This document shows, one piece after another, positions 1 through 64,000 of a DNA stretch of 64,000 bases. Position 1 is the first letter of the stretch. The number at the start of each line of letters is the position of its first letter. The position numbers and the translations under genes were made by a program. The stretch spans positions 3,190 to 67,189 of the forward strand of contig CAZSLF010000003.1 in NCBI GenBank assembly GCA_964607805.1. Direction: 5' to 3'. The notes beneath the pieces were generated by a model. That model saw only the letters and a program-made list of their open reading frames with translations, searched no databases and had not been told where the DNA came from. Source of the DNA: an uncultured Candidatus Saccharibacteria bacterium (lineage in GTDB: Bacteria; Patescibacteriota; Minisyncoccia; Phycocordibacterales; CAIZLB01).

Positions 1-7738: not shown

Positions 7739-8008
7739 CTAATTCGCTGAGGATGAAGCTGTTTTGTCTTGAGTTGCGGCATTTTGTTGTTGTTGCATCT
7801 GTTGCTGTTGTTCTTGCATTTTATCTTCTACTGACTTCATTGCGTCTTCTTTGGCTTCGTCTATTTTGTTTTCGATCTGTTCCATTGCTGCTCCTTTTTC
7901 CTTTTCAATTCTTGCGTCCATGTACATGTATACGCCTAGGGCTCCAACAATGAGTCCAATTATGACCGCGATTATAGGTGCAACTGAGCCTTTTTGTGTA
8001 GTTTTCAT
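7739..8008 (-). CDS. hypothetical small membrane-anchored protein with Q-rich tail
   Basis: 89-aa ORF with a TM helix PIIAVIIGLIVGALGVYMYM. TGcTATAAT lies 8 nt upstream of the ATG. Confidence 0.55.
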   Translation of the reverse strand: MKTTQKGSVAPIIAVIIGLIVGALGVYMYMDARIEKEKGAAMEQIENKIDEAKEDAMKSVEDKMQEQQQQMQQQQNAATQDKTASSSAN

Positions 8009-8056
8009 ATGGGGTAATTATAGCACGGGAGATTCTGAGATAAATAATCTTCTCAT

Positions 8057-8440
8057 CTATAAACCAAAAATAATTTCAATATAATCTCTTGAAAAATTAT
8101 AAATACCAAAATATATATCCGGGACTAAAACGATAGAGAAAATGAAAATAAGAATTGCTAAAATGAACAAAACTCTACTAGAGTCAATTTTATTATCATT
8201 AACTTGAGTTTGTTGATTTTTCTTGTTAAGAAAATATGCAATAGAACCTGTTATTGAGCCAGCCAATATTAAGGGTATTGAAAAAATCATTATTATAATA
8301 CCTTCAACAATTCCTGCTGCGTTACAATTTGGTGCACAATGATTCGAGTTGTATTCTGCAAGATATAATATACCCAACAAACTTACTAAACCGAGTATTA
8401 AAAAAGTAATGCTAAAAGCTTTTAAAGTTCTTATGATCAT
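8057..8440 (-). CDS. hypothetical integral membrane protein
   Basis: 127-aa ORF with 3-4 predicted TM helices. TGaTATAAT lies 6 nt upstream of the ATG. Confidence 0.55.
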   Translation of the reverse strand: MIIRTLKAFSITFLILGLVSLLGILYLAEYNSNHCAPNCNAAGIVEGIIIMIFSIPLILAGSITGSIAYFLNKKNQQTQVNDNKIDSSRVLFILAILIFIFSIVLVPDIYFGIYNFSRDYIEIIFGL

Positions 8441-8469
8441 GGTGCGATTATATCATTTATAGTTAGTGG

Positions 8470-8590
8470 GATTCGGTCACAAATAATTTTCTCGTCGTCA
8501 CTCGAAAATTTTCGCGACCCCGGCTCGCGGCCAGCACTACTGTGCTGGCATCCGCTCCGCCTTTCTCATCGATCCGATCTCTCGAGAAAA
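8470..8590. repeat. GC-rich 101-nt conserved element plus short hairpin, copy 2 (tRNA-Ser-associated)
   Basis: Gap-free alignment to 3865-3965. Same position relative to tRNA, terminator and downstream minus-strand ORF. Confidence 0.8.
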
Positions 8591-8591
8591 G

Positions 8592-8630
8592 ATTAAAGGA
8601 CCACAGCAGTGTGGTCCTTTAATCTTTTCT
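8592..8630. terminator. intrinsic terminator (13-bp stem)
   Basis: ATTAAAGGACCAC-AGCAGT-GTGGTCCTTTAAT followed by CTTTTCT. The loop AGCAGT resembles the loop region of the 3989-4016 hairpin (GCAG then T). Confidence 0.65.
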
Positions 8631-8632
8631 AG

Positions 8633-8723
8633 CGGAGACGGAGGGATTCGAACCCTCGAAGGCCTTTTGAGGGACCTTACCTCTTTAGCAAAGAGGCACA
8701 TTCGACCGCTCTGACACGTCTCC
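8633..8723 (-). tRNA. tRNA-Ser (anticodon GCU), type II
   Basis: Acceptor GGAGACG/CGTCTCC, anticodon arm CCTCT-TTGCTAA-AGAGG, long variable arm, T arm GAGGG-TTCGAAT-CCCTC, discriminator G. Confidence 0.9.
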
Positions 8724-8874
8724 ATTTATATAAATAATACCTATTAACTGCCTATAATTACCTATATATGTACCGTAACATATTAGCAGAGCCTTGAAAA
8801 CTTAGCTAAAACAGTGTTCAATAGGACTCTTTCCTGGATTAGACGGATTCCGCAAAAAAACCGCCATACTGAAT

Positions 8875-9609
8875 ATGATCAAAAACGTAATAGTAATAAT
8901 GTTGGCCATTCTCATAATTCTTTTTGTACTTGTGCCACTTTCTTTTATGGCTTTGGGTAAAATTGAGAATCCTTTTGCTTTTGAGCCAATTAGCGCTTTT
9001 GCGGATAAAGAGGAATTAGCTAAGCGAATAGTGGATTGTACGAATCCTGAGCAAAGCCTAGAAGCGCATGTCAGGGATACTGCTCTTGCCCGAGATGAAG
9101 AAGAAAGTAGTATTGAATCAACTTTTTATAAATTTATTATCAATTTAGAGGCTCCTGTTGTGGATTGGCAATATACAAAGGGTGTTTTGGATGATGAAGT
9201 GGCTTCATTTGTCTATAAAGATGTGATTGTGAATATGTTGGCGCGAACTTCTGTTTCGAAGTGCAATTCGGCGGCTAAAGAGATTTTTGAGAATTTTCAT
9301 GAAAAAACTTTGGGAGTGGAATATTTTTCAAGTAATACATATTTGACTCAGGGTGCACCAATTGGACTTACTCGATCTACTTTACGTAGTCATGGTCAAG
9401 GAGGAGTAGGGGATGCAGATTATTATTGGTATCTATTAGATGAAGAATTTGTGAATTTAAGTTCAAAGCCAATTGTGACTATTTGGTATTCAACAAGGGT
9501 TGGGCGAATTGAATATTGGTTTGCTTTTAGAACATTTCAGGAAAATGAACAAAACCTCAACAAAGTTGCAGAGGAAGTACTAGAAGGTATCGAGTTTTTG
9601 AAGTTTTAA
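8875..9609 (+). CDS. hypothetical membrane-anchored protein
   Basis: 244-aa ORF with an N-terminal TM helix. No recognisable domain. Confidence 0.55.
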   Translation: MIKNVIVIMLAILIILFVLVPLSFMALGKIENPFAFEPISAFADKEELAKRIVDCTNPEQSLEAHVRDTALARDEEESSIESTFYKFIINLEAPVVDWQYTKGVLDDEVASFVYKDVIVNMLARTSVSKCNSAAKEIFENFHEKTLGVEYFSSNTYLTQGAPIGLTRSTLRSHGQGGVGDADYYWYLLDEEFVNLSSKPIVTIWYSTRVGRIEYWFAFRTFQENEQNLNKVAEEVLEGIEFLKF

Positions 9610-9614
9610 TTTTG

Positions 9615-10235
9615 TTAATGGCAGAAGGCTAGACTTTTTACCTCTGCGCTGTGTGTTTCCGGTAAATTTGATACGATATTTTGAATAATTTGAACCAAGG
9701 TGCTGAGTGTGGCACCTGTGGTTAATACATCGTCAACAATATATATGTATTTGTATGCCTGGCCATGTTGGCCAAGTCCAAATATTTGCTTATATAGCAG
9801 GGTGAATTTGCTTTCATCGGATAAAAGTCGCTCTTCTCTAGTTTTTTCATGCTGAGATTTGGTTTGATCCATATCTATGAGGAAGAAATTGGGGCAAATA
9901 TCAATTTTTGGCTTGTTGGTCGATCTGTCGGCATCATTAAACTCCTTTATATATCCACAAATTAGCGCCATGTGATCTTTTTTCTTTTGCTGACGCGTAA
10001 AAGATGAGGATGGGGCATGAAGTATTAGTATTTCAGATGATTTGGCTGCATCACTTTGATTATCAAGATTATTGGATATACCAATGTCAGAACAAATGTA
10101 TTCATACAACTCCTTGGCGATATATTTTAAAGCCTCTTGATCTAAATTTTTACTTTTCTTCACAATTTCTTTAACTTTTTCATTTTTATAGTCTTTAATA
10201 TAGTTTTGATTGTTTTGATTGTTTTGTTTGTGCAT
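9615..10235 (-). CDS. ComF-like phosphoribosyltransferase family protein
   Basis: C-terminal PRTase motif YIYIVDDVLTTGATLSTL. Divergent from the pilus operon. No N-terminal zinc-finger cysteines seen. Confidence 0.7.
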   Translation of the reverse strand: MHKQNNQNNQNYIKDYKNEKVKEIVKKSKNLDQEALKYIAKELYEYICSDIGISNNLDNQSDAAKSSEILILHAPSSSFTRQQKKKDHMALICGYIKEFNDADRSTNKPKIDICPNFFLIDMDQTKSQHEKTREERLLSDESKFTLLYKQIFGLGQHGQAYKYIYIVDDVLTTGATLSTLVQIIQNIVSNLPETHSAEVKSLAFCH

Positions 10236-10369
10236 AATTTTTTTTGTTTATTAGATATTTACTAAATTTTCATTTAATATTTATTAGATTTTGATATTAA
10301 TTTAATATTTCCTTAATAGAGTATGTGAGCTATACTATTTACTAAGGTAACTAGCACTCTACACAGTTC

Positions 10370-11494
10370 ATGGTGAATTTTTTACAAAATATTTTTCAAA
10401 AAGGAGAAGATAGCGTAATAGGCCTTGATATTGGCTCTTCGTCAATTAAGGTTGTTCAACTTAGGAAGAGAAAAGGTCGTGCAATTCTTGAAACTTATGG
10501 CGAAATTGCGCTTGGTCCCTACGGAGGGCTCTCTGTTGGGCAAGTTACGAACGTAACTTCGGATAAAGTAGCGGAAGCGATTAAAGATTTGCTTAGGGAG
10601 GCAAATGTTACGACTTTGATTGGAGGGTTGGCTATTCCATTTAAATCGAGCTTAGTAACTCTTATGGAATTACCTTTTGTTGATGAAAAGCAGCTAAAGG
10701 AAATGATTCCACTCGAAGCACGTAAATATATTCCTGTGCCAATTAGTGAAGTAACTCTAGATTGGTGGGTAATTCCTAAAGAAGCGGCAGGTGAACTAGA
10801 TTTTGTTCAGACTATAGATGAGAACAATAATAGGACGACGGCCATTCCCAAGACACAGGTTCTAGTAGTTTCAATTCATAATGAAGTTCTAAATACGTAT
10901 AGTTCAATTGTTCAGTTAGCTGGTCTAAATACAAGTTTTTTTGAAATTGAAATGTTTAGCGGTACCCGATCCCTATTAACAGGGGAGACAACACCTGTTA
11001 TGGTCTTTGATATGGGAGCTGCTTCAACAAAAATTTATATTCTTGAGCGTGGAGTGGTTCGATATTCTCATATTATAAATAAAGGCTCTCAAGATGTGAC
11101 AATGAGTATCATGAAAGGGCTTGGACTTACATTCGATAGAGCAGAACATATTAAGAGAAATCTGGGTACTGGTGTTGTTTCTGACGAGAAAGCGGTGTTT
11201 GAAGTGATTTCGCTGACGCTTGATTATATTTTTTCAGAAGCGAACAGTGTAATTTTGAGCTATCAGCGCAAATTTAATAAACCACTTGGAAAAGTTATCT
11301 TAATCGGTGGAGGATGTGCGATGAAAGGGGTGTTTGAATTAGCAAGAGCAAATTTTCAAACACCCGTGGAGCTTGGAACGCCATTTGCAAAAGTAGAAAC
11401 ACCAGCTTTCATGGAAGATGTTTTGAAAGTAACAGGATTAGAGTTTGCAGTAGCGATTGGAGTTGCACTAAGAAAGTTGCAGGAAATGAGATAG
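10370..11494 (+). CDS. pilM: type IV pilus assembly protein PilM (actin-like ATPase fold)
   Basis: N-terminal IGLDIGSSSIKVVQL and later DMGAASTKIYI, LIGGG motifs. First gene of the pilus operon. Confidence 0.85.
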   Translation: MVNFLQNIFQKGEDSVIGLDIGSSSIKVVQLRKRKGRAILETYGEIALGPYGGLSVGQVTNVTSDKVAEAIKDLLREANVTTLIGGLAIPFKSSLVTLMELPFVDEKQLKEMIPLEARKYIPVPISEVTLDWWVIPKEAAGELDFVQTIDENNNRTTAIPKTQVLVVSIHNEVLNTYSSIVQLAGLNTSFFEIEMFSGTRSLLTGETTPVMVFDMGAASTKIYILERGVVRYSHIINKGSQDVTMSIMKGLGLTFDRAEHIKRNLGTGVVSDEKAVFEVISLTLDYIFSEANSVILSYQRKFNKPLGKVILIGGGCAMKGVFELARANFQTPVELGTPFAKVETPAFMEDVLKVTGLEFAVAIGVALRKLQEMR

Positions 11495-11517
11495 TTGATA
11501 TATAATTAAACAAGTAC

Positions 11518-12189
11518 ATGCCTGAAACAAAATTTCAAACATCATTTATACCTAAACAACCAGTGACTGGTGGGGAGACAAGACACTCTGGTGGATCTAG
11601 TATATTTTTTCTCGTATCTTTTTTAATTTTGGTTGCAACTGCTGCAGCAGGAGTTGGTGCATATGTATGGCATTCAACTATTGAGAAACAAATTGAAAAG
11701 GGTAATACTCAATTGAAGACTCATAGAAGTTCATTTGATAAAAATACAATTGAACAATTCACAAGACTTGATAATAGAATCGATGTTGCCAGTTCTTTGT
11801 TAAAGAACCATGTTAGTGCGTCTAGTATATTCCCTCGTTTGCAAGATGGTACTCTAAAAACTGTGCAATTTAAGAGTTTTTCATATGCAAATTCTGGAGA
11901 TGGCAAAATTGTTATAAGTATGACTGGTGAAGCTCAGGATTATGAAAGTCTTGCGCTCCAGGCAACTGAATTTACTGAATCACGCTTCCAAAATTCATTT
12001 AGAAGTCCTATTTTTAGTAGTTTTACAAAGGGTAAGAGCAATGTTGTTTTTACATTCAGCTCTGGAATCGATCCTTTTATTCTTAAATACTATGATGCAA
12101 GACAAACTGAGATAAATAAGGCAGAGACAGGTCAGCCAGCAGCCGGAGCAACGACGGAGGTACCAGCATCACCTAATCCGACAAATTAA
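11518..12189 (+). CDS. PilN-like bitopic pilus assembly protein
   Basis: Single TM helix followed by a coiled-coil/ferredoxin-like region. Call rests on position directly after pilM. Confidence 0.5.
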   Translation: MPETKFQTSFIPKQPVTGGETRHSGGSSIFFLVSFLILVATAAAGVGAYVWHSTIEKQIEKGNTQLKTHRSSFDKNTIEQFTRLDNRIDVASSLLKNHVSASSIFPRLQDGTLKTVQFKSFSYANSGDGKIVISMTGEAQDYESLALQATEFTESRFQNSFRSPIFSSFTKGKSNVVFTFSSGIDPFILKYYDARQTEINKAETGQPAAGATTEVPASPNPTN

Positions 12190-12193
12190 TTAT

Positions 12194-12781
12194 ATGTTTA
12201 AAATCGCACTACCAGTCATTTTCATATTAGCTTCGATAGCAGGATTTGTTTTTTATGTAAATCCTGAATATAAGAGTGCAAAAAAGGACAATGAAAAACT
12301 AATAAGAGTCAACGATGCTCTAAAACAGGCAAATGAATTGCGAGATTTGCGAGATAAACTAGCTGAAGAACGCAAAAAAATTAGTGACCAGGACTTGGTT
12401 AGAATTTCTAGAATGATTCCTGATGGAGTTGAAAATATTGGTTTGATTATTGAAATGAATAATATTGCTAGAGATAAAGGTATGGAATTGTTAAACCCAA
12501 CTATCGGTCCTTCGGTTGGTGGAGCGGCTCCTGCTGGTGGGGCAGAGGGTAATCCTGCGCTTGCTACAAGTCTAGATGTAGGTCCAGACGGCAGTAATCA
12601 TGGTGCACTTGAGATGAGTTTTGGGGTTAATACAACATACGAAAAGTTTATTGATTTTCTAAAGGAATTAGAAAGGTCACTTAGATTGGTAGATGTAAAA
12701 GAAATAACTTTCTCAGCCCCAGATTCTAAGACAGGTCGATCGACTTTCAGTGTTACTATCGAAACTTATTGGCTTAAATAA
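12194..12781 (+). CDS. PilO-like bitopic pilus assembly protein
   Basis: N-terminal TM helix and coiled coil (LKQANELRDLRDKLAEERKK). Call rests on position after the PilN-like gene. Confidence 0.5.
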   Translation: MFKIALPVIFILASIAGFVFYVNPEYKSAKKDNEKLIRVNDALKQANELRDLRDKLAEERKKISDQDLVRISRMIPDGVENIGLIIEMNNIARDKGMELLNPTIGPSVGGAAPAGGAEGNPALATSLDVGPDGSNHGALEMSFGVNTTYEKFIDFLKELERSLRLVDVKEITFSAPDSKTGRSTFSVTIETYWLK

Positions 12782-12789
12782 AAACTATT

Positions 12790-13248
12790 ATGAAGCAAGC
12801 ATTTTCAAAATATAAATGGATAATAGCAGGAGCGATAATCATAATTTTGGTTTTTGTTTTGTATGCCATGTTAAAACCTGAAGCAAAGAGTGCTGACGGT
12901 ATTGAGAGAACTATTGTTTCAATACCTGGGGGAGACGGATCAATTACTGGAGAGGAAGATCCAGCTGCAGGTTTTATCCAGCAACTATTGGCTATCAAGC
13001 AAGTGCATTTCAATGCTGAGTTTTTCCAAGATCCTGTATATAAAGAACTTGTTGATCAGTACAGACCTCTTGATAAGAGACCTGTTGGACGACCAAATCC
13101 TTTCCTTAATATTGGCGTAGATGGAGTTGTATTTTCTCCTGATTCCGCTCCTACTGGCTCTGCAGCACCTGCAGCTGGTGCTGGTGCTACCGCTGGTACA
13201 GATGGAGGATTTGTACAAACATCATCTGAGGATAATATTCCGGAGTAG
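12790..13248 (+). CDS. hypothetical bitopic protein of the pilus operon
   Basis: 152-aa ORF with one TM helix and an Ala/Gly-rich tail, between the pilO-like gene and pilB. Confidence 0.5.
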   Translation: MKQAFSKYKWIIAGAIIIILVFVLYAMLKPEAKSADGIERTIVSIPGGDGSITGEEDPAAGFIQQLLAIKQVHFNAEFFQDPVYKELVDQYRPLDKRPVGRPNPFLNIGVDGVVFSPDSAPTGSAAPAAGAGATAGTDGGFVQTSSEDNIPE

Positions 13249-13336
13249 ATATCTGATTGATATAAATCAATAATCGGTTATCAACTGACTATCAACAATA
13301 GAATCTAAATAAAATTTGGTGTAATATATAAACATA

Positions 13337-15055
13337 ATGAGTTTTTTAGACGTACTAGTACGGCAATCAATCATCACAAGCGATGATGCAAATATTATTG
13401 TTGAAGAAGCGACTGCATCAAGTCGTACTATTGAAGATGTACTTAGAGATAAAGGAATTACTGCAGATGTAATTGCAAAAGCTAAAGGAGAATATCTACA
13501 AGTGCCAACAAAATCTTTGGCTGATAAGGATATTCCTTTCGATGTATTAAAATATATTCCGGAAGAATCGGCACTCCACTATAAGTTTATCCCCATGTCG
13601 ATCACAGACGGGGTTTTGGAAGTAGGAGTTGTAGATCCTGATAATATCGAAGCGCGAGATGCGCTTAATTTTATTTCGGCGAAGATAAATATTCCATTTA
13701 AAATATATATAATCTCTGAAGATGACTTCAATCGCGCTTTAGGATTCTATAAAGGTCTTGGTGGAGAAGTAAATAAAGCTCTTACGGATTTGGAAAGCGA
13801 ATTTTCTCATGCAGATGTTGAAATTGCCAAAGAGGGAGATGAAAGAAATAAAAACGGTCAGCCAAATATCATCGAAGATGCTCCTGTTACAAAAATCGTA
13901 GCCACTATGCTTCGATATGCAATTGAAGGAGATGTATCGGATATTCACGTTGAACCTATGCGAGAGAAAGTTCGGATTCGTTTTCGAGTAGATGGAGTCT
14001 TGAATACAAGTATTGTTTTGCCTGCAAAGGTTCACGACGCGGTTGTGGCAAGAATTAAGATTTTGTCCAACATGAAGCTAGATGAAAAGAGAAAGCCGCA
14101 AGACGGACGTTTCTCTGCGCGTATTGAAGGAAGAAAAATCGACTTCCGAGTATCTACTTTTCCTACAAACTGGGGAGAGAAGGTGGTGATGCGAATCCTC
14201 GACCCAGATAAAAGTGTGCAAAAGCTTGATAAATTAGGCTTTAGTCCTAGAAATTTGGATATGATTAAGCGGGCGCTTGATAAGCCATACGGTCTAATAT
14301 TGATTTCAGGTCCAACTGGTTCAGGAAAGACAACAACTCTTTATGCCATGATGCAAGAAGTTGATAGAAATGAACATAACGTACTATCCCTAGAAGATCC
14401 GGTGGAATATGTTATGGATGGTGTGAGTCAATCACAAGTTCATCCTGAAATTGGATATACTTTCGCGACCGGTTTGCGTACAACTCTTCGACAAGACCCC
14501 GATATTATCATGGTGGGGGAGATCCGAGATAAGGAAACTGCAGCTCTTGCTATTCAAGCTGCCCTTACAGGTCACTTGGTGCTTTCAACTATTCACACCA
14601 ATAGTTCAGTAGGTATTATCCCTCGACTTATTGATATGGGAGTTGATCCTTATATGATTGCACCAACACTTATTTTAGGAATGGGGCAGCGACTAGTAGG
14701 AAAGGCCTATGAGCCAGCAGTTAAGTCAGTTCCAGTGGACGATAGTATAAAAGTTATGATTGATAAGCAGTTTGCTGATCTTCCTGAAAAGTTTAGAGGT
14801 GAAATTCCAAAGGAAACAGAGTTGTATAGAGTAAACCCTACCCCAGAGTGTCCAAAGGGGATAAAAGGTCGAGTAGCCGTGCTAGAAGTATTTGAAATGG
14901 ATAAGGACTTAGAAAGAATCATTCTCAAAGATCCTACTGAACTTACTATCAATAAATTCCTTAGAGAAGAAAAAGGTATGCTTAATATGAAGGAGGATGC
15001 AATAGTCCGAGCCCTACGAAAAGAAATTCCTTTTGAAGAAGTCTATAAAGTTTAA
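13337..15055 (+). CDS. pilB: type IV pilus assembly ATPase PilB (GspE family)
   Basis: Walker A ISGPTGSGKTTTLYAM, SLEDPVEY, GEIRD, HLVLSTIHTN, plus an N-terminal T2SSE_N-like region. Confidence 0.9.
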   Translation: MSFLDVLVRQSIITSDDANIIVEEATASSRTIEDVLRDKGITADVIAKAKGEYLQVPTKSLADKDIPFDVLKYIPEESALHYKFIPMSITDGVLEVGVVDPDNIEARDALNFISAKINIPFKIYIISEDDFNRALGFYKGLGGEVNKALTDLESEFSHADVEIAKEGDERNKNGQPNIIEDAPVTKIVATMLRYAIEGDVSDIHVEPMREKVRIRFRVDGVLNTSIVLPAKVHDAVVARIKILSNMKLDEKRKPQDGRFSARIEGRKIDFRVSTFPTNWGEKVVMRILDPDKSVQKLDKLGFSPRNLDMIKRALDKPYGLILISGPTGSGKTTTLYAMMQEVDRNEHNVLSLEDPVEYVMDGVSQSQVHPEIGYTFATGLRTTLRQDPDIIMVGEIRDKETAALAIQAALTGHLVLSTIHTNSSVGIIPRLIDMGVDPYMIAPTLILGMGQRLVGKAYEPAVKSVPVDDSIKVMIDKQFADLPEKFRGEIPKETELYRVNPTPECPKGIKGRVAVLEVFEMDKDLERIILKDPTELTINKFLREEKGMLNMKEDAIVRALRKEIPFEEVYKV

Positions 15056-15159
15056 TTGAAACCACTTTGCGCGCTGAACAAACTAAATCATCAACAGTGC
15101 CTTGCATCTATTTTTTAAGGAGTGTGATAAAATATGCTTACATTTCGATGTAATATCCT

Positions 15160-15567
15160 ATGACAGACGGTGTACCATATAAAATTCTTATAGTTGACGA
15201 TGATAAGTTCCTTTTGAATATGTATTCAATTAAATTTCAAAAGGAGAATTTTGAAGTATTTACTGCGTCAGATGGGAAATCTGCACTTGAACAGCTTGAA
15301 AAAGGAACAGTTCCAGATGCAATAGTTTTAGATATCGTTATGCCAATTATGGACGGCCTTGAGATGTTAGAGAATATGCGAAAACAAAGTTTAGCAAAAG
15401 ATGCAACAGTTTTAATTTTGAGTAATCAAGGTCAATCTACAGATATCGAAAAAGCAAAAAGATTAGGGATCGACGGATATATTGTGAAAGCCACTACAAT
15501 TCCATCCGAAGTGGTAACAGAAGTTCTTCGTATGTTAGCAAATAAGCATCACGGTATGAACGCATAA
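15160..15567 (+). CDS. single-domain response regulator (CheY-like receiver)
   Basis: ILIVDDD ... VLDIVMPIMDG ... ILSNQ ... GYIVKA receiver signature. No output domain. Confidence 0.85.
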   Translation: MTDGVPYKILIVDDDKFLLNMYSIKFQKENFEVFTASDGKSALEQLEKGTVPDAIVLDIVMPIMDGLEMLENMRKQSLAKDATVLILSNQGQSTDIEKAKRLGIDGYIVKATTIPSEVVTEVLRMLANKHHGMNA

Positions 15568-15590
15568 TTATTAATATTAATACAACAACC

Positions 15591-16667
15591 ATGAGTACAA
15601 AAATTGAAGACTATAAAGAAGAAATAGAAGAATTGTTAGGAGCAGTATTCCGAGAAGGGGCATCAGATCTTCATTTGTCTGAGGGAAGACACCCTACAAT
15701 TCGAACTTCTGGTATGTTGCTACCACTTGTTAAGAAGCAGCCTCTTACTCATGAGGATATTCAGGGTATGCTAATTGCACTTGTAGGTGATAAAGGATTT
15801 GAAAAATTTAATACGAATAAAGAATTAGACTTTTCATATCAATACAAAGATCTTGCACGTTTCCGAGGAAACGCTTTTGTACAGCAAGGATTTTATGGTA
15901 TAGCACTGCGACTCATTCCCAAGCAAATTAAAACTGTTACTGAACTTGGACTTCCTTCAACACTTGAAGCTTTTGCACGTAAAAAGCAAGGATTCTTTCT
16001 AGTAGTAGGGCCTGTAGGACAAGGAAAAACTACGACTCTTGCCGCGCTTGTTGAGCTTATCAACCAAGAAAGAGCTGAGCATATTATTACAATTGAAGAT
16101 CCAATTGAATATGTTTATGAGCAGAAGAAATCTATTATCGATCAGCGAGAAGTAGGTATTGATACAGATAGTTTTGAAATCGCTTTGATTGAAGCACTTC
16201 GACAGGATGTAAATGTAATTTTGGTAGGGGAGATGCGAAACCATGAGACTATGGCTGCTGCTATTACAGCTGCAGAAACAGGTCACTTAGTATTCTCTAC
16301 ACTTCACACAAATAGTGCTGCACAAACAATTGATCGTATTATAGATACTTTCCCAGCAAACCAACAAGATCAGATTCGAGTTCAGCTTGCTTCAGCACTT
16401 TCAGGTGTATTTTCTCAAAGACTTGTGCCAAGAATTTCAGGCGGGCAAATTCCTGCATACGAACTTTTAGTTTCAAATGCCGCAGTTTCTAACCTAATTC
16501 GAGAAAAACGAACTCATGAAATTAATACCGTTATTGAAACTGGTCTTGCAGAAGGTATGATTGATATGAACCGATGTTTAGCAGATCTTGTAAGACGAGG
16601 TGAAATCAGTATTGAAAATGCTTACCAGCGATCTCTTAATCCAAAAGTTTTAGAGAGATTAATATAA
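15591..16667 (+). CDS. pilT: twitching-motility retraction ATPase PilT
   Basis: GPVGQGKTTTLAAL, ITIEDPIEY, GEMR, HLVFSTLHTN, and a PilT-type NLIREKRTHEI motif. Confidence 0.9.
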   Translation: MSTKIEDYKEEIEELLGAVFREGASDLHLSEGRHPTIRTSGMLLPLVKKQPLTHEDIQGMLIALVGDKGFEKFNTNKELDFSYQYKDLARFRGNAFVQQGFYGIALRLIPKQIKTVTELGLPSTLEAFARKKQGFFLVVGPVGQGKTTTLAALVELINQERAEHIITIEDPIEYVYEQKKSIIDQREVGIDTDSFEIALIEALRQDVNVILVGEMRNHETMAAAITAAETGHLVFSTLHTNSAAQTIDRIIDTFPANQQDQIRVQLASALSGVFSQRLVPRISGGQIPAYELLVSNAAVSNLIREKRTHEINTVIETGLAEGMIDMNRCLADLVRRGEISIENAYQRSLNPKVLERLI

Positions 16668-16674
16668 ACACAAT

Positions 16675-17880
16675 ATGTTATATAAATATAAAGTAATTAA
16701 TCAAAATGGAGTTGAAGAGGCAGGAACAATTGACGCACAGACTATTGATATTGCTGTAAGTTCACTTCAGAGACGTGGTTTAGTTATTACTTCAATACAT
16801 CCGGCCGATGAAGTCGGTTTCTTTCAAAGAGATCTAGGTATTTTTGATCGTGTAAAGCAAAAAGATATTGTGATTTTGTCTAGACAGATGTCGACTTTGT
16901 TCACATCTCAAGTATCTGCTTTGCGAATTTTTAGACTTCTATCTACAGAAGCAGAAAATAAGCCTCTCCGTGCTGTTTTAAGTCAGGTATCAGATGATAT
17001 TCAGGGAGGTAGTGCGATTTCACTTGCTCTCTCGAAACACTCTAAAGTTTTCTCAAACTTCTATGTGAATATGGTAAAGGCAGGTGAGGAATCAGGTAAA
17101 TTGGATCAAACTTTTCAATTCCTAGCAGACTACCTAGATAGAAACTATGAAGTTACAAGTAAGGTGAAGAACTCACTTATTTATCCAATCTTCGTAATTG
17201 GTACTTTTATCGCCGTTATGGTGCTTATGCTTACCGTGGTTATTCCAAAAATCAGTCAGATTTTGATTGATTCAGGTCAAGAAATTCCTGTTTATACAAA
17301 GGTGGTAATTGCACTTAGTTCATTCCTTGTAAATTGGTGGATCCCTATGCTAATTGTTCTCCTTGGAATAGGATTTGTTGTTTGGAGATATAGTAAAACA
17401 GAACCAGGAGAATATGCTATGTCTACTCTTAAAATTCAGATTCCATATATTGGAAATCTATTTAGAAAATTATATCTTTCTAGAATTGCTGATAACTTGA
17501 ACACTCTTCTTTCCAGTGGAGTTCCTGTGGTAAAAGCCATGGAACTTACTTCTAGTGTTGTGGATAATAAAATATTTGAAAATATTATTGTAAAAAGTCT
17601 GGACGATATTAAAGCGGGAACTGCACTATCAGACGCGATGGGGAAGTATAAAGAAATTCCTGGAATCATGATTCAGATGATGAAAATTGGAGAAGAATCA
17701 GGAGAATTAGGAAATATTCTTAAGACACTTGCCAAATTCTATCAAAGAGAGGTTATGCAAGCTGTAGACACTCTAGTTGATCTTATCGAACCTGCCATGA
17801 TTGTAGTACTAGGTCTTGGTGTAGGTATTCTACTCGCTTCAGTATTGATTCCAATCTACAATATCTCATCAAGCTTCTAA
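16675..17880 (+). CDS. pilC: type IV pilus platform protein PilC (T2SS F family)
   Basis: 401 aa with two T2SSF repeats (..MVKAGEESGKLD.. and ..MMKIGEESGELG..) and 3 TM segments. Confidence 0.9.
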   Translation: MLYKYKVINQNGVEEAGTIDAQTIDIAVSSLQRRGLVITSIHPADEVGFFQRDLGIFDRVKQKDIVILSRQMSTLFTSQVSALRIFRLLSTEAENKPLRAVLSQVSDDIQGGSAISLALSKHSKVFSNFYVNMVKAGEESGKLDQTFQFLADYLDRNYEVTSKVKNSLIYPIFVIGTFIAVMVLMLTVVIPKISQILIDSGQEIPVYTKVVIALSSFLVNWWIPMLIVLLGIGFVVWRYSKTEPGEYAMSTLKIQIPYIGNLFRKLYLSRIADNLNTLLSSGVPVVKAMELTSSVVDNKIFENIIVKSLDDIKAGTALSDAMGKYKEIPGIMIQMMKIGEESGELGNILKTLAKFYQREVMQAVDTLVDLIEPAMIVVLGLGVGILLASVLIPIYNISSSF

Positions 17881-18041
17881 AAGTAGTTAGTAAAATATGT
17901 TTAGTTGATTTGGAAAATGGCTTAATTGCTAGTTTATCCACACCAGCAAACTATATAGTTGTATAACTGCTATACTTAAAGCACCTAAGGATCTTAATTG
18001 ATCAGAAGGTTTGGTTAATTAAAATTTAGATAACGTTATTT

Positions 18042-18122
18042 ATAAATTTATAAAATGAAAAAATTACAGAATAGAGGTTTTACATTGATTGAGCTTTTGG
18101 TGGTTATTGCCATCATTGGTAT
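18042..18122 (+). repeat. 81-nt direct repeat, copy 1 (pilin promoter-proximal region and N-terminal 22 codons)
   Basis: Identical over 81 nt to 18647-18727 (ataaatttataaaATGaaaaaattacag...catcattggtat). Confidence 0.95.
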
Positions 18123-18504
18123 TCTTTCATCAGTAGTTCTTGCGTCTTTGACGACAGCTCGAACTAAGGGTCAGCAAGCAGCGGTTCAGTCTGATCTTTC
18201 AGGTATGAGATCTCAGATGGAACTTTACTACGGTTCAAATGGTAATATGTACTCACCCCTAGGAGCCACTGTGGCTGTTTGTACAGCTGGAGGTGAAACA
18301 GGACCATTTGCTGCTGCTGCAGTAAACGGTGTTTACTCACTAGCAACTGGAGCTCGATCTAAGGGTGCTACGGTTACTTGTAGAGCTACAACTACTGCAT
18401 GGCACGCATCTGGGGCAATCGGAGGAGTAACATACTGTGTAGACAGTACTGGAAACTCAACTACATCAGCGACTGTGTCAGATACTGATTTCAACTGTCT
18501 ATAA
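18055..18504 (+). CDS. type IV pilin (prepilin with N-terminal methylation motif)
   Basis: MKKLQNRGFTLIELLVVIAIIGIL: G/F cleavage site, Glu5, hydrophobic helix. C-terminal Cys pair. Confidence 0.9.
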   Translation: MKKLQNRGFTLIELLVVIAIIGILSSVVLASLTTARTKGQQAAVQSDLSGMRSQMELYYGSNGNMYSPLGATVAVCTAGGETGPFAAAAVNGVYSLATGARSKGATVTCRATTTAWHASGAIGGVTYCVDSTGNSTTSATVSDTDFNCL

Positions 18505-18524
18505 AAATTACAGTTTAGTTTGAT

Positions 18525-18558
18525 AAAAAAACAACCTCTTCGGAGGTTGTTTTTTTAT
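18525..18558 (+). terminator. intrinsic terminator
   Basis: AAAAAAACAACCTC-TTCG-GAGGTTGTTTTTTT. Confidence 0.85.
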
Positions 18559-18646
18559 TTGCATTGAAAAGTTCTCCACAGGGGGTAATAATTTTGTATA
18601 TATAAGGGTTATAATTAATTTAATTATTGTTAATAGGGGTATTTAT

Positions 18647-18727
18647 ATAAATTTATAAAATGAAAAAATTACAGAATAGAGGTTTTACATTGATTGAGCT
18701 TTTGGTGGTTATTGCCATCATTGGTAT
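18647..18727 (+). repeat. 81-nt direct repeat, copy 2
   Basis: Identical to 18042-18122. Confidence 0.95.
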
Positions 18728-19172
18728 ATTATCAGCTATCGTAATGATCGCACTGAATTCTGCAAGATCAAAGGGTTCTTCTGCTGGAATTAAGTCGCAT
18801 ATGACTAGTTTGAGAAACCAAGCAGAGCTTTATTACAATACAACTGGTAATAAGAGTTATGGATTAGGAGGTTTGGTAGCTGCTGGAAACTGCCCTGGTA
18901 CATCCGCATTGTTTTTGGCAGGGACAAACAGTCTAAGTGGTATCATAAATGGTATCTTGGCAGATGGAGTTCCTGTTTTGAACACTTGGTGTGCCACAAA
19001 TGGAACAACTGTTACTAATGCAACGGCCTGGGCAGTAGCAGTAATCGATCCAGGGGTCCCTGGAGGAACATCTGCGCTATGCATTGATAGTTTAAGAGCT
19101 ACACTTAGAAGTGTTACTATAACACCAGCAAATACACCAGGTAACGCAATTAGTGCTGGATCATGTATATAG
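18660..19172 (+). CDS. type IV pilin, second paralogue
   Basis: The first 25 residues (MKKLQNRGFTLIELLVVIAIIGILS) match the first pilin exactly, 22 of them through the identical 81-nt repeat; the C-terminal domain is divergent. Confidence 0.9.
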   Translation: MKKLQNRGFTLIELLVVIAIIGILSAIVMIALNSARSKGSSAGIKSHMTSLRNQAELYYNTTGNKSYGLGGLVAAGNCPGTSALFLAGTNSLSGIINGILADGVPVLNTWCATNGTTVTNATAWAVAVIDPGVPGGTSALCIDSLRATLRSVTITPANTPGNAISAGSCI

Positions 19173-19208
19173 TCTGTAGATTAAGTCATTGATCAATACT
19201 CTAAGTCA

Positions 19209-19242
19209 AAAAAACACTCGAAACACCGGGTGTTTTTTTGTT
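19209..19242 (+). terminator. intrinsic terminator
   Basis: ACACTCG-AAACAC-CGGGTGT (one G.U) followed by T7. Confidence 0.7.
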
Positions 19243-19273
19243 TTCATCATATTCACTGATATAATATTTCGAC

Positions 19274-20140
19274 ATGAATAGTATTTTCTCTGCAGAGGTA
19301 ATTGCCAATTACTTACCAATCATATTTGTTGGAATTTTAGGCCTAATAATTGGGAGTTTTTTGAACGTGCTAATACTCCGATACAATACTGGTAAAGGTT
19401 TTGGTGGCCGGTCAATGTGTTTTTCTTGTAGAAGACAATTAACCTCAATAGATCTTGTTCCTCTGCTTAGTTTTTTGGGTTTTAAAGGGCGTTGCCGAAC
19501 TTGTAAATCAAAAATATCGCCTCAATACATATTAGTAGAAATAATCACTGCACTATTTTTTATTGCAGCTTATATACATAATGTGGCTTTGTTTGGGTCT
19601 GCGAGCCAGGGTTCATTTTCAATATTATTTATAATAAAACTAGCAACTGACTTCACTATCATGTCCCTTTTAGTTTCTATGGTTGCTTATGACATAAGGC
19701 ATAAAATAATTCCTGATATTGCAGTTGTGTTATTTGGTATTCTGGCTTTAATTTCGCAGTTTGCTTTAGGGAATCTTGATTGGAGATTATTTATCGCTGG
19801 TCCAATTCTAGCTTTGCCTTTCTATCTAATATGGCTTTTATCACAAGGACGATGGATGGGGCTAGGGGATGCCAAACTAGTTATCGGCTTCGGATGGATG
19901 CTAGGTCTATCAGCTGGCGCAACAGCTATCATATTTGGATTCTGGTTTGGAGCAATTATCTCTGTACTTTTGATTGCAATTCAGCGTATTACGAACTTGG
20001 AAAAGGTTCGCCGGTGGACACGAAGTCTCCATATTCCTCGCCTCAATATGAAGAGCGAAATACCTTTTGCACCGTTTTTGATTGCAGGCCTCCTCATTGT
20101 CTATATTTTAGGGTATAATTTATTTACATTCAGTTTGTAA
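19274..20140 (+). CDS. pilD: prepilin peptidase / N-methyltransferase PilD (A24 family)
   Basis: Cys-rich N-terminal CFSC...CRTC segment. Catalytic Asp contexts YDIRHKIIPD and GLGDAKL. Confidence 0.9.
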   Translation: MNSIFSAEVIANYLPIIFVGILGLIIGSFLNVLILRYNTGKGFGGRSMCFSCRRQLTSIDLVPLLSFLGFKGRCRTCKSKISPQYILVEIITALFFIAAYIHNVALFGSASQGSFSILFIIKLATDFTIMSLLVSMVAYDIRHKIIPDIAVVLFGILALISQFALGNLDWRLFIAGPILALPFYLIWLLSQGRWMGLGDAKLVIGFGWMLGLSAGATAIIFGFWFGAIISVLLIAIQRITNLEKVRRWTRSLHIPRLNMKSEIPFAPFLIAGLLIVYILGYNLFTFSL

Positions 20141-20156
20141 ATGGTTTCTCATATAT

Positions 20157-20864
20157 ATGAATTCAAATAATCTAAAAAAGCAGTTTGAAAGATTGAGTAA
20201 TTGTCTTGGCAATAAAATAAGCGGCAAAATAAATTTTGGATTTACTATAGTCGAATTAATTGTAGTAGTAGGAATTTTCTCTTTGATAATGGCCGTAGCG
20301 CTATGGAACCAAAAAGAATTAAGTAATAATATTTTGATTACAAATCTATCGTATGAAATTGCATTAGCTGTTCGTGAGACACAATCATATGGAATTGGAG
20401 TAAGAACAAACGTAGCTAATCCAACTTCTGCTGATTTTAGAAAACCATTCGGATTTCATGTGGATCTAGATAACCCAAAGCGGTGGGTTCTATTCCAGGA
20501 TAAAGATGAGGACAGTGAATTTGATGTAGGTGAAATTTACGCCATTTATACATTCCAAAATCAAAATGGCAATGAGATAACGGCACTTTGTTTAAATCAT
20601 CCAGTTTCTGTGCCTTGTAGGAGGGATCCTGCGCTCGGAAGTTCATTTATCACACTTAACATTCTATTCAAAAGACCAAATCCTGAAGCTTTTTTCAAAG
20701 GGGATAAGGGGTTGGGAAGTGGAGAGACTGCTTTTCCAGGACCAGCATACATAGTAGTAAATACTCCAGGAAGGAATAATTGTCGTGCAATTATAGTCGA
20801 AACTACAGGACAAATTAGAGTAGAAAGCGCGGCAAGCACTAATCCTGCATGTCAGAATCTTTAA
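20157..20864 (+). CDS. minor pilin / pseudopilin
   Basis: Prepilin motif GFTIVELIVVVGIFSLIM after a 27-aa leader. Confidence 0.75.
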   Translation: MNSNNLKKQFERLSNCLGNKISGKINFGFTIVELIVVVGIFSLIMAVALWNQKELSNNILITNLSYEIALAVRETQSYGIGVRTNVANPTSADFRKPFGFHVDLDNPKRWVLFQDKDEDSEFDVGEIYAIYTFQNQNGNEITALCLNHPVSVPCRRDPALGSSFITLNILFKRPNPEAFFKGDKGLGSGETAFPGPAYIVVNTPGRNNCRAIIVETTGQIRVESAASTNPACQNL

Positions 20865-21601
20865 AATATTCCATTACATATATCAAAAATTTAGCTTACA
20901 CCATTTACATGAATAAAATTCCTCAACACTCTACTGGATACTCAAAAAAATACTCGTCAAAGCATAATTCACAAAAGGCTTTTACTTTGATTGAGATGAT
21001 GGTATCTGTAACACTTTTCTTAATTGTAATGACTATTGTACTTGGGGCTGTGCTTGCAATTATCGACGGAAATAAAAAGACTCAGGCTATAAACGGCGTA
21101 TCAAATAACTTGAGTACTTCAATTGAGAGTATGGTTCGAGATATCAAGACAGGTCATAAATATCGATGTGGAGTTACGCTTGGAAATCCTCCTGCCTCAG
21201 CACCTGTAGTGGTTGTGGGTGGTGCTCTCGATGTTCCTGCTGGAACCCCTTGTGATGCTAGTGCAGCTGTAAGTAGTATTACTTTCATGTCTACAATTTC
21301 AGGAACTCCTAGACCAGTACAGTACGCTAGACAATTAACTGCTGGTAAAGGCAGTATTGTTAAAGTATTTTGTCCTGCAAGCGTGGCAGATTGCTCTGAC
21401 CCGGCTAACTATATGCGAGTGACAATTACATCTCCAGATATAAACGTGACTAGAATGGCCCTATATGTAAAAGTTCCAGCTCCAAGTACTGATCAACCAG
21501 GAGTATTCGTACAGATTCAAGGTACTGCTGCAGTAAACGCTTCGACCGCTTCAGACTTCAGTATTCAGACATTTATTTCACAAAGACTTCTAAATATTTA
21601 A
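20849..21601 (+). CDS. minor pilin / pseudopilin
   Basis: AFTLIEMMVSVTLFLIVM prepilin motif. The track start overlaps the previous gene; the ATG at 20909 (MNKIPQH) is an alternative start. Confidence 0.75.
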   Translation: MSESLKYSITYIKNLAYTIYMNKIPQHSTGYSKKYSSKHNSQKAFTLIEMMVSVTLFLIVMTIVLGAVLAIIDGNKKTQAINGVSNNLSTSIESMVRDIKTGHKYRCGVTLGNPPASAPVVVVGGALDVPAGTPCDASAAVSSITFMSTISGTPRPVQYARQLTAGKGSIVKVFCPASVADCSDPANYMRVTITSPDINVTRMALYVKVPAPSTDQPGVFVQIQGTAAVNASTASDFSIQTFISQRLLNI

Positions 21602-21605
21602 TCAC

Positions 21606-22238
21606 ATGAATTCATCACATAAAAAAATGCATAAAGGTTTTGAAGGAAAGAAAGGATTAACTATTGTAGAATCTCTGGTAGCAATTTCTATTCTTATGAT
21701 TGCAGTACTGGGTCCTTTAGTTGTTGTATCGCAAGCTTTTAAAATATCTTTCTTTGCTAGAGATCAGATGACTGCTTTTTATCTTGCACAAGAATCTATT
21801 GAATATGTTAGAAATGCCAGAGATAGAAATTCACTTACACAAGAAGATCCTGCTGATTGGTTAGATGGTATTGCAGTGGATAGTGCAGGTGTTCCAATTG
21901 CAATTACTGTAAATGATATTGGTGCCCCAGCCCCAGTTAAATATCAACTGGTTAGATCAGGTACTTCATATAGATTGCTTATGTGTGGAGGAACTCCAAG
22001 TACTTGTCCTAAGGTAAGATACACTTCAAGTACTGGTTTATATGGAACTGAAACGGGCGGCACTCAGTCTGTGTATACAAGAGAGATTACATTTACAAAA
22101 GTTCCTGATGATCCAGCAGCTGAGCAAGAAATATCAGTGAAAGTTCTTATGACTTGGAACCAGGTGGGTGGAACATATAAATTCCCACTATATGAACACC
22201 TTACAAACTGGAAGATTCAGAATTATGAAGGTAGTTAA
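21606..22238 (+). CDS. minor pilin / pseudopilin
   Basis: GLTIVESLVAISILMIAV prepilin motif. Confidence 0.75.
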   Translation: MNSSHKKMHKGFEGKKGLTIVESLVAISILMIAVLGPLVVVSQAFKISFFARDQMTAFYLAQESIEYVRNARDRNSLTQEDPADWLDGIAVDSAGVPIAITVNDIGAPAPVKYQLVRSGTSYRLLMCGGTPSTCPKVRYTSSTGLYGTETGGTQSVYTREITFTKVPDDPAAEQEISVKVLMTWNQVGGTYKFPLYEHLTNWKIQNYEGS

Positions 22239-22279
22239 TATGTGAATGGTTTCTGATATACTTAATCCAAACAATTGAT

Positions 22280-22933
22280 ATGACTCGATTTATAAACAAA
22301 CTAAAAGAAAAGAATAAAGCATTTACGCTTTTTGTATCACTAATCGTGGCCTCGCTTCTACTGGCAGTTGGATTTTCAATTGGGAATATATTAATTAAAC
22401 AATTAACACTTGCTTCATCTGGAAGTGGATCTCTTGTTGCTTTTTACGCAGCTGATAGTGCCGCAGAATGTGCCATGTACTGGGATAGAAAAAATAGTGC
22501 AGGGTTTACTGTTGCTGATAGTCCTTTCAGTACATCTACAATTGGGGATGTCAGAATTGTTTGCGGAAAGGGGACTGGCACAGGAGATGACGATGATGAC
22601 GATCCAATAACAGGTCTTGTTTATGGATTTAAAAAAGTTTGTGATGATAGTGTCTGTGGCGTCGGAGCAACAACTGCTACAACTGTTTTCTATGTAGATA
22701 CTAGTGATCCTACTGATCCAGCATCTAAATCTTGTGCTTTTGTTACTGTAGTTAAAACATATAATCCTTCAACAGGCATAGAAGATACATCTATTGATGC
22801 AAGAGGTTATAACGGAGCACTAGTAATCGATCGAAGTATTCCTGGATACGGTATGGACCATTTAAATCCAAACGTAAAATGTGATCTAGGTCAACCAAAG
22901 ACTGTAGAGCGAGGTATTTTCATAAACTACTAA
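22280..22933 (+). CDS. pilin-like protein lacking Glu5 (PilX/GspK-like position)
   Basis: AFTLFVSLIVASLLLAVG hydrophobic N-terminus without the conserved Glu. Internal GDDDDDDP tract. Confidence 0.6.
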   Translation: MTRFINKLKEKNKAFTLFVSLIVASLLLAVGFSIGNILIKQLTLASSGSGSLVAFYAADSAAECAMYWDRKNSAGFTVADSPFSTSTIGDVRIVCGKGTGTGDDDDDDPITGLVYGFKKVCDDSVCGVGATTATTVFYVDTSDPTDPASKSCAFVTVVKTYNPSTGIEDTSIDARGYNGALVIDRSIPGYGMDHLNPNVKCDLGQPKTVERGIFINY

Positions 22934-22949
22934 ATTTCGTGTATGATAG

Positions 22950-25154
<2,205 letters not shown>

Positions 25155-25329
25155 TTTCAGACAGTTTGTAATAGTTTATATAGATATTTCTGGGATTTTT
25201 TGCACATACAGAAAGATATTTTTGTAAATGGCTAATCTTAAGGATTATTTTACTTTTTATTTATCAAAATTTAATGTACGTCAATATAGACTTCATTTGT
25301 TTATAAGTAAATAATTAAGATAACGATAT

Positions 25330-25722
25330 ATGAAAGTATTAGAAGCAAAAAAAGAAGAATATGTATTGAACTCTACATTTGAGGTATTTAGCTCAGATAT
25401 GGGTGATTTTCAATTGCTGACTGCAACTCAATTTGAGAATTTGAGGGTTGATGTAGAGCAATTAAAAGTAGATGTTAAGGAATTAAGACAAGATGTAAAC
25501 CAATTGAAGATTGACGTATCTATTCTAAAGGCAGATATGATAGAGGTTAAAAAAGATATAGCCCAACTTAAGGTCGACGTTTCAGAAATGAAAAATGATA
25601 TCCGGGAAATAAAAGCTGACCTACGTGAGCTTAAAGCAGAGTTTTTAGATTTCAAGAAATTCGTTATGGAAATGTTGAAGTCACATGAATTCAGGCTGAG
25701 ATCTATAGAAGCTACTGCATAA
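25330..25722 (+). CDS. hypothetical coiled-coil protein built from about 11 consecutive heptads (xDVxxLK)
   Basis: VDVEQLK VDVKELR QDVNQLK IDVSILK ADMIEVK KDIAQLK VDVSEMK NDIREIK ADLRELK ... Confidence 0.6.
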   Translation: MKVLEAKKEEYVLNSTFEVFSSDMGDFQLLTATQFENLRVDVEQLKVDVKELRQDVNQLKIDVSILKADMIEVKKDIAQLKVDVSEMKNDIREIKADLRELKAEFLDFKKFVMEMLKSHEFRLRSIEATA

Positions 25723-25824
25723 GAGGTGAGCATCTTACAAAATAATAAAAAAGCCCCTCCAACCGTTACCTTTGTTCATCGTAATAGATGATCACATTGG
25801 TATTGGTTGAAGGGGTTTTGCCGA

Positions 25825-26025
25825 TTACTCGGTTTCGGCTTTCGGGGTTTGGAGGGAGCGACTCATCGAGTAGGTAAGCCAAACTCCGATTGCGAGCGAG
25901 ATTCCTGTGGTGATATCTCGCGGTAAGCCAGGCTGCATTCCCATGAGGGATTTGCCAGCGCTGCGGTAAGAGAAGAAGATCACGACGACAAGTGCCAAGC
26001 ATGCAATGAACTGTTTCGAATTCAT
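25825..26025 (-). CDS. hypothetical small two-TM membrane protein
   Basis: Internal ATG at 26025 gives a 66-aa protein MNSKQFIACLALVVVIFFSY...ISLAIGVWLTYSM. Locally GC-rich. Followed by a long hairpin plus T-tract at about 25746-25800. Confidence 0.4.
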   Translation of the reverse strand: MNSKQFIACLALVVVIFFSYRSAGKSLMGMQPGLPRDITTGISLAIGVWLTYSMSRSLQTPKAETE

Positions 26026-26159
26026 GGGTTGTGTAGGTTCTGGATTGATTTTCGGACGAAATACTGACTTTCTGAACGACCATATTATACACCTAAACCA
26101 CCATATTGTCAATACCCTAGGTAATCCAAAAAATAAAGGGTATATGCTATGATGGCGCT

Positions 26160-26576
26160 ATGAATATGTCTCAAAACGACACAGTAAATGACACAGCAAA
26201 CGACACTGAAAAGAGCGTCCAAGACGCCACAACAGGAACTCAAGAATTCACAGTCGCAGATGTGGAAAAACTGGCAGCTCTATCGCGCCTGGCGCTAACC
26301 GCTGATGAGAAGGTTACATTCGCTAAGGAGATTGGTGGTATTTTGTCGTACGTTGGGCAGATCCAAGAGGTGTCGGCTGGTGCGATTGATTCGGAAAATC
26401 ATGCGCCTAGAACTGATAAGAGTCATTATCCTCATAGAAATATTATGCGAGAAGATGTGGCGGATAAGGGAACTGGAGCTGAATTAAATCCCGATTCGTC
26501 GGTGTTAGTCGAAAGTGCACCAAGACATACTGAAGAATATATACAAGTTAAGAAGATTCTTGGCGGATCGCAGTAA
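26160..26576 (+). CDS. gatC: Asp/Glu-tRNA(Asn/Gln) amidotransferase subunit C with N-terminal extension
   Basis: VEKLAALSRLALTADEKVTFAKEIGGILSYVGQIQEV is the GatC core. Directly upstream of gatA. Confidence 0.85.
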   Translation: MNMSQNDTVNDTANDTEKSVQDATTGTQEFTVADVEKLAALSRLALTADEKVTFAKEIGGILSYVGQIQEVSAGAIDSENHAPRTDKSHYPHRNIMREDVADKGTGAELNPDSSVLVESAPRHTEEYIQVKKILGGSQ

Positions 26577-26627
26577 TTTGCGAATTTGTGTGAAAATTAA
26601 AAAGTCCAAAAAGAAATCGAAAAAAAC

Positions 26628-28121
26628 ATGAAAGACAATCTCAAAAATTTAACAATCACAAAAGCTCAGGAACTTTTTTCGGCGGGCGAGGCTACTTCGG
26701 CTGAGTTGGTTGATTACTATCTTTCAGTTATTAAAGAAAAGGAGGGAGAGATAAATGCATTTCGAGAAGTTTTTGCAGATGTAAAAGACGCCGCTGATGC
26801 AGCAGATAAAGAGCGGGCAGAAATTACGCAGGCAAGCGCAGGAGATACAAAGGCTTGGATAAAGGTTAAGCCTTTGCTTGGTATGCCATTTTCAATAAAA
26901 GATAATATTTTAGTAAATGGAAAAATCGCAGGAGCCAGCTCAAAGATGCTTGAAAACTATGTTGCACCCCACGACGCGACTGTAATTAAAAAGTTACGAG
27001 AAGCAGGCGCGATCTTTATCGGCCGAGTAAATATGGATGAATTCGCCATGGGAGGTTCAACTGAAAACTCTGCATATGGCCCTACAAAAAATCCACATGA
27101 CCTAACTCGTGTAGTAGGTGGATCATCGGGCGGATCAATTGCATCTGTCGCTATGGACGCATCTATTGCATCTCTTGGATCAGACACTGGTGGATCAATC
27201 AGACAGCCTGCATCCTACGCCGGAGTAATTGGACTTAAGCCTACATATGGAAGTGTTTCAAGACATGGTCTTATGGCAATGGGTTCATCGCTAGATGTTA
27301 TCGGTCCAATCACTCGAAGTCTCGAAGATGCTGAGTTAGTTTTCAATATTATAAAAGGAAAAGATAAATACGATGGTACTTCGCATGACAATTTAAGCGA
27401 TGGTAATTTAAATAGTGATTCAGGCGCAGGCGCGGGTTCAGGCGACCCTTCAACCATGACAATTGGAATTATTCCAGAACTTTTGAATAAAGGAGGAATC
27501 GACAAAGCTGTTCTTGATAATTTCAATTCTACAATCGAAAAATTGAAAACGGCAGGTGTGACGGTTAAAGAAATATCATTACCAAGAATATCTTACTCAC
27601 TTGCAACCTACTATATTGTTATGCCAGCTGAAGTTTCTTCAAATATGGGACGATATGATGGAATAAAATATGGAGGACATGTGGAAGGGGATACTTTACT
27701 TGCTGACTACATGAAAACTCGAGGAGAATTGCTTGGAAAAGAAGTTCGCCGAAGAATTATTCTCGGAGCATATGTGCTTTCAGCTGGGTACTACGATGCG
27801 TATTACAATAAAGCAAATATTGTTCGAGAATTACTGAAAGCGGATTTTGCCGAAGCTTTCAAATCTGTTTCTGTTATTGCAACTCCAACCGCTCCGAGCC
27901 CAGCTTTCAAAATTGGTCAAAATAGTAACGACCCGATTAAGATGTATCTTGAAGATATCTTTACTGTGCCTGCAAACTTGGTTGGAATTCCTGCAATTTC
28001 AATTCCGACAGGGACAACAGACGGATCTGATTCAGATGGAAACAAGTTGCCTTTAGCTATTCAATTCATGGCACCGCATGGTGGGGAAAAGGCACTATTT
28101 GCAATTGGAAGTGTTATATAA
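26628..28121 (+). CDS. gatA: Asp/Glu-tRNA(Asn/Gln) amidotransferase subunit A
   Basis: Amidase signature GGSSGGSIASVA...GSDTGGSIRQPASY. 497 aa. Confidence 0.92.
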   Translation: MKDNLKNLTITKAQELFSAGEATSAELVDYYLSVIKEKEGEINAFREVFADVKDAADAADKERAEITQASAGDTKAWIKVKPLLGMPFSIKDNILVNGKIAGASSKMLENYVAPHDATVIKKLREAGAIFIGRVNMDEFAMGGSTENSAYGPTKNPHDLTRVVGGSSGGSIASVAMDASIASLGSDTGGSIRQPASYAGVIGLKPTYGSVSRHGLMAMGSSLDVIGPITRSLEDAELVFNIIKGKDKYDGTSHDNLSDGNLNSDSGAGAGSGDPSTMTIGIIPELLNKGGIDKAVLDNFNSTIEKLKTAGVTVKEISLPRISYSLATYYIVMPAEVSSNMGRYDGIKYGGHVEGDTLLADYMKTRGELLGKEVRRRIILGAYVLSAGYYDAYYNKANIVRELLKADFAEAFKSVSVIATPTAPSPAFKIGQNSNDPIKMYLEDIFTVPANLVGIPAISIPTGTTDGSDSDGNKLPLAIQFMAPHGGEKALFAIGSVI

Positions 28122-28128
28122 TTGACAC

Positions 28129-31100
28129 ATGGATAAAACTATATTGGGGTTGGAGGGTCGCACAGCAGATCGCGTAAACGATTTATTAATAATATTATTA
28201 GCCGTTGGGATTATATTTGGAATTTCATTTTCAATTTCTAAACCCGCTATTGTTCAGGCTCAAGCCCAGGCAAATGCGGGCATTTTTTTTAATATTGGTT
28301 TAAAGCGCGGCGACTCACATCCTCAAGTAAAACTCCTACAGAAATTCCTCAATGCAAATGGATTTACAATCGCAGACTGGGGTGCAGGATCAGTAGGATC
28401 TGAGACAGAACTTTTCGGCACTCAAACTGAAAAGGCTCTGAAGGCTTTCCAGTGTGCTCAAAATATTTCTTGTTCTGGCTCTCCAGAAACAAATGGTTAT
28501 GGAACAGTTGGTCCGGCTACACGCGCAAAATTAAATTTACTTCTTGGAAATGGCGCAAACAGTGGTTTGCCGACTGACAGTCAGGTATTGGATGGAGCAA
28601 CTGGTCCAACTTTATCTGCAAAGGCTAACGCTGAGCTGGATGCACTTGTAAGTGGAGCGGGTAGAGGTCAATTCTACATATATGAAAACAATGCGAATAC
28701 TCTTCTTGGTGCTTTAAAACCTAATCCAAATTCTTGGACTAATAAATTAGATTTTACAGGTGTTATGACTTGGCAGGACGAGTGGAAAGATGCCAGAAAG
28801 CCTGGAACACTTATCACTCCGCAATTTATGATTCAAGCGAGCCATTATAAATTGCCAATTGGAACTAAAGTTCGTTTTTCTGATAAGACAGGTGCTATAG
28901 AAGAAAGAACTATTACTGACAGTAGATTTATAACAGGGAGTGATCAGCAAATAGTGAAATTAGATAGACCTTTGCCTACTGATAGATTTAAAGTTTATAA
29001 ATTATTAAGTTTTAGTGATGCAAATTCCCTTATTGCATTAGATCCAGTCAGAAATTACGACAAACCTGCTGTATTAGTCTCACCAACTCTGGCTAAGTAC
29101 CCGATAAATGACAATTTAAAGATATTAACACTAAATCAAGATAGAGCAGTAATGATTGGAGTATTGACTCAAAACCATGTATTCGGTAGGCCGACAAAAT
29201 TGGATGGTTTAGTTGAGCTCACGGATGTAAATAGATTCCATAATATTGATAGCAAATATGTAAATCCAAATTTTGCGGGTATTAGAGACGGAGATTCAGG
29301 TTCGCCGATGTTTATTGTATACAACAATGAATTGGTACTAATGTCTGCATATTCTTTTGCCCATCTTGGTGATTTCTATAGTTACAATATAAATAAAATT
29401 AATGCGACCATTGCTGAAATGGGTAGTGCGGATAGGGTGGGTATAGTTAGTACATCTGGATTTGTTAGAGAAAATAGTATGCCTCTGTTCACAGTTGATT
29501 CTAAGGATAAAAATCTGCAAGTGGTTGAGAAAACTGCGGCAGGAACATTCCTCGGTAGAGTTACTGCAAATGACATAGATATATCAGTGGGCCAGACAAT
29601 AACCTACAGTATTGTAGGTGGATCTGGAAAAGATTATTTTGATATAAATAATAATGGTGATATATCTGTAAAAAATTCTGCAAGTTTGGATTTGAGCTCA
29701 CCAATACTTAAATCAACTGCAGGAGTTACAAGTGGCACGGTTTCGTCTCTAAGATTAAAGCTGTTTATTAAAGCTGAAGATAACGGTACCCCTAGAAAGG
29801 CAGACTATCTATACGATGACAATATAATGAAGGAGTTTTCGGCTGTTGAGGTTGAGGTTAAATCGCTGACTCCTGGTCAGATAACTCCACCGCCTGCAAC
29901 TGATACAACAGGTTCTGGAGCAAGCACAAACCCTAAAACAATATCAATAACTTCACCGATAACAAGATCTCAGATCTTGTCGACTACACCACTTAATTTT
30001 TCATATCAAGTGACTAGTTGGCCTTCTGCAAGTGTGAATGTCACTCTGATTCCATACAACGCTGACGGCATAGAAATTAGAGGAGGTGTAAATAGTTTGG
30101 TCAGTGGTAGCTTGACTAGTATTTCTCCAACAATAAATGGTCGAACTGGAACAGCTACATATAATCAACTAATTCCACAAACAACAATAGATCAATTCGA
30201 TACACGCGCTAGAATTCTTGGAGCCTCTATGTCAGGCGGGCTAAAACTTCCAATTAAATACAAAGTAAAAATTTGCGGATCAGGAACTGACTCTGTGCTT
30301 TGTGCAATTTCAAACGAATCATTTACTTTAGCTGCAACACCTGCTGTTGTCACTCCTCCGCCTGCTGATCCTGTTATAGTCACAGTTACAAATAGCGCGC
30401 CAGTACTTCAATATATTGGTTCTAAGATTATTGCAGAAGGTGCACTGCTATCGATAAATATTAACGCTGCAGATCCAAACAATGATTCTCTAAGTTATTC
30501 GGTGTCAAATATGCCAGCAGGCGCTAACTTTAATTCGAGTACGAGAACATTTACATTTACACCGACGCTTACTCAGTCAGGTTCGTATTCACCAACTTTT
30601 ATTGTATCCGATGGAAAGGGAGGTATTGATAATGAAGTGGTTCTTATAACAGTGACAGATAAAATTACATCTAGAAATACTGATACAGATGGAGACGGTA
30701 AAAATGATGAAATTGACGCTTGTCCAAGCACACCTACAACACTTAAAACTTCCGTAAATACATATGGTTGTGTTTTGCCAAAAGTATCAAGCTTCGATAT
30801 TAGACCGACGATGGAAAGAGATCTTAATATTGTTAAAAATCTTGAGCTAGGGAAAACTGGTGTTGGAAAAGTTAGGTTTGGTAGTGACATATCTCTAACT
30901 AGATCCACTTCAGCTCTAGATATTGATACGAATTTAAAATTCTATCCGAAAAAAGTTGTTCTGATTTCAAGTGTAATTCCTGAACTTAACAAGCCAGCAA
31001 CCATTACCCTATATAATATTACCGAAACTACACCTAAAATTATGAGAGATGGCGTCGAGTGTAAAGCTCCTGCTTGTATAATTAATTCGTATTCTGGTGG

Positions 31101-32217
31101 AACTATAGTATTTACTGTTACTGGATTTTCGACATATGAAGTTGTTGAAGGTGCTGTGCAGAATCAGACACCAGTTACATATTTGTTTGGTGTAAATAAG
31201 TCAGGTACAGGAACAGGTACGATCAGTGGTCCTGGGATTTCTTGTGGTATCGATTGTAGCGAAAACGTGAACAACGGGTCGTCGGTCGTACTTACGGCGA
31301 CGCCTGCATCAGGATCAGTATTTACTGGCTGGTCTACTGGTTGTTCTGGAGCAGGTATTTGTTCAGTGGTTATAAGCAGTAATACAAATGTAAATGCGGT
31401 GTTTGATATTGCACCTGTAATTACGACTGGAGGCGGTGGCTCGTCAGTTGGTGGCGGAGCAGCAGCTTCGTCTGGCGGAGGAGGTGTGACTACTGGAGGC
31501 GGTGCTATAGCTAATACAAATCAAACACAAACACAGAGCCAGGCACAGAACCAAACGCAATCAACTTCAGTCTTCTGTCAGGCAGGCGAATCCTTCAGTC
31601 CTGTTACAGGTCAAAGATGTACTCTATATAGTGGAACAGGACAATACACTGAGGCACAGTTAATTGCACAGAATCAGCAATCACAACAAAGTACTGGAGC
31701 AGCCTCTACATATCCATATGGAAGAAATCTTACGATTGGTAATCGTGGTGACGATGTTACAAATCTTCAAAACTTCTTGATTGGACAAGGGTATCTTGCA
31801 AGCGGTAATAATACCGGGTACTTTGGTCAGGCTACACGATCAGCTTTGGCTTCATGGCAAGCAAGTGTTGGAATTAGCCCCGCTGAAGGATATTTTGGGA
31901 CAGTTACTCGCTCAAGAATAAGAGGAGGACAAGCTCAAAGTAGTGTTCCAACATATACTCCACCAACACAAAATCAGAATCAGGGTCAGGGCGGGGTATC
32001 TACGACATTTACAAGAAATCTAACAATTGGCTCAAGAGGTGCCGATGTAACTGCACTTCAAAATCTATTGATCTCGAAAGGATTTTTATCTAGCGATAAT
32101 AATACAGGGTACTTCGGTACTGCTACACGTGGTGCTCTTGCAAGATGGCAAGCAAGTGTTGGAATTAGCCCTGCTGAAGGATATTTTGGGACAATTAGCA
32201 GGGCAGCTATGAGATAA
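28129..32217 (+). CDS. large multidomain surface protein (PG-binding, S1-peptidase-like, cadherin/Ig-like, TSP3-like, B-repeat domains)
   Basis: N-terminal TM. Three PG_binding_1-like units (GDSHPQVKLLQKFL...; two C-terminal copies LTIG.RG.DVT.LQN.LI..G.L...NTGYFG.ATR.AL..WQASVGISPAEGYFG). GDSGSP motif. NSAPVL...SYSVSNMPAGANF Ig/cadherin-like unit. DTDGDGKNDEIDACP. Confidence 0.75.
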   Translation: MDKTILGLEGRTADRVNDLLIILLAVGIIFGISFSISKPAIVQAQAQANAGIFFNIGLKRGDSHPQVKLLQKFLNANGFTIADWGAGSVGSETELFGTQTEKALKAFQCAQNISCSGSPETNGYGTVGPATRAKLNLLLGNGANSGLPTDSQVLDGATGPTLSAKANAELDALVSGAGRGQFYIYENNANTLLGALKPNPNSWTNKLDFTGVMTWQDEWKDARKPGTLITPQFMIQASHYKLPIGTKVRFSDKTGAIEERTITDSRFITGSDQQIVKLDRPLPTDRFKVYKLLSFSDANSLIALDPVRNYDKPAVLVSPTLAKYPINDNLKILTLNQDRAVMIGVLTQNHVFGRPTKLDGLVELTDVNRFHNIDSKYVNPNFAGIRDGDSGSPMFIVYNNELVLMSAYSFAHLGDFYSYNINKINATIAEMGSADRVGIVSTSGFVRENSMPLFTVDSKDKNLQVVEKTAAGTFLGRVTANDIDISVGQTITYSIVGGSGKDYFDINNNGDISVKNSASLDLSSPILKSTAGVTSGTVSSLRLKLFIKAEDNGTPRKADYLYDDNIMKEFSAVEVEVKSLTPGQITPPPATDTTGSGASTNPKTISITSPITRSQILSTTPLNFSYQVTSWPSASVNVTLIPYNADGIEIRGGVNSLVSGSLTSISPTINGRTGTATYNQLIPQTTIDQFDTRARILGASMSGGLKLPIKYKVKICGSGTDSVLCAISNESFTLAATPAVVTPPPADPVIVTVTNSAPVLQYIGSKIIAEGALLSININAADPNNDSLSYSVSNMPAGANFNSSTRTFTFTPTLTQSGSYSPTFIVSDGKGGIDNEVVLITVTDKITSRNTDTDGDGKNDEIDACPSTPTTLKTSVNTYGCVLPKVSSFDIRPTMERDLNIVKNLELGKTGVGKVRFGSDISLTRSTSALDIDTNLKFYPKKVVLISSVIPELNKPATITLYNITETTPKIMRDGVECKAPACIINSYSGGTIVFTVTGFSTYEVVEGAVQNQTPVTYLFGVNKSGTGTGTISGPGISCGIDCSENVNNGSSVVLTATPASGSVFTGWSTGCSGAGICSVVISSNTNVNAVFDIAPVITTGGGGSSVGGGAAASSGGGGVTTGGGAIANTNQTQTQSQAQNQTQSTSVFCQAGESFSPVTGQRCTLYSGTGQYTEAQLIAQNQQSQQSTGAASTYPYGRNLTIGNRGDDVTNLQNFLIGQGYLASGNNTGYFGQATRSALASWQASVGISPAEGYFGTVTRSRIRGGQAQSSVPTYTPPTQNQNQGQGGVSTTFTRNLTIGSRGADVTALQNLLISKGFLSSDNNTGYFGTATRGALARWQASVGISPAEGYFGTISRAAMR

Positions 32218-32262
32218 TGGTGCATTGAGATACTGGCTCATATCTAGTACTATTAAGGAAAT

Positions 32263-33027
32263 ATGGCAGACAAAAAACCCGAAAAGAAGCCGGAGAAAAA
32301 GGCTGAGGCGCCAAAAGTTTCTTTGGAACAAAATATTGTATTTGTTTTGGGAGTAATAGCACTGCTAATGCTTATAGTAATTCCTGCGGTATTTGCTGGA
32401 TTTGGAGTGAATAGTCAGTCAGTTTTCAATGCAGATTCATTTAAAGAAGGATTTATTGGATTTGCTGCAAAGTTATTTACCTCTATAACTTTTATTTCTG
32501 TTTTTGTTTCGCTTTTGTTTGGGGTTTTAATTTTCTATGCAAAGATGCGATATAACCAAGTGATAGAGAATTGGAAAATTTCTAAGATGACCCTAGGTTC
32601 ACCACTTGCACCTTATTCTGGACCAAATATTGGATTTGCTGCGCCTGCTGGGGTAGCTGGATTACCAGGTCAAAATGAGCAAGTAGCAGTGCACGGACCA
32701 ATCGCTCAAGCGGGAAATGAGAAGTGGCAAGATATTGAATCTAAAATTAATTCAGCCAATCCTTCAGATTGGCGTCTTGCAATTCTTGAAGCAGATATTG
32801 TTTTGTTTGAGATGCTTGAGCAAATGGGTCTACCTGGAGAAACGCTAGGTGAAAAATTAAAATCAGCTGATTCATCTTTCTTTGGAACAATTCAAGAAGC
32901 CTGGGGTGCGCATAAGATTAGAAATGTAATTGCGCATGAAGGTTCGGGGTATGCTCTTTCTTACAATGAAGCAAGACGCGCAATTGATTTATATAGAAGG
33001 GTATTTGAAGAGTTTTATTTTATTTAA
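32263..33027 (+). CDS. membrane protein with C-terminal HEPN/DUF4145-like domain
   Basis: Two TM helices. The C-terminal helical region carries an R-x4-H motif (KIRNVIAHEG, R codon at 32920). Confidence 0.5.
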   Translation: MADKKPEKKPEKKAEAPKVSLEQNIVFVLGVIALLMLIVIPAVFAGFGVNSQSVFNADSFKEGFIGFAAKLFTSITFISVFVSLLFGVLIFYAKMRYNQVIENWKISKMTLGSPLAPYSGPNIGFAAPAGVAGLPGQNEQVAVHGPIAQAGNEKWQDIESKINSANPSDWRLAILEADIVLFEMLEQMGLPGETLGEKLKSADSSFFGTIQEAWGAHKIRNVIAHEGSGYALSYNEARRAIDLYRRVFEEFYFI

Positions 33028-33035
33028 GCCTTACT

Positions 33036-35849
33036 TTGACCCATACCGTGAATCAGGAAATAACTCAGAAATATAAAAGAAATTTTAAACTTTTCAAGAA
33101 GTTATTTTTTGTTTTAGCTGTAGCGCCAATAATTCTAGCAGGATTAGTTTTTACTTTTTTACAAAAGAGTTATTCTCCACCGCCATATACAGGAACTTTG
33201 CCTTGTGTTAGTTATTCTCCAGATGACTTTAGTAGAGATAGGAACTTTTCTGAAGAAGAATTGATGGAAGTTTTGGTTAAAATAAAGAAAGTTAGTAATT
33301 GTGTGCGAATATATTCTGTGACTAGAGGAATTGAAAAAGTTCCAGAATTAGCAAAGAGGATGGAAATGGAAGTAATCGCAGGTGCCTGGCTTGTAAAATC
33401 AGAGCCAAAGATTAACGCAGAGGAATTAAAAAATCTAATCGAGATTGGCAGGGAATACGATAATATCAAATACCTTATTGTTGGAAATGAGACCGCTTTG
33501 CTAAATAATCTTAGTGAAGAAGAATTGATAAGGTCAATAAATATAGTTAGAGCGGGAGTGTATGGATCAAGGAATAAAAATGTTATTGCCAAACTGGCAA
33601 AAGAGAAAAAATATCCGCCAATCACAACAACAGAAATTGCTAGTGTTTGGGTTAATAAAAAAAGTGTCATAAATGAAATAGATGTAGTCGGTCTACACTC
33701 CTTCTCATATTGGGAATGGGCTCATATAGATGACGCTCTACCTACAATTTTAAATACTTTTGAAAGAGTTAGAAATGTTACAGATAAGCCGATCGTATTT
33801 CTAGAAACTGGGTGGCCAACTGCGGGGCCACCCCAAGGTTTAGCAGAAAGTGGGCTCCTGAGCCAGAGAAAATTCCTAAAAATGATGGATGAGAATTTTG
33901 GTGCGCAAGGAATATTTTATAATATTGCTGAGATGTTCGATGTGCCTGCAAAAGTTGCAAACGAAGAAGGTTTGCTCGGGCCACACTGGGGTATATTTGA
34001 TAAGAATGGAAATCAGAAGACCCTTTTAACAGTTAAGGATATTTCGCTTTGGTTCGCAATTTATATTCTGTTGATGGTAATTATGTTGTGGTATTTTTTG
34101 GGATATTTTGAGTATCCATTTATAAAAAATGACCCTAGGTATGAAAGAAGAAATGATTCCGGCTTAGACTCGTCACTTCTTGCTAGTTTTTTCATAATTA
34201 TAATCTTGGCTTGTGTTTTTTCTACTGTAACTATGCTGTATTCGAAGTTAATGGGTGTGAATATAATCATGGTGCAGATTTTGTGTGGATTAATTTCTTT
34301 GTATGGATTCTTTGAAATTTCTCAAAAGATCATGCAGAATTTTATTTCTAAACATGCAGCAAAATATTTATTGAGTAGATACTCGCAGGTTTCGGTTGAA
34401 GAAAAGAGTGCCAATACTGATGTTCTGGTTTCAATTCATATAGCAGCAAAAGATGAGGATCCTGAGCAGGTGATTCGTACGCTTACATCAGCCTTAGCGC
34501 AAACTCATAAAAAGATTGAGGTGGTTTATGTTGATAATAATTCTAAAGATGAAAATGGATTCAATATTGTTAAGAAACATTTTGATTCTCTTTCTGTGAC
34601 TGAAAAGTTCGGAGAGGATAAAGTTTTGAGCTTACACTTCGAGAAAAACATTTTTGGGTTTAAGGGTGGGGCACTAAATTATGCAATACATAAAAGTAAT
34701 CCTGATGCACAGTATATTGCCATATTGGATTCTGATTACGAGGCATATCCAAATTGGATAGAGACAGGGCTTATATATGCAAAGGACGATGTAGGGTTTA
34801 TTCAATTTCCTCAGTCGTATAGGGGAGGTGAAGATGACGCTCAAGGTGCTGTAAATAGTGAAGGGCGGAACACTGAGAATTTTATTTCAAGAGGTGCAAG
34901 ACTCGAGCAAGACTATGTATTTAAAGTTATGTACCCTATGCGAGCAATTTTAGGAAATATTGTTATGAATGGCACGATGGTAATAATCAGGAAGGCTGCG
35001 CTGCCTGAACATAATTGGCCACTATGGTCTATTTGTGAAGACGGGGCGCTCGGAGCTGAGATTATTGCTAAAGGGTATAGATCGGCCTTCGTACCTACTG
35101 TGGCAGGACAGGGTGGCTCACCTGAGACTTTTAGTGAGCTTTCGAAGCAAAGAAATCGATGGGTTTTTGGATCTATTCAAATATTGAAGATGTGGATGAA
35201 AGATAAGAAGCTAAAATGGAATAGGACTATGAGCATGTATCTGTCAGATTGGTTTGGGTGGATTATGCATGGTTTGTATCCATTTATCATAATATTCACA
35301 ATTAGTTTCATACTTTCGGTATGGTTTGTATATTTCTCAATAATTTATGATTGGACTTTCTTTTTAGGTTTAACTTTTATAGGACTATCTCTCATTCTCT
35401 TCATTATCAATATTGCTAAATATATTGGATGTGCTCTGCCAAAAGTTACCAAAGCGAATACAACTTTAAAGTTCGGTGACAAATTTAAGTTATGTATAAA
35501 AAATATTTTCTCACTCATATTGCTTGAGCTATCAGTTGTTAATATTGTTTGTGTATCAGTTCTGCAGTCTGTTTATAAAAATAAAATGAACTTCAATGCA
35601 ACGAGATCCCCTGAATATCATTCACACATGCTTAGATACGGTGCATCTGGTTACAAAAAATTTATTGGGGCAGTCACGAATTTACTTCTTATTGCACTAC
35701 CAGCAATTTTAGTTTTGTTCGCTTTATGTGGAAGTTATTTTATTCTTGAAAAGACAAGTTCAAATCTGGTCTATGTTGTTTATGGACAGTTTGTTGTGGT
35801 TTTCTTGCCACAACTTATTTACTTGATTTATAAGTTGAAGTATAAATAA
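33036..35849 (+). CDS. fused GH17 glucanosyl-hydrolase/transferase and family-2 processive glycosyltransferase (NdvB-like glucan synthase)
   Basis: GH17 motifs IVGNETAL and FLETGWPTAG. GT2 motifs ILDSDYE, QFPQSY, CEDGALG, QRNRWVFG (QxxRW). Multiple TM helices. TTG/GTG start. Confidence 0.8.
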   Translation: MTHTVNQEITQKYKRNFKLFKKLFFVLAVAPIILAGLVFTFLQKSYSPPPYTGTLPCVSYSPDDFSRDRNFSEEELMEVLVKIKKVSNCVRIYSVTRGIEKVPELAKRMEMEVIAGAWLVKSEPKINAEELKNLIEIGREYDNIKYLIVGNETALLNNLSEEELIRSINIVRAGVYGSRNKNVIAKLAKEKKYPPITTTEIASVWVNKKSVINEIDVVGLHSFSYWEWAHIDDALPTILNTFERVRNVTDKPIVFLETGWPTAGPPQGLAESGLLSQRKFLKMMDENFGAQGIFYNIAEMFDVPAKVANEEGLLGPHWGIFDKNGNQKTLLTVKDISLWFAIYILLMVIMLWYFLGYFEYPFIKNDPRYERRNDSGLDSSLLASFFIIIILACVFSTVTMLYSKLMGVNIIMVQILCGLISLYGFFEISQKIMQNFISKHAAKYLLSRYSQVSVEEKSANTDVLVSIHIAAKDEDPEQVIRTLTSALAQTHKKIEVVYVDNNSKDENGFNIVKKHFDSLSVTEKFGEDKVLSLHFEKNIFGFKGGALNYAIHKSNPDAQYIAILDSDYEAYPNWIETGLIYAKDDVGFIQFPQSYRGGEDDAQGAVNSEGRNTENFISRGARLEQDYVFKVMYPMRAILGNIVMNGTMVIIRKAALPEHNWPLWSICEDGALGAEIIAKGYRSAFVPTVAGQGGSPETFSELSKQRNRWVFGSIQILKMWMKDKKLKWNRTMSMYLSDWFGWIMHGLYPFIIIFTISFILSVWFVYFSIIYDWTFFLGLTFIGLSLILFIINIAKYIGCALPKVTKANTTLKFGDKFKLCIKNIFSLILLELSVVNIVCVSVLQSVYKNKMNFNATRSPEYHSHMLRYGASGYKKFIGAVTNLLLIALPAILVLFALCGSYFILEKTSSNLVYVVYGQFVVVFLPQLIYLIYKLKYK

Positions 35850-35897
35850 TTTTTTTGCGCTTGACTAAAGACCTGTTTTGATTCAATATGTCTCTAT

Positions 35898-35968
35898 TGC
35901 GGGGAAGTGTAACAGTTGCATACAAGGCTCATAACCTTGAGGACTAGGTGCAATTCCTGGCTCCGCAA
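35898..35968 (+). tRNA. atypical tRNA-like gene with CAU anticodon (initiator-like ends)
   Basis: Acceptor TGCGGGG/CTCCGCA plus A. Anticodon arm CAAGG-CTCATAA-CCTTG. T arm CTAGG-TGCAATT-CCTGG. D arm poorly formed with no GG. Ends resemble fMet tRNA (..GCGGGG...CCGCAA). Confidence 0.45.
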
Positions 35969-36213
35969 CAAGTTTGCAACATGATTGGATGAAGAAAATA
36001 AGTGCTGTCTTTGATGCCTAGGGTGTCTGAGGGGGCACTTATTTTCTTTTTAGGCTGGGTAGTTGGGTATGATCTCAGGTTGACTCAAGGAGTCTGAGGA
36101 GGCTTGAAGGAGTATGAGGGAGATTGGGCAAACCTTTATTTTAGTGGTGTTTTATGTTATAAAACATGCACGTTTGGCTTGTGTTCAAATGTAGTTTTAA
36201 AGCGGTTTTATAT

Positions 36214-36290
36214 GTCGACGTAGCTCAGTCGGTTAGAGCGGAGGACTCATAAGCCTCAGGTCGGTGGTTCGATCCCACCCGTCGACACCA
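36214..36290 (+). tRNA. tRNA with CAU anticodon (elongator Met or Ile2), CCA encoded
   Basis: GTCGACG-TA-GCTC-AGTCGGTTA-GAGC-G-GAGGA-CTCATAA-GCCTC-AGGTC-GGTGG-TTCGATC-CCACC-CGTCGAC-A-CCA. Confidence 0.9.
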
Positions 36291-36372
36291 ATGTTCTTCT
36301 CAACTTGCATATATAAAGAGTTGAAGGTATTCTTTTCCCATTCAGAAATTTCAGTCAACCCAGCAATTACCT

Positions 36373-37050
36373 ATGAATCAATCAAGCCAGTTAAACTCTC
36401 ACAAAGAACCTTGGTATTTTTCAAATCAAATCGCCGTCTCATCTCTGTCAGGTTGTGGTCGCACAACACTTCTTGATAACTTCAAAAAACATTTCGCAGC
36501 AAGTTGTTATCGGTATGTATCTGCAGGAGAAACGATGCGAACGATCGCATCTGGTAGAGGGCTTTCGATAGAACAACATGCTGCGAATCTTTGCGATAAT
36601 CCCAACCAGGGTATCGATGAGGGTCTCGATCAATGTGTTGCTGATTTTGGTCGGCAAAACTATGTGATTGGTGAAGGTCGGCTTTTGCATATTACATTCC
36701 CACGTGCTTTTAAGGTCAGACTTGTCTGTGATATTGATATTTGCGCGATGCGTCGCTCGGGTCAGGAATGTGGAGATGAATTCGAAGCTGTGAAAGCGGC
36801 CTTAATCGAAAGAAACAAAAACGATTGCCTCCGCTATGATTCGATCTATGGTCGTGCATGGAATTGGCCTGACCTTGCATTCGACTGTGTGTTAGACACT
36901 GGCTCAATTGGAAAGGATGATATGGTTCAAACCATATTGAAACTACACCGTGATTGGTGTTCCCGACTTGATCTTGTGGACAGGATTTTTCATGATATCT
37001 GTCATCCAACGTATCGACTCGATATGAATCGATTGCGTATTGGAAATTAG
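36373..37050 (+). CDS. cytidylate-kinase-like P-loop NTPase family protein
   Basis: P-loop-like SLSGCGRTTLL (Arg in place of the usual Lys). Overall kinase-like layout. Locally GC-rich. Terminator hairpin ACGCCG...CGGCGT at about 37081-37118. Confidence 0.5.
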   Translation: MNQSSQLNSHKEPWYFSNQIAVSSLSGCGRTTLLDNFKKHFAASCYRYVSAGETMRTIASGRGLSIEQHAANLCDNPNQGIDEGLDQCVADFGRQNYVIGEGRLLHITFPRAFKVRLVCDIDICAMRRSGQECGDEFEAVKAALIERNKNDCLRYDSIYGRAWNWPDLAFDCVLDTGSIGKDDMVQTILKLHRDWCSRLDLVDRIFHDICHPTYRLDMNRLRIGN

Positions 37051-37181
37051 AGTTGTGGTTTGATCTTCAAGTTCAACTTAACGCCGCCGCGTCCTAGATA
37101 GGACCGGCGTTTGTATTTTACAAAATAAATATAAGTAAATTGTAAGAGGTAGAAAATTTGACTTCATTTTAGAATGCATTA

Positions 37182-37901
37182 ATGCCAATGCATAGAGAAA
37201 TTAATAGGGATTTTTTTAAAGTGTGGAGTGGGGACATGGCGTATGTCTTAGGTTTTATGTTTGCAGATGGAAATATTATTAAGAATAATAGAGGAGGGTA
37301 TTATTTTGCTATTTATACTGCGGATGAGGAGCTTTTAATAAGAATGAGAACTAGTATGGGGTCTAGTCATAAAATTTCATTTAAAATGGGAAAGTTAGGT
37401 GGTTGTTACTCGATTCAAATAGGAAGTAAGGAAATGTTTAATGATTTAGGTAAGGTAGGGCTTACTCCGAATAAGTCAAAGAGAATGATATTGCCTGAAG
37501 TTCCAAAAAAATATTTAGGTGATTTTGTGAGAGGGTATTTTGACGGCGATGGACATGTTTGGGTTGGGCAAATTAACAAAAATAGAGAGAAAACTCAAAT
37601 GACAATACTGACGGGTTTTACAAGTGGTTCTTTGAATTTTTTAATCTCCTTAAAAAATATCTTGAAATCAGCTGGTATACGCGGAGGATGTATATATAAA
37701 TGTAAAACTGGCGAATACGGAAGACTTTCATTTTCTGTATTCGACTCTTTGAGATTATATGAAATTATGTATAATAGGCCACATACCCTATATTTGGATC
37801 GTAAAAAGATGGTTTTTGATAAATATAGGGTATTGACAAAACGATGCGGCTGTAGCTCAACGGTAGAGCACTCGCCTGTAGACTGGCAGCTTTTAGCTTA
37901 A
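37182..37901 (+). CDS. LAGLIDADG homing endonuclease (double-motif)
   Basis: Motif 1 YVLGFMFADGNI and motif 2 LGDFVRGYFDGDGHV. The last ~18 codons read through tRNA-Asp exon 1 and the first 22 nt of the intron. Confidence 0.85.
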   Translation: MPMHREINRDFFKVWSGDMAYVLGFMFADGNIIKNNRGGYYFAIYTADEELLIRMRTSMGSSHKISFKMGKLGGCYSIQIGSKEMFNDLGKVGLTPNKSKRMILPEVPKKYLGDFVRGYFDGDGHVWVGQINKNREKTQMTILTGFTSGSLNFLISLKNILKSAGIRGGCIYKCKTGEYGRLSFSVFDSLRLYEIMYNRPHTLYLDRKKMVFDKYRVLTKRCGCSSTVEHSPVDWQLLA

Positions 37902-38122
37902 AGGCTAATTGAAACTCTTTGGGATATCGGTGAAGGCTAAGTCTAGCAATAGATATGCGAATACCGAGGGAACTCCTTTTAATTAAGGAGAGCGCCGTAG
38001 AGACTAGATACCAGAGTACCTAAGTTTGCTTTGCAAATACGGTAAAGATATAGTCCATACTTATATGAAAATATAGGATTCAAGCACGCGAGAGGTCGTG
38101 GGGTCAGCACCCATCAGCCGCG
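37846..38122 (+). tRNA. tRNA-Asp (GUC) interrupted by a 205-nt group I intron in the anticodon loop
   Basis: Exon 1 GCGGCTG-TA-GCTC-AACGGTA-GAGC-A-CTCGC-CTGT (37846-37879). Exon 2 CAC-GCGAG-AGGTC-GTGGG-GTCAGCA-CCCAT-CAGCCGC-G (38085-38122). The joined loop CUGUCAC is the canonical Asp loop. Confidence 0.8.
37880..38084 (+). mobile_element. group I intron (tRNA-type, IC3-like), no internal ORF
   Basis: The 5' exon ends in U, which can pair as U.G in P1 (CUGU with GCAG at 37886-37889). The intron ends in G. Core strings CGUAGAGACUAGA and ACCUAAG match the Azoarcus/cyanobacterial tRNA intron cores as recalled. Confidence 0.75.
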
Positions 38123-38150
38123 CATCAAAGTTGGTAAAACCAACAAAAAC

Positions 38151-38178
38151 GCCCACCCAAAAGTGGGTATTTTTGTTA
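38151..38178 (+). terminator. intrinsic terminator after tRNA-Asp
   Basis: CCCAC-CCAAAA-GTGGG followed by TATTTTTGTT. Confidence 0.6.
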
Positions 38179-38192
38179 TATAATCGATATAT

Positions 38193-38861
38193 ATGAATGA
38201 AATAAATTCGGAAACAAAAGCACAAACCAGCATGGGTAAATTAATAATCGCACGTCACCATGAATCAGACTGGAACCATAAAGGTCTTTGGACTGGTATG
38301 AGAGATAGACATCTTACAGAATATGGTTTTAAGAAATCAGAGGAGATGGGGTGTTTGGTGAATGATATTAAAGTTGATCATGCTTTTGCATCGATGCAAG
38401 TTCGCTCGATTGAAACTTTGTCATCTATGCTTGAGTCGACAGAACAATTTCATGTTCCAACTGAGCATGCATCTTCATTAAATGAAAGAGATTATGGAGA
38501 CTACACAGGGAAAGATAAATGGGAAATGGAAAAAATATTAGGGGAAGAGGGGTGGAATAAAGTAAGACGTGAATGGGATTGTCCAGTTCCAAACGGCGAA
38601 ACATTGAAAATGGTTTATGAAAGAGTGGTGCCATTTTTCAAAGAAAGAATTTTACCTTTACTAAAAGATGGAAAAAATATTCTCATGGTCTCTCATGGAA
38701 ATGCAATTCGTGCGCTTATGAAATATATTGAAAATATCCCGGACGAGGAAGTAAAAAATGAGGAGATGATATTCGGTGCAGTTCTTGTCTATGATTTAGA
38801 TCAAGAAGGTCATATGGTCAACAAAGACATAAGAAGGACGGATTCTTCTGTGAACGCATAG
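38193..38861 (+). CDS. gpmA: 2,3-bisphosphoglycerate-dependent phosphoglycerate mutase / histidine phosphatase family
   Basis: LIIARHHESDWNHKGLWTGMRD (RHGE-type catalytic His) and a later SHGNAIRAL motif. The start may be the ATG at 38232. Confidence 0.8.
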   Translation: MNEINSETKAQTSMGKLIIARHHESDWNHKGLWTGMRDRHLTEYGFKKSEEMGCLVNDIKVDHAFASMQVRSIETLSSMLESTEQFHVPTEHASSLNERDYGDYTGKDKWEMEKILGEEGWNKVRREWDCPVPNGETLKMVYERVVPFFKERILPLLKDGKNILMVSHGNAIRALMKYIENIPDEEVKNEEMIFGAVLVYDLDQEGHMVNKDIRRTDSSVNA

Positions 38862-38910
38862 TTTTTTGCGCTTAGGTGTGATTTTTCACCCTAAATGCTA
38901 AAATATACCC

Positions 38911-39267
38911 ATGAAAATCAAAGAAATCGCCTTTACTGTATATGCAGTAAATGACATGAAAAAAGCAAAGGAATTTTACGAAGGTGTTTTAGGTTTGGTT
39001 CCAGGTTCAGAATTTAATAGCGATACATGGACTGAATATGAAGTAGGGACAGGGATTTTTGCACTGGGATGCGCACCTGAACAATGGAAGACATCACCAG
39101 ACGGTGCATCAGTTGCATTTGAAGTAGAAGACTTTGAAGAAGCAGCGAAGAATCTAAAAGATGCTGGTGCGGAATTTAAAATTGAGCCATCTGAATTTCC
39201 AACTTGCCATATGGCGGTTGTAAAAGATCCGGACGGAAATCATGTTTTAATCCATAAGCGAAAATAG
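38911..39267 (+). CDS. VOC family (glyoxalase/bleomycin-resistance fold) protein
   Basis: 118 aa. IAFTVYAVNDMKKAKEFYEGVLGL ... VVKDPDGNHVLI pattern. Confidence 0.75.
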   Translation: MKIKEIAFTVYAVNDMKKAKEFYEGVLGLVPGSEFNSDTWTEYEVGTGIFALGCAPEQWKTSPDGASVAFEVEDFEEAAKNLKDAGAEFKIEPSEFPTCHMAVVKDPDGNHVLIHKRK

Positions 39268-39304
39268 GCCGGTAAGAATTTTATAGATCAGAAATCGCTA
39301 AAAC

Positions 39305-40138
39305 ATGGATATACTGAGACTAATCCGAGTAAGAAGTTGGGTGAAAAATATATTTATTTTTGCGCCAATATTTTTTGGTGGATTTGTTTTTGATATCGGC
39401 TTACTGGCACAAACTTGTTTAGCTTTTGTCTTGTTCTGTTTTCTTTCAAGTTCAGTCTATATAATCAATGACATATTTGATTTAGAACAAGACAGAAAAC
39501 ATGAAAGTAAAAAGGGGAGACCTTTGGCATCGGGTAGAATTTCAGTTCCTGTAGCTGTGGCGATATGTGCCTCCCTTATTGTTTCAGTTTTTGTTATAGG
39601 AAGTATTTTTATCCCAGAAATTTTATGGATAATAGCCATATACTTCTTACTCAATATTCTGTATTCAAAGAAGCTTAAACATATTCCAATTGTAGATATA
39701 TTATGTATTTCACTATTCTTTCTTATAAGAATAATTGTTGGAGGAATTTCAGCCTCAGTCCATATTTCATATTGGTTAATGGTCTGCACGGTTTTCCTCG
39801 CACTATTCCTAATAGTCGGAAAAAGACTTGTTGAATTCACTCAAGAAGAGCGGCGGCCAGTACTCAAAATATACTCTATAGATTTTCTGAAGAATTTACT
39901 TATGCTTACCTCTGTACTTGTGATTGCGACATATAGTGTATATGCACTTGTTGTACTTGATTCACCCTGGGCAATTGCAAGCATCTTTTTTGTATTGCTA
40001 GGAATACTACGGTATCTATACTTGATATACACATCTAAAAAAGTTGAGTACCCTGAAAAAGTATTGCTTCAGGATGTTACAGTCTTTTCGAGTGTGGCAC
40101 TTTGGATGCTAACGATGTTTTATATTTTTTACTTTTAA
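39305..40138 (+). CDS. UbiA-family prenyltransferase, decaprenyl-phosphate phosphoribosyltransferase-like
   Basis: NDIFDLEQDRKHESKKGRPLASGRIS (NDxxDxxxD...K..RP.A.G) and about 8 TM helices. Confidence 0.8.
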   Translation: MDILRLIRVRSWVKNIFIFAPIFFGGFVFDIGLLAQTCLAFVLFCFLSSSVYIINDIFDLEQDRKHESKKGRPLASGRISVPVAVAICASLIVSVFVIGSIFIPEILWIIAIYFLLNILYSKKLKHIPIVDILCISLFFLIRIIVGGISASVHISYWLMVCTVFLALFLIVGKRLVEFTQEERRPVLKIYSIDFLKNLLMLTSVLVIATYSVYALVVLDSPWAIASIFFVLLGILRYLYLIYTSKKVEYPEKVLLQDVTVFSSVALWMLTMFYIFYF

Positions 40139-40187
40139 TTCACGCCAGAACGCCCATAGCTTATACTTATAATAACTATTAACCACT

Positions 40188-41222
40188 ATGAAATACTTAA
40201 TCACAGGCGGATCAGGATTTTTGGGAATAAATATGGCGAGACACTTACTTGCGAAAGGGCAGGAGGTTATTATTTTAGATAAAGAAAATTTTGATTACCC
40301 AGAACTTAGCAAAATAAAATTCGTAAAAGGAGATGTTAGAGATCCGGATTTAGTGGCTAGGGCGATGGAAGGAATCGATATTGTAATTCATACAGCAGCG
40401 GCCTTACCTTTATATTCTGAAGAAGAAATTATGACAACAGAAGTTGAAGGTACGAAACTTTTGCTCAAAACTGCTTACGAGAAAAAAGTTTCTCGATTTA
40501 TTCATATTTCATCAACTGCCGTATATGGAATTCCTGATCATCATCCACTCGTCGAGTCAGATAAATTAGATGGCGTTGGCCCATATGGTAAAGCAAAAAT
40601 TTTGGCGGAAAAAGCATGTGAAGAATATCGCGCTAAGGGTATGATCGTTCCATTGCTCCGGCCAAAATCTTTTGTGGGGCCGGAGCGCTTAGGAGTATTC
40701 GCTCTTTTTTATGATTGGGGAAAAGATGGAAAGAATTTCCCCATGATTGGAAATGGAAAAAACCGATATCAATTGCTCGATGTTGAAGACTTATGCGATG
40801 CAATATATTTAGCAGCAACTATCGATCCGAATCTGGCAAACGATACATTTAATATCGGTGCAAAAGAATTTTTAACAATGAGAGAGGATTACCAAGCGGT
40901 TTTGGATAGGGCGGGATTTGGCCGGAAAATTATAGGCTTGCCTGCCACTCCAATTATTTGGATACTGCGTCTGCTCGAGGCTTTGAAATTATCACCTCTC
41001 TACAAATGGGTCTATGAGACGGCCTCAAAAGACTCTTTTGTATCAATTGAGAAAGCTGAGCAGAAGTTGGGGTATAAGCCCAAATATTCGAATATACAGG
41101 CCTTGGTGCGCAATTATGAGTGGTATATAGATCATTTGGCTGAGTTTGAAGGTCAAAGCGGCGTGACGCATAGGGTTCCTTGGAAACAGGGTATACTTAA
41201 GGTGGCTAAAATATTTTTTTAA
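40188..41222 (+). CDS. NAD-dependent epimerase/dehydratase (extended SDR)
   Basis: ITGGSGFLG Rossmann motif and YGKAK catalytic Tyr-x3-Lys. Confidence 0.85.
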   Translation: MKYLITGGSGFLGINMARHLLAKGQEVIILDKENFDYPELSKIKFVKGDVRDPDLVARAMEGIDIVIHTAAALPLYSEEEIMTTEVEGTKLLLKTAYEKKVSRFIHISSTAVYGIPDHHPLVESDKLDGVGPYGKAKILAEKACEEYRAKGMIVPLLRPKSFVGPERLGVFALFYDWGKDGKNFPMIGNGKNRYQLLDVEDLCDAIYLAATIDPNLANDTFNIGAKEFLTMREDYQAVLDRAGFGRKIIGLPATPIIWILRLLEALKLSPLYKWVYETASKDSFVSIEKAEQKLGYKPKYSNIQALVRNYEWYIDHLAEFEGQSGVTHRVPWKQGILKVAKIFF

Positions 41223-41242
41223 TCACGTCCTAATCAAATTTT

Positions 41243-41611
41243 ATGGCATACATATATCTCATAATTTCTTTTACTTTAAATGGCATAGCAAACCTTATGC
41301 TACGCTATTCGGCTTTGAATGAACCCGAAATTCGAATGCGAGATATTGGATTTCAATTTATTACTGATCATCGTTGGTTGATTGCCGGATTATCAATTTT
41401 CGCAGGCAATGTTATTTTCTATATGCTCGCTTTGCGCCACTTACCAGTTTCTGTTGCATATCCTGTTATGGTTGCAATGAGTTTATTGATTGTAGCAACA
41501 GGCGCAAACTTTTTGTTTAAAGAAGCAGTGACAGGTACACAAATTGTTGGATATGTACTTTTGATAATAGCTATATATTTATTGACTGCTAAAAAGATCA
41601 CTTCGAACTAA
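41243..41611 (+). CDS. SMR/EamA-like four-helix small transporter (ArnE/ArnF-like)
   Basis: 122 aa with 4 TM helices. LRHLPVSVAYPVMVAMSLLIV resembles the lipid-linked-sugar flippase subunit pattern. Confidence 0.6.
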   Translation: MAYIYLIISFTLNGIANLMLRYSALNEPEIRMRDIGFQFITDHRWLIAGLSIFAGNVIFYMLALRHLPVSVAYPVMVAMSLLIVATGANFLFKEAVTGTQIVGYVLLIIAIYLLTAKKITSN

Positions 41612-41636
41612 ATAATTAAGTTAGATCCAAAATACT

Positions 41637-42134
41637 ATGTTGCCACAAGCGTATCCATTTTTTAAAGATTTAGATATATCAAGTCTTAAAAATAATATTA
41701 TTCTGCTTGATATAGATGGGACGCTCGTTTTTGATAATGGTCTGGAATTAGATGACATTACGATTCAGAAAGTTAAAGAATTGGCGCAGTCAAATAAAGT
41801 TTTTTTATGCTCGAATAGTAAAGACTTGAAACGAGATAAAAAATTTCAAGCAATACTTGGTGTTGGATCAGTGTCTGGAGTTTATAAAAAACCAAATAGA
41901 AAGATAAAAGATTTGGCTTTGGAAAAGTTTAATAAGCTGGAGGATGCAAAGCAAGGGTTAAACAAATCCGCTCCAATAGTTGTAATAGGTGACAAATCAA
42001 TTATAGATGGAAGGTTTGCCAAAAAGATTGGCGCTGAATTTATTAAAATCAGAGGTTTGTATTCTGGTCGTGAATCTATCTTTGTTCGTGTTTCTTATTT
42101 CGTAGATCGACTGTACAGTATATGCTGTAAATAA
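41637..42134 (+). CDS. HAD-superfamily phosphatase (YqeG/IIIA-like)
   Basis: Motif I ILLDIDGTLV, then CSNS, then a late VVIGDKSIIDG. Confidence 0.7.
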   Translation: MLPQAYPFFKDLDISSLKNNIILLDIDGTLVFDNGLELDDITIQKVKELAQSNKVFLCSNSKDLKRDKKFQAILGVGSVSGVYKKPNRKIKDLALEKFNKLEDAKQGLNKSAPIVVIGDKSIIDGRFAKKIGAEFIKIRGLYSGRESIFVRVSYFVDRLYSICCK

Positions 42135-44619
42135 GTAGGAAGAGGAATGAGATTAGAGTTGTATAATGTCCTGAAACAAAATCTTTTGAAGGAGGGAAAG
42201 TCATCGAAAGGGTGGTTGTTGATTTTAGATTTGATTGAGACACGGGAATTATTGTGAACCCCGGTGAAGCTAAATAACTTTTTTGCTGAACTGAATTAAC
42301 TTCCGGTATCCATCCAGGGTGAAAGCTTTGGCGAATGAAAACCCATTCAAATTCTGTATTGTTATTTGGATCTTTAACTGTATTGGAAATAGTACCAAGT
42401 TTATGTGGAAGACTGCTGAGACTAGGAAGTATGATTGAAGTATTTGTATTATTTCTCAATATGTCTTGTAGGGGAATTTCTTGAACTGTAGTTGTAGACA
42501 TGTCTCTGATTTTCTTGATAATAGGATCAAAAGGATATGTTTCTTTCTTAGTTTTAAAAGTAATAATTTTTGTTGGATATCTCGAATATCTTTTCTCAAG
42601 ATTTTCAAACGTTTTTGAATCGTCATCAAGGAGAAATATTACATGAGGGTTTTTATCATAATTTTTGAGTACTATATCAATATATTTTACAAGTTCCTCT
42701 TCTTTTTTATGCTTATAATTTGTAATAAGCGTAAATCTTGATTTTTTACTGAGTCGAACTAATTCATCCACATCGGCTGAGTCTACATAAACTGTAAATA
42801 AATTATTAAATATTCTATTTGTAAATATTGTTTCTTGAAAACGGCTGTAGTCAGGGTCACTAATTTTTCTATTTCTGAAGCCTGTATCACCAATAAATAA
42901 ACCAATATTACCTCGAATAATACTTGCAAAAGGGGCAGGATTATTTATCTCTGCAACAGTAAAACTAGGAGAAGGTTTTGTAATTGTGAAGAAATCAGGA
43001 TCACCAAAATTTACGAGGTTTTCTCTATTTTCAGTTGTTTTGTCTATCAAGACAAGAGTTTCTATGCCGAAGAATTTTAATAAATCCTGTTGAGTATGTA
43101 TTTGTATTGCACCGGATGTAATTGGCTGATAGAAATTGGTTAATCCCCAAGTATCTGGATGGGGACTGAGGGTGTTACGGGACATTCTAAAAAACATACT
43201 ATTTATGCTCGATTCAACTAAGTTTGAATATGCAGTTTTGCCTTCTAATCTTCCAATTTCAGCATCTAATATATCTTGAGTTGAGTCTAGTACATATGAT
43301 TGCACCATGGTCATCTTTTTAGATTCAGCGATAGTTTTGGCCAATGACGCAAGCTCGCCATCAGCATATTTTTTATATACATGTCCATCAAAATGATATG
43401 CGCTCATCTTCGGTACTAGAATATAATTTGCAACTGGCAGAATAAAAATTAAAAGTACTATTAATACGCCATTAATTTTAAAGTTACTTATAGTAATTCC
43501 ATTTTTAATAAATGAAATTAATGCAAAAACATAAGGGATCGTTAGCAAGAAAAAGAATGTTTCAAACCATCGGTGAAAATATATTGGCAATAAAATATCG
43601 ATTTCAAGAACCTGAGATACAAAATATAGCGAAATAGTTAAAATAGATATAAGAAATACTGAAGCTGATAGTCTAAATATGTATTTTCCATTATCATTTT
43701 TACAAAAATACGACAGATACAATCCATAAGCTGCGATAATAAGGTGGGGCCAAGTTTGCATGAGTAATTCAAGGCTGTTATACGGTGTAGCTTGAATTGA
43801 GCCAGAAAAATATGCATAAGATCCTAGCATTGGGATAATCCAGAAAGATGCTCCAAGTAGTCCGAATATATGAATAAAAAACGCTCTTTTGATATAGAAA
43901 AATATGTCTTGTCTCTTTTGGAAAAGAATTAATATTCCAGAAAGTGGTATACAACTTAGTGCAGTATGGATGCTACTGATATAGATCATTGCCCAACAAA
44001 GTGATCCTATAACAGCAAAAAATTTAGATCGGGAAATTATAGATAAAAGTGCTGGAATCAAAAATATCATGGAAATATTTTGTGCCAACATGGAATTGAA
44101 AAAAAGTGATCTTGATCCTGGTGAGCCGGTATTAATTCCAAGCATAATAGAAGCCCCTAAAATAATTGCTGTATATATTTTCCAATTTTGTTTGATATTT
44201 TGCTGAAGTCGGACGAGATCTGGAAATTCTTTTTTATAAATATACAAAAGCCAGATAAGAGTCGTGCTTGAGATAATCAAAAGTATTAGCCCTGATAATA
44301 ATTTATAAACAATTACTGAGTTATCAAGGAATAGATTAAAAAAACTACCAATAAGGTACATAAGAGGAGGGTAGAGAATAGGGAATGGCATCCCTGCCTG
44401 CCAATTTGATAACCACCCCCAAGTGCTGGGAAAATGACTCTTTGCATACACATCCATAATTGCTACATGTGCTGCCCCATCCCATCCTGAAATATTAGGC
44501 AAAGTGAAAAATAACTTAGTCAGATTGAGGTGAAAGAGGGTGGAGAGAAAGGATATGATTATGCCTCCTGCGAGAGCAAATAATCCTAGGGACAAATATT
44601 TTTTCATAGCAGTATTCAT
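42076..44619 (-). CDS. large polytopic membrane protein with C-terminal extracytoplasmic domain (putative GT-C-type glycosyltransferase)
   Basis: About 450 aa with more than 10 TM helices, followed by about 400 aa of soluble domain and a C-terminal TM. The upstream extension to 44778 is non-hydrophobic, so ATG 44619/44607 is preferred. The function call is contextual only. Confidence 0.45.
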   Translation of the reverse strand: MNTAMKKYLSLGLFALAGGIIISFLSTLFHLNLTKLFFTLPNISGWDGAAHVAIMDVYAKSHFPSTWGWLSNWQAGMPFPILYPPLMYLIGSFFNLFLDNSVIVYKLLSGLILLIISSTTLIWLLYIYKKEFPDLVRLQQNIKQNWKIYTAIILGASIMLGINTGSPGSRSLFFNSMLAQNISMIFLIPALLSIISRSKFFAVIGSLCWAMIYISSIHTALSCIPLSGILILFQKRQDIFFYIKRAFFIHIFGLLGASFWIIPMLGSYAYFSGSIQATPYNSLELLMQTWPHLIIAAYGLYLSYFCKNDNGKYIFRLSASVFLISILTISLYFVSQVLEIDILLPIYFHRWFETFFFLLTIPYVFALISFIKNGITISNFKINGVLIVLLIFILPVANYILVPKMSAYHFDGHVYKKYADGELASLAKTIAESKKMTMVQSYVLDSTQDILDAEIGRLEGKTAYSNLVESSINSMFFRMSRNTLSPHPDTWGLTNFYQPITSGAIQIHTQQDLLKFFGIETLVLIDKTTENRENLVNFGDPDFFTITKPSPSFTVAEINNPAPFASIIRGNIGLFIGDTGFRNRKISDPDYSRFQETIFTNRIFNNLFTVYVDSADVDELVRLSKKSRFTLITNYKHKKEEELVKYIDIVLKNYDKNPHVIFLLDDDSKTFENLEKRYSRYPTKIITFKTKKETYPFDPIIKKIRDMSTTTVQEIPLQDILRNNTNTSIILPSLSSLPHKLGTISNTVKDPNNNTEFEWVFIRQSFHPGWIPEVNSVQQKSYLASPGFTIIPVSQSNLKSTTTLSMTFPPSKDFVSGHYTTLISFLFLLIYSIYCTVDLRNKKHEQR

Positions 44620-44817
44620 GTCGGGATTCAAATAAGTAGAACAATTATAACATGCAATTATTGCTTGATTAGGTAGTGTGTTATGATGGTTTAAATATGG
44701 AAAATAACGATATAAATAAAGCTCCTCAGTCTCCAGAGACGCCAATCGCGCAGTCGGCTGTAAAATTCCGCCTCTCAAAAGCTTTTATAGCTTATGTTGT
44801 TATCAGCTTAATAATTA

Positions 44818-46287
44818 TTATTTCAGCTGTCCTGCTTCTTGTGAATTAAGGGGAAGACTTAGTTCAAATACTGTTTTGTACTTATTTGCGAGCTGCTTAT
44901 TCTGGCGAGAATTACTGACTTGATGGTTAATATGGTGGATATTATGATTACGAGGAATTAATCTGAGAGTGCCTTTAAAGTATTTTTCGGCAATATGTTT
45001 TGAAGCTGAAAGTCCATATCCACAGCCTCGTCCGTCTTTGGTTGTGAAGAAAGGGTTAAATATATTCTGAGCAATTTCGATAGGGATACCTAGGCCATTG
45101 TCCTTAATTGTTATGATAGCGTTTTTATTTTGTAAGACTAGGCTAATATAAATACTCGGATAATACTTATTATGGTTATTGGTCTGCGCTAAATTCTTTT
45201 TTGAATCTTCGACTGCATCGATAGCATTGCTGATCAAATTTGTAAGTATATGAGTGAGTAAAGAAGAGGAGTTGAAAAGTACTGGCCCAGAGAGCAAGTT
45301 GGTTTTTACCTCTATTTGATTCTTCATCAGCCTATGGCGGTGAATTAACAATGTTTCTTCGATAGTGTCTTTAACAGAAAACTCAGTTTCTTTTAGATTC
45401 ACTTGAATATGTTTTCTTGTAGATCCTATTATGTTTTGAATTTTTTGGCTTGTACTAATTAGGCTATTCATGGAAGTTTTAATAGCCGCATCAGCAGATT
45501 TTGGACTGGTTTCAATCTCGATACATAGCGCGTTCAAAGGGTTGATAAGATCATGAATTAAACCAGAAGAAAGTTTGCCAAATTCTATGAATTTATATAA
45601 TCCAGATATTTTCTCAATCTGCATCTGTTCAATTTGATTAGTTCTTTCAGCGACACGGATTTCAAGATTGTCTCGCTCTACACGTAATTCATCCTCTGAA
45701 TTTCTTGCTCTTTTAAGTGACAATTCTGTTTGTCTATTTGAAATCCAAGTGACTACAGACATGAACAGAATAAAGACACCGAATTCTATAGCATCGCTTA
45801 GTGAAGGAGAGTTATTCTGCCAACTGACGTCATGGGAAATAATATGCTTACTAGCAAGTATGCTACAAATTGCCATAAAAACAGAAATACATATTGCATA
45901 AATAAAGGCCGCACGACTATTTATGAGAATTCCCATAAGAATAGTCATGAGTGTTAAAGATAGGAGAGTGGCTGGAAGAAATACACTCCATACCAAAATT
46001 CCATAGACACTTCCAATCGTGAAGGTGGCAATAAATATTATAGAGGCAATATTGATACGTCTTGTTCTAGAAAAATAATAGGATGCCAGAATTGGGACAA
46101 AAGCGATAAGAAAATACGCAAATCCTATATAACTTTTGGCTAGAATTTCATGCTTGATAATCAGTAATTCAAATACAATTAGCAAAAACATACAAAACGC
46201 CAGCATGCTATTCAGGACTAATTCCTTTCTATGCGTATCGGGTTCTTGTGATAATGGCCCAAAGTATTTAATTATAAGATTTTTCAT
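44818..46287 (-). CDS. sensor histidine kinase
   Basis: 6 N-terminal TM helices. H-box SGLIHDLINPLNAL, N-box NLISNAIDA, G1 IKDNGLGIP, G2 GCGYGLS. Confidence 0.88.
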   Translation of the reverse strand: MKNLIIKYFGPLSQEPDTHRKELVLNSMLAFCMFLLIVFELLIIKHEILAKSYIGFAYFLIAFVPILASYYFSRTRRINIASIIFIATFTIGSVYGILVWSVFLPATLLSLTLMTILMGILINSRAAFIYAICISVFMAICSILASKHIISHDVSWQNNSPSLSDAIEFGVFILFMSVVTWISNRQTELSLKRARNSEDELRVERDNLEIRVAERTNQIEQMQIEKISGLYKFIEFGKLSSGLIHDLINPLNALCIEIETSPKSADAAIKTSMNSLISTSQKIQNIIGSTRKHIQVNLKETEFSVKDTIEETLLIHRHRLMKNQIEVKTNLLSGPVLFNSSSLLTHILTNLISNAIDAVEDSKKNLAQTNNHNKYYPSIYISLVLQNKNAIITIKDNGLGIPIEIAQNIFNPFFTTKDGRGCGYGLSASKHIAEKYFKGTLRLIPRNHNIHHINHQVSNSRQNKQLANKYKTVFELSLPLNSQEAGQLK

Positions 46288-46722
46288 TTTCTCAGGATTA
46301 TAGGATTCCTGTCGTGACGACTATATTTTACCTAATTTTTCTCAAAATTGCCCCCTAGTGGTCTCAATAGGTTTTGTAGCCTTTTTCTTAGAAAAGTGAG
46401 CAACCAGTTGTCGCCTGATTGCTCACTTAATTCACACTACTTCCAAGGTATATCCAATTTCTCGGCTATCTGGGCGTCTGTGAGTTCTATGGCAGTCTTT
46501 ATATTGCAACTACCATCCAATATTTTGCTTAGCATAAGATTTATAGAAGAAAATATTATTAATCAATTATGTACTCGCCAAACTTATGGAATACTCTGCG
46601 AGTACATAATTGTGCCTTTCGGCGTAGCCACTTTAACAATTCGTAGATTAAATTCTCATCAATTTTGGCTCAATTTTTTATGAATTTTTTGAGCTTACTT
46701 TTCGAAAAATTTACCAAATTTA

Positions 46723-47400
46723 TTACCTACCGTCAGGATCAACTTTATATCCACGTCCTGGAACAGTATGAATAACTCTTTTTGTATCACCAGCTTCAAC
46801 TTTCTTTCGGAGATTTCTGACATGAGCTTCGACGGTATTTGAAAAAGGATCCGTCTCACGATTCCAAACTTCTTCTAATAATTCTCCTCGCGAAACCACT
46901 TCACCTTTTCTTTTCATAAGGCTTTGCAGAATAAGAAATTCTTTGCGAGTTAGATATACTCTTTTTCCATCTTTCTTTACCTCGGTTCTACGAGGGTCAA
47001 GCGTAAGGTCGTCTATAGTCAAAACCTCATCTGAAATTTTATAAGTTCTTCTTGTTAACGCATGTACTCTCGCTCTAAATTCATTGTAGGTAAATGGTTT
47101 AACCAAGTAATCATCTGCGCCGCTTTCAAGAAGGGTCACTTTATCGTTTGGATCTCCTTTCACAGACATCATCATGATAGGGGAATTAATGCCCTTTGTT
47201 CTAATATCCTTCACGATTTCCAAGCCATCTTTCCCAGGAAGAACATAGTCAATTATTATGAGTTGATACTCATGAGTTCTAGCAATATATGAACCGTTTA
47301 CACCGTCTTCACTATGGTCGACCGTATAATATTCTGATTCAAGCCCGCGTTTCAGGGAAAGTCTCAAGTGTTCATCGTCCTCAATTATTAGTATTCTCAT
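46723..47400 (-). CDS. OmpR-family DNA-binding response regulator
   Basis: MRILIIEDDEHL receiver with a winged-helix output (LTRKEFLILQSL...VEAHVRNLRKK...IHTVPGRGYK). The start at 47400 is preferred over the track start 47478. Confidence 0.88.
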   Translation of the reverse strand: MRILIIEDDEHLRLSLKRGLESEYYTVDHSEDGVNGSYIARTHEYQLIIIDYVLPGKDGLEIVKDIRTKGINSPIMMMSVKGDPNDKVTLLESGADDYLVKPFTYNEFRARVHALTRRTYKISDEVLTIDDLTLDPRRTEVKKDGKRVYLTRKEFLILQSLMKRKGEVVSRGELLEEVWNRETDPFSNTVEAHVRNLRKKVEAGDTKRVIHTVPGRGYKVDPDGR

Positions 47401-47497
47401 AGCTGTTTCTTGATTATTGATAATGGATAATGGCTTATTTATATAATATTGTAGATGAAATAAAGATGAAGAAAGCATGAAGTAAATCTTAAAACTG

Positions 47498-47575
47498 GGG
47501 ATAACCTCACAATATGCACCTTCTCCTGCTACGCTGTCGCTATTCGCATGAGAAGGTGCATATTGGAGTTATCCC
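47498..47575. repeat. long imperfect inverted repeat (about 26-bp arms, 24-nt GC-rich loop)
   Basis: GGGATAAC(CTCAC)AATATGCACCTTCTC - ctgctacgctgtcgctattcgcat - GAGAAGGTGCATATT(GGAG)TTATCCC. Confidence 0.8.
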
Positions 47576-47580
47576 ATATA

Positions 47581-47614
47581 AAAATTACTTCAGCTTTCAC
47601 TGAAGTAATTTTTT
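47581..47614. terminator. bidirectional intrinsic terminator (downstream of typA)
   Basis: AAAATTACTTCAG-CTTTCA-CTGAAGTAATTTT flanked by A and T tracts. Confidence 0.75.
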
Positions 47615-47671
47615 CCGAGTATTGTGAGAGAGCGGGGCAGGGTACGCAATCCGCGCGCAAAGTGCGACGCT

Positions 47672-49459
47672 TTACTTTTTAGCTTTACCTTTATCTCGAT
47701 CCGTCTTAGTTAAAAATTTCTTTCGTAGGCGAGTGAAGTTTGGAGTGATTTCTAGGTATTCATCGTCAGTCATTATTTCAAGACCTCGTTCAATTGTCAC
47801 TTCTAGTGCTGGGTTAAGGTAGATTGTAGCGTCAGTTCCGGATGCTCGCATGTTTGTAAGTTGTTTACCCTTTGTTGGGTTAACTTCCATTTCCTCTCCT
47901 TTAGAAGTGTTTCCAAGAACCATACCTGCATATACTTCAGCTCCTGGGGCAATATATAGCACACCACGATCTTGTAGAGTACCGAGTGCGAAGTGTAGAG
48001 CCTTTCCATTTTCCATAGAGATCATAGAACCTACTGCTCGCTTATCAATTACACCCGCATAAGGCTTGAAGCCTACGAATCGGCTAGACATAATTCCTTC
48101 ACCTTTAGTATCAACTACGAACTGACTTCGATATCCAAGAAGGCCTCGAGTTGGAATTTCAAATGTTAATCGACTTCCACCATCTTTCTGAACCATATTG
48201 TTCATAATACCTTTTCGCTTTCCAAGCTTGTCGATAATAGCGCCAGTAAATTCGTCTGGTGTGTCGATAATAACTTCTTCAAATGGTTCACACTTCTGAC
48301 CATCGATTTCCTTCATAATAACTTCAGGCTGAGAAACTTGGATTTCAAATCCTTCACGTCGCATCTGTTCAAGAAGAACGGCAACATGGAGTTCGCCTCG
48401 TCCATAAACCTTGAAAGCATCGGCGTTTGTAAAATCAACTTGTAGACCTACGTTTACTTCAAGTTCTTTTTCAAGTCGGTCACGAATCTGACGACTAGTT
48501 ACATATTTTCCATCTTTTCCTGCAAATGGAGAATCATTTACCAAAAAACTAAGTGAGATAGTTGGCTCGTCCACTGTAATTGTTGGAAGTGCTTCTGTAC
48601 TGTCCGCGTCAGTTACTGTGTCACCAATATAAATTTCTGGAATACCTGCAATCATAACTACATCACCTGCACCGGCTGAATCAACATCTTTTTTACCCAT
48701 ACCTTCGAAACCGAAGATTTTTGTGACACGGCCAGTTTTAACAGACCCGTCTGCTTTCTTTACGAAAACATTTGCGTTTGTCTTGATTGTTCCATTCCAA
48801 ATTCTTACAACAGCCATACGACCAAGATAATTATCATATGCAAGGTTAAAAGGCTGAGCTTGAAGTGGAGCTGCGACGTCAGAGGCTGCTGCTGGAATAT
48901 GACTTAGAATCATATCGAAAAGGGGATCAAGATTTATAAAATCATCTTCAAGTTTAATTTTTGCTTTTCCTTCACGACCAATTGCATATACAGTTGGGAA
49001 GTCTAATTGTGAATCGTTTGCACCGAGCTCAATAAATAGTTCGAGAATTTCATCATGCACTCGATGAGGGTCAGCTGCTGGCTTATCTAATTTATTTAAA
49101 ACAACAATTGGCTTCAAACCAAGCTCAAGAGATTTTTTAAGTACGAAACGAGTTTGAGGCATAGGGCCTTCCTGAGCATCAACAATCAAAATCACACAAT
49201 CAATAGATCGGAGAACTCGCTCTACTTCAGAACCGAAGTCGGCGTGACCTGGTGTATCGATAATATTTACCTTTGTTCCCTTATATGTAAGAGAGGCGTT
49301 CTTAGCGTAAATAGTAATACCTCGCTCTTGTTCTAGAGCGTTTGAGTCCATACTTCCAGCATCTTCCTTTACTGCACCTGCCGCTTTCATCATGGCATCT
49401 ACAATTGTAGTTTTGCCGTGGTCCACGTGGGCGATAATAGCTATATTTCGAATTTCCAT
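47672..49459 (-). CDS. typA: translational GTPase TypA/BipA
   Basis: IRNIAIIAHVDHGKTT, DTPGHADF, NKLD G-motifs. 595 aa with the BipA-type C-terminal domain. Confidence 0.92.
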   Translation of the reverse strand: MEIRNIAIIAHVDHGKTTIVDAMMKAAGAVKEDAGSMDSNALEQERGITIYAKNASLTYKGTKVNIIDTPGHADFGSEVERVLRSIDCVILIVDAQEGPMPQTRFVLKKSLELGLKPIVVLNKLDKPAADPHRVHDEILELFIELGANDSQLDFPTVYAIGREGKAKIKLEDDFINLDPLFDMILSHIPAAASDVAAPLQAQPFNLAYDNYLGRMAVVRIWNGTIKTNANVFVKKADGSVKTGRVTKIFGFEGMGKKDVDSAGAGDVVMIAGIPEIYIGDTVTDADSTEALPTITVDEPTISLSFLVNDSPFAGKDGKYVTSRQIRDRLEKELEVNVGLQVDFTNADAFKVYGRGELHVAVLLEQMRREGFEIQVSQPEVIMKEIDGQKCEPFEEVIIDTPDEFTGAIIDKLGKRKGIMNNMVQKDGGSRLTFEIPTRGLLGYRSQFVVDTKGEGIMSSRFVGFKPYAGVIDKRAVGSMISMENGKALHFALGTLQDRGVLYIAPGAEVYAGMVLGNTSKGEEMEVNPTKGKQLTNMRASGTDATIYLNPALEVTIERGLEIMTDDEYLEITPNFTRLRKKFLTKTDRDKGKAKK

Positions 49460-49672
49460 TTTAATTTGATTATTTGTTGATTGTTGTTTTTCTTGAAAAT
49501 GACCTGTCGGTTATGACGACGAGCTCATTTTTCAATTAATAATTGTGAAAAAAATAAAAGGCCAAGAGCCTTATATAATTGAGCAAAACTATACATTATT
49601 TATCTGAAAAAGAAAAGAGCCCCACCCCTGGAGGGGGGTGGAGCTTGAATTCAGTTGTCGCCGATCTTTCGA

Positions 49673-50068
49673 TCAGACTTTGAGGACGACTCTGTCGTAC
49701 TTGGACCATGGCCGCTTGACCGAATCCGGCATAGTCAGAGTAACCTGACCAATACTGGGATCGACTTTGCTGACCGTATGGCATTGAATCACCTCGCCGT
49801 CGCGCAGGAAGACATGCAGGATGTTACCCTCGTCTTTCGCACGCTTCAGCGTTGATACATACTCAGGATTGTGAGCCAGTGAGAGTTGGAGCTCATCCGT
49901 GGTGAACGAATGGTCTCCGACTGACCTCTGGGTGTCGGCAATACTTGAGCCACGTGGCGTGTGAACTGACATTCGCGGTGCTGTCATGATGACAACGCCC
50001 ACGGCGGCAGCCAATGCGGTGATTACGATGGGTTTTAATCCACCTTCATTCAAAACAACCTTTTTCAT
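49673..50068 (-). CDS. hypothetical exported/membrane-anchored protein
   Basis: 131 aa, one N-terminal hydrophobic helix, GC-rich relative to neighbours. Terminator CCACCCCCCTCCAGGGGTGGGG plus T-tract at about 49610-49645 (minus strand). Confidence 0.5.
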   Translation of the reverse strand: MKKVVLNEGGLKPIVITALAAAVGVVIMTAPRMSVHTPRGSSIADTQRSVGDHSFTTDELQLSLAHNPEYVSTLKRAKDEGNILHVFLRDGEVIQCHTVSKVDPSIGQVTLTMPDSVKRPWSKYDRVVLKV

Positions 50069-50308
50069 ATGGAAGTACTAACTGAGTTTCTGAGTTTATT
50101 ACCTCGATGTCAGGTCCCCTGACAGCGCAACTTGCTACCAAGGGATTCACCTGCCCACGAAGTAACAGATAAAATAGTATTCCTCTTAAAATAGCTGTCA
50201 AGGGGAGGTGTGACTATCAAAAGTGGAAATTTAAGCATTGCCGCGAGTTTCCTTGAGTGCCTGATTGACATCCTCTTAGAAATACTTAACATATCAAGTA
50301 TTATCACT

Positions 50309-50803
50309 ATGAAAGCAAGAGCCTTCCAGAACCAATTTATTGAGTCTTTGTTTGTATCCGCTATGGTGCTTGAGCGCCATATGGATGCAGTTCTTCGGGC
50401 GCAGGGATTTTCTGGTATGTCTCAGGTTAAGATTTTGACAGCAATTGATCGCACACATCTCTGTAGTCATGGAAAAGATTGCACACAATCTTTGATAGCA
50501 CATGCTCTTGGGGTGTCTGAGGCGGCCATTAGCCGGCAAATACTTAATCTTGAAAGAAATAAACTTGTTATAAGAGGTCATGATCCTTCAGAAAAAAGGA
50601 GAGTGCTGCTCAAACTGACTGCGAACGGTAGAAAGAGTATGCTAAAATCATTGAGTATATTGGATAAAGAACTAAAAAGAGTTCTGAAACCATTATCTCG
50701 GACGGTGGAGGCACAGCTCGTCACGAATTTGAAGAAAGTCCTTGAGTCATTATCAAAAAATACACATCACTATGAAATCAATTCTATCAACAACAAAAAA
50801 TAA
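50309..50803 (+). CDS. MarR-family transcriptional regulator
   Basis: Winged-helix segment SQVKILTAI...QSLIAHALGVSEAAISRQILNLERNKLVIRGHDPSEKRRVLLKLTANG. The ATG at 50309 is preferred to the upstream extension. Confidence 0.8.
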   Translation: MKARAFQNQFIESLFVSAMVLERHMDAVLRAQGFSGMSQVKILTAIDRTHLCSHGKDCTQSLIAHALGVSEAAISRQILNLERNKLVIRGHDPSEKRRVLLKLTANGRKSMLKSLSILDKELKRVLKPLSRTVEAQLVTNLKKVLESLSKNTHHYEINSINNKK

Positions 50804-52406
50804 AATCGCAAATTTTTTCAAGTATATTTGGGAAAATAAAAAGAAACCTCGAGTTTTTATAACTGCGATTATTCTTATTATCGCAATAATATTTTTTGCA
50901 ATGCCAAGTGCCGGTTCTGCTGACTATGCACTAGAGGACGCTAAGATGGGTGATTTCATACAAGAAGTTGCGGTAACAGGAAAAGTAACTCCAGCGGAAA
51001 AAGTTGATCTTGGTTTTGAAGTAGGAGGAAGAGTTTCTAGTGTAAAAGTAAAAGTTGGAGATGTTGTAAAAAAAGGTACAGTTCTAGCTTCAATTTCAAA
51101 CGCTGACTATCTTGCTTCACTTCAAAAAAGTCAGGCAACATATCAAAGTGAACAAGCAAGACTTAGAGAATTGGAGAATGGCGCTCGTCCAGAAGAACTG
51201 GCAATAGCAAATTCAGATCTACAGGTTGCAACTCAAAACGTTGAGCAGGCGAAACTTCAATTAGTAGAAGAAATCAAAGATACATATTCTAAGGCAGATG
51301 AAGCTATTAAAAACAAAGCGGATCAAGTTTTTAGATATCCTCGAACAACAAGTCCTGAATTAATTTTCTTTGTTGATGGAAACACAACTCTAAAACCTGC
51401 AATTGAATTTCAGAGACTAAGAATTACAGAACAATTTCCAGCATGGCAAAATTTAGTGGCGACAGTAAATACTCAGAATATTTCAGATGTTAAATATGGT
51501 GAAGCGAAAAAATACTTAACTCAAGTACAGACTCTTCTAAATGATTTGAATACAGCACTAACTGCAACAAGTCAAAATCTAAGTAGTGATTCAACACTTG
51601 CTGGGTATAGAGCGGATATTATTCTTGCCAGAACAAATGTTAACTCTGCAATTCAAGCTCTAAACAGTGCGTACAATACTTTGAAGAACAATGAATCAGC
51701 AAAGGGAAGAGCGGAAGAAACTCTAGGTCTTAAAAAAGCTGGAAGTACTGCAGAAGAAATTGCAGCACAGAGAGCGAATGCAAATAGTGCGGCAGCTGGA
51801 ATTTCAAGTGCATCTGCTTCTTTGAGTAAGACTTTAATTGTTGCGCCTTTTGATGGAATTGTGACAAGAGTAGAATTCAAAGCTGGTGAATCTGTTAGTC
51901 CAACAGATGCGGTTGTGACTATCATGAGTGATGCTGCTTTTGAAATCGAAACATTTGTTTCGGAAACAGATGTAGCTAAATTGAAAGTGGGCCAGATTGC
52001 AAAGGTAACTTTGGATGCACTTGGGGATGCTATTGTATTCGATGCAACTATTAGCCAAGTTGATCTTTCTGAAACTATTAAAGATGGAATCGTGACATAT
52101 AAAACTCGTATGCAGTTTATTTCTAAGGACGAAAGAATTAAGTCAGGTCTTACAGCAAACGTAATTGTTGAAACTGATAGACGAGGTGATGTTATTAAAG
52201 TTCCTCAATCTGCAATTGTAATAGTTAAGGGTAAGAAGCATGTAAAGGTTGTTCCAGCTGGAACTCTAGAGTGGTCTAGTGCTGTTGATAAGAGTGCGGT
52301 GGTGGCGCCAGTTTCAACTGGGGGTATTGATAGAGAAGGTGATATTGAAATCGTATCTGGAATTAAAGTAGGCGATAAAATAATTGTGCGAGCTGAGAAA
52401 GAATAG
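50772..52406 (+). CDS. HlyD/MacA-type periplasmic adaptor (membrane fusion) protein
   Basis: N-terminal TM, lipoyl-like halves (VTGKVTPAEKVDLGFEVGGRV..., APFDGIVTRV), long coiled-coil hairpin, beta-barrel. Confidence 0.85.
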   Translation: MKSILSTTKNKIANFFKYIWENKKKPRVFITAIILIIAIIFFAMPSAGSADYALEDAKMGDFIQEVAVTGKVTPAEKVDLGFEVGGRVSSVKVKVGDVVKKGTVLASISNADYLASLQKSQATYQSEQARLRELENGARPEELAIANSDLQVATQNVEQAKLQLVEEIKDTYSKADEAIKNKADQVFRYPRTTSPELIFFVDGNTTLKPAIEFQRLRITEQFPAWQNLVATVNTQNISDVKYGEAKKYLTQVQTLLNDLNTALTATSQNLSSDSTLAGYRADIILARTNVNSAIQALNSAYNTLKNNESAKGRAEETLGLKKAGSTAEEIAAQRANANSAAAGISSASASLSKTLIVAPFDGIVTRVEFKAGESVSPTDAVVTIMSDAAFEIETFVSETDVAKLKVGQIAKVTLDALGDAIVFDATISQVDLSETIKDGIVTYKTRMQFISKDERIKSGLTANVIVETDRRGDVIKVPQSAIVIVKGKKHVKVVPAGTLEWSSAVDKSAVVAPVSTGGIDREGDIEIVSGIKVGDKIIVRAEKE

Positions 52407-52464
52407 TGCGCGAGGATAATTAATCTGTAAACTAAGTATAAAAGTATAAAAGCGCGAAATAAAT

Positions 52465-53721
52465 ATGAAAAATCACCTCCGAGTAGCATTCTTCCTAGCA
52501 ATAAGACAAGTTAAACATGCCAGTATTTGGACTACGGGTTTGATTATTTTAATCATGACTTTAACTTTTTTGAACCTGACTGTTGTAAGTGGAGTACTGG
52601 TTGGTTTGATTCAAAGTTCAGTTGAAGCAGCGAAAGATAGATACTCTGGAGATATTGTAGTGACAAGTTTGAGACAAAATCCATATATTGAAAAATCAAA
52701 TGAAATATTGAACGTGATAAATAACTTGCCACAAGTTGAAAGTGTTGCAGGGCGTGTAATTGCAAGTGGAAAGATAAACGCGGATTATCGAAGAATTCTT
52801 CGAGATGATGAAACTCCAAATGCAACAGGGGCTAGTATTGGAGGAATTGAACCCTTAGTTGAGGATCAGATAACTGGTCTGTCTAAATTTGTAATTGAAG
52901 GATCGTATTTGGATGAGAACGACCGGGACGGTGTTTTGATTGGTGCCTATTTAATTCGTGAATTAACACCTGTTGATTCTCCTGGATTTACTCAGCTTCG
53001 TGATGTAAAAATAGGGCAAAAAATGAAATTAACTGTAGGAAATAATTCTAAAGAAGTAATCGTTCGTGGAATTATGAAGTCGAAGATTGATCAAATCGAC
53101 GCTCGTGTGATTATGAATCAAAGTGAATTGCGAAAGCTGATTGGGCGGTCGGATTACAATCTAGATGAAATTGCAATTCGAGTTGAGGACGGTGCAAGCG
53201 AGGCTGAAGTATTGGAAGTTAAAAATATTCTTATTCAAAATGGTTTCGATGCTAATGCAAATATTCAAACATTTGAAGAGGCTTTACCTAAGTTTTTGAA
53301 AGATATGACAGCTATGTTTGGTCTTCTTGGAAATATGATTGGTTCGATCGGCTTGGTTGTTGCGTCAATTACTGTATTTATTGTAGTGTTTGTAAATGCG
53401 ATTACACGCCGAAAATTTATTGGTATTTTGAAGGGGATCGGTGTTCACTCTAGAGTTATTGAATTCTCGTATGTTATTCAGTCTATTTTCTATGCGGTGC
53501 TCGGGTCTGCAATTGGTATGCTGCTATTGTATGGATTTCTTGTGCCCCTTGTCGACGCACATCCTATTAACTTTCCTTTCAGTGATGGAACAATCTTCGC
53601 GCCTCTTAGTAGCTCTATGTGGAGGGTCTTCGCACTGTTCGTCGCTTCTGTAATTGCAGGTTATGTTCCGGCACGTATGATTGTTAAAAGAAATACGCTT
53701 GATGCTATTTTAGGACGATAA
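52465..53721 (+). CDS. ABC transporter permease, FtsX/MacB type
   Basis: TM1, then a large extracytoplasmic domain, then three C-terminal TM helices (FtsX fold). 418 aa. Confidence 0.85.
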   Translation: MKNHLRVAFFLAIRQVKHASIWTTGLIILIMTLTFLNLTVVSGVLVGLIQSSVEAAKDRYSGDIVVTSLRQNPYIEKSNEILNVINNLPQVESVAGRVIASGKINADYRRILRDDETPNATGASIGGIEPLVEDQITGLSKFVIEGSYLDENDRDGVLIGAYLIRELTPVDSPGFTQLRDVKIGQKMKLTVGNNSKEVIVRGIMKSKIDQIDARVIMNQSELRKLIGRSDYNLDEIAIRVEDGASEAEVLEVKNILIQNGFDANANIQTFEEALPKFLKDMTAMFGLLGNMIGSIGLVVASITVFIVVFVNAITRRKFIGILKGIGVHSRVIEFSYVIQSIFYAVLGSAIGMLLLYGFLVPLVDAHPINFPFSDGTIFAPLSSSMWRVFALFVASVIAGYVPARMIVKRNTLDAILGR

Positions 53722-53739
53722 ATTAATAAACTGAAAACC

Positions 53740-54456
53740 ATGACAGCCATTATCTCAACAAAAAATCTTACAAAAACTTTTACAGACGGTGATCGAATCA
53801 CACGAGTTTTGAAGGATATTAATATTGAAATTAAACAAGGGGAATTTGTTGTGGTAATGGGTCGCTCTGGCGCAGGAAAATCTACATTGCTATATCAAAT
53901 GGGATTGCTGGATGAACCGACAAGTGGAGAGGTGATTGTTGGTGGAGTTCATACACAAAATTTAACAAATGATGAAAAGACAAAATATCGTCTTGATAAA
54001 TTAGGATACGTTTTTCAGGATTATGCTTTGCTTCCTGATTTAACAGCAAAGGAAAATGTTGCAGTACCACTTCTGATGCAAGGACATACTATGACTCATG
54101 CTTATGCTATGGCAGAGGACGCACTGACCAAAGTAGGATTGGCTGATAAATTTAATAATCTACCAGCGAAGTTATCCGGAGGTCAGCAGCAGCGCGTGTC
54201 TATCGCACGCGCTATTGCCCACAGCCCCACTATTATTTTCGCAGATGAACCTACTGCTAACCTTGATTCTGAAAGTTCAATTATGATTTTAAATATTTTT
54301 TCTGATTTGCATGCGAAGGGTCAGACAATTATTATGGTGACGCATGAAGAAGAATATTCTCTAGCGGCTGATCGTGTGATTATTATGAAAGATGGTGTTA
54401 TCGAGGAAGAAAAGCATCAGAAGAAGGTGAAGCATGAGCATAAGATTGTAGGGTAG
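53740..54456 (+). CDS. ABC transporter ATP-binding protein (MacB/LolD-type)
   Basis: Walker A GRSGAGKST, signature LSGGQQQRVSIARA, Walker B IIFADEPT. Confidence 0.9.
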   Translation: MTAIISTKNLTKTFTDGDRITRVLKDINIEIKQGEFVVVMGRSGAGKSTLLYQMGLLDEPTSGEVIVGGVHTQNLTNDEKTKYRLDKLGYVFQDYALLPDLTAKENVAVPLLMQGHTMTHAYAMAEDALTKVGLADKFNNLPAKLSGGQQQRVSIARAIAHSPTIIFADEPTANLDSESSIMILNIFSDLHAKGQTIIMVTHEEEYSLAADRVIIMKDGVIEEEKHQKKVKHEHKIVG

Positions 54457-54581
54457 GTGCTGAGCTTACTCACCTGGCGAACTCGAGGCTAAGTTGCCAC
54501 AAATTTGAATATATTGTATAGTTTTGCCAGAAATTTCAGCGCTCTTGCTGGAATGTAGTTTGAAAATCAACCCTGTTTTAT

Positions 54582-55742
54582 ATGACTCTAAATGATTGTG
54601 AAGGGCTTTCTGTTGGAATCAGTACGGTAAGGGCGGTAGCCGCCCAGGCAATTCTGCGCCGCAGATTCAGCGCCTGCTCAATAGGTATGGTGAGGAAGGA
54701 TGCACGCATGGTGGCCAATTTCGGCACACATGCATATCCTGATTTGGGTTATCCTCATGTTGCAACTCACAATGGTTCGCGATTCGATATCGCATCGATC
54801 ACAAAGAGTATTCCAGTTGCACTGCTCACTTTGTGGGCGGTCACTGAAGGGCTTTTAACTTTGGATACGCCAGTATTGAAGTTTTTTCCGGACATGAAGT
54901 GTAATACCTTTGAAAGTCCGACAATTCACGACCTATTGGCTTACCGTGCTTGGCTTGAAACAGCTTGGCTTCAAAAGCCATACAGCCAATTTTCGCCATC
55001 AGAGCTCTATAAAGCTCTGACTAAGACGAATATTTCTCTGACGAGATCACAATTCCATTATGGGAACCAGGCGCCTATGCTCCTTGGATTTATCCTTGAG
55101 CAGGTTACGAAAATGTGCCTGGAAGAATTGGCACAACATGTGCTTTTCGATCTTCTCGGTATGAAGGATACGACTTTCTGGCCAGAAGCTGGCGACGATA
55201 AAAATTACGTCTATACAGAAGGTGATAAACCCGGCGTGGTTCACGATGAAATTACTCGTGCTATCGCAAGACCGTCAGGTGCATCGGGTGTATTCTCGAC
55301 CTCTTCAGATCTTTTGCTTCCACTCAGACTTCTTCTCAACAAAGGGGCTTGGGAGGGCAAGCAATTAATCCGCGAGGATTTGATTGCTCAAATTGGTGTG
55401 AACCAATTAGGCTCCGGAACCATGTTTGGTCTTGGTTTTGGAGTTTGGGAGCAGTTCTTGAAAGGTTTCGAGGAAATGCCTAAATCGGTTCGTAAATACG
55501 TGGAGGAGAAGACTCGAGGTGCATATTTCAAGCTTGGGTACACTGGCACCATGTGTGCTGTATTTCCTGAGCTTGATACGGGTATCGTCATCCTTACGAA
55601 CACTGTGCATCCTACTCGAGAAGGTTCATCGCTCAAGATTAACCAGCTTCGGTATATCTTGTGCATGTTGCTTTTGACGAATGAATTCCCGTTGGGTGCC
55701 GACGGTTGGTGGCGGGATACGCGAGAGCAGGGTGATGAATGA
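54582..55742 (+). CDS. serine hydrolase, beta-lactamase/PBP4*-related family
   Basis: SxxK motif in FDIASITKS. Class-C-like length. Locally GC-rich. The N-terminal boundary is uncertain. Confidence 0.7.
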   Translation: MTLNDCEGLSVGISTVRAVAAQAILRRRFSACSIGMVRKDARMVANFGTHAYPDLGYPHVATHNGSRFDIASITKSIPVALLTLWAVTEGLLTLDTPVLKFFPDMKCNTFESPTIHDLLAYRAWLETAWLQKPYSQFSPSELYKALTKTNISLTRSQFHYGNQAPMLLGFILEQVTKMCLEELAQHVLFDLLGMKDTTFWPEAGDDKNYVYTEGDKPGVVHDEITRAIARPSGASGVFSTSSDLLLPLRLLLNKGAWEGKQLIREDLIAQIGVNQLGSGTMFGLGFGVWEQFLKGFEEMPKSVRKYVEEKTRGAYFKLGYTGTMCAVFPELDTGIVILTNTVHPTREGSSLKINQLRYILCMLLLTNEFPLGADGWWRDTREQGDE

Positions 55743-55776
55743 TATCTTTTGCTCTTTAGTATGATTATCATGCGCG

Positions 55777-55808
55777 AGCGCGCCGTCCTTGGACGGCGCG
55801 CTTTTTTC
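55777..55808 (+). terminator. intrinsic terminator
   Basis: GCGCGCCGTCC-TTG-GACGGCGCGC followed by T6. Confidence 0.85.
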
Positions 55809-55823
55809 GTTTATAGTATATAA

Positions 55824-57476
55824 ATGTCTGAGAACGAGCTATTACCCATTTCTCAAAAAAAATTGCTTACATCTAATATGTTCGATGAATATTATGATGC
55901 CAAGCTTCACAAAAAAGCTAATCCTGAATTACGTTTTATTGAAAGAGTAAAGAAAAATTTGAGTGATTCTGATTGCAAACATATTCATATAATTGGAGTT
56001 TGCGGAACTGCCATGGGAACTTTCGCACTTATGCTGCGAGATAAAGGATTTCATGTCTCTGGTTCCGACGTGTCTTTCTGGCCACCGATGGGTCCGCTTC
56101 TACAATCAAGTGGCGTAGAAATTTTAGAAGGTTGGAGCGCTGATCATATTAGTGACGCTGTTAATTTAGTTGTGGTGGGCAATGCTTGTGGTCCAACTCA
56201 TATCGAAGTTATTGCTGCAATTGAAAAAAAGAAGCCGCTCATGTCTATGCCTGAAATTATGGGAGATTTTTTTGTAAATGGAAATTCTGGCATTGAAAAT
56301 AATAATACTCGCGAATCTTTAGTGGTTGCAGGAACTCACGGAAAAACAACAACATCTGGATTGCTGGCATATACTCTTTCAGCGATTGATTGTGATCCGA
56401 CATATTTAATTGGTGGTGTTATGCAAACTCCAATTAGCAAAGATGGTTTGAAAGGAAAGGAAGGGACGAGTCATCATGTTGGCAATGGAAAATATGTAGT
56501 TTTTGAAGGAGATGAATATGACACTTCTTTTTTCGATGCACGACCTAAATTTCTTCATTATCATCCTTCATATTCAATTATTACTTCTGTTGAATGGGAC
56601 CATGTTGATATATATGAAAGTATTGAAGAATATACAAAAGCATTTGAGCATCTTATTGAAGTGACGAAAAAAGGATTGGTTGTTTCAAATACATATCCAT
56701 TGCTCAATAAATTAATTGGAGATGCAAAGAAGAATGGAAAAATTCAGGCAAATGTTTTGGTTTATGGAATAGACGGGGATGTGGATTTGAAACCCATTTT
56801 CAAAGAGACAACTCCGATTGGTCAAAAATTTGAATTAATTTTCAAAGGAGAAAGTTTTGGTGAATATATTACGCCAATGTTTGGTGAGTACAATGTTTTA
56901 AACACTGTTGCAGTGCTCGGTCTCATGCATCAAGCTGGAATTGATATTCGTGAACAAAAAGTGCGTGATGCAATTGCGAGTTTTCCAGGTATGAAGCGTA
57001 GACAAGAAGTTGTGGCTGAAATTACTGGAGAAAATAATGGAAGGGAGAGTAGTGAAAATATTACAATTATCGACGACTTCGCACATCATCCAACCGCGGT
57101 TGCTGAAACTCTCAAAGGAATTCATATTCGATATCCAGGAAGAAGGATTGTTGCGCTTTTTGAGCCGCGATCGAGTACGAGTCGAAGAAAAACATTTGAA
57201 CATACATATCCGCACGCTCTCGCAGGCGCAGATATTGTTGGAATAAAAATACCTCCATATAAAGCAGAAGTGGATGCTGGTAAAGATTTGCTAGATCCTG
57301 AAATCGTAAAAAAAGAAACTGAAGCTTTGGGTAAAAAAGTTTTGTTGGCAGAGACGACTGTGGAATTGGTGGATATGTTCATAAACGAGATTCAAGATGG
57401 AGATGTGATTGTAGTTATGAGCAATGGAGCTTTTGATGGCATACACAATATGCTAGCTGAAAAATTAGGGAAATAG
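55824..57476 (+). CDS. mpl: UDP-N-acetylmuramate:L-alanyl-gamma-D-glutamyl-meso-diaminopimelate ligase (Mpl-type Mur ligase)
   Basis: IHIIGVCGTAMGTFALMLRDKGFHVSGSD, AGTHGKTTT, EGDEYDTSFFD, DDFAHHPTA, EPRSSTSRR and VMSNGAFDGIH parallel E. coli Mpl as recalled. Confidence 0.8.
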   Translation: MSENELLPISQKKLLTSNMFDEYYDAKLHKKANPELRFIERVKKNLSDSDCKHIHIIGVCGTAMGTFALMLRDKGFHVSGSDVSFWPPMGPLLQSSGVEILEGWSADHISDAVNLVVVGNACGPTHIEVIAAIEKKKPLMSMPEIMGDFFVNGNSGIENNNTRESLVVAGTHGKTTTSGLLAYTLSAIDCDPTYLIGGVMQTPISKDGLKGKEGTSHHVGNGKYVVFEGDEYDTSFFDARPKFLHYHPSYSIITSVEWDHVDIYESIEEYTKAFEHLIEVTKKGLVVSNTYPLLNKLIGDAKKNGKIQANVLVYGIDGDVDLKPIFKETTPIGQKFELIFKGESFGEYITPMFGEYNVLNTVAVLGLMHQAGIDIREQKVRDAIASFPGMKRRQEVVAEITGENNGRESSENITIIDDFAHHPTAVAETLKGIHIRYPGRRIVALFEPRSSTSRRKTFEHTYPHALAGADIVGIKIPPYKAEVDAGKDLLDPEIVKKETEALGKKVLLAETTVELVDMFINEIQDGDVIVVMSNGAFDGIHNMLAEKLGK

Positions 57477-57520
57477 CCTTAACAAGAGCAGTTTTTCTGC
57501 TATAGTAAGGCCCAACTCCG

Positions 57521-59329
57521 ATGAAACTCAACCAAATCCGAAATTTTAGTATTATCGCGCATATCGACCACGGCAAGTCGACGCTTGCCGACCGTATGCT
57601 TGAAATTACGCATACAATTGAAAAGCGAAAGATGATGAATCAAGTGCTCGACAGCATGGAGCTTGAACGTGAGAAGGGGATTACGATCAAGATGCGACCA
57701 GTTCAGATGAAATATAAATCTGATGCAGGTGAAGAATTCGAGCTCAATTTAATCGACACCCCAGGCCATATCGATTTTTCATATGAAGTATCTCGAGCTC
57801 TCAAAGCTGTTGAAGGTTGTATTCTTTTGGTAGATGCGACACAAGGTGTTCAGGCTCAAACACTTACAACTCTTCGTATGGCACGCGAAACTGGTCTGAC
57901 TATTATTCCAGTTCTAAGTAAAGTTGATTCACCACTTGCAAGAATTGATGAAATGAAAAAACAAATGTCACGACTTCTAGATTGTGATCCAGGTACGATT
58001 ATGGAAACCTCAGGCAAAACTGGTCAAGGCGTACAAGCTCTTCTTGAAGAAATTATTATAAAAGTTCCAGCACCAAAAGAAGAAATTTTGGATTCAAATA
58101 GTTTGCGTGCTTTGGTTTTCGATTTTCAATATTCAAATCATAAAGGAGTAATTGTATATATTAGAGTAATGGAAGGCAGCGTCAAAAAAGGCGATGATCT
58201 TTTATTTAAAATCGCCAATGAAAAATTCCAAGCACTTGAAGTTGGAATTTTTACTCCTGATGAACAACCCATTGATCAATTAACAGCAGGAGAGACTGGA
58301 TATATTGTAACTGGAATTAAGCGACCGGGTATCGCTTCAGTGGGAGATACTATTACGCTTTTTAGAAAGCCACTCCCTGAACTTTTTGGATATATGAATC
58401 CAGCCCCTGTTGTTTGGGCTTCTGTATATCCTGAGGATGCAGACGACTTCGAACTATTAAAGCAAGCACTTGGAAGACTGCGATTATCTGACTCAGCTTT
58501 CTCACATGAAGAAGAATCATCAGGATCTCTTGGCCGAGGTTTTAGATGTGGATTTTTAGGTCTTCTTCATCTTGAAATTATTACTGAGCGCTTGAAACGA
58601 GAATTTAATTTGGATTTGGTAATTGCAACGCCGAGTATTACGTATGAAGTGGAGCTAAAAAACAACAAACATGTAACGGTATATTCACCTTCTCTTTTTC
58701 CAGATGATGGAAATGTAGTAAGCGTGCAAGAACCTTGGATGACTCTGCAGATCATTTCTCCTTCTGAATATACAGGTGCTGTATATCAACTTTTATACGA
58801 TCATGAAGGTGAATTGGTTGATTCTGAAACTTTTGGAGACGGACGAACAAGCCTTACTATCAAGATGCCACTTCGCGAACTTATGCGAAACTTTTTCGAC
58901 GAGCTTAAAAGTATTTCTTCAGGATATGCTTCTCTTAGTTATGAATTCGAATCTTTGAGAAAAGCCGATGTGACTCGTATGGATATTTTAGTTGCTGAAG
59001 AACCTGTTGAAGCCTTCACTCGTGTGGTTGCACAACGTCGCGCAGATGAAGAAGCTAACAAAGCAGTTGATAGATTGGAAGCGATTTTACCTCGTCAGAT
59101 GTTTGCCACAAAAATTCAAGCTCGGGCTAATGGCCGAATCATTGCCTCTCGAACTCTCTCTGCTATGCGAAAAGATGTAACCGGCCACCTATATGGAGGA
59201 GATGTTACTCGAAAGAATAAATTGCTAGACAAGCAAAAGAAAGGAAAAAAGAAAATGAAAGAGCGAGGAGTAGGGAAGGTAAATATTTCGCATGAAGTAT
59301 TCCTTAAAATGATGAAGACGGGAGAGTAG
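57521..59329 (+). CDS. lepA: translation elongation factor 4 (LepA)
   Basis: IRNFSIIAHIDHGKSTLADR, DTPGHIDF, SKVD. The LepA-specific C-terminal domain is present. 602 aa. Confidence 0.93.
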   Translation: MKLNQIRNFSIIAHIDHGKSTLADRMLEITHTIEKRKMMNQVLDSMELEREKGITIKMRPVQMKYKSDAGEEFELNLIDTPGHIDFSYEVSRALKAVEGCILLVDATQGVQAQTLTTLRMARETGLTIIPVLSKVDSPLARIDEMKKQMSRLLDCDPGTIMETSGKTGQGVQALLEEIIIKVPAPKEEILDSNSLRALVFDFQYSNHKGVIVYIRVMEGSVKKGDDLLFKIANEKFQALEVGIFTPDEQPIDQLTAGETGYIVTGIKRPGIASVGDTITLFRKPLPELFGYMNPAPVVWASVYPEDADDFELLKQALGRLRLSDSAFSHEEESSGSLGRGFRCGFLGLLHLEIITERLKREFNLDLVIATPSITYEVELKNNKHVTVYSPSLFPDDGNVVSVQEPWMTLQIISPSEYTGAVYQLLYDHEGELVDSETFGDGRTSLTIKMPLRELMRNFFDELKSISSGYASLSYEFESLRKADVTRMDILVAEEPVEAFTRVVAQRRADEEANKAVDRLEAILPRQMFATKIQARANGRIIASRTLSAMRKDVTGHLYGGDVTRKNKLLDKQKKGKKKMKERGVGKVNISHEVFLKMMKTGE

Positions 59330-59340
59330 GGAAAATGAAA

Positions 59341-59374
59341 ATCGCCACACGGGGGGGTGTGGCGATCGATTTTA
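59341..59374. terminator. bidirectional intrinsic terminator
   Basis: ATCGCCACAC-GGGGG-GTGTGGCGAT, with an A-rich tract before and TTTT after. Lies between convergent lepA and the 59395-59979 ORF. Confidence 0.75.
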
Positions 59375-59394
59375 ACTTTGCCGGCATGAGATCG

Positions 59395-59979
59395 CTAGAG
59401 CATCTTTTGCCAATCGTATAGAGTAATTAGTTTCCGCTCCAGATTGGTTCCCTTGCTCGGGTCTATGCAGATTTGTGCCAATCTTCTGTCGATTAATGCT
59501 AGCCCTCCATTCCCATTTGATGGAGGAAAACAAAAATTGATTAGCAGGGATAGAAGTGGGCAATCTTTAGATAACTCTACACTGTCTGGAAGTATTCCAA
59601 GCACAGGAAAGAGATCAATCATTATAGAAAGCTTGCCTCCAAGCCTCTCTCTGCACTCGAGAATTGTTTTTAGATCGTTGTTCTTGCGCGCAACACGCAT
59701 GCAGTCTCGAAGATTCTTTTCTGTTACTGTGACATTTGCAAATACTGCAACTTCGAGGGCGGTGTTTAAATCACCATTAAAAATCGCGTGTATAAACAAA
59801 AGTTGGTAAGCCTCCTGTTTTGGTCGTTGGCCCTTCGCAGCGGTTTTGGAATCAGGTGGCATCTGTGAGATGATCGTTCGCGCTTTTGGAAGCTTTTTGT
59901 TATCCAGTGCATGCAGAAGCTGCTTTTCGAGCGACATAGGAGTTCTGGGACGAGGTTTCCGCCTTTTTTTACCAGCCAT
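59395..59979 (-). CDS. hypothetical protein with basic N-terminus
   Basis: 194-aa ORF (MAGKKRRKPRPR...). GC-rich relative to flanks. No recognisable domain. Confidence 0.5.
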   Translation of the reverse strand: MAGKKRRKPRPRTPMSLEKQLLHALDNKKLPKARTIISQMPPDSKTAAKGQRPKQEAYQLLFIHAIFNGDLNTALEVAVFANVTVTEKNLRDCMRVARKNNDLKTILECRERLGGKLSIMIDLFPVLGILPDSVELSKDCPLLSLLINFCFPPSNGNGGLALIDRRLAQICIDPSKGTNLERKLITLYDWQKML

Positions 59980-60125
59980 ATAGTAATGGAGTTGTGGGTG
60001 TGCGATCAGACAAAGAGCTGTCTGACATCTGGAAAAAAGAATACAACATTAACAAAGTTAGTCAATGTATCTGTAATAATTCAAAATAGGACTTTTAGTC
60101 CATGTTTATTCTTCGCTAAAATTGA

Positions 60126-60242
60126 CTAGAAATTCCCCGTCAAACCTGGAATATACAGCGCAATCATAGAAAGGATAATTAATACGACGAGCACGCCCCA
60201 AGCGAACTTTATTATTTTTTTGGCTTTTGGATCAAATAGCAT
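60126..60242 (-). CDS. possible 38-aa single-TM small protein
   Basis: ATG...TAG ORF MLFDPKAKKIIKFAWGVLVVLIILSMIALYIPGLTGNF, below the 60-aa track cutoff. TATAGT lies 16 nt upstream. Confidence 0.35.
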   Translation of the reverse strand: MLFDPKAKKIIKFAWGVLVVLIILSMIALYIPGLTGNF

Positions 60243-60337
60243 AAGTGGTTACTAGTGTACTATAATGTTTGTATATCAGCCAAGTAGGGCAGATTTCCAC
60301 ATTTTTCAATAAATTAATATAAATTATTCAACGAAGC

Positions 60338-60775
60338 ATGCGCGAATTTCAAGAAAAAGAAAAAATAAGAAGAAGATTATATTCGAAAACTTCAATTGTT
60401 ATTTTATTTATAATAATGGTCTTTGTTGCGCGTGGTGCAATTGGTTTATATTCCAAAGAAAAAACTAGTCGTTTCGAAGTAGAAAGACTTTCAAAACAAA
60501 AAGTGGAAATTGAGAATCGTCTCAAAACAGTTTCTAAACAAAATGAAATGTTGGCAACAACTCAAGGTATTGAATATGAGATACGTAATAAATTCGATGT
60601 TGTGAAAGAGGGCGAAGGCGTAATCGTCATAGTAGATAAGGAATTGCCGCCACCCCCTGAAGAAAAGAAAAGTTTCCTCAAGAAATTTTGGGGTTCTGTG
60701 AAAGGAGTTTTTGGAGCAGGTGATGAGGAGAAAAGTGAGCAAGCAGTCACTAAGCCAACTGAAAAAGGGGAGTAG
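60338..60775 (+). CDS. septum formation initiator (FtsB/DivIC-like) protein
   Basis: Short cytoplasmic tail, TM helix, coiled coil, then IEYEIRNKFDVVKEGEGVIVIVD, which resembles the DivIC C-terminal pattern. Confidence 0.65.
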   Translation: MREFQEKEKIRRRLYSKTSIVILFIIMVFVARGAIGLYSKEKTSRFEVERLSKQKVEIENRLKTVSKQNEMLATTQGIEYEIRNKFDVVKEGEGVIVIVDKELPPPPEEKKSFLKKFWGSVKGVFGAGDEEKSEQAVTKPTEKGE

Positions 60776-60879
60776 GTTTACCCAGTTTTTGTGGGTTTTT
60801 GACTCGCTTTTTGCCCGCTTCGACCCATTGACTTTTTGCATTAAATGTGTAAACTAATTATGTTCATTGATAGGCCTTG

Positions 60880-61350
60880 AGTAAGCATATCTTGGACCCG
60901 ATCCCCCGCTTAGGATCCCCGGCGCAGTTGTCATCGTTGGTATTACACCTCACTGAGTGGTGCACACACTGACACACACAATGACAACTGCGCCATAATT
61001 TCCAGGCTGTGGCTAGCGCAAGCGACGCTGACCCTGTGCCAGGAAACTGGCAGCCTCTGCCTGCAAAGCAAGTGCTGCTTGGCCAGACGGCCGGATCGCG
61101 GGTTTCTCGTTTAGGTTACCGTGACTCCGGCCGTCTGGCGCCGAATTTGCACTTAGGTGCAATTGCGCTATCAAGCGCAAAATTCAAAACACTCTGTTTG
61201 CTCGAAGTCGAGCATTCAAAAAGTTCTTTCAATCGAGCCTTTGGCTCAAACAGTTCTTCCGAGCTTTAAGCTCAATCAGTTCCTTTGTCTCTGTCGTGCG
61301 CGGTAGAGACACCATCCTATAACAGGGTCCATTTCGGACCCTGTTTTTTA
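60880..61350 (+). ncRNA. candidate large structured RNA of unknown class (GC-rich, ends in an intrinsic terminator)
   Basis: Perfect helices 60921-60934/60981-60994 (14 bp) and 61082-61094/61127-61139 (13 bp). GAAA-capped hairpin 61037-61052, at least 6 further hairpins, terminator 61321-61350. Possible promoter TTGACT-N16-TAAACT at 60828-60855. Confidence 0.45.
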
Positions 61351-61374
61351 TTTATATGATATATTGTCAAACAT

Positions 61375-62325
61375 ATGACCACTACTCATTCTCCTGAGGA
61401 AAAAGACGAGCTGCTAAAAAAAATTGCAGAAATTGAAGCAAGCATGAATATGCCGGATTTTTGGTCTGATCATGCGAAGGCGGAAGCAGCCACGAAAGAA
61501 TATCAAGAATTGAAAGATGAATTGGAAAATGGTCCACAAAAGAAAAAGGCAAATGCTGGTCCATATGATGCGGGTGGCGCAATTATAACAATATTTGCAG
61601 GGGCGGGCGGCGATGATTCAGAAGATTTCGCTGCTATGCTTTTTAATATGTATTCCAAATATATAGCGAAGAAAAATTGGTCTGCTGGAATAATTCATGA
61701 GCATGAAAATGATCATGGTGGCTATAGAAATATTTCTTTTGAGGTTAGCGGAAAAAATGCATACGGAACGCTTAAACATGAATCCGGTGTGCATCGCTTA
61801 GTTCGAATTTCTCCCTTCAATGCTAAACAACTTCGCCATACAAGTTTTGCAATGGTTGAAGTAATTCCGAAATTTGAGAAGAGTGCACTGACGGCACTTA
61901 ATATGGAAATTCCTGATGATGATCTGGAAATCACTTACGCACGAGCAGGTGGCCCTGGTGGGCAAAATGTAAACAAAAGAGAAACTGCAGTGCGTATTGT
62001 TCATAAGCCAACAAAAATTTCAGTTCATGCAAGCAACGAGCGATCGCAAGCTCAAAACAAAGAGCGAGCAATCGCAATTCTAAAAGCAAAAATTTATGCA
62101 CGTGAAGAAGAAGAGAGAATGGCAAAGGAAAAAGGAATGTATATATCGAAAACTACTGACGCTGAGTGGGGAAGTCAGATTCGCTCATATGTATTGCATC
62201 CATACAAGATGGTAAAAGATATTAGAACTGGTTATGAGACAAGTCAGGTAGATAAGGTGTTGGCGGGGGATTTAGATGAGTTGATTGAGGCGATGGAAAA
62301 CCTTAATACCGATTCTGTTTCGTGA
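61375..62325 (+). CDS. prfB: peptide chain release factor 2 (no programmed frameshift, shortened domain 1)
   Basis: SPF tripeptide (RISPFNA) and GGQ ([10 protein letters not shown]). 316 aa as a single ORF. Confidence 0.9.
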
Positions 62326-62343
62326 AAATGCTATGATTAGGGT

Positions 62344-62763
62344 GTGAATAACTTTGTAAACAATACTTCTATGGAATCAACTTGGTACGAAACACTAATA
62401 AAACCGACATGGGCGCCACCTTCGTGGCTTTTTGGTCCGGTTTGGACTGTGTTGTACGTCATGATTGGTATTTCTTTTACCAGCGTACTTTTGCTTTATA
62501 TAAGAAAAGAGATTCGGTTTGGGGTGATATTGCCATTTATCCTAAATTTGATCTTTAATTTAGCTTTTACACCTATACAATTTGGACTTAAAAGCAATTT
62601 ACTAGCTGCAATCGATATTTTGCTAGTCTTGGGAACTTTAATTTGGGCAATGACCGTAATCTACAAGCACAAGCGATGGATTACATATATTCAGATTCCA
62701 TATTTGCTATGGGTGGCCTTCGCAACCGTATTACAGCTAACAATTACAACGATTAATTGGTAA
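62344..62763 (+). CDS. tspO: TspO/MBR family tryptophan-rich sensory protein
   Basis: WYETLIKPTWAPPSWLFGPVWTVLYVMIG with 5 TM helices. The track start is GTG; the ATG at 62371 is possible. Confidence 0.8.
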   Translation: MNNFVNNTSMESTWYETLIKPTWAPPSWLFGPVWTVLYVMIGISFTSVLLLYIRKEIRFGVILPFILNLIFNLAFTPIQFGLKSNLLAAIDILLVLGTLIWAMTVIYKHKRWITYIQIPYLLWVAFATVLQLTITTINW

Positions 62764-62857
62764 TTGCTAGCGCGCCCCGCTAATTTGCTGTTTTCAATCT
62801 ACGCCTGGCATCAGCTCCGTATTGCGCCTTTGCGCCATAGTTGGTAAAATCAAACAC

Positions 62858-63538
62858 ATGCTCCTACTAGAAAAAGTTACCAAGTTATACAACGATAATT
62901 CATTAGCCCTCGACGGTATTAGTCTACATATAAAACCAAAGGAATTTATCACGATTATCGGCCACTCTGGCGCCGGAAAATCGACTTTGCTCAAGATGAT
63001 TCTTGGAGAAGAGAAACCTACGGACGGTGCGGTGTATTTTGAGAATACAGATATTCATTCTCTAAAAAAACGAGAGGTAAATGACTATAGACGAAGAATT
63101 GGAACTGTTTTCCAAGACTTCCGACTTTTGCCTGATAAGACAGCATATGAAAATGTTGCTTTCGCTATGGAAGCTGCCGGCCGAACAGATGATGAAATCG
63201 CAGCCGATGTGCCCCATGTGCTCGAACTTGTAGACCTTGGACGAAAGTTACATAGTTTTCCGCATCAATTGTCAGGTGGGGAGAAGCAGCGTGTAGCAAT
63301 CGCACGTGCAATTGTAAACCAGCCCGATTTGATTATCGCCGACGAGCCAACTGGAAACTTAGATCCAGTGAATACATATGAAATTGTGCAGATTTTGAAA
63401 AAGATCAACGACCTCGGAACTACAATCCTTCTTACAACTCACAATACTGGTGTAGTCGATCATATTGGCAAGCGAGTTGTTTCTATGAAAAACGGTAAAA
63501 TTGCCCACGACAGCCATGAAGGGAAATATATAATTTAA
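62858..63538 (+). CDS. ftsE: cell division ATP-binding protein FtsE
   Basis: [11 protein letters not shown]..., [37 protein letters not shown]. Followed by ftsX. The ATG at 62858 is preferred to the upstream extension. Confidence 0.9.
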
Positions 63539-63546
63539 TTGCACAT

Positions 63547-64000
63547 ATGATAATCACTAAAATAAGAAGAACGTTGCGCGGAGGATTTATAAGTTTTTGG
63601 AGAAATGGCTATGTGTCGCTAGCATCGGTTTTGGTTATGACTGTGACTCTTTTTGTAATTTCATCTATGCTCCTTTTTGGTGCAATGCTTCAGTCAACAG
63701 TCGAGACAATTAAAAACAAGGTGGATATAAGTGTGTATTTTAGAATAGATGCAGCGGAGGCTGATATTGCTGTTTTGGAAAAGAGACTTGAGGCGCTGCC
63801 AGAGGTTGCTGAAGTTGAGTCATTTACAAGACAAGAAGCTTATGACAATTTTAGAGAAAGACATAAGGATGATAACTCTACTCTCGATGCACTAGACGAA
63901 ATCGGAGCAAATCCTTTCGGAGCGAGTTTTAATATAAAAGCGAAGGACCCTTCTCAATACGAAGCAATTGTAAAATTCATGGAAGCCGAGCAAAGTGCTT
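63547..64000 (+). CDS. ftsX: cell division permease-like protein FtsX (partial, runs off the window)
   Basis: Open frame from the ATG at 63547: MIITKIRRTLRGGFISFWRNGYVSLASVLVMTVTLF..., then a periplasmic domain (VYF...EVESFTRQEAYDNF). Position directly after ftsE. Confidence 0.8.
   Translation, partial: MIITKIRRTLRGGFISFWRNGYVSLASVLVMTVTLFVISSMLLFGAMLQSTVETIKNKVDISVYFRIDAAEADIAVLEKRLEALPEVAEVESFTRQEAYDNFRERHKDDNSTLDALDEIGANPFGASFNIKAKDPSQYEAIVKFMEAEQSA

Follow-up and report, generated by a model that had tools for sequence, protein, structure and literature searches.

Two copies of a structured element without a real ORF are located in the window, the whole 64,000-nt stretch of DNA analysed here, each behind a different tRNA-Ser gene. 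They belong to a family found at the 3' ends of tRNA and tmRNA genes in Paceibacterota-like (CPR) bacteria. The best explanation, to which we give slightly better than even chances, is that the family represents tiny site-specific insertions of ~165–190 nt that carry no gene of their own. CPR bacteria have tiny genomes with few recognised mobile elements or regulatory RNAs. Here, an abundant structured element with a clear architecture and its own covariance model is attached to many of their tRNA genes and to tmRNA.

Two copies behind different tRNA-Ser genes

The copies are termed W1 and W2 (window copies 1 and 2), and L-numbers denote homologous loci from metagenomes and MAGs. The first-pass annotation of this DNA had recognised two different tRNA-Ser genes with the anticodons ACU and GCU, and ARAGORN and Rfam agree with this assignment (Table 1). 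CCA is encoded by neither gene, and the discriminator G of tRNA-Ser(ACU) is at 4028. The annotation was also right about the minus-strand order shared by both loci, i.e. tRNA, hairpin, GC-rich element, TATAAT box, 6 nt and the ATG of a gene (3814 and 8440). In contrast, the spacer of 12–16 nt that it placed between tRNA and hairpin does not really exist, because the hairpin begins 2 nt after the tRNA end, and its 101-nt element is only part of a longer conserved unit of 164 nt, which extends from the tRNA end to a T-loop copy. A repeat finder reports a 189-nt direct repeat (3865–4053 and 8470–8658) with 78% identity, and a pattern derived from the core has two exact matches in the window, versus 0.00 expected. 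The covariance model of the family scores W1 with 121.7 bits and W2 with 129.1 bits (E ~1e-37 and ~1e-40, respectively) and detects no third copy in the 64-kb window.

Table 1. Features of the two window copies and their surroundings (minus-strand features, window positions).
Feature	Position	Strand	Basis or remark
tRNA-Ser, anticodon ACU, host gene of W1	4027..4114	-	ARAGORN; Rfam tRNA 54.8 bits
W1 whole unit, 164 nt	3863-4026	-	tRNA end to 7-nt T-loop copy
W1 hairpin, perfect 21-bp stem (3980-4000 / 4005-4025), 4-nt loop	3980..4025	-	sequence, fold
W1 segment B, RNA sense CGAAAGGAAGUGCUGAUGAGAAA, ends in family motif GAUGAGAAAG	3957..3979	-	alignments
W1 core hairpin H1	3917..3956	-	RNAalifold, pair counts
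W1 core hairpin H2	3870..3914	-	RNAalifold, pair counts
W1 segment C, GAAUCUC	3863..3869	-	direct copy of own tRNA
Sigma-70-like promoter TTTACC-17-TATAAT, outside element	3821..3849	-	6 nt before ATG 3814
tRNA-Ser, anticodon GCU, host gene of W2	8632..8723	-	ARAGORN; Rfam tRNA 51.4 bits
W2 whole unit, 164 nt	8468-8631	-	tRNA end to 7-nt T-loop copy
W2 hairpin, perfect 21-bp stem, 4-nt loop	8585..8630	-	sequence
W2 segment B, decayed reverse complement of tRNA 3' end, ends GAUGAGAAAG	8562..8584	-	
W2 core hairpin H1	8522..8561	-	RNAalifold, pair counts
W2 core hairpin H2	8475..8519	-	RNAalifold, pair counts
W2 segment C, GAAUCCC, direct copy of own T loop and T-stem start	8468..8474	-	
TGaTATAAT box, outside element	8447..8455	-	6 nt before ATG 8440

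The W1 hairpin consists of a GC-rich tip on an A/U-rich stem and is therefore terminator-like in both directions. The GC tip followed by UUUUUUAUUUUUU is visible by eye; a simple terminator scan does not report the hairpin, since its U run is paired with the upstream A run. The long hairpin could terminate transcription of the tRNA. Only compensatory differences separate the hairpin stems of W1 and W2, and the loop is conserved. In W2, an imperfect palindrome extends the hairpin in both directions, into the T arm of the tRNA and into segment B; the arms of this inverted repeat comprise 43 nt and are 77% complementary.

In W1, segment B reproduces the tRNA 3' end in decayed form as a reverse complement; its cognate score of 6 is only slightly above the non-cognate scores of at most 5. 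The core that follows contains the two hairpins H1 and H2. In W1, H1 contains three short helices, two internal loops (GGA/GA and GAU) and a tip with the sequence AGUG. H2 has a long stem, an invariant G.U close to the base of this stem and a conserved 12-nt loop (GAGUGACGACGA). Within the variable stem of H2, W2 differs from W1 at most positions and pairing is maintained. When a target of the H2 loop GAGUGACGACGAG was sought across the window, the matches were the two copies only. Segment C of W1 corresponds to T-loop positions 57–60 and the first three bases of the 3' strand of the T stem, and the longest exact direct match downstream of the W1 tRNA is 8 nt at an offset of 156. The B:C duplex is weak in both window copies (-7.0 kcal/mol in W1 and -4.1 kcal/mol in W2), and intact cores are accompanied by decayed flanks. 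Since B and C are weak here, the case for mobility of the window copies depends on their homology to fresher copies elsewhere.

The genes that follow the element encode a 284-aa protein without a Pfam match (at 3814) and a 127-aa membrane protein (at 8440). No downstream gene is shared, as it differs at each locus, and the gene with a promoter at its ATG, which the first-pass annotation had included in a repeated module, is thus not part of it. Its TGnTATAAT box is present behind W2, whereas W1 has GTGTATAAT with a -35-like TTTACC 17 nt upstream. A riboswitch or 5' leader of the downstream gene was rejected because the genes vary by locus and W1 has a promoter between element and gene.

Architecture and target range of the family

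Along the tRNA strand, the layout of the family is tRNA, long terminator-like hairpin, segment B, core and segment C. The last ~17–20 nt of the tRNA itself are segment A; B copies this tRNA 3' end as its reverse complement, and C repeats the stretch between T loop and 3' end in direct orientation. Pairing of B with C (or A) closes the core into a three-way junction. The core is GC-rich and contains two covarying hairpins: in a 10-sequence alignment, 89.5% of the cells are paired and 18 of the 33 pairs changed on both sides. None of 500 shuffles was as high, and slid controls reached 31–42% pairing. The same three-way junction is obtained in minimum-energy folds of single sequences. The G.U at the base of H2 is invariant (9/9 sequences), the tRNA-sense reading contains 17 G.U cells versus 6 A.C cells, and H1 contains a tandem G.A in most copies; judged from the sequences, these features favour the tRNA-sense strand.

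P0 is present in the minimum-energy folds of L005, L010, L011, L014 and L038 and is weak in W1, W2 and L004. The B:C duplex (-11.6 to -20.3 kcal/mol) is cognate-specific in L005 and L014. This layout is common to at least three unrelated cores; cores other than that of family 1 occur in L005 unit 2/L038, L011-Arg, L013-Ser(CGA) and L047. In some copies, a conserved hairpin (GCAAGC...GCUUGC) interrupts B, which leads to a cloverleaf-like outline. Many B segments carry the family motif GAUGAGAAAG instead of the exact complement of the T loop, which suggests selection on a folded molecule and not only a recombination scar; in these copies, a tandem G.A beside the junction is possible.

No Rfam 15 family matches the core at the gathering threshold. 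With E values up to 10, the W1 region 3700–4200 gave only chance matches to microRNA-like hairpins, and with E values up to 0.05, seven loci gave tRNA, tmRNA and a few sub-threshold chance matches, none of them on the core. A hammerhead ribozyme (CUGAUGA-stem II-GAAA-stem III-UH) was rejected, because there is no stem II between the motifs and no Rfam match; CUGAUGAG, followed by GAAA, occurs only in W1, and UCGAUGAG, GGAUGAG, GGACGAG or GAAUCGAA are found elsewhere. In a comparison with box C/D-like K-turn RNAs, a perfect RUGAUGA was seen only in L005, without D' or C' boxes, and B is on the wrong side for a C/D guide. HDV-like ribozymes, SRP RNA and 6S RNA were dismissed by inspection, because the layouts do not fit.

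Homologues are located behind the genes for tRNA-Ser(ACU), Ser(GCU), Leu, Tyr, Gly, Val, Arg and Lys and behind the tmRNA gene in metagenomes and MAGs of Paceibacterota-like bacteria, i.e. the same core follows nine different types of tRNA/tmRNA genes. Each of the ten distinct homologous copies immediately follows the 3' end of a tRNA or tmRNA gene, and the host tRNA genes are intact (51–70 bits). The proposal of the first-pass annotation that the element has a real link to tRNAs and has spread independently of their sequence is borne out by these data. Its narrower link to tRNA-Ser or type-II tRNAs is not: a restriction to class II tRNAs (Ser, Leu, Tyr) was suggested by the first four loci and is refuted by the copies behind Gly, Val, Arg and Lys tRNAs and tmRNA. 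Within a contig, the element is found behind only some of the tRNAs.

Searches with pseudo-peptides from the open frames recovered new loci, and 54 pseudo-ORF representatives belong to the family at E <= 1e-3. All 26 representatives inspected contain the motif, and several have tRNA-derived N termini. The patterns used for genome- and metagenome-wide scans demanded a GAGUGACGA loop and missed GAGCGACGGCGA variants, so that prevalence is underestimated. L001–L003, which are from GC-rich genomes, and L017 were excluded as chance matches. Phage and plasmid collections (blastn) contained nothing relevant, and pattern scans of IMG/VR viral contigs yielded no confirmed copy after chance matches had been discarded by the covariance model or by reading of the sequence. 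A full-text literature search retrieved no description of such elements.

Proposed insertion and its alternatives

At L005/L006 (tRNA-Ser), C repeats 20 nt of the host gene perfectly in direct orientation, and at L014/L015 (tmRNA) 19 nt, or 20 nt counting one flanking base. It comprises 19 nt in L013 Ser(CGA), 10–15 nt in L010, L011-Arg and L038, and 7 nt only in both window copies, and its first 6–10 nt vary in step with the T loop of the respective tRNA (GAUUC, AAAUC). At L011 (tRNA-Gly), the inverted copy in B is perfect over 20 nt and the A:B duplex has -38.2 kcal/mol; B is also perfect at L013, where a hairpin splits it. Exact matches reach up to 20 nt downstream of the genes, versus at most 8 nt in upstream controls (22 genes). 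The assumption that B is clearly cognate in all copies failed in a test of cognate versus non-cognate genes, in which only L011 and L013 were clear and W1, W2, L005 and L014 were marginal.

The presence of the element varies among relatives. Within the orthologous PLDc-smpB-ssrA locus, L014/L015 and L036 carry family 1, which is absent in L038/L039, which have a different core, in L042/L043, which contain a fragment only, and in L047, which shows yet another arrangement. At L005, the first unit is followed distally by a second, unrelated one of the same layout, in which C has decayed further. No integrase or recombinase gene is found inside the element or linked to it, and the neighbours are unrelated between loci. 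A large serine recombinase is encoded 2.4 kb from the element at L013 only.

For an insertion of this kind, we infer mobility in trans. The free form would be a small single-stranded circle or hairpin with the order A-hairpin-B-core, and its A:B stem would imitate the duplex at the 3' end of the target tRNA gene. Strands would then be exchanged, by a recombinase provided in trans, within the block between the T loop and the 3' end, so that the tRNA is restored (A) and two arms remain, an inverted one (B) and a displaced direct one (C). The conserved core could be the fork or loop that is read by the machinery, or it could be the element's own RNA product, and W1 and W2 would have reached the two tRNA-Ser genes independently. 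By analogy to the CTX phage, the element probably integrates as a folded single strand that mimics its target. Among the three functions considered in the first-pass annotation, i.e. tRNA 3' processing, an antisense RNA and a recombination site, the latter is nearest to this reading. An observation against the simple model, which predicts that the rest of the original tRNA end follows C, is that W1, W2, L010, L011 and L013 have a C of 6–11 nt followed by unrelated sequence. Nor does the mobile model account for the way in which the element, on moving to a new tRNA species, obtains matching A and B segments.

A more far-reaching proposal, which we offer tentatively and with chances well short of even, regards the family as the smallest known class of integrative elements, consisting of ORF-less dumbbell single strands of ~170–190 nt, or as a tRNA-tail scaffold for RNAs. 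The dumbbell would be DNA, or RNA that is copied back into DNA, and its central stem would reproduce the 3' end of whichever tRNA or tmRNA gene is targeted, leaving the gene unharmed by insertion. The interchangeable structured cores, of at least three unrelated families, could serve as cargo or as recognition handle. The equivalent scaffold would be a natural display of small structured RNAs. If true, both versions would describe a new mobile or non-coding RNA system that is specific to CPR bacteria.

It is rather unlikely that the core is a resident functional RNA, i.e. a stable non-coding 3' trailer derived from the tRNA transcript, and not a mobile element. RNase P, RNase Z, RNase III or the CCA-adding enzyme might then recognise the closing helix, which is made of tRNA-end sequence, as a stem for processing or as a handle that resembles a tRNA; alternatively, B might switch between pairing with the tRNA end and with the decoy C and thus control tRNA maturation. 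The covariation of the stems together with the invariant loops and junctions argues for selection on the folded tRNA-sense strand, and the window cores have stayed intact despite their decayed flanks. The tandem G.A that the family-wide GAUGAGAAAG places next to the junction and the cloverleaf-like outline of copies with a split B are also consistent with an RNA. Because no promoter-like site is present between hairpin and core, read-through from the tRNA promoter would be its simplest source, yet the perfect 21-bp hairpin and the U run before the core should stop most transcription. The variable presence among close relatives at ssrA, the unrelated cores at the same position and the restriction to some tRNAs of a contig also argue against a resident RNA. 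A functional RNA and mobility can coexist.

An RNA-guided or primer-directed element, with B as guide or primer-binding site and the core as protein-binding scaffold, is improbable. It would resemble bridge RNA, omega RNA or, if each cycle used the tRNA as a new template, a retroviral primer-binding site. B is perfectly complementary to 20 nt of the tRNA 3' end at L011 and complementary to it also at L013, L038, L047 and L011-Arg. Re-templating would account for a cognate B at many tRNAs, and the ~20-nt direct repeats resemble the target duplications of target-primed reverse transcription. In contrast, no gene for a reverse transcriptase, an IS110-type recombinase, TnpB or IscB is located beside any copy, and retron ncRNA, bridge RNA and omega RNA were rejected because the flanks of all loci lack a partner gene. 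B has no CCA complement and spans the whole T loop, unlike a primer-binding site derived from a mature tRNA, and it is degenerate in most copies while the core is intact.

The A and U runs that flank the hairpin on both sides could also terminate plus-strand transcripts, and the plus-strand folds are more stable than those of shuffles (z = -3.4 and -2.95). Nevertheless, a plus-strand small RNA that is convergent with the tRNA and ends at the shared bidirectional terminator has very little probability, because the invariant G.U would become C.A and the tandem G.A pyrimidine mismatches, the canonical cells number 270 versus 281 on the tRNA strand, and no plus-strand promoter is called upstream of W1 or W2. 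The convergent antisense RNA considered in the first-pass annotation is disfavoured by the same invariant G.U and tandem G.A and by the ratio of G.U to A.C cells. Finally, a short protein-coding gene or pseudogene is effectively refuted: two frames are open across the core in all copies and dozens of 'hypothetical proteins' were predicted by gene callers, but open frames are expected at ~60–65% GC, a conserved start codon is lacking, W2 has stops on both sides, and the substitutions are paired across stems and radical in amino acids (STVVL vs EPVGE). The coding hint of the first-pass annotation is thus a high-GC artefact; the pattern of amino-acid changes reflects base pairing instead of conservation of a protein. 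Of the three core substitutions that it had listed, two compensate each other within one pair (A-U to G-C), and the third is located in a hairpin loop.

Relation to known systems

Islands in tRNA and tmRNA genes regenerate the gene and leave a displaced fragment (PMC4383910). The family shares with tyrosine-integrase islands (Islander-type islands; mycobacteriophage Ms6 with its attB in the T loop of tRNA-Ala) the location at the 3' end of tRNA and tmRNA genes (PMC4383910, PMC1762012), the regeneration of the gene, a displaced direct copy (17–20 nt, T loop to end) that marks the far boundary, tandem accretion and a presence that varies among relatives. Different from these islands, the element has only ~165–190 nt and neither integrase nor ORF, it contains an extra inverted copy of the target and a strongly covarying, strand-specific structured core, and one core family occurs at nine or more target genes. 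If mobile, it would extend tRNA-gene integration to a unit approximately a hundred times smaller than known islands.

The attP1 and attP2 sites of CTX face in opposite directions at a distance of ~90 bp and form a forked hairpin, and once the phage has integrated, one site is functional and two dif-like sequences remain (PMC3089051). Opposite target-like sites ~90 nt apart, a forked hairpin that mimics the target and the lack of an encoded recombinase connect the element with CTX and other IMEX, which integrate as folded single-stranded DNA with the help of the host XerCD, and the functional site and two non-functional site-like sequences present after CTX integration would be the counterpart of A, B and C (PMC3089051). 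In integron attC sites, structure is likewise conserved in a strand-specific manner. In contrast to CTX and attC, the target is a tRNA or tmRNA gene and not dif or attI. The element further differs from CTX in that a hairpin of only ~45 nt takes the place of the 'genome' between the sites, in that the spacer is highly conserved in sequence, and in having no known single-stranded form, rolling-circle functions or recombinase. If the element is mobile, this would suggest that target-mimicking folded strands, as in the CTX phage, are used beyond dif sites.

Bacterial MITEs and palindromic non-autonomous elements (Correia, RUP and IS200/IS605-derived PATEs) are also small, non-coding, multi-copy, able to fold into stem-loops and a cause of assembly breaks. 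Unlike in MITEs, the inverted repeats of the element originate from the target, i.e. the tRNA tail, and insertion is strictly at tRNA/tmRNA 3' ends. We know of no autonomous parent, which is a further contrast to MITEs. The tRNA-like and tRNA-scaffolded RNAs (the tRNA-like domain of tmRNA, YrlA/Y RNAs and viral examples) have a comparable acceptor/T-stem closing helix around a structured insert, and processing of the element by tRNA enzymes is conceivable, as it is for these RNAs. In contrast to them, the helix of the element is a plain duplex of the tRNA 3' strand and its exact complement, without a T-loop/D-loop elbow, and the Rfam models for tRNA, tmRNA and Y RNA do not match the core. If the product is an RNA, it would constitute a new widespread family with a maturation or function tied to tRNA tails.

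In practical terms, the element breaks assemblies at tRNA genes and has introduced dozens of false 'hypothetical proteins' into public databases. Assembly breaks fall exactly at the copies, both in the window genome and at further loci; in the one sample that holds the window genome, short-read contigs stop exactly at W1 and W2.

Structured elements at the 3' ends of tRNA and tmRNA genes

The window, which derives from a 74.5-kb MAG contig, has a GC content of about 37% and encodes type IV pilus proteins, a NAD-dependent ligase and GatA, carries on its minus strand a pair of type-II tRNA-Ser genes that differ from each other. The first-pass annotation had rightly described these as distinct genes that share the same downstream order of hairpin, GC-rich element, TATAAT, 6 nt and ATG. 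A repeat finder returned a direct repeat of 189 nt with 78% identity (3865-4053 and 8470-8658), and a core-derived pattern matched twice in the window versus 0.00 expected. The covariance model scored the two copies, W1 and W2, at 121.7 and 129.1 bits, respectively, and detected no further copy across the 64 kb window. Some annotated details had to be revised: instead of a 12-16 nt spacer before a terminator, a perfect 21-bp hairpin stem starts 2 nt past the tRNA, and the TGnTATAAT box is a true box in copy 2 but not in copy 1.

The core consists of two hairpins, H1 and H2, in which 11 of 30 pairs are compensated (RNAalifold, five sequences). In a ten-sequence alignment, 89.5% of cells are paired, compared to 31-42% in slid controls, and 18 of 33 pairs are changed on both sides, which was reached by 0 of 500 shuffles. 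Of the three core substitutions that had been noted, two compensate each other within one base pair; the third is a loop position. H1 is built from three short helices, its internal loops are invariant, and most copies add a tandem G.A. The stem of H2 is long and varies in its middle part; an invariant G.U lies near its base, and its 12-nt loop is conserved (GAGUGACGACGA or GAGCGACGGCGA). Evidence for the tRNA-sense strand comes from 17 G.U cells versus 6 A.C cells, together with the invariant G.U and the tandem G.A. Between tRNA and core, the long hairpin covaries too, and its loop is kept.

Rfam provided no matching family for the window and seven loci, either at the gathering threshold or at loose E-values, and full-text literature searching retrieved no description of the element. 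Pattern scans revealed one match in genomes, behind tRNA-Leu(GAG) of a Candidatus Paceibacterota MAG (L004), and two metagenomic contigs with the element behind tRNA-Ser(ACU) (L005 and L006). Since two reading frames stay open in the GC-rich core, protein databases were searched with core pseudo-translations, and spurious "hypothetical proteins" led to copies at six more genes. An exhaustive profile search yielded 54 pseudo-ORF representatives at E <= 1e-3; the motif is present in 26 of 26 inspected pseudo-ORFs, several of which have tRNA-derived N termini. Thus, the family is large. Database entries for dozens of "hypothetical proteins", 40-170 aa in length (P0001-P0007, P0128-P0179), are translated non-coding element, often fused to translated tRNA.

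All copies found follow a tRNA or tmRNA gene immediately at its 3' side and in the same orientation, and none is at a locus unrelated to these genes. As class I tRNAs and tmRNA are among the hosts, the association is with tRNA 3' ends generally and not with tRNA-Ser, as had been proposed; the initial observation is real and broader in scope. The element is an undescribed, widespread and structured feature of tRNA/tmRNA 3' ends in Paceibacterota-like bacteria. Genes with a unit of family 1, the core type of W1 and W2, never encode CCA, and C-A-A, C-U-A or C-A-U comes next. CCA is encoded in some genes of these contigs that have no unit (window 36214-36290, L013 1952-2026) and in a tmRNA with another core (L038 4558-4927).

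Host genes and units of the element in the window and at loci of other genomes or metagenomes (L)
Feature	Position	Strand	Remark
tRNA-Ser, anticodon ACT	window 4027-4114	(-)	ARAGORN, Rfam
tRNA-Ser, anticodon GCT	window 8632-8723	(-)	ARAGORN, Rfam
tRNA-Tyr copy	L010		pseudo-protein search
tRNA-Gly copy	L011, L012		pseudo-protein search
tRNA-Val copy	L013		pseudo-protein search
tmRNA copy	L014, L015		pseudo-protein search
tRNA-Arg copy, reduced	L016		pseudo-protein search
tRNA-Lys copy, reduced	end of L010		pseudo-protein search
Distal second unit, beyond the first	L005 1505-1725, also L006	(-) in L005	homologous to L038/L039 tmRNA unit
Unit behind tmRNA, other core	L038 4928-5125, also L039	(+) in L038	homologous to L005/L006 second unit
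Related unit behind tRNA-Arg(TCG)	L011 2381-2495	(+)	
Unit behind tRNA-Ser(CGA)	L013 2191-2325	(+)	19-nt perfect C
Unit of same layout, other core	L047 4142-4330	(+)	
ssrA 3' state: family-1 element	L014/L015, L036		
ssrA 3' state: the other core	L038/L039		
ssrA 3' state: H1 fragment only	L042/L043		
ssrA 3' state: different arrangement	L047		

Copies of the tRNA tail and turnover of the units

On the tRNA strand, the tRNA, whose last ~20 nt are termed A, is followed by C-A-A or similar, the long hairpin, an inverted tail copy (B), the core and a direct tail copy (C). B corresponds to the stretch between T loop and discriminator in reverse complement. It is perfect across 20 nt in L011, with an A:B duplex of -38.2 kcal/mol, and perfect yet interrupted by a GCAAGC...GCUUGC hairpin in L013; elsewhere it is degenerate, frequently with the family motif GAUGAGAAAG at its end. 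C starts at T-loop position 57, matches the local T-loop variant in all cases and has no mismatch along 20 nt in L005/L006 and 19 nt in L014/L015 (20 nt with one flanking base), while it is short (6-11 nt) in W1, W2, L010, L011 and L013. B and C pair as a closing helix, which minimum-energy folds of single sequences recover as a three-way junction. Across 22 tRNA/tmRNA genes, exact inverted or direct tail copies reach up to 20 nt downstream versus at most 8 nt in upstream controls. Just downstream of C, the near-identical contigs L005 (~1690-1710) and L006 (~265-285) differ by inversion of a 19-nt segment (UUUUGAACGCAGUGAAAAA versus its reverse complement).

Both B and C are weak in W1 and W2. 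In W2, a palindrome extending from the tRNA end across the hairpin to B is still detectable (arms of 43 nt, 77% complementarity). The two window copies are independent and rather old family members with intact cores and decayed flanks.

Unrelated cores, to which the family-1 model has no match, occupy the same layout of hairpin, inverted tRNA tail, two-hairpin core and direct tRNA tail. Several of these units share two hairpins: GCAAGC...GCUUGC, which splits the inverted tail, and a last one whose loop is UGUAA. At the PLDc-smpB-ssrA locus, syntenic in relatives with 77-98% identical SmpB, four states follow the tmRNA, and short-read contig ends often coincide exactly with elements, including in contigs of the window's own sample. 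The varied states and contig breaks fit insertion, accretion and decay, and not a vertically fixed gene.

Possible modes of integration

The CTX phage carries two dif-like sites in opposite orientation, ~90 bp apart, that form a forked hairpin mimicking its target (PMC3089051). The full pattern of the element, with one functional site, an inverted arm, a ~95 nt spacer and a direct arm, fits the pattern derived for such single-strand integration, and by this analogy we infer a CTX-like mechanism. The free form would be a dumbbell of A, hairpin, B and core, whose A:B stem would be a copy of the tRNA gene tail. This model accounts for a palindrome that is continuous across the tRNA end, the hairpin and B, for strand-specific conservation of structure and for the lack of ORFs. 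It gives no reason for the unrelated sequence after a short C, nor does it provide the single-strand source, the recombinase or the rise of new tRNA specificities. A possible RNA role of the core, as processing stem, tRNA-tail decoy or switch, is compatible with this model. When islands integrate into tRNA/tmRNA genes, the gene is regenerated and a displaced piece of its 3' part stays behind (PMC4383910), and integration sites also occur in the T loop (PMC1762012). A and C are explained in this way, but neither B nor the gene-less state is. A guide-like or primer-binding-site-like role of B is a further candidate, but no enzyme is linked to it. No copies were found in phage and plasmid collections by blastn or in IMG/VR by pattern scan. 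We file the element among tRNA-targeted integrative elements, as a variant, with a substantial chance of its being a minimal mobile element or an RNA scaffold of a new kind.

Further features of the loci

In L013, a gene for a large serine recombinase (349-1992 (+)) overlaps at its 3' end an opposite-strand tRNA-Glu (1952-2026 (-)); the family-1 copy is 2.4 kb away and the unit-bearing tRNA-Ser(CGA) ~110 nt away. Free-standing LAGLIDADG-type genes (Pfam LAGLIDADG_3) adjoin tRNA-Leu genes in two different genomes, ending 2 nt ahead of tRNA-Leu(GAG) (L004 446-1111 (-)) and starting 4 nt past tRNA-Leu(CAA) (L010 17703-18407 (-)). In L016 (~830-870 (-)), the 5' end of tRNA-Val (GCGCGCGGUUAGCUC...), the next gene, is duplicated downstream of the reduced tRNA-Arg element.

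A at position 34 is unusual among bacteria except in tRNA-Arg(ACG). The tRNA-Ser(ACU), with the anticodon loop UUACUAA, occurs in two different genomes (the window and L005 1903-1990 (-)), in the window alongside tRNA-Ser(GCU). A further window tRNA (35898-35968 (+)), found by Rfam (48.7 bits) and missed by ARAGORN, has a T loop UGCAAUU resembling that of the L010 tRNA-Cys. Between short ORFs at 503-1356, a ~51-nt repeat occurs five times, each centred on a near-perfect, operator-like or terminator-like palindrome (AATTGGGTATCACAAATTGTGATACCCAATT). An 89-nt segment in two 97% identical copies (18041-18129 and 18646-18734) covers the beginning of, and the sequence upstream of, two neighbouring type IV pilin-like genes (N terminus FTLIELLVVIAIIGIL).

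Follow-up and report, generated by a model that had tools for sequence, protein, structure and literature searches.

The locus described here raises the question of how a group I intron that has no open reading frame is related to a homing endonuclease gene lying just outside the tRNA gene that the intron interrupts. The tRNA gene encodes tRNA-Asp(GUC), and the endonuclease gene is immediately upstream and on the same strand. The positions of the features (Table 1) refer to the window, i.e. the whole 64,000-nt stretch of DNA that was analysed. Related loci are designated by L numbers. The locus sample was collected by exact matches to a 17-nt motif of the intron; it is therefore biased, and counts refer to loci among the matches listed.

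Table 1. Features of the tRNA-Asp locus and their positions in the window.
Feature	Position	Strand	Description and basis
tRNA-Met(CAU), conserved left neighbour	36214..36290	+	ARAGORN, Rfam
Degenerate tRNA-Asp-like element and -10-like box ahead of the endonuclease gene	37146..37175	+	GAGGTAG-AAAATTTGA-CTTCATT-T-TAGAAT
Free-standing LAGLIDADG homing endonuclease gene, 239 aa	37182..37901	+	ORF; Pfam LAGLIDADG_3, E 2.6e-8
LAGLIDADG motif 1, YVLGFMFADG	37242..37271	+	Asp29 at the catalytic position; A28, D29, G30 invariant in 18 homologues
LAGLIDADG motif 2, FVRGYFDGDG	37524..37553	+	Acidic D121, D123; F115, R117, G118, F120, D121, G122, D123, G124 invariant (18 homologues)
Promoter-like TTGAGA-N15-TATAAT	37749..37775	+	Inside codons LRLYEIMYN, 70 nt upstream of tRNA-Asp; putative tRNA promoter
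tRNA-Asp exon 1	37846..37879	+	Acceptor 5′ strand, D-arm, anticodon stem 5′ strand, C32-U35; 3′ end ...CCUGU; direct reading, ARAGORN on spliced sequence
P1	37876..37889	+	CUGU 37876-37879 pairs with GCAG 37886-37889; U35.G at 5′ splice site; direct reading
Group I intron, 205 nt, ORF-less	37880..38084	+	Terminal G 38084; Rfam match, RNAalifold
tRNA-Asp exon 2	38085..38122	+	First bases CAC; C36-C38, anticodon stem 3′ strand, variable loop, T-arm, acceptor 3′ strand, discriminator G
Non-canonical T-loop GUCAGCA (G54, G58)	38103..38109	+	Direct reading
Intrinsic terminator-like hairpin and T-run	38151..38176	+	Closes the endonuclease/tRNA-Asp unit; conserved in L002

The split tRNA-Asp gene and its intron

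Direct reading of positions 37846–38122 gives a tRNA-Asp(GUC) gene interrupted after U35. This agrees with the initial annotation, which had placed a 205-nt intron between U35 and C36; both boundaries were verified. ARAGORN, run on the unspliced genomic sequence with its intron option included, reports no tRNA at 37846–38122, and the proper tRNA expected from splicing is called (73 nt, tRNA-Asp(GTC)) only after the intron is removed in silico. A practical consequence is that standard tRNA finders overlook the split tRNA; in addition, the endonuclease ORF terminates within the tRNA gene. A splice boundary two bases upstream, which gives Ala, Thr or Ser anticodons in many loci, was ruled out: the window has an A and not a G at the corresponding 3′ position, and both P1 and the published introns (PMC13011429) favour 35/36.

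The 3′ end of exon 2 does not encode CCA, and exon 1 is identical to that of the L011 tRNA-Asp. The identity elements of aspartyl tRNA are the discriminator G73, G10 and C38; all three are present in the window gene by direct reading, and a discriminator G is found in 36 of 36 tabulated related tRNA-Asp genes (among the loci listed). The T-loop departs from the canonical T54-Psi55-C56 ... A58 pattern, with G at both 54 and 58 as previously pointed out. The same GUCAGCA loop is found in L011, L040, L113 and L134, while L003 has GGCGGCA. Judged by sequence, GUCAGCA is a conserved trait of this lineage rather than an indication of decay. Were this copy a decaying pseudogene, with a working tRNA-Asp elsewhere in the genome, the break of the usual T54–A58 pair by G54 and G58, and the extension of an ORF across the gene, would be accounted for; chimeric, mismatched copies do exist, as in L064, and inspection covers 64 kb of the genome. 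Such decay is nevertheless very improbable: the GUCAGCA loop recurs together with a short D-loop and fully paired stems in the four further loci, whose introns are 20–27% diverged, the intron core and every helix are intact, and the published complete genomes have no tRNA-Asp gene besides the intron-bearing one.

The Rfam model Intron_gpI (RF00028), proposed earlier as a check, matches positions 37863–38077 with 49.4 bits (E = 1.3e-11, local search). This is 0.6 bit below the gathering score of 50, so that a default Rfam scan misses the intron. The P1 helix proposed in the initial annotation, with a U.G pair at the splice site and a G at the intron end, is present as described: U37879 pairs with G37886, and this pair and the terminal G38084 are invariant in 68 of 68 homologous introns (among the loci listed). 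Both strands, CUGU and GCAG, are invariant in the same 68 introns (among the loci listed), and covariation thus speaks neither for nor against the pairing. P2 is formed by 37893–37897 with 37904–37908, and P7 by GACUA (38002–38006) with UAGUC (38051–38055), the latter helix being invariant among homologues. An RNAalifold consensus of the 68 homologous introns (among the loci listed) has 39 pairs, 24 of them with compensatory changes, in P2, P3, P4, P5, P6, P8 and P9. Two strings that had been named as catalytic core elements are both found, CGTAGAGACTAGA at 37996–38008 and ACCTAAG at 38018–38024; the placement of ACCUAAG has to be corrected, as it forms the 5′ strand of P8 and lies outside P7. 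The intron was said to have no ORF, and apart from the tail of the upstream endonuclease gene it is overlapped only by spurious ORFs of 43–54 aa on the opposite strand. In a classical mobile group I intron the endonuclease ORF sits in an intron loop, whereas here the gene is upstream of exon 1.

The group I introns of Azoarcus tRNA-Ile and of cyanobacterial tRNAs belong to subgroup IC3 and are compact (~200 nt) and located in the anticodon loop. The window intron is like them in its size of ~200 nt, its anticodon-loop site and its GUAGAGACUAGA and ACCUAAG-like strings, but differs in insertion site. P7 is separated from the 3′ strand of P3 by no more than 4 nt, which leaves no space for P7.1/P7.2. 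Covariance-model classification assigns 25 of 28 introns at 35/36 to subgroup IA (PMC13011429).

The type of the window intron is already known: Patescibacteria introns at position 35/36 were published in 2025–26, in tRNA-Asp, tRNA-Asn and tRNA-Tyr (Nakagawa et al., mSystems 2026, PMC13011429; bioRxiv 2025). The window intron equals these in insertion site, in the CUGU/GCAG P1 and in the two-base boundary ambiguity by which Asp is misread as Ala. Self-splicing in vitro has been demonstrated for a related tRNA-Asp intron at 35/36; moreover, a complete Paceibacteria genome has a single tRNA-Asp gene, and this gene is split by a member of the window's intron family (PMC13011429). The split window gene (exons and intron) is 74% identical to the Paceibacteria gene of GCA_023898525.1 and 60% identical to the gene spliced in vitro.

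The endonuclease gene and its flanks

A two-motif LAGLIDADG gene outside the intron, with its last ~18 codons running through exon 1 into P1, was part of the initial annotation and is fully borne out. No stop codon occurs ahead of exon 1 (position 37846) or within it; the first is TAA at 37899–37901, so that the ORF covers exon 1 in full (34 nt) and continues for 22 nt into the intron (56 nt of the tRNA gene), through P1 into the P2 loop. Residues ~222 to 239 are encoded by exon 1 and these 22 nt. The same-strand overlap of protein and tRNA gene, which had been considered unusual, is real but not an isolated case: it is family-wide, and the usual stop codon of the family is U8-A9-G10 of the tRNA-Asp (most loci, among the loci listed). 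Endonuclease homologues, 1405 in number, have a typical length of 218–225 aa and end ahead of the window's tail. This 18-residue tail may be an accidental read-through that has no function.

AlphaFold2 predicts the window endonuclease with a pLDDT of 87.8 (<50 at residues 225–239) and a pTM of 0.85. The predicted fold is that of a two-domain alpha-beta-beta-alpha-beta-beta-alpha LAGLIDADG protein (AlphaFold2, Foldseek). A Foldseek search of the PDB gives 134 matches at E ≤0.001, and the best 50 of the 134 are either LAGLIDADG enzymes or a homing endonuclease associated with an intein; I-Tsp061I (the best, E = 6e-11), I-OnuI and I-AniI are among the matches. I-Tsp061I is also the best sequence match (E = 1.4e-6). 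Enzymes of the I-Tsp061I/I-DmoI type (PDB 2DCH) resemble the window enzyme in being of the monomeric type, with two motifs in one chain of ~220 aa; they are, however, encoded within archaeal rRNA introns, whereas the gene of the window enzyme stands by itself next to a bacterial tRNA gene, and the identity is ~21%. With pN of 0.2–0.3 against pS of 0.65–0.84 (saturated), the gene is by these distances under purifying selection, and its catalytic motifs are intact. Purifying selection at saturated synonymous distances is equally expected of a domesticated gene.

The endonuclease gene of most related loci is situated between tRNA-Met and tRNA-Asp; the window has a further ORF between these two tRNA genes, kinase-like and 225 aa in length (36373–37050). 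The tRNA-Met to tRNA-Asp distance is 62–261 nt in loci whose endonuclease gene is absent or decayed, and 686–760 nt if the gene directly follows tRNA-Met.

The counterpart in relatives of the degenerate tRNA-Asp-like element is TGGTTAG-N9-CTGTCA[CT]-N3-5-TATAAT. Of the 14 positions in a template of D-loop and anticodon-loop bases, at least 12 are matched in 10 of 22 loci (among the loci listed), compared with 0.4% of random 150-nt windows. The window copy is weak, with GGTAG at the correct spacing plus CT-TCAT. The tRNA-Asp-like motif, TGGTTAG-N9-CTGTCAC, ends at the anticodon loop, i.e. at the intron site. It may also be a mere relic of a displaced 5′ part of the tRNA.

A simple sigma-70 scan reports no promoter for the endonuclease gene or for tRNA-Asp; it misses the TTGAGA/TATAAT box of Table 1 because the spacer is 15 nt. 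A TTGANN-N14-16-TATAAT sequence is found at -46 to -73 in 23 of 36 tRNA-Asp loci (among the loci listed). The tRNA-Asp may be transcribed from this promoter within the last codons of the endonuclease gene. Such an embedded tRNA promoter would explain why that piece is retained in degraded copies: the box persists in L046, L064, L098 and L111, from which the remainder of the gene has been deleted, and also in L001, a locus without an endonuclease gene.

Position and linkage in related loci

The one survey of these introns to have been published looked for endonuclease genes only within introns of >500 bp and concluded that most tRNA introns are without endonuclease genes and hence seldom mobile (PMC13011429). 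Adjacent free-standing endonuclease genes are unmentioned in that paper (0 occurrences of “free-standing”), and as far as found, the endonuclease gene adjoining tRNA-Asp is new. All ten homologues that were looked up independently are in the tRNA-Met/tRNA-Asp spacer, at the 5′ edge of tRNA-Asp and in varied genomic contexts. This invariant position in relatives suggests that ORF-less introns may be less immobile than published. The intron is present in 6 of these 10 endonuclease-linked tRNA-Asp genes, as against 3 of 95 complete Patescibacteria genomes (PMC13011429). Among independent intron-bearing tRNA-Asp loci, at least 25 in the matches listed, 15 have the gene, 6 a remnant and 4 neither; most intron-bearing tRNA-Asp genes among the loci listed (21 of 25) therefore adjoin an intact or decayed endonuclease gene, whereas the published search was made inside introns. 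The endonuclease family occurs at 0 of ~46 tRNA-Asn/Tyr intron loci (among the matches listed).

The other 4 of the 10 endonuclease-linked genes (L002, L128, L131, L132) are intron-less, and all four have ordinary anticodon arms; thus the intron is not required. A comparison with intron-less alleles had been proposed in the initial annotation, and these four alleles from relatives show no protective changes in the anticodon arm. Positions 8–59 of the L132 tRNA-Asp are identical to the spliced form of the intron-bearing L010, and the two endonucleases are 54% identical. Together with the ordinary arms, this indicates that the intron is unneeded for self-protection, unless specificities differ. 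Changes in the D-loop are commoner in intron-less alleles (3 of 4, as against 10 of 28), counts too small for a test. An intron-less tRNA-Asp without the endonuclease gene was not found among the 134 loci listed, so that these loci give no base rate.

In the tree of introns from the loci listed, tRNA-Asp introns without an endonuclease gene are nested among those with the gene, and tRNA-Asn and tRNA-Tyr introns are interleaved. Endonuclease and intron divergence show a Mantel r of 0.34 (p about 0.004) with clear outliers; the introns of the window and L003, for example, are 8% apart and the proteins 50% apart. The histories of endonuclease and intron thus appear weakly coupled. The window and L002 are 81–82% identical in the flanks and 70.8% in the endonuclease gene. 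A whole-cassette exchange between them is not decided by these identities, because the gene may simply evolve faster.

Several tRNA-Asn/Tyr intron loci (among the loci listed) have genes of other types at the equivalent 5′ position, namely GIY-YIG, PD-(D/E)XK, another LAGLIDADG_3 and HNH-like genes, and some of these nuclease loci have tRNA 5′ relics upstream. “YxGEG” proteins are also found upstream of tRNA-Tyr/Asn. A profile comparison of these with the LAGLIDADG family gave no match, and PDB and NCBIfam recognise only an N-terminal helix-turn-helix.

A proposed homing cassette and known systems

The locus is probably a free-standing homing-endonuclease cassette around tRNA-Asp, with the intron linked to it 35 bp away. 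The endonuclease would cut tRNA-Asp genes that are without the cassette, and repair from a cassette-bearing copy would transfer the intron, at or near the break; a longer resection would also transfer the endonuclease gene, 35 bp upstream, with the conserved tRNA-Met and tRNA-Asp acting as homology arms. By such repair-coupled transfer the intron would be mobile in trans via a gene outside it (collaborative or trans homing). The enzyme may read D-loop and anticodon-loop bases of the tRNA-Asp gene, since the decayed TGGTTAG-N9-CTGTCAC motif is retained between promoter-like boxes ahead of many family members, and the intron, by interrupting the site that is read, may shield the tRNA gene in which it lies. 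Collaborative homing had been suggested in the initial annotation; its arrangement, a free-standing gene adjacent to an ORF-less intron, holds, but the homing itself is putative: the four intron-less genes show that the intron is not required, and the Mantel correlation is low.

A less likely explanation is that the two are independent residents. The endonuclease would then be an “intron-less homing” element residing in the spacer between tRNA-Met and tRNA-Asp, self-protected by its own insertion or by sequence variation. The intron would have arrived separately, e.g. by reverse splicing through pairing of GCAG with the CUGU common to Asp, Asn and Tyr tRNAs, followed by hitch-hiking over 35 bp or vertical inheritance. 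The intron-less state of 4 of the 10 endonuclease-linked genes agrees with this, and as the nearest relative of each intron-less locus bears the intron, the endonuclease lineage has gained or lost the intron on at least four occasions. The weakly coupled histories, and the presence of the same intron family in tRNA-Asn and tRNA-Tyr, interleaved in the tree and without the LAGLIDADG family, point the same way. Three observations speak against independent residence: the intron is far commoner at endonuclease-linked tRNA-Asp genes (6/10) than in complete genomes (3/95), several unrelated nuclease families have converged on the 5′ edge of intron-bearing tRNAs, and the upstream relic terminates at the anticodon loop, the site of the intron.

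The protein might also be domesticated, with no homing but a host role, e.g. as a maturase for the intron, as a regulator that binds the tRNA-like operator, or as the mere carrier of the tRNA promoter. Lasting purifying selection, the fixed position, a structural likeness to I-AniI and the bI3 maturase, and the tRNA promoter-like box inside the ORF are in line with such a role. Domestication is nonetheless improbable. The catalytic acidic residues are invariant, a maturase role leaves the four intron-less loci unexplained, and a related intron splices in vitro without protein (PMC13011429). Moreover, frequent decay and loss of the gene (6 remnants and 4 absent, among the loci listed) are the pattern of a selfish gene and not of an essential one.

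If the enzymes of the proposed cassettes cut tRNA genes, the introns are mobile in trans, their persistence in very small genomes gains a selfish-element explanation, and bacteria supply many natural intermediates for the origin of mobile introns from a free-standing endonuclease gene and an ORF-less intron. A wider proposal is made tentatively: homing cassettes that target tRNA genes may possibly form a general class in Patescibacteria, as yet undescribed. Each would consist of a nuclease gene that was inserted along with a rebuilt 5′ portion of the tRNA, so that a decayed 5′ relic precedes it and the intact tRNA follows it, and at least four other nuclease families would have produced this arrangement at tRNA-Asn/Tyr. 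Were this so, the LAGLIDADG enzyme would read TGGTTAG-N9-CTGTCAC, keep a non-cleavable copy as its promoter operator and depend on interruption of the site by the 35/36 intron in its own tRNA. The “ORF-less” tRNA introns that abound in the phylum would be mobile in trans, and the loci would be natural examples of the proposed stage at which an endonuclease gene meets an intron before entering it.

The phage endonuclease I-TevI reportedly represses its own promoter via an operator that resembles its homing site. In the tRNA-Asp family, many members likewise have a target-like sequence flanked by the promoter boxes of their endonuclease gene; the operator role is putative here.

Collaborative homing in phages is said to have been described by Zeng et al. 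and by Bonocora & Shub in 2009, for F-CphI with the cyanophage psbA intron and for the T3/PhiI DNA polymerase intron. These systems agree with the window in having an ORF-less self-splicing intron, with a nuclease gene directly next to the gene that the intron interrupts. The window differs in its cellular bacterial host, its tRNA-gene target, its LAGLIDADG enzyme and a gene that is upstream of the tRNA and overlaps it; in this family, moreover, the gene occurs without the intron in many genomes. The term “collaborative homing” is used in PMC3984707. The mobE gene of phage T4 promotes trans homing of the defunct I-TevIII intron (PMC2790892). As proposed for the window, a free-standing endonuclease there mobilises a neighbouring intron by co-conversion. 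The mobE product, however, is an HNH enzyme, and its target is a protein-coding gene of the phage; the intron there carries a dead endonuclease gene, whereas the window intron carries none.

The split tRNA-Asp and its intron

The boundaries of the split tRNA-Asp, as set in the initial annotation, are correct on direct reading of window positions 36900–38400. With exon 2 joined on, the anticodon loop reads CUGUCAC, its stem pairs as CUCGC/GCGAG, the T-arm and acceptor stem are complete, and the discriminator is G. The locus is invisible to ARAGORN and, at the gathering threshold, to Rfam. After removal of the 205 nt, ARAGORN calls tRNA-Asp(GTC), confirming the proposed identity. The suggested covariance-model check gave an Intron_gpI match at 37863–38077 in a local Rfam scan (E = 1.3e-11), but its 49.4 bits fall below the cut-off of 50.

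The non-canonical T-loop that had been pointed out, GUCAGCA, is present; it is also found, with the short D-loop AACGGUA, in four related loci from other contigs or metagenomes (L011, L040, L113, L134), and a fifth (L003) has GGCGGCA. The odd T-loop is a lineage variant that has been conserved, and decay is not indicated. A fourth tRNA (35898–35968, plus strand, anticodon CAU) scores 48.7 bits with Rfam and is not called by ARAGORN. Its D-arm is unusual, and related copies lie near the tRNA-Met of L003, L011 and L040.

A search with the exact core motif of the intron yielded L001 in genome contigs and at least 120 loci in metagenomes. In-silico splicing followed by ARAGORN shows the host genes to be tRNA-Asp(GUC), tRNA-Asn(GUU) and tRNA-Tyr(GUA), with CUGU preceding the intron in every one. 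An alignment of 68 introns displays 39 consensus pairs, 24 of them with compensatory changes, in helices P2, P3, P4, P5, P6, P8 and P9; the P1 strands CUGU and GCAG are invariant. The Azoarcus-like strings named in the initial annotation were found in the window's intron.

Group I introns at position 35/36 of tRNA-Asn, tRNA-Asp and tRNA-Tyr have been described in Patescibacteria, with the same two-base boundary ambiguity, and in-vitro self-splicing was demonstrated for one intron each from tRNA-Asp and tRNA-Asn (Nakagawa et al., mSystems 2026; bioRxiv July 2025; PMC13011429). The window's split gene has 60% identity to the tRNA-Asp spliced in vitro in that study and 74% to a Paceibacteria tRNA-Asp (GCA_023898525.1), which is intron-bearing and the sole tRNA-Asp in that complete genome (PMC13011429). 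Subgroup IA was assigned to 25 of 28 introns at 35/36 (PMC13011429). In the window's intron only 4 nt separate P7 from the P3 3′ strand, thus there is no space for P7.1/P7.2. The intron is real and of an already published type.

Features of the window and nuclease or candidate nuclease genes at related loci
Feature	Location	Strand	Remarks
Degenerate tRNA-like element	window 37146–37175	+	5′ of endonuclease gene
LAGLIDADG endonuclease ORF	window 37182–37901	+	239 aa; Pfam LAGLIDADG_3 match
Promoter-like box	window 37749–37775	+	inside endonuclease codons
tRNA-Asp exon 1	window 37846–37879	+	GCGGCTGTAGCTCAACGGTAGAGCACTCGCCTGT; tRNA 5′ half, 3′ end C32-U33-G34-U35
Intron insert	window 37880–38084	+	205 nt; final base G
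tRNA-Asp exon 2	window 38085–38122	+	CACGCGAG...CAGCCGCG
Terminator-like hairpin	window 38151–38168	+	3′ of tRNA-Asp
GIY-YIG	L032/L048, L047 (tRNA-Asn)		Pfam E ~1e-16
PD-(D/E)XK, PF11645 type	L102 (tRNA-Tyr)		E 2.5e-27
Second LAGLIDADG_3	L117 (tRNA-Tyr)		
HNH-like proteins	five loci		weak Pfam match
Helix-turn-helix + "YxGEG" family	eight loci: L023, L039, L069, L071, L095 (tRNA-Tyr); L014, L027, L072 (tRNA-Asn)		

The endonuclease gene at the 5′ end of tRNA-Asp

The endonuclease frame is open through exon 1, as first described, and reaches its first in-frame stop (TAA, 37899–37901) in the P2 loop. Homologues number 1405 at E ≤ 1e-3; the best 120 are mostly 218–225 aa with about 90% query coverage, thus the last ~18 residues of the window protein are unconserved. 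The FADG and FDGDG motifs are both invariant in the homologue alignment. An AlphaFold2 model (pLDDT 87.8) is confident apart from residues 225–239, the part encoded by tRNA and intron. The archaeal intron enzyme I-Tsp061I is the top match by sequence and structure, followed by I-OnuI, I-AniI and bI3 maturase. Non-synonymous differences amount to 0.2–0.3 per site, with synonymous sites saturated (0.65–0.84); the protein has long been maintained in a functional state. The initial observation as a whole is borne out.

Ten homologues of 45%–70% identity were looked up independently of the intron. All ten directly adjoin the 5′ end of tRNA-Asp(GUC), in differing gene neighbourhoods. A tRNA-Met is almost always upstream. 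Its distance to tRNA-Asp is 62–261 nt at loci with no endonuclease gene or a degraded one, and ~690–760 nt at loci with the gene directly following tRNA-Met. In about two-thirds of tabulated loci U8-A9-G10 of tRNA-Asp forms the endonuclease stop codon; the remaining stops are at +15 or +23 (D-arm) or −1, and those of the window and L003 lie 56–62 nt inside. Thus the gene/tRNA overlap, which had been considered unusual, is real but a family trait, and the long tail of the window protein is just another reading frame.

Bases −2/−1 of tRNA-Asp are A-T, or at least T at −1, in nearly all loci regardless of the endonuclease frame, in keeping with the known bias of bacterial RNase P towards U at −1. 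RNase P cleavage at the tRNA 5′ end would leave most endonuclease messages with no stop codon.

Within the conserved codons L(K/R)LYEIMYN, 46–73 nt 5′ of tRNA-Asp, 23 of 36 loci display TTGAAA-N15-TATAAT. This box is precisely the part left in L046, L064, L098 and L111, where the rest of the gene is deleted, and L001 has it too despite lacking the endonuclease gene. We propose it as the promoter of tRNA-Asp.

A second motif, TGGTTAG-N9-CTGTCA[CT] followed by a TATAAT box, precedes the start codon in 10 of 22 loci (at least 12 of 14 positions, a level reached by 0.4% of random 150-nt windows). Its two parts match the D-loop and anticodon loop of tRNA-Asp at native spacing, with the intervening stem positions decayed to A+T. 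It could be what is left of a tRNA 5′ portion pushed aside on entry of the cassette, or an operator imitating the enzyme's target, like that of I-TevI, or both. The motif points to a possible recognition site over approximately positions 16–38, a stretch that would be divided by the intron.

In the window, a P-loop kinase-like ORF (36373–37050) lies in the interval from tRNA-Met to the endonuclease gene; it matches AAA_17 and cytidylate kinase weakly. In the same interval, L002 (2188–2808) and L003 (2260–2859), both syntenic, have a guanylate kinase with no nucleotide alignment to this ORF.

Genes adjoining intron-bearing tRNA-Asn and tRNA-Tyr

The window's endonuclease family is absent at all ~46 intron-bearing tRNA-Asn/Tyr loci. 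Other genes terminate at these loci, either a few bases from the tRNA 5′ end or inside it; the GIY-YIG, PD-(D/E)XK and LAGLIDADG_3 genes end at −5 to +22 from the first tRNA base. Recognisable tRNA-Asn 5′ relics lie upstream of several such genes, including broken segments upstream of the GIY-YIG genes.

The "YxGEG" proteins (200–225 aa) carry a helix-turn-helix at the N-terminus and share the conserved block Y-x-G-E-G ... F-x-N-S/T-D; their genes end 2–38 nt 5′ of intron-bearing tRNA-Tyr/Asn. A copy in L001 (minus strand, ~1350–680) ends ~50 nt 5′ of an intron-less tRNA-Met. Pfam, NCBIfam, PDB and profile searches gave nothing beyond the helix-turn-helix; these may be an unrecognised nuclease family.

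A sigma-70 (RpoD-like) gene ends 33–39 nt 5′ of intron-bearing tRNA-Asn in L053, L054, L068 and L074, and 144 nt 5′ of it in L043; the five contigs are unrelated. This neighbourhood is a conserved host order with no nuclease gene between.

Association of gene and intron, and known systems

The anatomy of the cassette, its conservation and the association of gene and intron are evident at these loci. Six of the ten endonuclease-linked tRNA-Asp genes have the intron (L003, L004, L005, L129, L130, L134), compared with a published 3 of 95 complete genomes (PMC13011429), although the sampling frames are unlike. Among 25 independent intron-bearing tRNA-Asp loci, the endonuclease gene is full-length in 11, cut by the contig end in 4, a frameshifted or deleted remnant in 6 and absent in 4. 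Of the 26 tRNA-Asp introns in the intron tree, 22 group in a single clade. Introns lacking the endonuclease gene branch from among gene-associated ones, a pattern consistent with repeated gene loss.

A tight partnership is argued against by three observations: the nearest relative of every intron-less case carries the intron, the correlation between protein and intron distances is weak (Mantel r 0.34, p ~0.004), and the introns of the window and L003 are 8% apart, their proteins 50%. The likeliest mechanism is that the endonuclease would cut tRNA-Asp genes, with the intron carried along. A role of the intron as an immunity device is doubtful, because four intact endonuclease loci have intron-less partners (L002, syntenic with the window at 81%–82% flank nucleotide identity, L128, L131, L132).

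The tRNA-Asp of L064 (plus strand, 765–1051), whose endonuclease gene is a remnant, looks chimeric: in its acceptor stem the 5′ strand GCGGCUG is opposite a 3′ strand, CGACCGC, that belongs to a different type of allele, with a mismatch at C5-A68, and the anticodon stem is also mismatched. This copy may have arisen by recombination or be a pseudogene. Repeats of tRNA 3′ ends lie ~130–290 nt downstream of tRNA-Met in L001 (minus strand, ~633–420) and of tRNA-Asp in L005 (3930–4225, same in L006). They look like small insertions duplicating the tRNA 3′ end, as by integrating elements.

In the searchable literature there appears to be no earlier description of a free-standing LAGLIDADG cassette anchored to tRNA-Asp. 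The theme of a free-standing endonuclease plus an intron is known from phages, and the tRNA-Asp form is a new variation on it.

What the first reader, a model, noticed from the sequence alone, without database searches (positions are those of the whole stretch)
39305..44619. UbiA-PRTase / SDR epimerase / SMR-type flippase / HAD phosphatase cluster facing a 848-aa polytopic protein: possible lipid-linked pentose glycosylation pathway
The UbiA-family protein carries the NDxxDxxxD...RP.A.G pattern of decaprenyl-phosphate 5-phosphoribosyltransferases. It is followed by an extended-SDR epimerase/reductase, a 4-TM SMR/ArnE-like protein and a HAD phosphatase. This is the logical enzyme set (PRPP transfer to polyprenyl-P, dephosphorylation, 2'-epimerisation, flipping) known from mycobacterial decaprenyl-phospho-arabinose synthesis, though built here with non-orthologous phosphatase and epimerase types. 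The convergent, 59-nt-overlapping gene (42076-44619) encodes more than 10 TM helices plus a large external domain, as in GT-C transferases that use such donors. An envelope glycan pathway of this kind in a reduced genome would be notable.
Basis: inference. Interest (0 to 1): 0.55.

Follow-up and report, generated by a model that had tools for sequence, protein, structure and literature searches.

The report
Lipid-linked pentose glycosylation gene cluster
A small uncultured (Parcubacteria-like) bacterium carries a five-gene set that most likely builds a ribose-derived sugar on a membrane lipid, flips it outward and attaches it to the cell surface; this kind of pathway was described in 2024, but here it uses an uncharacterised transferase family.

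Summary
In detail: all five ORFs exist at the stated coordinates, and the last two converge with a 59-nt overlap.

- **UbiA protein:** it belongs to the decaprenyl/polyprenyl-phosphate phosphoribosyltransferase clade, not the quinone or heme prenyltransferases. It keeps 9 of the 12 mapped PRPP/Mg contact residues of M. tuberculosis Rv3806c identically and 2 more conservatively.
- **847-aa protein:** no Pfam, NCBIfam or PDB sequence match. Its AlphaFold model (pLDDT 90.9) matches only GT-C glycosyltransferases, with AftD on top.
- **HAD:** homologous to the HAD domain fused to UbiA in other Patescibacteria.
- **SDR:** a family 61-73% identical across more than ten phyla. It recurs next to this type of UbiA with different phosphatases (HAD, PAP2, PHP) and different GT-C families.
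- **Related genomes, same position:** the GT-C sits beside this cassette, beside a polyprenyl-phosphate-sugar-synthase-like GT2, or alone. In one relative both GT-C and cassette are absent.

The logic equals the "three-component" pentofuranose systems of Kelly et al. 2024 (PMC11127046). There a GalE-like SDR makes xylofuranose, while arabinofuranose systems use DprE1/E2. The pathway reading is therefore supported, but 2'-epimerisation to arabinose is not established. This is a new member of a known kind, of moderate interest.

The parts
39305..40138 (+). Polyprenyl-phosphate 5-phosphoribosyltransferase (PPPRS/DPPRS-type UbiA family protein, 277 aa, 9 predicted TM)
   Evidence: - Pfam UbiA 90.7 bits.
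- The best NCBIfam models are all decaprenyl-phosphate phosphoribosyltransferase: 210.9, 194.3 and 137.1 bits. Each is below its equivalog cut-off (234, 207, 474).
- PDB 8j8j (Rv3806c) matches at E=2.5e-35 over residues 3-271.
- PRPP/Mg-site residues of Rv3806c (PMC10994848) map as follows: R22=R8, K28=K14, Y70=Y52, N73=N55, D77=D59, K87=K69, R90=R72, Q135->N117, Y138=Y120, K143=K125, Y157->F139, K208->P185.
40188..41222 (+). Extended SDR (GalE-like NAD-dependent epimerase/dehydratase family, 344 aa); proposed epimerase acting on polyprenyl-P-ribofuranose
   Evidence: - Pfam Epimerase 140 bits.
- Motifs TGGSGFLG at residue 6, SSTAVYG at 108 and YGKAK at 133.
- It has no Asp-Glu dehydratase pair at the SST position. 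This is read from the sequence, using my own knowledge of 4,6-dehydratases.
- The family is 61-73% identical in 80 loci from more than 10 phyla.
- A DPPRS-type UbiA lies within 10 kb in 18 of those 80 loci. It also lies beside the SDR in haloarchaeal and actinobacterial replicons.
41243..41611 (+). Small 4-TM DMT/SMR-superfamily protein (122 aa), ArnE/ArnF-like; proposed flippase of the lipid-linked pentose
   Evidence: - NCBIfam ArnF 40 bits (cut-off 99) and ArnE 26 bits.
- Pfam TMEM234, Multi_Drug_Res and EamA, all just below their cut-offs.
- 4 hydropathy TM segments.
- Homologues lie next to the SDR in Rhizobium sp. CCGE531 (L095, annotated 'SMR family transporter') and in a Verrucomicrobiota MAG (L049).
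- The flippase role is inferred only.
41637..42134 (+). HAD-IIIA (YqeG/PGP-phosphatase-like) phosphatase, 165 aa; proposed polyprenyl-P-ribose-5-phosphate 5'-phosphatase
   Evidence: - HAD motifs DIDGT (residue 25), CSNS (58), YKKP (83) and GDKSIIDG (118).
- NCBIfam YqeG 35 bits and HAD-IIIA 31 bits, both below their cut-offs.
- It is 32-35% identical (E=5e-21 and 6e-17) to the N-terminal HAD domain of 421-424-aa HAD-UbiA fusion proteins. These occur in Saccharibacteria and Zambryskibacteria.
- No similarity to the HAD domain of the proteobacterial fusion or to the Lactococcus HAD-IB.
42076..44619 (-). GT-C-fold glycosyltransferase of an uncharacterised family (847 aa): N-terminal polytopic domain, ~420-residue ectodomain, C-terminal TM helix
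   Evidence: - No Pfam, NCBIfam or PDB sequence match.
- A profile search finds 288 representative clusters, most about 750-870 aa.
- D47 in the first external loop is invariant in 60 sequences, as are W260, P263 and R350.
- 4 of 60 relatives touch Pfam PTPS_related.
- The AlphaFold model has pLDDT 90.9 and pTM 0.92.
- The Foldseek top 21 PDB matches are all GT-C enzymes: AftD 4.8e-8, STT3, AftA, AglB, PglB, DPY19, ArnT.
44818..47478 (-). Context only: OmpR-type response regulator (46723-47478), conserved 32-aa micro-ORF (46437-46535) and 6-TM histidine kinase (44818-46287), directly upstream of the GT-C on the same strand
   Evidence: - Pfam HATPase_c for the kinase.
- The RR-HK-GT-C order is kept in every related locus that carries the GT-C.
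- The two-component system persists in L100, where the GT-C and the cassette are both absent. It is therefore not dependent on them.
- A regulatory link is not shown.

Best explanation
The locus most likely encodes an extracytoplasmic pentofuranose glycosylation system, in five steps.

1. The UbiA-family enzyme transfers 5-phosphoribose from PRPP to a polyprenyl phosphate on the cytoplasmic face. The family assignment and active-site conservation are shown. The activity is inferred.
2. The HAD-IIIA phosphatase removes the 5'-phosphate. This is inferred. It is supported by fusion of the same HAD domain to UbiA in related bacteria.
3. The GalE-like extended SDR, using bound NAD, epimerises the lipid-linked ribofuranose through a keto intermediate. 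Epimerisation at C3 would give xylofuranose. Epimerisation at C2 would give arabinofuranose. The step is inferred and the sugar is unresolved.
4. A dimer of the 4-TM ArnE/F-like protein flips the lipid-linked sugar to the outer face (inferred).
5. The 847-aa GT-C enzyme transfers the pentofuranose to an unknown envelope acceptor, with invariant D47 in its first external loop as the likely catalytic base. The fold and residue conservation are shown. The activity, the donor and the acceptor are inferred.
For: **UbiA.** It falls in the DPPRS clade by NCBIfam and by PDB. Of the 12 mapped PRPP/Mg contact residues of Rv3806c, 9 are identical and 2 are conservative substitutions (Q135->N, Y157->F). 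These include the phosphoribose contacts, which PMC10994848 says are not conserved in ordinary UbiA prenyltransferases.

**GT-C fold.** Model pLDDT is 90.9 and the 21 best PDB matches are all GT-C enzymes. D47, W260, P263 and R350 are invariant.

**HAD.** The HAD-UbiA fusion in 5 Patescibacteria loci links the phosphatase to UbiA.

**A recurring UbiA + SDR core with interchangeable partners.**
- Patescibacteria cassette: DUF2079-like, HAD-UbiA, SDR, PMT_2-like GT-C. It occurs in L051, L054, L060, L070 and L084.
- Cassette UbiA, 2x PMT_2 GT-C, SDR, PAP2, DUF2298. It is shared by Gammaproteobacteria, Methanoperedens and Shapirobacteria MAGs.
- Haloarchaeal set: PHP, DPPRS, SDR, 2x GT-C.
- Rhizobium CCGE531 set with SDR, SMR and HAD-UbiA. 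This system is listed in the SI of Kelly et al..

**Experimental precedent for every step (PMC11127046).** ORF15 is a HAD-PPPRS and ORF14 a 4-TM EmrE/ArnE-like protein. ORF13 is a GalE-like SDR that turns Ribf into Xylf, and ORF12 is a GT-C.

**Behaviour at the same genomic position within the lineage.**
- The GT-C lies next to the cassette in the window, L007, L004 and L005 (GT-C 43-77% identical to the window protein).
- It lies next to an orthologous ~250-aa GT2 in L001, L097 and L098 (GT-C 28-35% identical). That GT2's best NCBIfam matches are polyprenyl-phosphate-sugar synthases such as PgfS, PpgS, AglJ and ArnC.
- It stands alone in L101.
- Both the GT-C and the cassette are absent in L100.

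No other GT-C-like protein and no DprE1, DprE2 or PAP2 homologue is present in the 64-kb window.
Against: - No biochemical data exist for any of these five proteins.
- The UbiA scores fall just below NCBI's equivalog cut-offs. The 4-TM protein and the HAD are below every curated cut-off.
- Linkage between this GT-C family and the cassette is seen in only four closely related loci. None of the 80 SDR loci elsewhere carries this GT-C family.
- Distant members of the GT-C family have uninformative neighbourhoods.
- In 60 of the 80 SDR loci no UbiA-superfamily gene lies within 10 kb. In the Ignavibacteriota locus examined (L039) the SDR sits among ribosomal-protein genes. Some of the 80 loci are short contigs, though.
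- In L004 the SMR and HAD genes are not adjacent.
- Which carbon is epimerised, and even whether the SDR is an epimerase, could not be tested.
Confidence: 0.75

Rival explanations
1. The adjacency is coincidental. The cassette makes a lipid-linked pentose for another transferase encoded elsewhere in the genome. The 847-aa GT-C uses a different donor, for example a polyprenyl-P-hexose, and belongs functionally with the two-component system upstream.
For: - The GT-C always follows RR-HK on the same strand, whether or not the cassette is present.
- Three relatives pair it with a GT2 instead, and one has it alone.
- This GT-C family never accompanies the SDR or UbiA outside this lineage.
- The region after the kinase is clearly variable.
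Against: - The GT-Cs next to the cassette are all 43-77% identical to the window protein. Those next to a GT2, or alone, are only 27-35% identical. This fits a change of donor.
- The GT-C and the cassette are absent together in L100.
- No other GT-C candidate lies in the 64-kb window.
- In all other cassette types a GT-C is encoded beside UbiA and the SDR.
- The genes converge tightly, with a 59-nt overlap here and 86 nt in L007.
Confidence: 0.12
2. The pathway is as proposed, but the SDR is not an epimerase of the lipid-linked sugar. In that case the donor is plain polyprenyl-P-ribofuranose, or a keto or otherwise modified pentose. Alternatively the SDR acts on another lipid or nucleotide sugar.
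For: - The best PDB sequence match is a dTDP-glucose 4,6-dehydratase (1r6d, 4e-27).
- The best NCBIfam match is the hopanoid-associated HpnA, over the N-terminal half only.
- The same SDR family stands alone, without UbiA nearby, in most Ignavibacteria, Kiritimatiellae and Lentisphaerae loci.
Against: - The SDR is the component most tightly linked to DPPRS-type UbiA across bacteria and archaea.
- It has the GalE-type S-Y-K site and lacks the dehydratase acid/base pair (the second point rests on my knowledge of dehydratases).
- A GalE-like SDR in the same genetic context has been shown to convert the Ribf donor to Xylf (PMC11127046).
- None of the loci that hold both UbiA and this SDR holds a DprE1/E2 homologue. 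This fits the SDR filling the epimerase slot.
Confidence: 0.1
3. The UbiA protein is an ordinary prenyltransferase (quinone, heme O or archaeal-type lipid synthesis), and the neighbours are unrelated housekeeping genes.
For: It matches the general Pfam UbiA model, and it falls below the equivalog cut-offs of the DPPRS models.
Against: - DPPRS models score 137-211 bits, against 30 bits or less for the UbiA, CyoE, ChlG, EboC and GGGP models.
- Rv3806c matches at E=2.5e-35 over the full length, with the PRPP-specific residues kept.
- The neighbours recur with this UbiA clade in many phyla.
Confidence: 0.02

Closest known systems
Three-component pentofuranose side-chain glycosylation system of Citrobacter youngae O1/O2 (ORF12-ORF15; Kelly et al., PNAS 2024, PMC11127046)
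   Same: - A UbiA-type polyprenyl-phosphate phosphoribosyltransferase with a HAD phosphatase.
- A 4-TM EmrE/ArnE-like putative flippase.
- A GalE-like SDR with TGxxGxxG and YxxxK motifs as an auxiliary epimerase.
- A GT-C transferase with an extra extracytoplasmic domain.
- The paper's SI already notes variants with a separate phosphatase and with SMR-type transporters.
   Different: - The HAD is a separate gene here, and it belongs to another HAD subfamily (IIIA/YqeG-like). It shows no BLAST similarity to the proteobacterial fusion's HAD.
- The GT-C belongs to a different, uncharacterised sequence family. hhalign gave no match to the GT-C candidate of the Rhizobium system listed by Kelly et al..
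- The host is a Patescibacteria MAG, not a Gram-negative with O antigen, so the acceptor is unknown.
- Orthology of the SDR to ORF13 could not be tested.
Mycobacterial decaprenyl-phospho-arabinose pathway (Rv3806c, Rv3807c, DprE1/DprE2, Rv3789; Emb/Aft GT-C enzymes)
   Same: - The first enzyme is homologous, with its PRPP site conserved.
- The sequence of steps is the same: transfer, dephosphorylation, epimerisation, flipping, GT-C transfer.
- The best structural match of the GT-C is AftD, and AftA is also among the top hits.
   Different: - The phosphatase is a HAD, not a PAP2.
- There is no FAD-dependent DprE1 and no classical-SDR DprE2 in the window. A single extended SDR is present instead.
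- The flippase candidate is ArnE/F-like, not the Rv3789 type.
- The product sugar is unknown.
- There is no sequence similarity to the Emb or Aft proteins.
Und-P-sugar modification systems: ArnC/ArnE-ArnF/ArnT (lipid A Ara4N) and GtrA/GtrB/GtrC (O-antigen glucosylation)
   Same: - The three-part logic is the same: a lipid-linked monosaccharide donor, a small flippase and a GT-C.
- The 4-TM protein's best curated matches are ArnF and ArnE.
- ArnT is among the structural matches of the GT-C.
- Relatives of this GT-C sit next to a GT2 of the ArnC/GtrB/PpgS/PgfS type.
   Different: In the window the donor is made from PRPP by a UbiA-type enzyme, not from a nucleotide sugar by a GT2.
Pseudomonas aeruginosa pilin D-arabinofuranosylation (PPPRS, DprE1/E2 homologues and a GT-C), as summarised in PMC11127046
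   Same: A polyprenyl-phosphate phosphoribosyltransferase supplies a GT-C outside the Actinobacteria.
   Different: It uses DprE1/E2-type epimerisation, and the acceptor is pilin. Nothing here points to pilin.

Membership tests
DPPRS/PPPRS clade of the UbiA superfamily (polyprenyl-phosphate 5-phosphoribosyltransferases, Rv3806c type) | UbiA fold with about 9 TM helices, a first Asp-rich motif NDxxDxxxD, and a second cytoplasmic-loop motif | tested here: met
   Pfam UbiA 90.7 bits. 9 hydropathy TM segments. N55 D56 D59 D63 are present, and K173 R174 ... E182 R183 align to K191 R192 ... E200 R201 of Rv3806c.
DPPRS/PPPRS clade of the UbiA superfamily (polyprenyl-phosphate 5-phosphoribosyltransferases, Rv3806c type) | Residues that bind the phosphoribose and pyrophosphate of PRPP in Rv3806c: R22, K28, Y70, N73, D77, K87, R90, Q135, Y138, K143, Y157, K208 (PMC10994848) | tested here: met
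   9 residues are identical. 2 are conservative (Q135->N117; Y157->F139, and Phe also occurs in some mycobacteria). 1 is not conserved (K208->P185).
DPPRS/PPPRS clade of the UbiA superfamily (polyprenyl-phosphate 5-phosphoribosyltransferases, Rv3806c type) | Score above the curated NCBIfam equivalog cut-off | tested here: not met
   210.9 against 234, 194.3 against 207, and 137.1 against 474. The protein is closest to this clade, but it is not an equivalog by NCBI's thresholds.
DPPRS/PPPRS clade of the UbiA superfamily (polyprenyl-phosphate 5-phosphoribosyltransferases, Rv3806c type) | PRPP-dependent phosphoribosyl transfer to polyprenyl phosphate | not testable with these tools
   This needs an enzyme assay.
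Three-component pentofuranose glycosylation systems (Kelly et al. 2024) | PPPRS plus a phosphoribose 5'-phosphatase encoded together | tested here: met
   UbiA and HAD lie in one gene set. The same HAD domain is fused to UbiA in L051, L054, L060, L070 and L084. The HAD subfamily differs from the proteobacterial PRP domain.
Three-component pentofuranose glycosylation systems (Kelly et al. 2024) | A small multi-TM transporter (EmrE/ArnE-like, or GtrA or SMR type) encoded in the set | tested here: met
   122 aa with 4 TM segments. ArnF and ArnE are the best curated matches, below their cut-offs. Flipping itself is untested, as it also is in the prototype.
Three-component pentofuranose glycosylation systems (Kelly et al. 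2024) | A GT-C-fold transferase encoded in the set | tested here: met
   High-confidence model. The 21 best PDB matches are all GT-C enzymes.
Three-component pentofuranose glycosylation systems (Kelly et al. 2024) | The auxiliary epimerase is an orthologue of C. youngae O2 ORF13 (which would imply xylofuranose) | not testable with these tools
   The ORF13 sequence (MH325884.1) is not in any collection I could reach, and the SI alignment is stored as an image. Only the shared GalE-type motifs could be checked.
CAZy GT136 (C. youngae ORF12 family) | Sequence similarity to ORF12-type GT-C proteins | tested here: inconclusive
   No true GT136 sequence was available. hhalign of the 60-sequence profile found nothing against two proxies (probability below 2%). 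The proxies were the 658-aa GT-C candidate of the Rhizobium CCGE531 system listed by Kelly et al. and the Lactococcus 533-aa neighbour.
GT-C fold glycosyltransferases | A polytopic N-terminal domain, a first extracytoplasmic loop carrying a conserved acidic residue, and structural similarity to solved GT-C enzymes | tested here: met
   At least 10 TM segments. D47 in the GWDG motif after TM1 is invariant in 60 sequences. Structural matches are AftD 4.8e-8, STT3 3.7e-6, AftA 4.2e-5, AglB, PglB, DPY19 and ArnT.
GT-C fold glycosyltransferases | Membership of a curated GT-C sequence family (Pfam or NCBIfam) | tested here: not met
   No Pfam or NCBIfam match for the window protein. Only 4 of 60 relatives reach PF10131 PTPS_related, best E=3e-6. 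That PF10131 belongs to the GT-C clan is my recollection; I did not check it here.
Mycobacterial DPA pathway (membership as an orthologous pathway) | DprE1 (FAD oxidase) + DprE2 (classical SDR) epimerase pair and a PAP2 phosphatase | tested here: not met
   tblastn of a DprE1, a DprE2 and a PAP2 taken from related cassettes finds nothing in the window.

The most novel reading that the evidence does not exclude
The extended SDR belongs to a very strongly conserved family: 61-73% identical from Patescibacteria to Ignavibacteria, Verrucomicrobia, Gammaproteobacteria and Methanoperedens, and about 50% identical in haloarchaea. This family may be a single-protein epimerase of polyprenyl-P-ribofuranose. 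It could form the core of a widespread, still uncharacterised pentofuranose glycosylation route. That route might include a DprE1/E2-independent way to lipid-linked arabinofuranose.

In this Parcubacteria lineage the route would feed a new GT-C family. That family's orthologues appear to have switched between a hexose donor (made by a GT2) and a pentofuranose donor (made by the UbiA cassette).
Probability: 0.3. Interest if true: 0.6.

Novelty: new member of a known kind. Interest (0 to 1): 0.38.

Why it matters
- **Patescibacteria surfaces.** These bacteria are ultrasmall, mostly uncultured, and thought to live attached to other cells. Their surface chemistry is almost unknown. In the paper library I found no paper linking them to lipid-linked pentofuranose donors.
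- **Concrete predictions.** The locus predicts a pentofuranose-decorated surface molecule and gives five testable enzymes.
- **Two wider leads.**
  - An uncharacterised GT-C family of about 290 representative clusters. Its orthologues appear to have swapped donor-synthesis modules.
  - An unusually conserved SDR that travels with DPPRS-type UbiA across bacteria and archaea. It may define the sugar made.
- **Limit.** The pathway logic itself was published in 2024, so this extends known biology rather than overturning it.

Tried and rejected
1. **Sequence searches of the 847-aa protein.** Pfam, NCBIfam and PDB gave nothing. Only the structure prediction was informative.
2. **Ectodomain.** A separate model of residues 405-811 (pLDDT 83.7) had no meaningful PDB match (TM-scores about 0.2). 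The one exception was a 99-residue beta-sandwch match to AftD. The acceptor therefore cannot be guessed from it.
3. **Link to GT136.** hhalign of the GT-C profile against the putative GT-C of the Rhizobium and Lactococcus systems found no relation.
4. **Reaching ORF13 and ORF12 of C. youngae.**
   - The SI alignments are stored as images.
   - A blastn of a gammaproteobacterial SDR gene against E. coli genomes found nothing.
   - The phage collection gave one unannotated hit to UbiA.
5. **Neighbourhoods of distant GT-C family members (P0006, P0007).** They hold no donor genes.
6. **Promoter and terminator scan.** It found no more sites than in shuffled sequence.
7. **Database names.** The window proteins carry none.
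8. **Neighbouring genes considered and rejected as parts.**
   - The glyoxalase gene (38911-39267) stays in place in relatives that lack the cassette.
   - The Metallophos gene next to UbiA in L004 also occurs in loci without UbiA.
9. **Correction to my notes.** They gave 22-24 SDR loci with a UbiA nearby. The recount is 18 strong hits plus 2 weak ones, out of 80.

Full report
**1. What is in the sequence**

One search confirms four closely spaced + strand ORFs:
- UbiA, 39305-40138
- SDR, 40188-41222
- a 122-aa membrane protein, 41243-41611
- HAD, 41637-42134

The gaps between them are 49, 20 and 25 nt. A large convergent ORF ends at 42076 and overlaps the HAD gene by 59 nt. From the ATG at 44619 it encodes 847 residues. 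The ORF can be extended to a TTG at 44778 (900 aa, as in the database entry P0001), but homologues start at the shorter position.

The window is about 32-43% G+C throughout, with no compositional break at the cluster. Named relatives of the adjacent BipA/TypA protein are Parcubacteria, Taylorbacteria, Paceibacterota and 'Patescibacteria group' MAGs. The host is therefore a Patescibacteria (CPR) bacterium.

**2. The UbiA protein**

- Pfam sees only the general UbiA family.
- The three best NCBIfam models are all decaprenyl-phosphate phosphoribosyltransferase (211, 194 and 137 bits). Quinone, heme, chlorophyll and GGGP prenyltransferase models score 30 bits or less. The scores fall just short of NCBI's equivalog cut-offs.
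- Against the PDB, the M. tuberculosis enzyme Rv3806c (8j8j) matches at E=2.5e-35 over the full length. The next structure matches at 5.5e-7.
- I mapped the residues that the structure paper identifies as contacts of Mg2+, ribose, 5'-phosphate and pyrophosphate (PMC10994848). Nine of twelve are identical, two are conservative and one is lost.
- That paper states that the phosphoribose-binding positions are not conserved in ordinary UbiA enzymes. Their presence here is therefore specific evidence for a PRPP-using enzyme.

**3. The large protein**

- It has no Pfam, NCBIfam or PDB sequence match. It has only four close homologues among 5.8 billion proteins.
- A profile of these five sequences finds 288 representative clusters at E<=0.001. 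Most are full-length proteins of about 750-870 aa.
- In a 60-sequence alignment, D47 (motif GWDG, just after the first TM helix), F63, P64, G68, G76, Y83, W260, P263, R350 and W770 are invariant.
- Four of the 60 members touch Pfam PTPS_related.
- AlphaFold with this alignment gives pLDDT 90.9 and pTM 0.92.
- The 21 best Foldseek matches in the PDB are all GT-C glycosyltransferases. They are AftD (4.8e-8), yeast and human STT3, AftA, AglB, PglB, DPY19 and ArnT.
- The positively charged N-terminus and C-terminal tail place the first loop (with D47) and the ~420-residue domain outside the cell. This is inferred from the positive-inside rule.
- The ectodomain modelled alone has no informative structural match.

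**4. The three smaller proteins**

*SDR.* It has the GalE-type NAD motif (TGGSGFLG) and an S...YxxxK catalytic site. Its PDB sequence matches are dTDP-glucose 4,6-dehydratases and UDP-glucose 4-epimerases.

*122-aa protein.* It has four TM segments. Its best curated matches are ArnF and ArnE, all below their cut-offs.

*HAD.* It has all four HAD motifs and resembles the IIIA/YqeG and PGP-phosphatase subfamilies.

**5. Comparative evidence for a functional unit**

(a) *The SDR family.* A scan of one genome per species found 533 relatives. The best 80 are 61-73% identical to the window protein. They come from Ignavibacteria, Kiritimatiellae, Lentisphaerae, Verrucomicrobia, Saccharibacteria, Zambryskibacteria, Shapirobacteria, Omnitrophica, KSB1, Spirochaetales, Gammaproteobacteria and Methanoperedens.

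(b) *Pairing with UbiA.*
- In 18 of these 80 loci a DPPRS-type UbiA lies within 10 kb, usually directly adjacent.
- Among replicons in the plasmid collection, the best SDR matches are haloarchaeal (49-52% identical) and actinobacterial (42%). By coordinates, UbiA lies next to the SDR in Natronococcus AD-5, Haloterrigena, Halostagnicola and Nonomuraea. It lies 3.4 kb away in Natronococcus CG52.

(c) *HAD-UbiA fusion.* Five Patescibacteria loci encode a 421-424-aa fusion followed by the SDR. The window's free-standing HAD is 32-35% identical to that HAD domain. This gene-fusion link ties the phosphatase to the transferase.

(d) *Interchangeable partners around the UbiA + SDR core.*
- Patescibacteria cassette: a DUF2079-like protein and a PMT_2-like GT-C.
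- A cassette shared by gammaproteobacterial, Methanoperedens and Shapirobacteria MAGs: two PMT_2 GT-Cs, a PAP2 phosphatase and a DUF2298 protein.
- Haloterrigena: a PHP-domain protein and two GT-C genes.
- Rhizobium sp. CCGE531: an SMR transporter and a HAD-UbiA fusion.

The phosphatase step is thus filled by unrelated families and the GT-C varies, while UbiA and the SDR stay.

(e) *Other cassette types.* DprE1/DprE2-type genes accompany UbiA in a Flammeovirgaceae plasmid. They occur in none of the loci that carry this SDR, and not in the window. A Lactococcus plasmid shows the epimerase-free form: GT-C candidate, DPPRS, HAD-IB and GtrA.

**6. The GT-C and its neighbours within the lineage**

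All related contigs share the order BipA, response regulator, 32-aa ORF, histidine kinase. What follows the kinase varies.

| Locus | GT-C identity to window | What lies next to the GT-C |
|---|---|---|
| window | - | UbiA, SDR, SMR, HAD |
| L007 | 77% | UbiA, SDR, SMR, HAD |
| L005 | 46% | HAD (convergent), then the contig ends |
| L004 | 43% | SDR, UbiA |
| L001 | 35% | ~250-aa GT2 |
| L097 | 29% | ~250-aa GT2 |
| L098 | 28% | ~250-aa GT2 |
| L101 | 27% | none |
| L100 (BipA 92% identical, the closest relative) | GT-C absent | cassette also absent |

- The three GT2 proteins are 43-49% identical to each other.
- Their best NCBIfam matches are PgfS, PpgS, AglJ, dolichyl-phosphate hexose transferase and ArnC. 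All of these make polyprenyl-phosphate sugars, and all the scores are far below the cut-offs.
- Cassette-linked GT-Cs are therefore all 43% or more identical to the window protein, and the others 35% or less.
- I read this as one GT-C lineage whose donor-synthesis module was exchanged. It is circumstantial but coherent evidence that the GT-C uses the product of its neighbours.

**7. Comparison with what is known**

The closest described system is that of Kelly et al. 2024 (PMC11127046).
- In C. youngae, ORF15 is a HAD phosphatase fused to a UbiA-type polyprenyl-phosphoribose synthase. It makes undecaprenyl-P-ribofuranose from PRPP.
- ORF14 is a 4-TM EmrE/ArnE-like protein, the presumed flippase.
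- In serotype O2, ORF13 is a GalE-like SDR that alone converts the donor to xylofuranose.
- The authors report that Xylf systems carry an ORF13 homologue and Araf systems carry DprE1/E2 homologues. Their SI lists variants with a separate phosphatase and with SMR-type transporters.

The window locus fits this scheme component by component. It differs in three respects:
- the HAD subfamily;
- the GT-C sequence family (with weak proxies for GT136);
- the host.

The mycobacterial arabinan pathway shares the first enzyme and the overall logic. It does not share the phosphatase, the epimerase or the flippase types.

**8. What remains open**

- **The sugar.** By analogy with ORF13, xylofuranose is at least as likely as arabinofuranose. 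I could not obtain ORF13 to test orthology.
- **The acceptor.** It is unknown.
- **The stand-alone SDR.** The family occurs without a nearby UbiA in most Ignavibacteria-type loci. Either the partner gene lies elsewhere or the family has a further role.
- **Regulation.** A role for the upstream two-component system is not shown. The system persists where the GT-C is absent.

**9. Verdict**

The locus is a new member of a recently described kind of system, in a phylum where it has not been reported in the papers I could search. Its transferase belongs to an uncharacterised GT-C family. The interest is moderate.

Noticed in passing
window 46437-46535 (-): A conserved 32-aa micro-ORF (MLSKILDGSCNIKTAIELTDAQIAEKLDIPWK) lies between the response regulator and the histidine kinase. 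Homologous 32-aa genes were called at the same position in L001, L004 and L098, ending in [IL]PW[KQ]. It could be a signalling or regulatory peptide of the two-component system.
   Followed up: partly
window 40188-41222 (+) and loci L015-L094: The SDR family is unusually conserved: 61-73% identity across more than 10 bacterial phyla and Methanoperedens. In most loci from Ignavibacteria, Kiritimatiellae, Lentisphaerae and Verrucomicrobia there is no UbiA within 10 kb. In the one locus examined in detail (L039) it sits among ribosomal-protein and EF-Ts genes. It also has a hydrophobic stretch at residues 248-266 and a conserved amphipathic C-terminus.
   Followed up: partly
L082, L083, L085, L089, L091, L092, L093: A six-gene cassette (UbiA, two PMT_2 GT-Cs, SDR, PAP2, DUF2298) is shared at 42-80% protein identity between uncultured Gammaproteobacteria, a Methanoperedens archaeon and Shapirobacteria MAGs. 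This suggests horizontal transfer between domains, or mis-binned contigs.
   Followed up: partly
window 33036-35849 (+): A 937-aa protein with about 10 TM segments. It has a processive-type GT2 domain and a weak N-terminal GH17-like match, so it may be a membrane-bound glucan synthase. A 933-aa homologue sits at the same relative position in L007.
   Followed up: no
window 28129-32217 (+): A 1362-aa predicted surface protein with Ig/cadherin-like domains, an S59 autopeptidase-like stretch and three PG_binding_1 domains.
   Followed up: no
window 37182-37901 (+): A free-standing LAGLIDADG-type ORF (239 aa) lies downstream of the tRNA genes at 35898-35968 and 36214-36287. Similar ORFs are present in L007 and L100.
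   Followed up: no
L004 8817-9485, L100 14542-15195, L101 17024-17650, L098 8263-8850, L097 5902-6660: A family of ~200-aa single-TM secreted proteins with a conserved Cys-containing C-terminal domain (PWAVLEDSRCPIDVQCIQAGRVRV) flanks the variable region in relatives. No homologue was noticed in the window region studied.
   Followed up: no

Follow-up and report, generated by a model that had tools for sequence, protein, structure and literature searches.

A candidate structured non-coding RNA gene with a hairpin-rich scaffold and a recurrent single-stranded 3′ motif in Patescibacteria

RNAs of the CsrB/RsmZ type are encoded by stand-alone genes ending in an intrinsic terminator and combine many hairpins with several copies of a short motif. 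Related RNAs differ widely in length and in how many hairpins they have, and the motif persists; this motif, A(N)GGA, is mostly located in hairpin loops, is present in about 5-20 copies and titrates a CsrA-like protein. CrcZ and CrcY of Pseudomonas, RNAs of about 400 nt, carry repeated A-rich motifs by which Hfq/Crc is titrated. The large RNAs OLE, GOLLD, ROOL, raiA and HEARO each possess, to our knowledge, a conserved core on which sequences from different genera can be aligned; all of these classes are represented in Rfam. We know of almost no information on the non-coding RNAs of Patescibacteria (candidate phyla radiation), and a literature search retrieved no account of an RNA like the present one in this group. 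Large non-coding RNAs have been found as long, GC-rich and structured intergenic regions in AT-rich genomes (PMC6429828, PMC8723152, PMC11109978). Moreover, TIGR arrays, the guide-RNA arrays of Tas proteins, are frequent in Patescibacteria and phages and include a stem-loop variant; their units have a regular period (36-nt products) with variable spacers of 8-12 nt between conserved or palindromic repeats, and they are characterized by box C/D-like UG...CCA motifs and an adjacent tas gene encoding a Nop domain (PMC12045711).

Here, an element was analysed that is located in front of prfB in a 64-kb stretch of Patescibacteria DNA (the window). Like CsrB/RsmZ, the predicted RNA is stand-alone, ends in a terminator, consists of many hairpins and varies in length with a persisting motif. 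Unlike CsrB/RsmZ, its motif AGUUCYUUY is located in single-stranded linkers in just one to four copies, and there is no similarity in sequence or at the level of covariance models. AGGA occurs only twice in the window RNA, at 60912-60915 (partly in the stem of hairpin H1) and at 61041-61044 (in stem and GAAA loop of hairpin 61037-61052); judged by A(N)GGA, assignment to the CsrB/RsmZ type was rejected since the repeated motif is the linker-located AGUUCYUUY. With CrcZ the element shares a similar size and a structured body bearing linear motifs that are repeated and single-stranded, action in trans being a proposal in the present case; it differs from CrcZ/CrcY in that the motif is pyrimidine-rich instead of A-rich, the organism is unrelated and no Rfam match was obtained. 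The signature of a GC-rich structured intergenic region in an AT-rich genome, by which the element was found, is that of OLE, GOLLD, ROOL, raiA and HEARO, but in contrast to these RNAs it has no match in Rfam, and alignment of its 5′ scaffold fails even among related genera. Serial stem-loops with short single-stranded stretches and a terminator at the end are also reminiscent of TIGR arrays; however, the linkers are the conserved part here, their spacing is irregular (12-35 nt) and the neighbours are lepA, divIC/ftsB, prfB, tspO and ftsE. A TIGR array was rejected due to the fact that the motif region contains no tandem array and the neighbouring genes encode no Nop domain.

Locus, predicted transcript and fold

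The gap between the DivIC/FtsB-like ORF (60338-60775) and prfB (61375-62325) spans 599 bp (60776-61374), which bears out the first-pass annotation of this DNA, where a gap of about 600 bp with a GC content above that of its flanks had been described. The GC content of the element is 0.57-0.63 compared to 0.38 for the whole window; values of 0.585 and 0.565 were determined for positions 60900-61099 and 61000-61199, respectively, and of 0.27-0.44 for the flanks. The genes of the neighbourhood encode a Mur ligase, LepA, a protein without Pfam hit, DivIC, RF2, TspO and FtsE, and the prfB protein of the window was a 100% match to P0001 in a protein search; an exact look-up of the protein gave no entry.

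Both the promoter-like TTGACT-N16-TAAACT pair and the clean terminator upstream of prfB, which had been noted by eye, were recovered by the scanners (Table 1). On the basis of the sequence, the region from the end of this promoter to the end of the terminator on the plus strand is very probably an independent structured non-coding RNA gene. The terminator-like hairpins behind the DivIC/FtsB-like ORF would terminate the ftsB-side mRNA ahead of its promoter.

Table 1. Predicted features of the locus; positions refer to the window.
Feature	Position	Strand	Description
Terminator-like hairpins	60780..60807	+	two, overlapping, directly 3′ of the DivIC/FtsB-like stop codon (terminator scan)
Promoter	60828..60855	+	-35 TTGACT, 16-nt spacer, -10 TAAACT
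Predicted non-coding transcript	60856..61351	+	about 490 nt; ends inferred from promoter and terminator
5′ leader	60862..60897	+	GUUCA (60862-60866) can pair with UGGAC (60893-60897); weakly supported
Hairpin H1	60900..60917	+	GAUCC/GGAUC, C-rich loop
Domain H2	60921..60994	+	closing stem of 13-14 bp, 60921-60934/60981-60994
Central region	60995..61081	+	conserved linker AUAAUUUCC; GAAA-capped hairpin 61037-61052; hairpin AAGCA/UGCUU 61066-61080
Hairpin H5	61082..61139	+	perfect 14-bp stem, 61082-61095/61126-61139; variable tip
Small hairpins H6, H7, H8	61148..61213	+	61148-61161, 61164-61179, 61200-61213
3′ motif region	61222..61310	+	single-stranded motifs alternating with hairpins 61235-61247, 61261-61273 and 61287-61310
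Motif copies		+	AGUUCUUUC (61222-61230), AGUUCUUCC (61252-61260), AGUUCCUUU (61278-61286); predicted single-stranded
C/A-rich tract and intrinsic terminator	61311..61351	+	ACCAUCCUAUA, then stem 61321-61345 and T-run

The MFE of the window version is -197.9 kcal/mol compared to -144.7 +/- 6.1 kcal/mol in dinucleotide shuffles (z = -8.7), and none of 100 shuffles was as good. Several other intergenic regions of the window are hairpin-rich as well, and strongly negative folding z-scores were obtained for many of its intergenic regions, so that structure alone is not unique to this gap; it is the longest and most GC-rich among them. The 14-bp helix which had been described between 60921-60934 and 60981-60994 was found as a perfect stem, lengthened by the repeat finder to 17 nt at 94% complementarity. 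It closes domain H2, inside which a small hairpin CACC/GGUG (60946-60949/60959-60962) and the conserved CA-rich strand CUGACACACACAA (60969-60981) are located. The helix previously placed at 61082-61094/61127-61139 exists, its length being 14 bp rather than 13 bp, and the hairpins given at 61037-61052, 61066-61080, 61148-61161 and 61165-61178 all read as claimed. For the central region an alternative pairing UUUCC-GGC/GCC-GGAAA is possible.

Homologous versions, covariation and the 3′ motif region

Nine further distinct versions of the element were identified in related Patescibacteria contigs, giving ten versions including that of the window. L090-L093 belong to samples SRR21621036, SRR21621042, SRR21621043 and SRR21621044, L094 to SRR29748436 and L096 to SRR13704948. 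A search for homologues had been proposed in the first-pass annotation, and relatives indeed carry the element with structure-preserving substitutions. The promoter is of the sigma-70 type: all ten versions share the -35 hexamer TTGACT without any change, a -10 box of the type TAnnnT follows it after 16-18 nt, and each version is terminated on the plus strand by a hairpin with a T-run. The position of the element is conserved between species. Its length ranges from 264 to 497 nt, with hairpins being gained and lost. The 5′ scaffold is fast-evolving and cannot be aligned outside close relatives; the 3′ motif region and the terminator are conserved. Versions L083 and L095 can be aligned over the 3′ 131 nt only, and a CAYCCUAUA tract resembling the pre-terminator tract is also present in the distant version L088.

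Three of the ten versions align well, namely those of the window, L090 (80% identical to the window) and L094, which are too few for a statistic of the R-scape type. Among these three species, all 13 pairs of H2 hold, four of them having been changed on both sides, and only 24-40% were paired when the partner strand was slid as a control. All five pairs of H1 hold with one A-U to G·U change. In H5 of L090 a C-G pair has become U·G, which would be mismatched if read from the minus strand; at this place L094 carries another perfect stem, of 13 bp, matched by position alone as covariance model R2 gave no score. H7 is deleted in L090, H6 retains its UUAG loop, and L094 has a different stem at H6. 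The pairing of the 5′ leader is kept in L094, and L090 shows one U·G to U-A change and one broken pair. The sequence of the central region is conserved in all three versions, and its structure is ambiguous, L094 having no GAAA hairpin. With RNAalifold, 21 pairs with two-sided changes were obtained, and in a helix table made by hand, H2a, H5, H10 and the terminator show further pairs with compensation. Due to the fact that 20 of the 136 pairs of the single-sequence MFE fold of the window version are broken in L090, the support applies to the main helices and not to the whole fold.

On the plus strand, MFE z-scores between -3.5 and -10 were obtained over all ten versions. The minus strand folds about equally well in several of them; L095 (z = -8.1 for plus versus -1.1 for minus) and L096 (-6.0 versus -2.0) are asymmetric. 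The plus strand is favoured because the G·U pairs of the conserved helices become A·C mismatches on the other strand and because the T-runs of the terminators come after the hairpins on the plus strand. Covariance models were built for the H1-H2 domain (R1) and for H5-H6 (R2). Both recover the window and L090, L094 is recovered by R1 only (40 bits, E = 6e-7), and neither matches the more distant versions, so that position, promoter, motif and 3′ end are the grounds on which these are counted as homologous.

Outside these contigs, sequence searches of the region (blastn, nhmmer) against 80 prfB loci from GTDB species revealed no homologue, the GC-rich spots 5′ of prfB in these loci being tRNAs, and a metagenome scan with the FtsB-like protein gave just two distant loci (about 50% identity), both without the element. 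No similar sequence was found in phage and plasmid collections. In viral contigs, the triple-motif pattern had 44 matches, all of them coding sequence or tandem repeats that are not related to the element and lack a GC-rich stretch on the upstream side, and the pattern of the conserved linker had none. Within the 64-kb window, no part of the element and none of its hairpins recurs. The predicted RNA appears to belong to a family that has not been described before and is limited to a narrow clade of Patescibacteria (Paceibacteria-like) with tiny genomes. Its anatomy has two parts, a fast-evolving GC-rich hairpin scaffold and a more conserved 3′ part with one to four AGUUCYUUY copies, the C/A tract and the terminator.

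The three AGTTCYTTY-hairpin modules described before are present in the window, the first of them starting at 61222 instead of 61221 and the second, AGTTCTTCC, not being a strict fit. Near the 3′ end, 8/10 versions carry one to four single-stranded copies of (A)GUUCYUU, which is lacking in L085 and L097; GTTCTTT occurs in seven versions (12 copies) and GTTCCTT in four. In the window the copies follow each other at 30 and 26 nt, in relatives at 12-35 nt, and they persist where flanking hairpins are lost or replaced. The mean predicted unpaired probability is 0.61 for motif positions versus 0.37 for the remaining RNA. Over the whole window the motif has seven matches versus 4.5 expected and hence is not enriched; its unusual feature appears to be the local cluster together with the conservation in relatives. 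The complement of the motif showed no concentration near start codons in the 64-kb window, most genes of which have no Shine-Dalgarno sequence, and for these two reasons pairing of the motif with ribosome-binding sites is unsupported.

Alternative explanations

With Rfam 15, only four tRNAs were detected in the whole window at the gathering score, and at E<=10 region 60700-61450 gave only chance-level hits (<=20 bits, unrelated eukaryotic or viral families). Nothing was detected within the element at eight homologous loci, and the gathering threshold was not reached by the element for any family including 6S, riboswitches, OLE, GOLLD, ROOL, raiA and HEARO. ARAGORN predicted no tmRNA at 58000-64000 or in nine related loci. 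The earlier reading, by which the diagnostic cores of RNase P, SRP, tmRNA and T-box are absent, is in agreement with this lack of family matches at either threshold. A ToxI-like RNA was also considered; such antitoxin RNAs of type III toxin-antitoxin systems consist of direct repeats of about 36 nt in tandem, with the toxin gene behind them. This candidate was rejected, as just two tandem repeats of 11-12 nt are present outside the motif region and prfB or a tRNA lies downstream.

An independent RNA and a long attenuator-type leader of prfB had both been offered as readings of the gap; the former stands, and the latter is not retained, with prfB located downstream in just two of ten versions. 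As a cis-acting leader, the transcript would start at 60856 and the terminator at 61321-61351 would gate read-through by alternative pairing. In both the window and L090, about 24 nt lie between the end of the terminator and the ATG of prfB, and GACCCUGU (61030-61037) repeats the 3′ arm of the terminator and could pair with its 5′ arm. This anti-terminator candidate of 8 nt beats shuffles at p ~0.02 and is kept in L090 by means of a G·U pair, but it is absent from the other eight versions and hence restricted to the lineage of the window and L090. These two versions, belonging to one lineage and being 80% identical, count as a single observation for the link to prfB. The next gene is tRNA-Thr(GGU) in L083, L094, L095 and L096 and a DUF5069/TMEM175 gene in L085, L088, L089 and L097, and in L089 the upstream gene encodes pyruvate kinase instead of FtsB. 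Between the element and prfB of L083 and L095 there are a tRNA and a gene on the opposite strand. Moreover, the element is missing from all 80 of the more distant prfB loci, in several of which tRNAs lie directly upstream of prfB, and no riboswitch, T-box or leader family matches. Since the downstream gene differs among relatives, an independent gene is preferred and the prfB leader is regarded as improbable. A further proposal is that the gap is a hairpin-rich spacer without functional RNA, composed of stacked terminators or an insulator, or else of palindromes with fast turnover at the DNA level. The folding z-scores of the other intergenic regions, the unusually long and perfect stems, the 5′ part that cannot be aligned outside close relatives and the nearly equal folding of the minus strand in several versions are all compatible with such a spacer. 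Nevertheless it is unlikely, given the invariant -35 box and the terminator at the end of each version, the conservation of the single-stranded motif and the pre-terminator tract, the preference of G·U pairs and of L095 and L096 folding for the plus strand, and the lack of extra hairpin copies in 64 kb and of similar sequences in phage or plasmid records. Besides, 250-500 nt of GC-rich DNA would be costly in a small, streamlined and AT-rich genome. REP/MITE-type palindromic elements are present in multiple dispersed genomic copies, and an element of this type was rejected as the 64-kb window contains no second copy.

Processing of a precursor into several small RNAs, each consisting of an AGUUCYUUY 'seed' and a stabilising hairpin, would agree with the motif-hairpin units arranged in series in the window (61222-61247, 61252-61273 and 61278-61310) and with motifs predicted to be single-stranded. 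L090, L094, L095 and L083, however, possess two motif copies 12 nt apart with no hairpin between them, and because of these four relatives the unit cannot be considered conserved; the probability assigned to a precursor is accordingly small. The element might also be a strongly diverged universal RNA (tmRNA, RNase P RNA, SRP RNA or 6S RNA): it measures about 0.3-0.5 kb, stands out by its GC content from an AT-rich genome and has housekeeping genes as neighbours, all of which would suit such a gene, and GCCAGGAAACUGGCAGCC loosely resembles, by eye, the sequence of SRP helix 8. The SRP reading of GCCAGGAAACUGGCAGCC was rejected because the stem of the GAAA hairpin is perfect and lacks the internal loops of SRP, L094 does not have this hairpin and the SRP models give no score; as to a tmRNA, the ACCA after 61310 comes behind a local hairpin and not behind an acceptor stem. 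Neither the window nor the eight loci matched tmRNA, RNase P, SRP or 6S models at E<=10, ARAGORN was negative for tmRNA at every locus, and a length of 264-497 nt with a core that cannot be aligned between close genera is a degree of variation that we know of in no universal RNA, which makes a divergent copy very improbable. Finally, the element might encode the 86-aa protein of ORF 61009-61269. Its GTG start is present, but the frame is broken by indels in L090, where similarity is confined to a fragment of 40 aa followed by a frameshift, and L094 has no corresponding ORF. This sole ORF had been called unconvincing before; it exists and is not conserved, so that the coding explanation retains a practically negligible probability. 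The proposal of a novel structured RNA in the first-pass annotation is thus supported by the missing Rfam match, the unconserved ORF and the structure-preserving substitutions in relatives.

Proposed function and significance

An independent non-coding RNA of this anatomy would presumably act in trans. The hairpin scaffold may confer stability and the repeated pyrimidine motif may be the working part, in which case the RNA could serve as a multivalent binding platform, that is, as a sponge or decoy, the partner of which might be a protein binding single-stranded pyrimidine-rich RNA or else purine-rich RNAs. Taken by itself, the sponge or decoy mechanism is put forward tentatively and is rather doubtful; for the independent gene and such action taken together as one blended figure, the chances are rated slightly better than even. 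More speculatively, and with a low probability, GC-rich 'hairpin scaffold' RNAs showing pyrimidine-rich CUUUC-type motifs may be used by the clade as a global regulatory layer. Besides the 0.5-kb RNA, its members would be a pair of paralogues (3830-4027 and 8441-8632, each about 0.2 kb long) with the motif CCGYCUUUCUC. All of these RNAs could titrate a protein that binds single-stranded RNA, or else imitate the 3′ tail of the 16S rRNA, which is pyrimidine-rich. The scaffold would then be selected only for long perfect helices, and extreme turnover with compensatory change would be expected for this reason.

The conserved promoter suggests strong expression, and an RNA gene of 0.25-0.5 kb is a sizeable investment for a streamlined genome; the RNA is therefore probably important to these organisms. 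Candidate roles are that of a regulator or sponge in bacteria which seemingly initiate translation without Shine-Dalgarno pairing, or that of a stable RNA scaffold. Its mode of evolution is unusual in that the helices stay long and perfect with changing sequence and number and the short single-stranded motif is constant. Furthermore, the locus illustrates that spurious ORFs are placed on an RNA gene by gene callers, the 86-aa ORF of the window being an example. A minus-strand gene call in L096, which overlaps the 3′ end of the RNA and the tRNA, looks spurious too.

Organization and folding of the element upstream of prfB

The DivIC/FtsB-like ORF (60338-60775; weak Pfam DivIC match) and prfB (61375-62325) are separated by 599 bp. 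As the first-pass annotation had observed, this gap is richer in GC than its surroundings, with 0.585 at 60900-61099 and a peak of 0.63 in a 150-nt window compared with 0.27-0.44 in the flanks and 0.38 in the whole window. All helices listed in that annotation are present in the sequence, the main stems and the terminator stem being recovered by a repeat finder, and its promoter-like pair and terminator were both recovered by a scanner. The proposed AGUUCYUUY modules are likewise present, except that the first copy starts at 61222 and the second reads AGTTCTTCC. Folding of the plus strand gave an MFE of -197.9 kcal/mol versus -144.7 +/- 6.1 for dinucleotide shuffles (z = -8.7); for the minus strand of the element z was -9.6.

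Predicted signals and stems of the element and its 5′ flank
Feature	Position	Description	Source
Terminator-like hairpins (two)	directly 3′ of the FtsB-like stop codon		scanner
Promoter	60828-60855	TTGACT-N16-TAAACT	scanner
Stem	60921-60937/60978-60994	17 nt, 94% complementary	repeat finder
Stem (H5)	61082-61095/61126-61139	14 nt, perfect	repeat finder
Terminator	61321-61345		scanner
Terminator stem	61321-61330/61336-61345		repeat finder

Relatives of the element and conservation of its structure

Rfam 15 at the gathering score returned only four tRNAs in the whole 64 kb, and at E<=10 only chance-level matches (<=20 bits) in the focal region and nothing beyond that level in eight homologous loci. 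ARAGORN detected no tRNA or tmRNA at the focal region and no tmRNA in nine related loci. This is consistent with the earlier failure to recognize the cores of RNase P, SRP, tmRNA or T-box. No second copy of any part of the element was found within the window. Phage and plasmid records contained nothing similar, and the literature searched gave no description of such an RNA.

Sequence searches of 80 prfB loci gave no homologue; the GC-rich DNA 5′ of prfB in these loci is a tRNA. Relatives were instead found by protein searches with prfB and the FtsB-like protein, followed by inspection of the contigs encoding the closest matches, which yielded nine further distinct versions (contigs L090, L094, L096, L095, L083, L085, L088, L097 and L089). 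The FtsB of L090 is 91% identical, and identical copies of this locus occur in three more runs (L091-L093); in L089 the element lies 3′ of pyruvate kinase, not ftsB. Two loci with FtsB only ~50% identical have no such element, which confines the family to a narrow clade. The prfB relatives are all from Patescibacteria MAGs (Paceibacteria, Parcubacteria, or labelled 'Saccharibacteria'), and the best GTDB species representative for prfB is only 69% identical.

All ten versions, 264-497 nt in length, have an identical -35 box TTGACT, a TAnnnT-type -10 box 16-18 nt further, a final hairpin with T-run on the same strand, and plus-strand folding that beats shuffles (z = -3.5 to -10). The motif (A)GUUCYUU is present in 8/10 versions with one to four copies at ~70-85% of the length, GTTCTTT occurring in seven versions (12 copies) and GTTCCTT in four. 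Most versions show recognisable similarity in the 3′ arm of the terminator and its tail (CTTCGC-TTTTTTGTT), and a C/A-rich tract precedes the terminator (CAUCCUAUA in the window, CACCCUAUA in the distant L088). Sequence similarity drops very fast: L090 has 80% identity to the window over 466 nt, L094 has only short blocks in common with both, L083 and L095 are alignable over the 3′ 131 nt only, and the remaining versions have the motif or terminator alone in common.

Structural comparison rests on the three alignable sequences (window, L090 and L094; MAFFT alignment), for which RNAalifold predicted 119 pairs, of which 21 carry substitutions in both partners with pairing kept. A covariance model of the H1-H2 domain, built from window and L090, finds L094 with 40 bits (E = 6e-7). 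In its alignment of the three sequences 62/62 informative cells are paired, and shifting one strand against the other by 1-3 columns as a control reduced pairing to 24-40%. In the 13-bp stem H2, both partners are substituted in four pairs and one G-C pair has become G·U; for H2a, H5, H10 and the terminator, a hand-made helix table added compensated pairs. The H5-H6 model does not find L094, and of the pairs in the window's full single-sequence MFE fold 116 are preserved in L090 and 20 are lost. With three sequences, the main helices are therefore supported by the substitutions, not every predicted pair. The search for homologues proposed in the first-pass annotation yielded relatives, and these carry structure-preserving changes.

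Interpretation of the element and rival explanations

The focal RNA is an independent promoter-to-terminator unit, non-coding and with selected helices, and very probably represents an independent structured ncRNA gene. Its hairpin scaffold is GC-rich and hypervariable, and its 3′ region, which carries the repeated motif, is conserved. The main competing reading, a non-functional hairpin-rich spacer or DNA palindromes, gains from other hairpin-rich intergenic regions in the source genome, but is unlikely given the conserved promoter and motif and the strand-specific signals. The terminator T-runs lie on the plus strand; G·U pairs occur in conserved helices (H2 and H5 of L090, H11 of the window, H1 and terminator of L094), one of which appears as a mismatch in the minus-strand alignment to the model; and L095 and L096 outperform shuffles strongly on the plus strand only. 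Translation of the 86-aa ORF, already doubted in the first-pass annotation, was rejected and has a negligible probability, since L090 retains a 40-aa fragment before going out of frame and L094 has no equivalent ORF. A divergent housekeeping RNA is scarcely more credible, with no match to the Rfam models of such RNAs at E<=10 and no tmRNA found by ARAGORN, and a precursor of several small RNAs is improbable. TIGR arrays are common in Patescibacteria (PMC12045711); this assignment was rejected after a check against the published definition.

Of the two readings left open initially, independent RNA or prfB leader, the former was upheld. GACCCUGU (61030-61037) repeats the terminator 3′ arm (61337-61345) and could compete for its 5′ arm ACAGGGUC (p ~0.02 versus shuffles), a pairing that L090 preserves by means of a G·U pair. 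Nothing comparable occurs in the other eight versions (L083, L085, L088, L089, L094-L097), where prfB is not directly next, so that a prfB attenuator is improbable as well; there is a small probability that the window/L090 lineage gained some read-through control. The next gene is tRNA-Thr(GGU), directly after the terminator, in L083, L094, L095 and L096, with an opposite-strand gene also preceding prfB in L083 and L095, and DUF5069/TMEM175 in L085, L088, L089 and L097. In L085 and L089 the tRNA follows this intervening gene, giving six relatives with it downstream; it is missing at the same position in window and L090, the only two versions with prfB directly next.

In the independent RNA, the motif would be the working part and the helices would provide stability or a scaffold for it. 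A mean unpaired probability of 0.61, versus 0.37 for the rest of the RNA, predicts a single-stranded motif. L090 lacks the window's H7 and H9, and two motif copies are 12 nt apart in several relatives, so the hairpins between copies are dispensable, the pattern expected from such a model. CsrB/RsmZ and CrcZ are sponge or decoy RNAs and offer the closest functional analogy; the focal RNA lacks their defining features and is therefore not a member, and on this analogy a sponge or decoy mechanism is the preferred reading, at low confidence. Pairing of the motif with ribosome-binding sites was tested and found no support. The predicted transcript represents a new ncRNA family, lineage-restricted and unusual in the way it evolves, from a phylum in which RNA biology has hardly been explored; narrow distribution and few sequences limit the claim of a new family.

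Other structured regions and genes of the window

Two paralogous GC-rich, hairpin-dense intergenic elements (3830-4027 and 8441-8632; 85% column identity) adjoin minus-strand long-arm tRNAs (4028-4114 and 8633-8723, respectively), and each ends in a long bidirectional terminator. They have in common GGUCAC..CUCGUCGUCACUCG..CGCGACCCCGNCUCGCGGCCAGCACNACUGUGCUGGCAUCCGCUCCGYCUUUCUCAUC, the two copies show covariation in the stem around UCGUCGUCACUC, and MFE z ranges from -5.6 to -8.1. They match no Rfam family and are probably a second new small RNA family; their pyrimidine motif CCGYCUUUCUC resembles AGUUCYUUY of the focal RNA.

The AT-rich intergenic region 1147-1428 (GC 0.30; folding z = -11 to -14) contains four perfect ~31-nt palindromes in series, three close to AAUUGG-N6-CAAAUUG-N6'-CCAAUU and the first a looser variant. 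Their inner parts differ yet stay complementary (GGGTATGCC, GATATCA, GAGGTCA, GAAGTGC). The region reads as a series of hairpins that covary, or of operator-like sites. At 47479-47671 (MFE z = -7.8) a very long, near-perfect hairpin of ~28 bp (GGGGATAACCTCACAATATGCACCTTCTC... / ...GAGAAGGTGCATATTGGAGTTATCCC) precedes another strong hairpin and a tail rich in GC. The GC-rich patch 49626-50068 (up to 0.57) was rejected as RNA and reads instead as a genuine ORF on the minus strand (49673-50068), the N-terminus of which resembles a signal peptide.

Most of the 57 crudely called window genes lack a Shine-Dalgarno-like sequence, and many have a TATAAT-like box within ~10-25 nt of the ATG, a pattern suggesting that translation in the source organism is leaderless or Shine-Dalgarno-independent. 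prfB is one uninterrupted ORF of 316 aa, readable without the +1 frameshift site that RF2 genes of bacteria usually carry; its product matches the PCRF domain profile in the C-terminal half only and is therefore a short RF2. Between lepA and the FtsB-like gene, a 194-aa minus-strand ORF without Pfam match (59395-59979) looks like a recent insertion, as no gene was called there in L090 and L094 (gaps of 223 and 372 nt).
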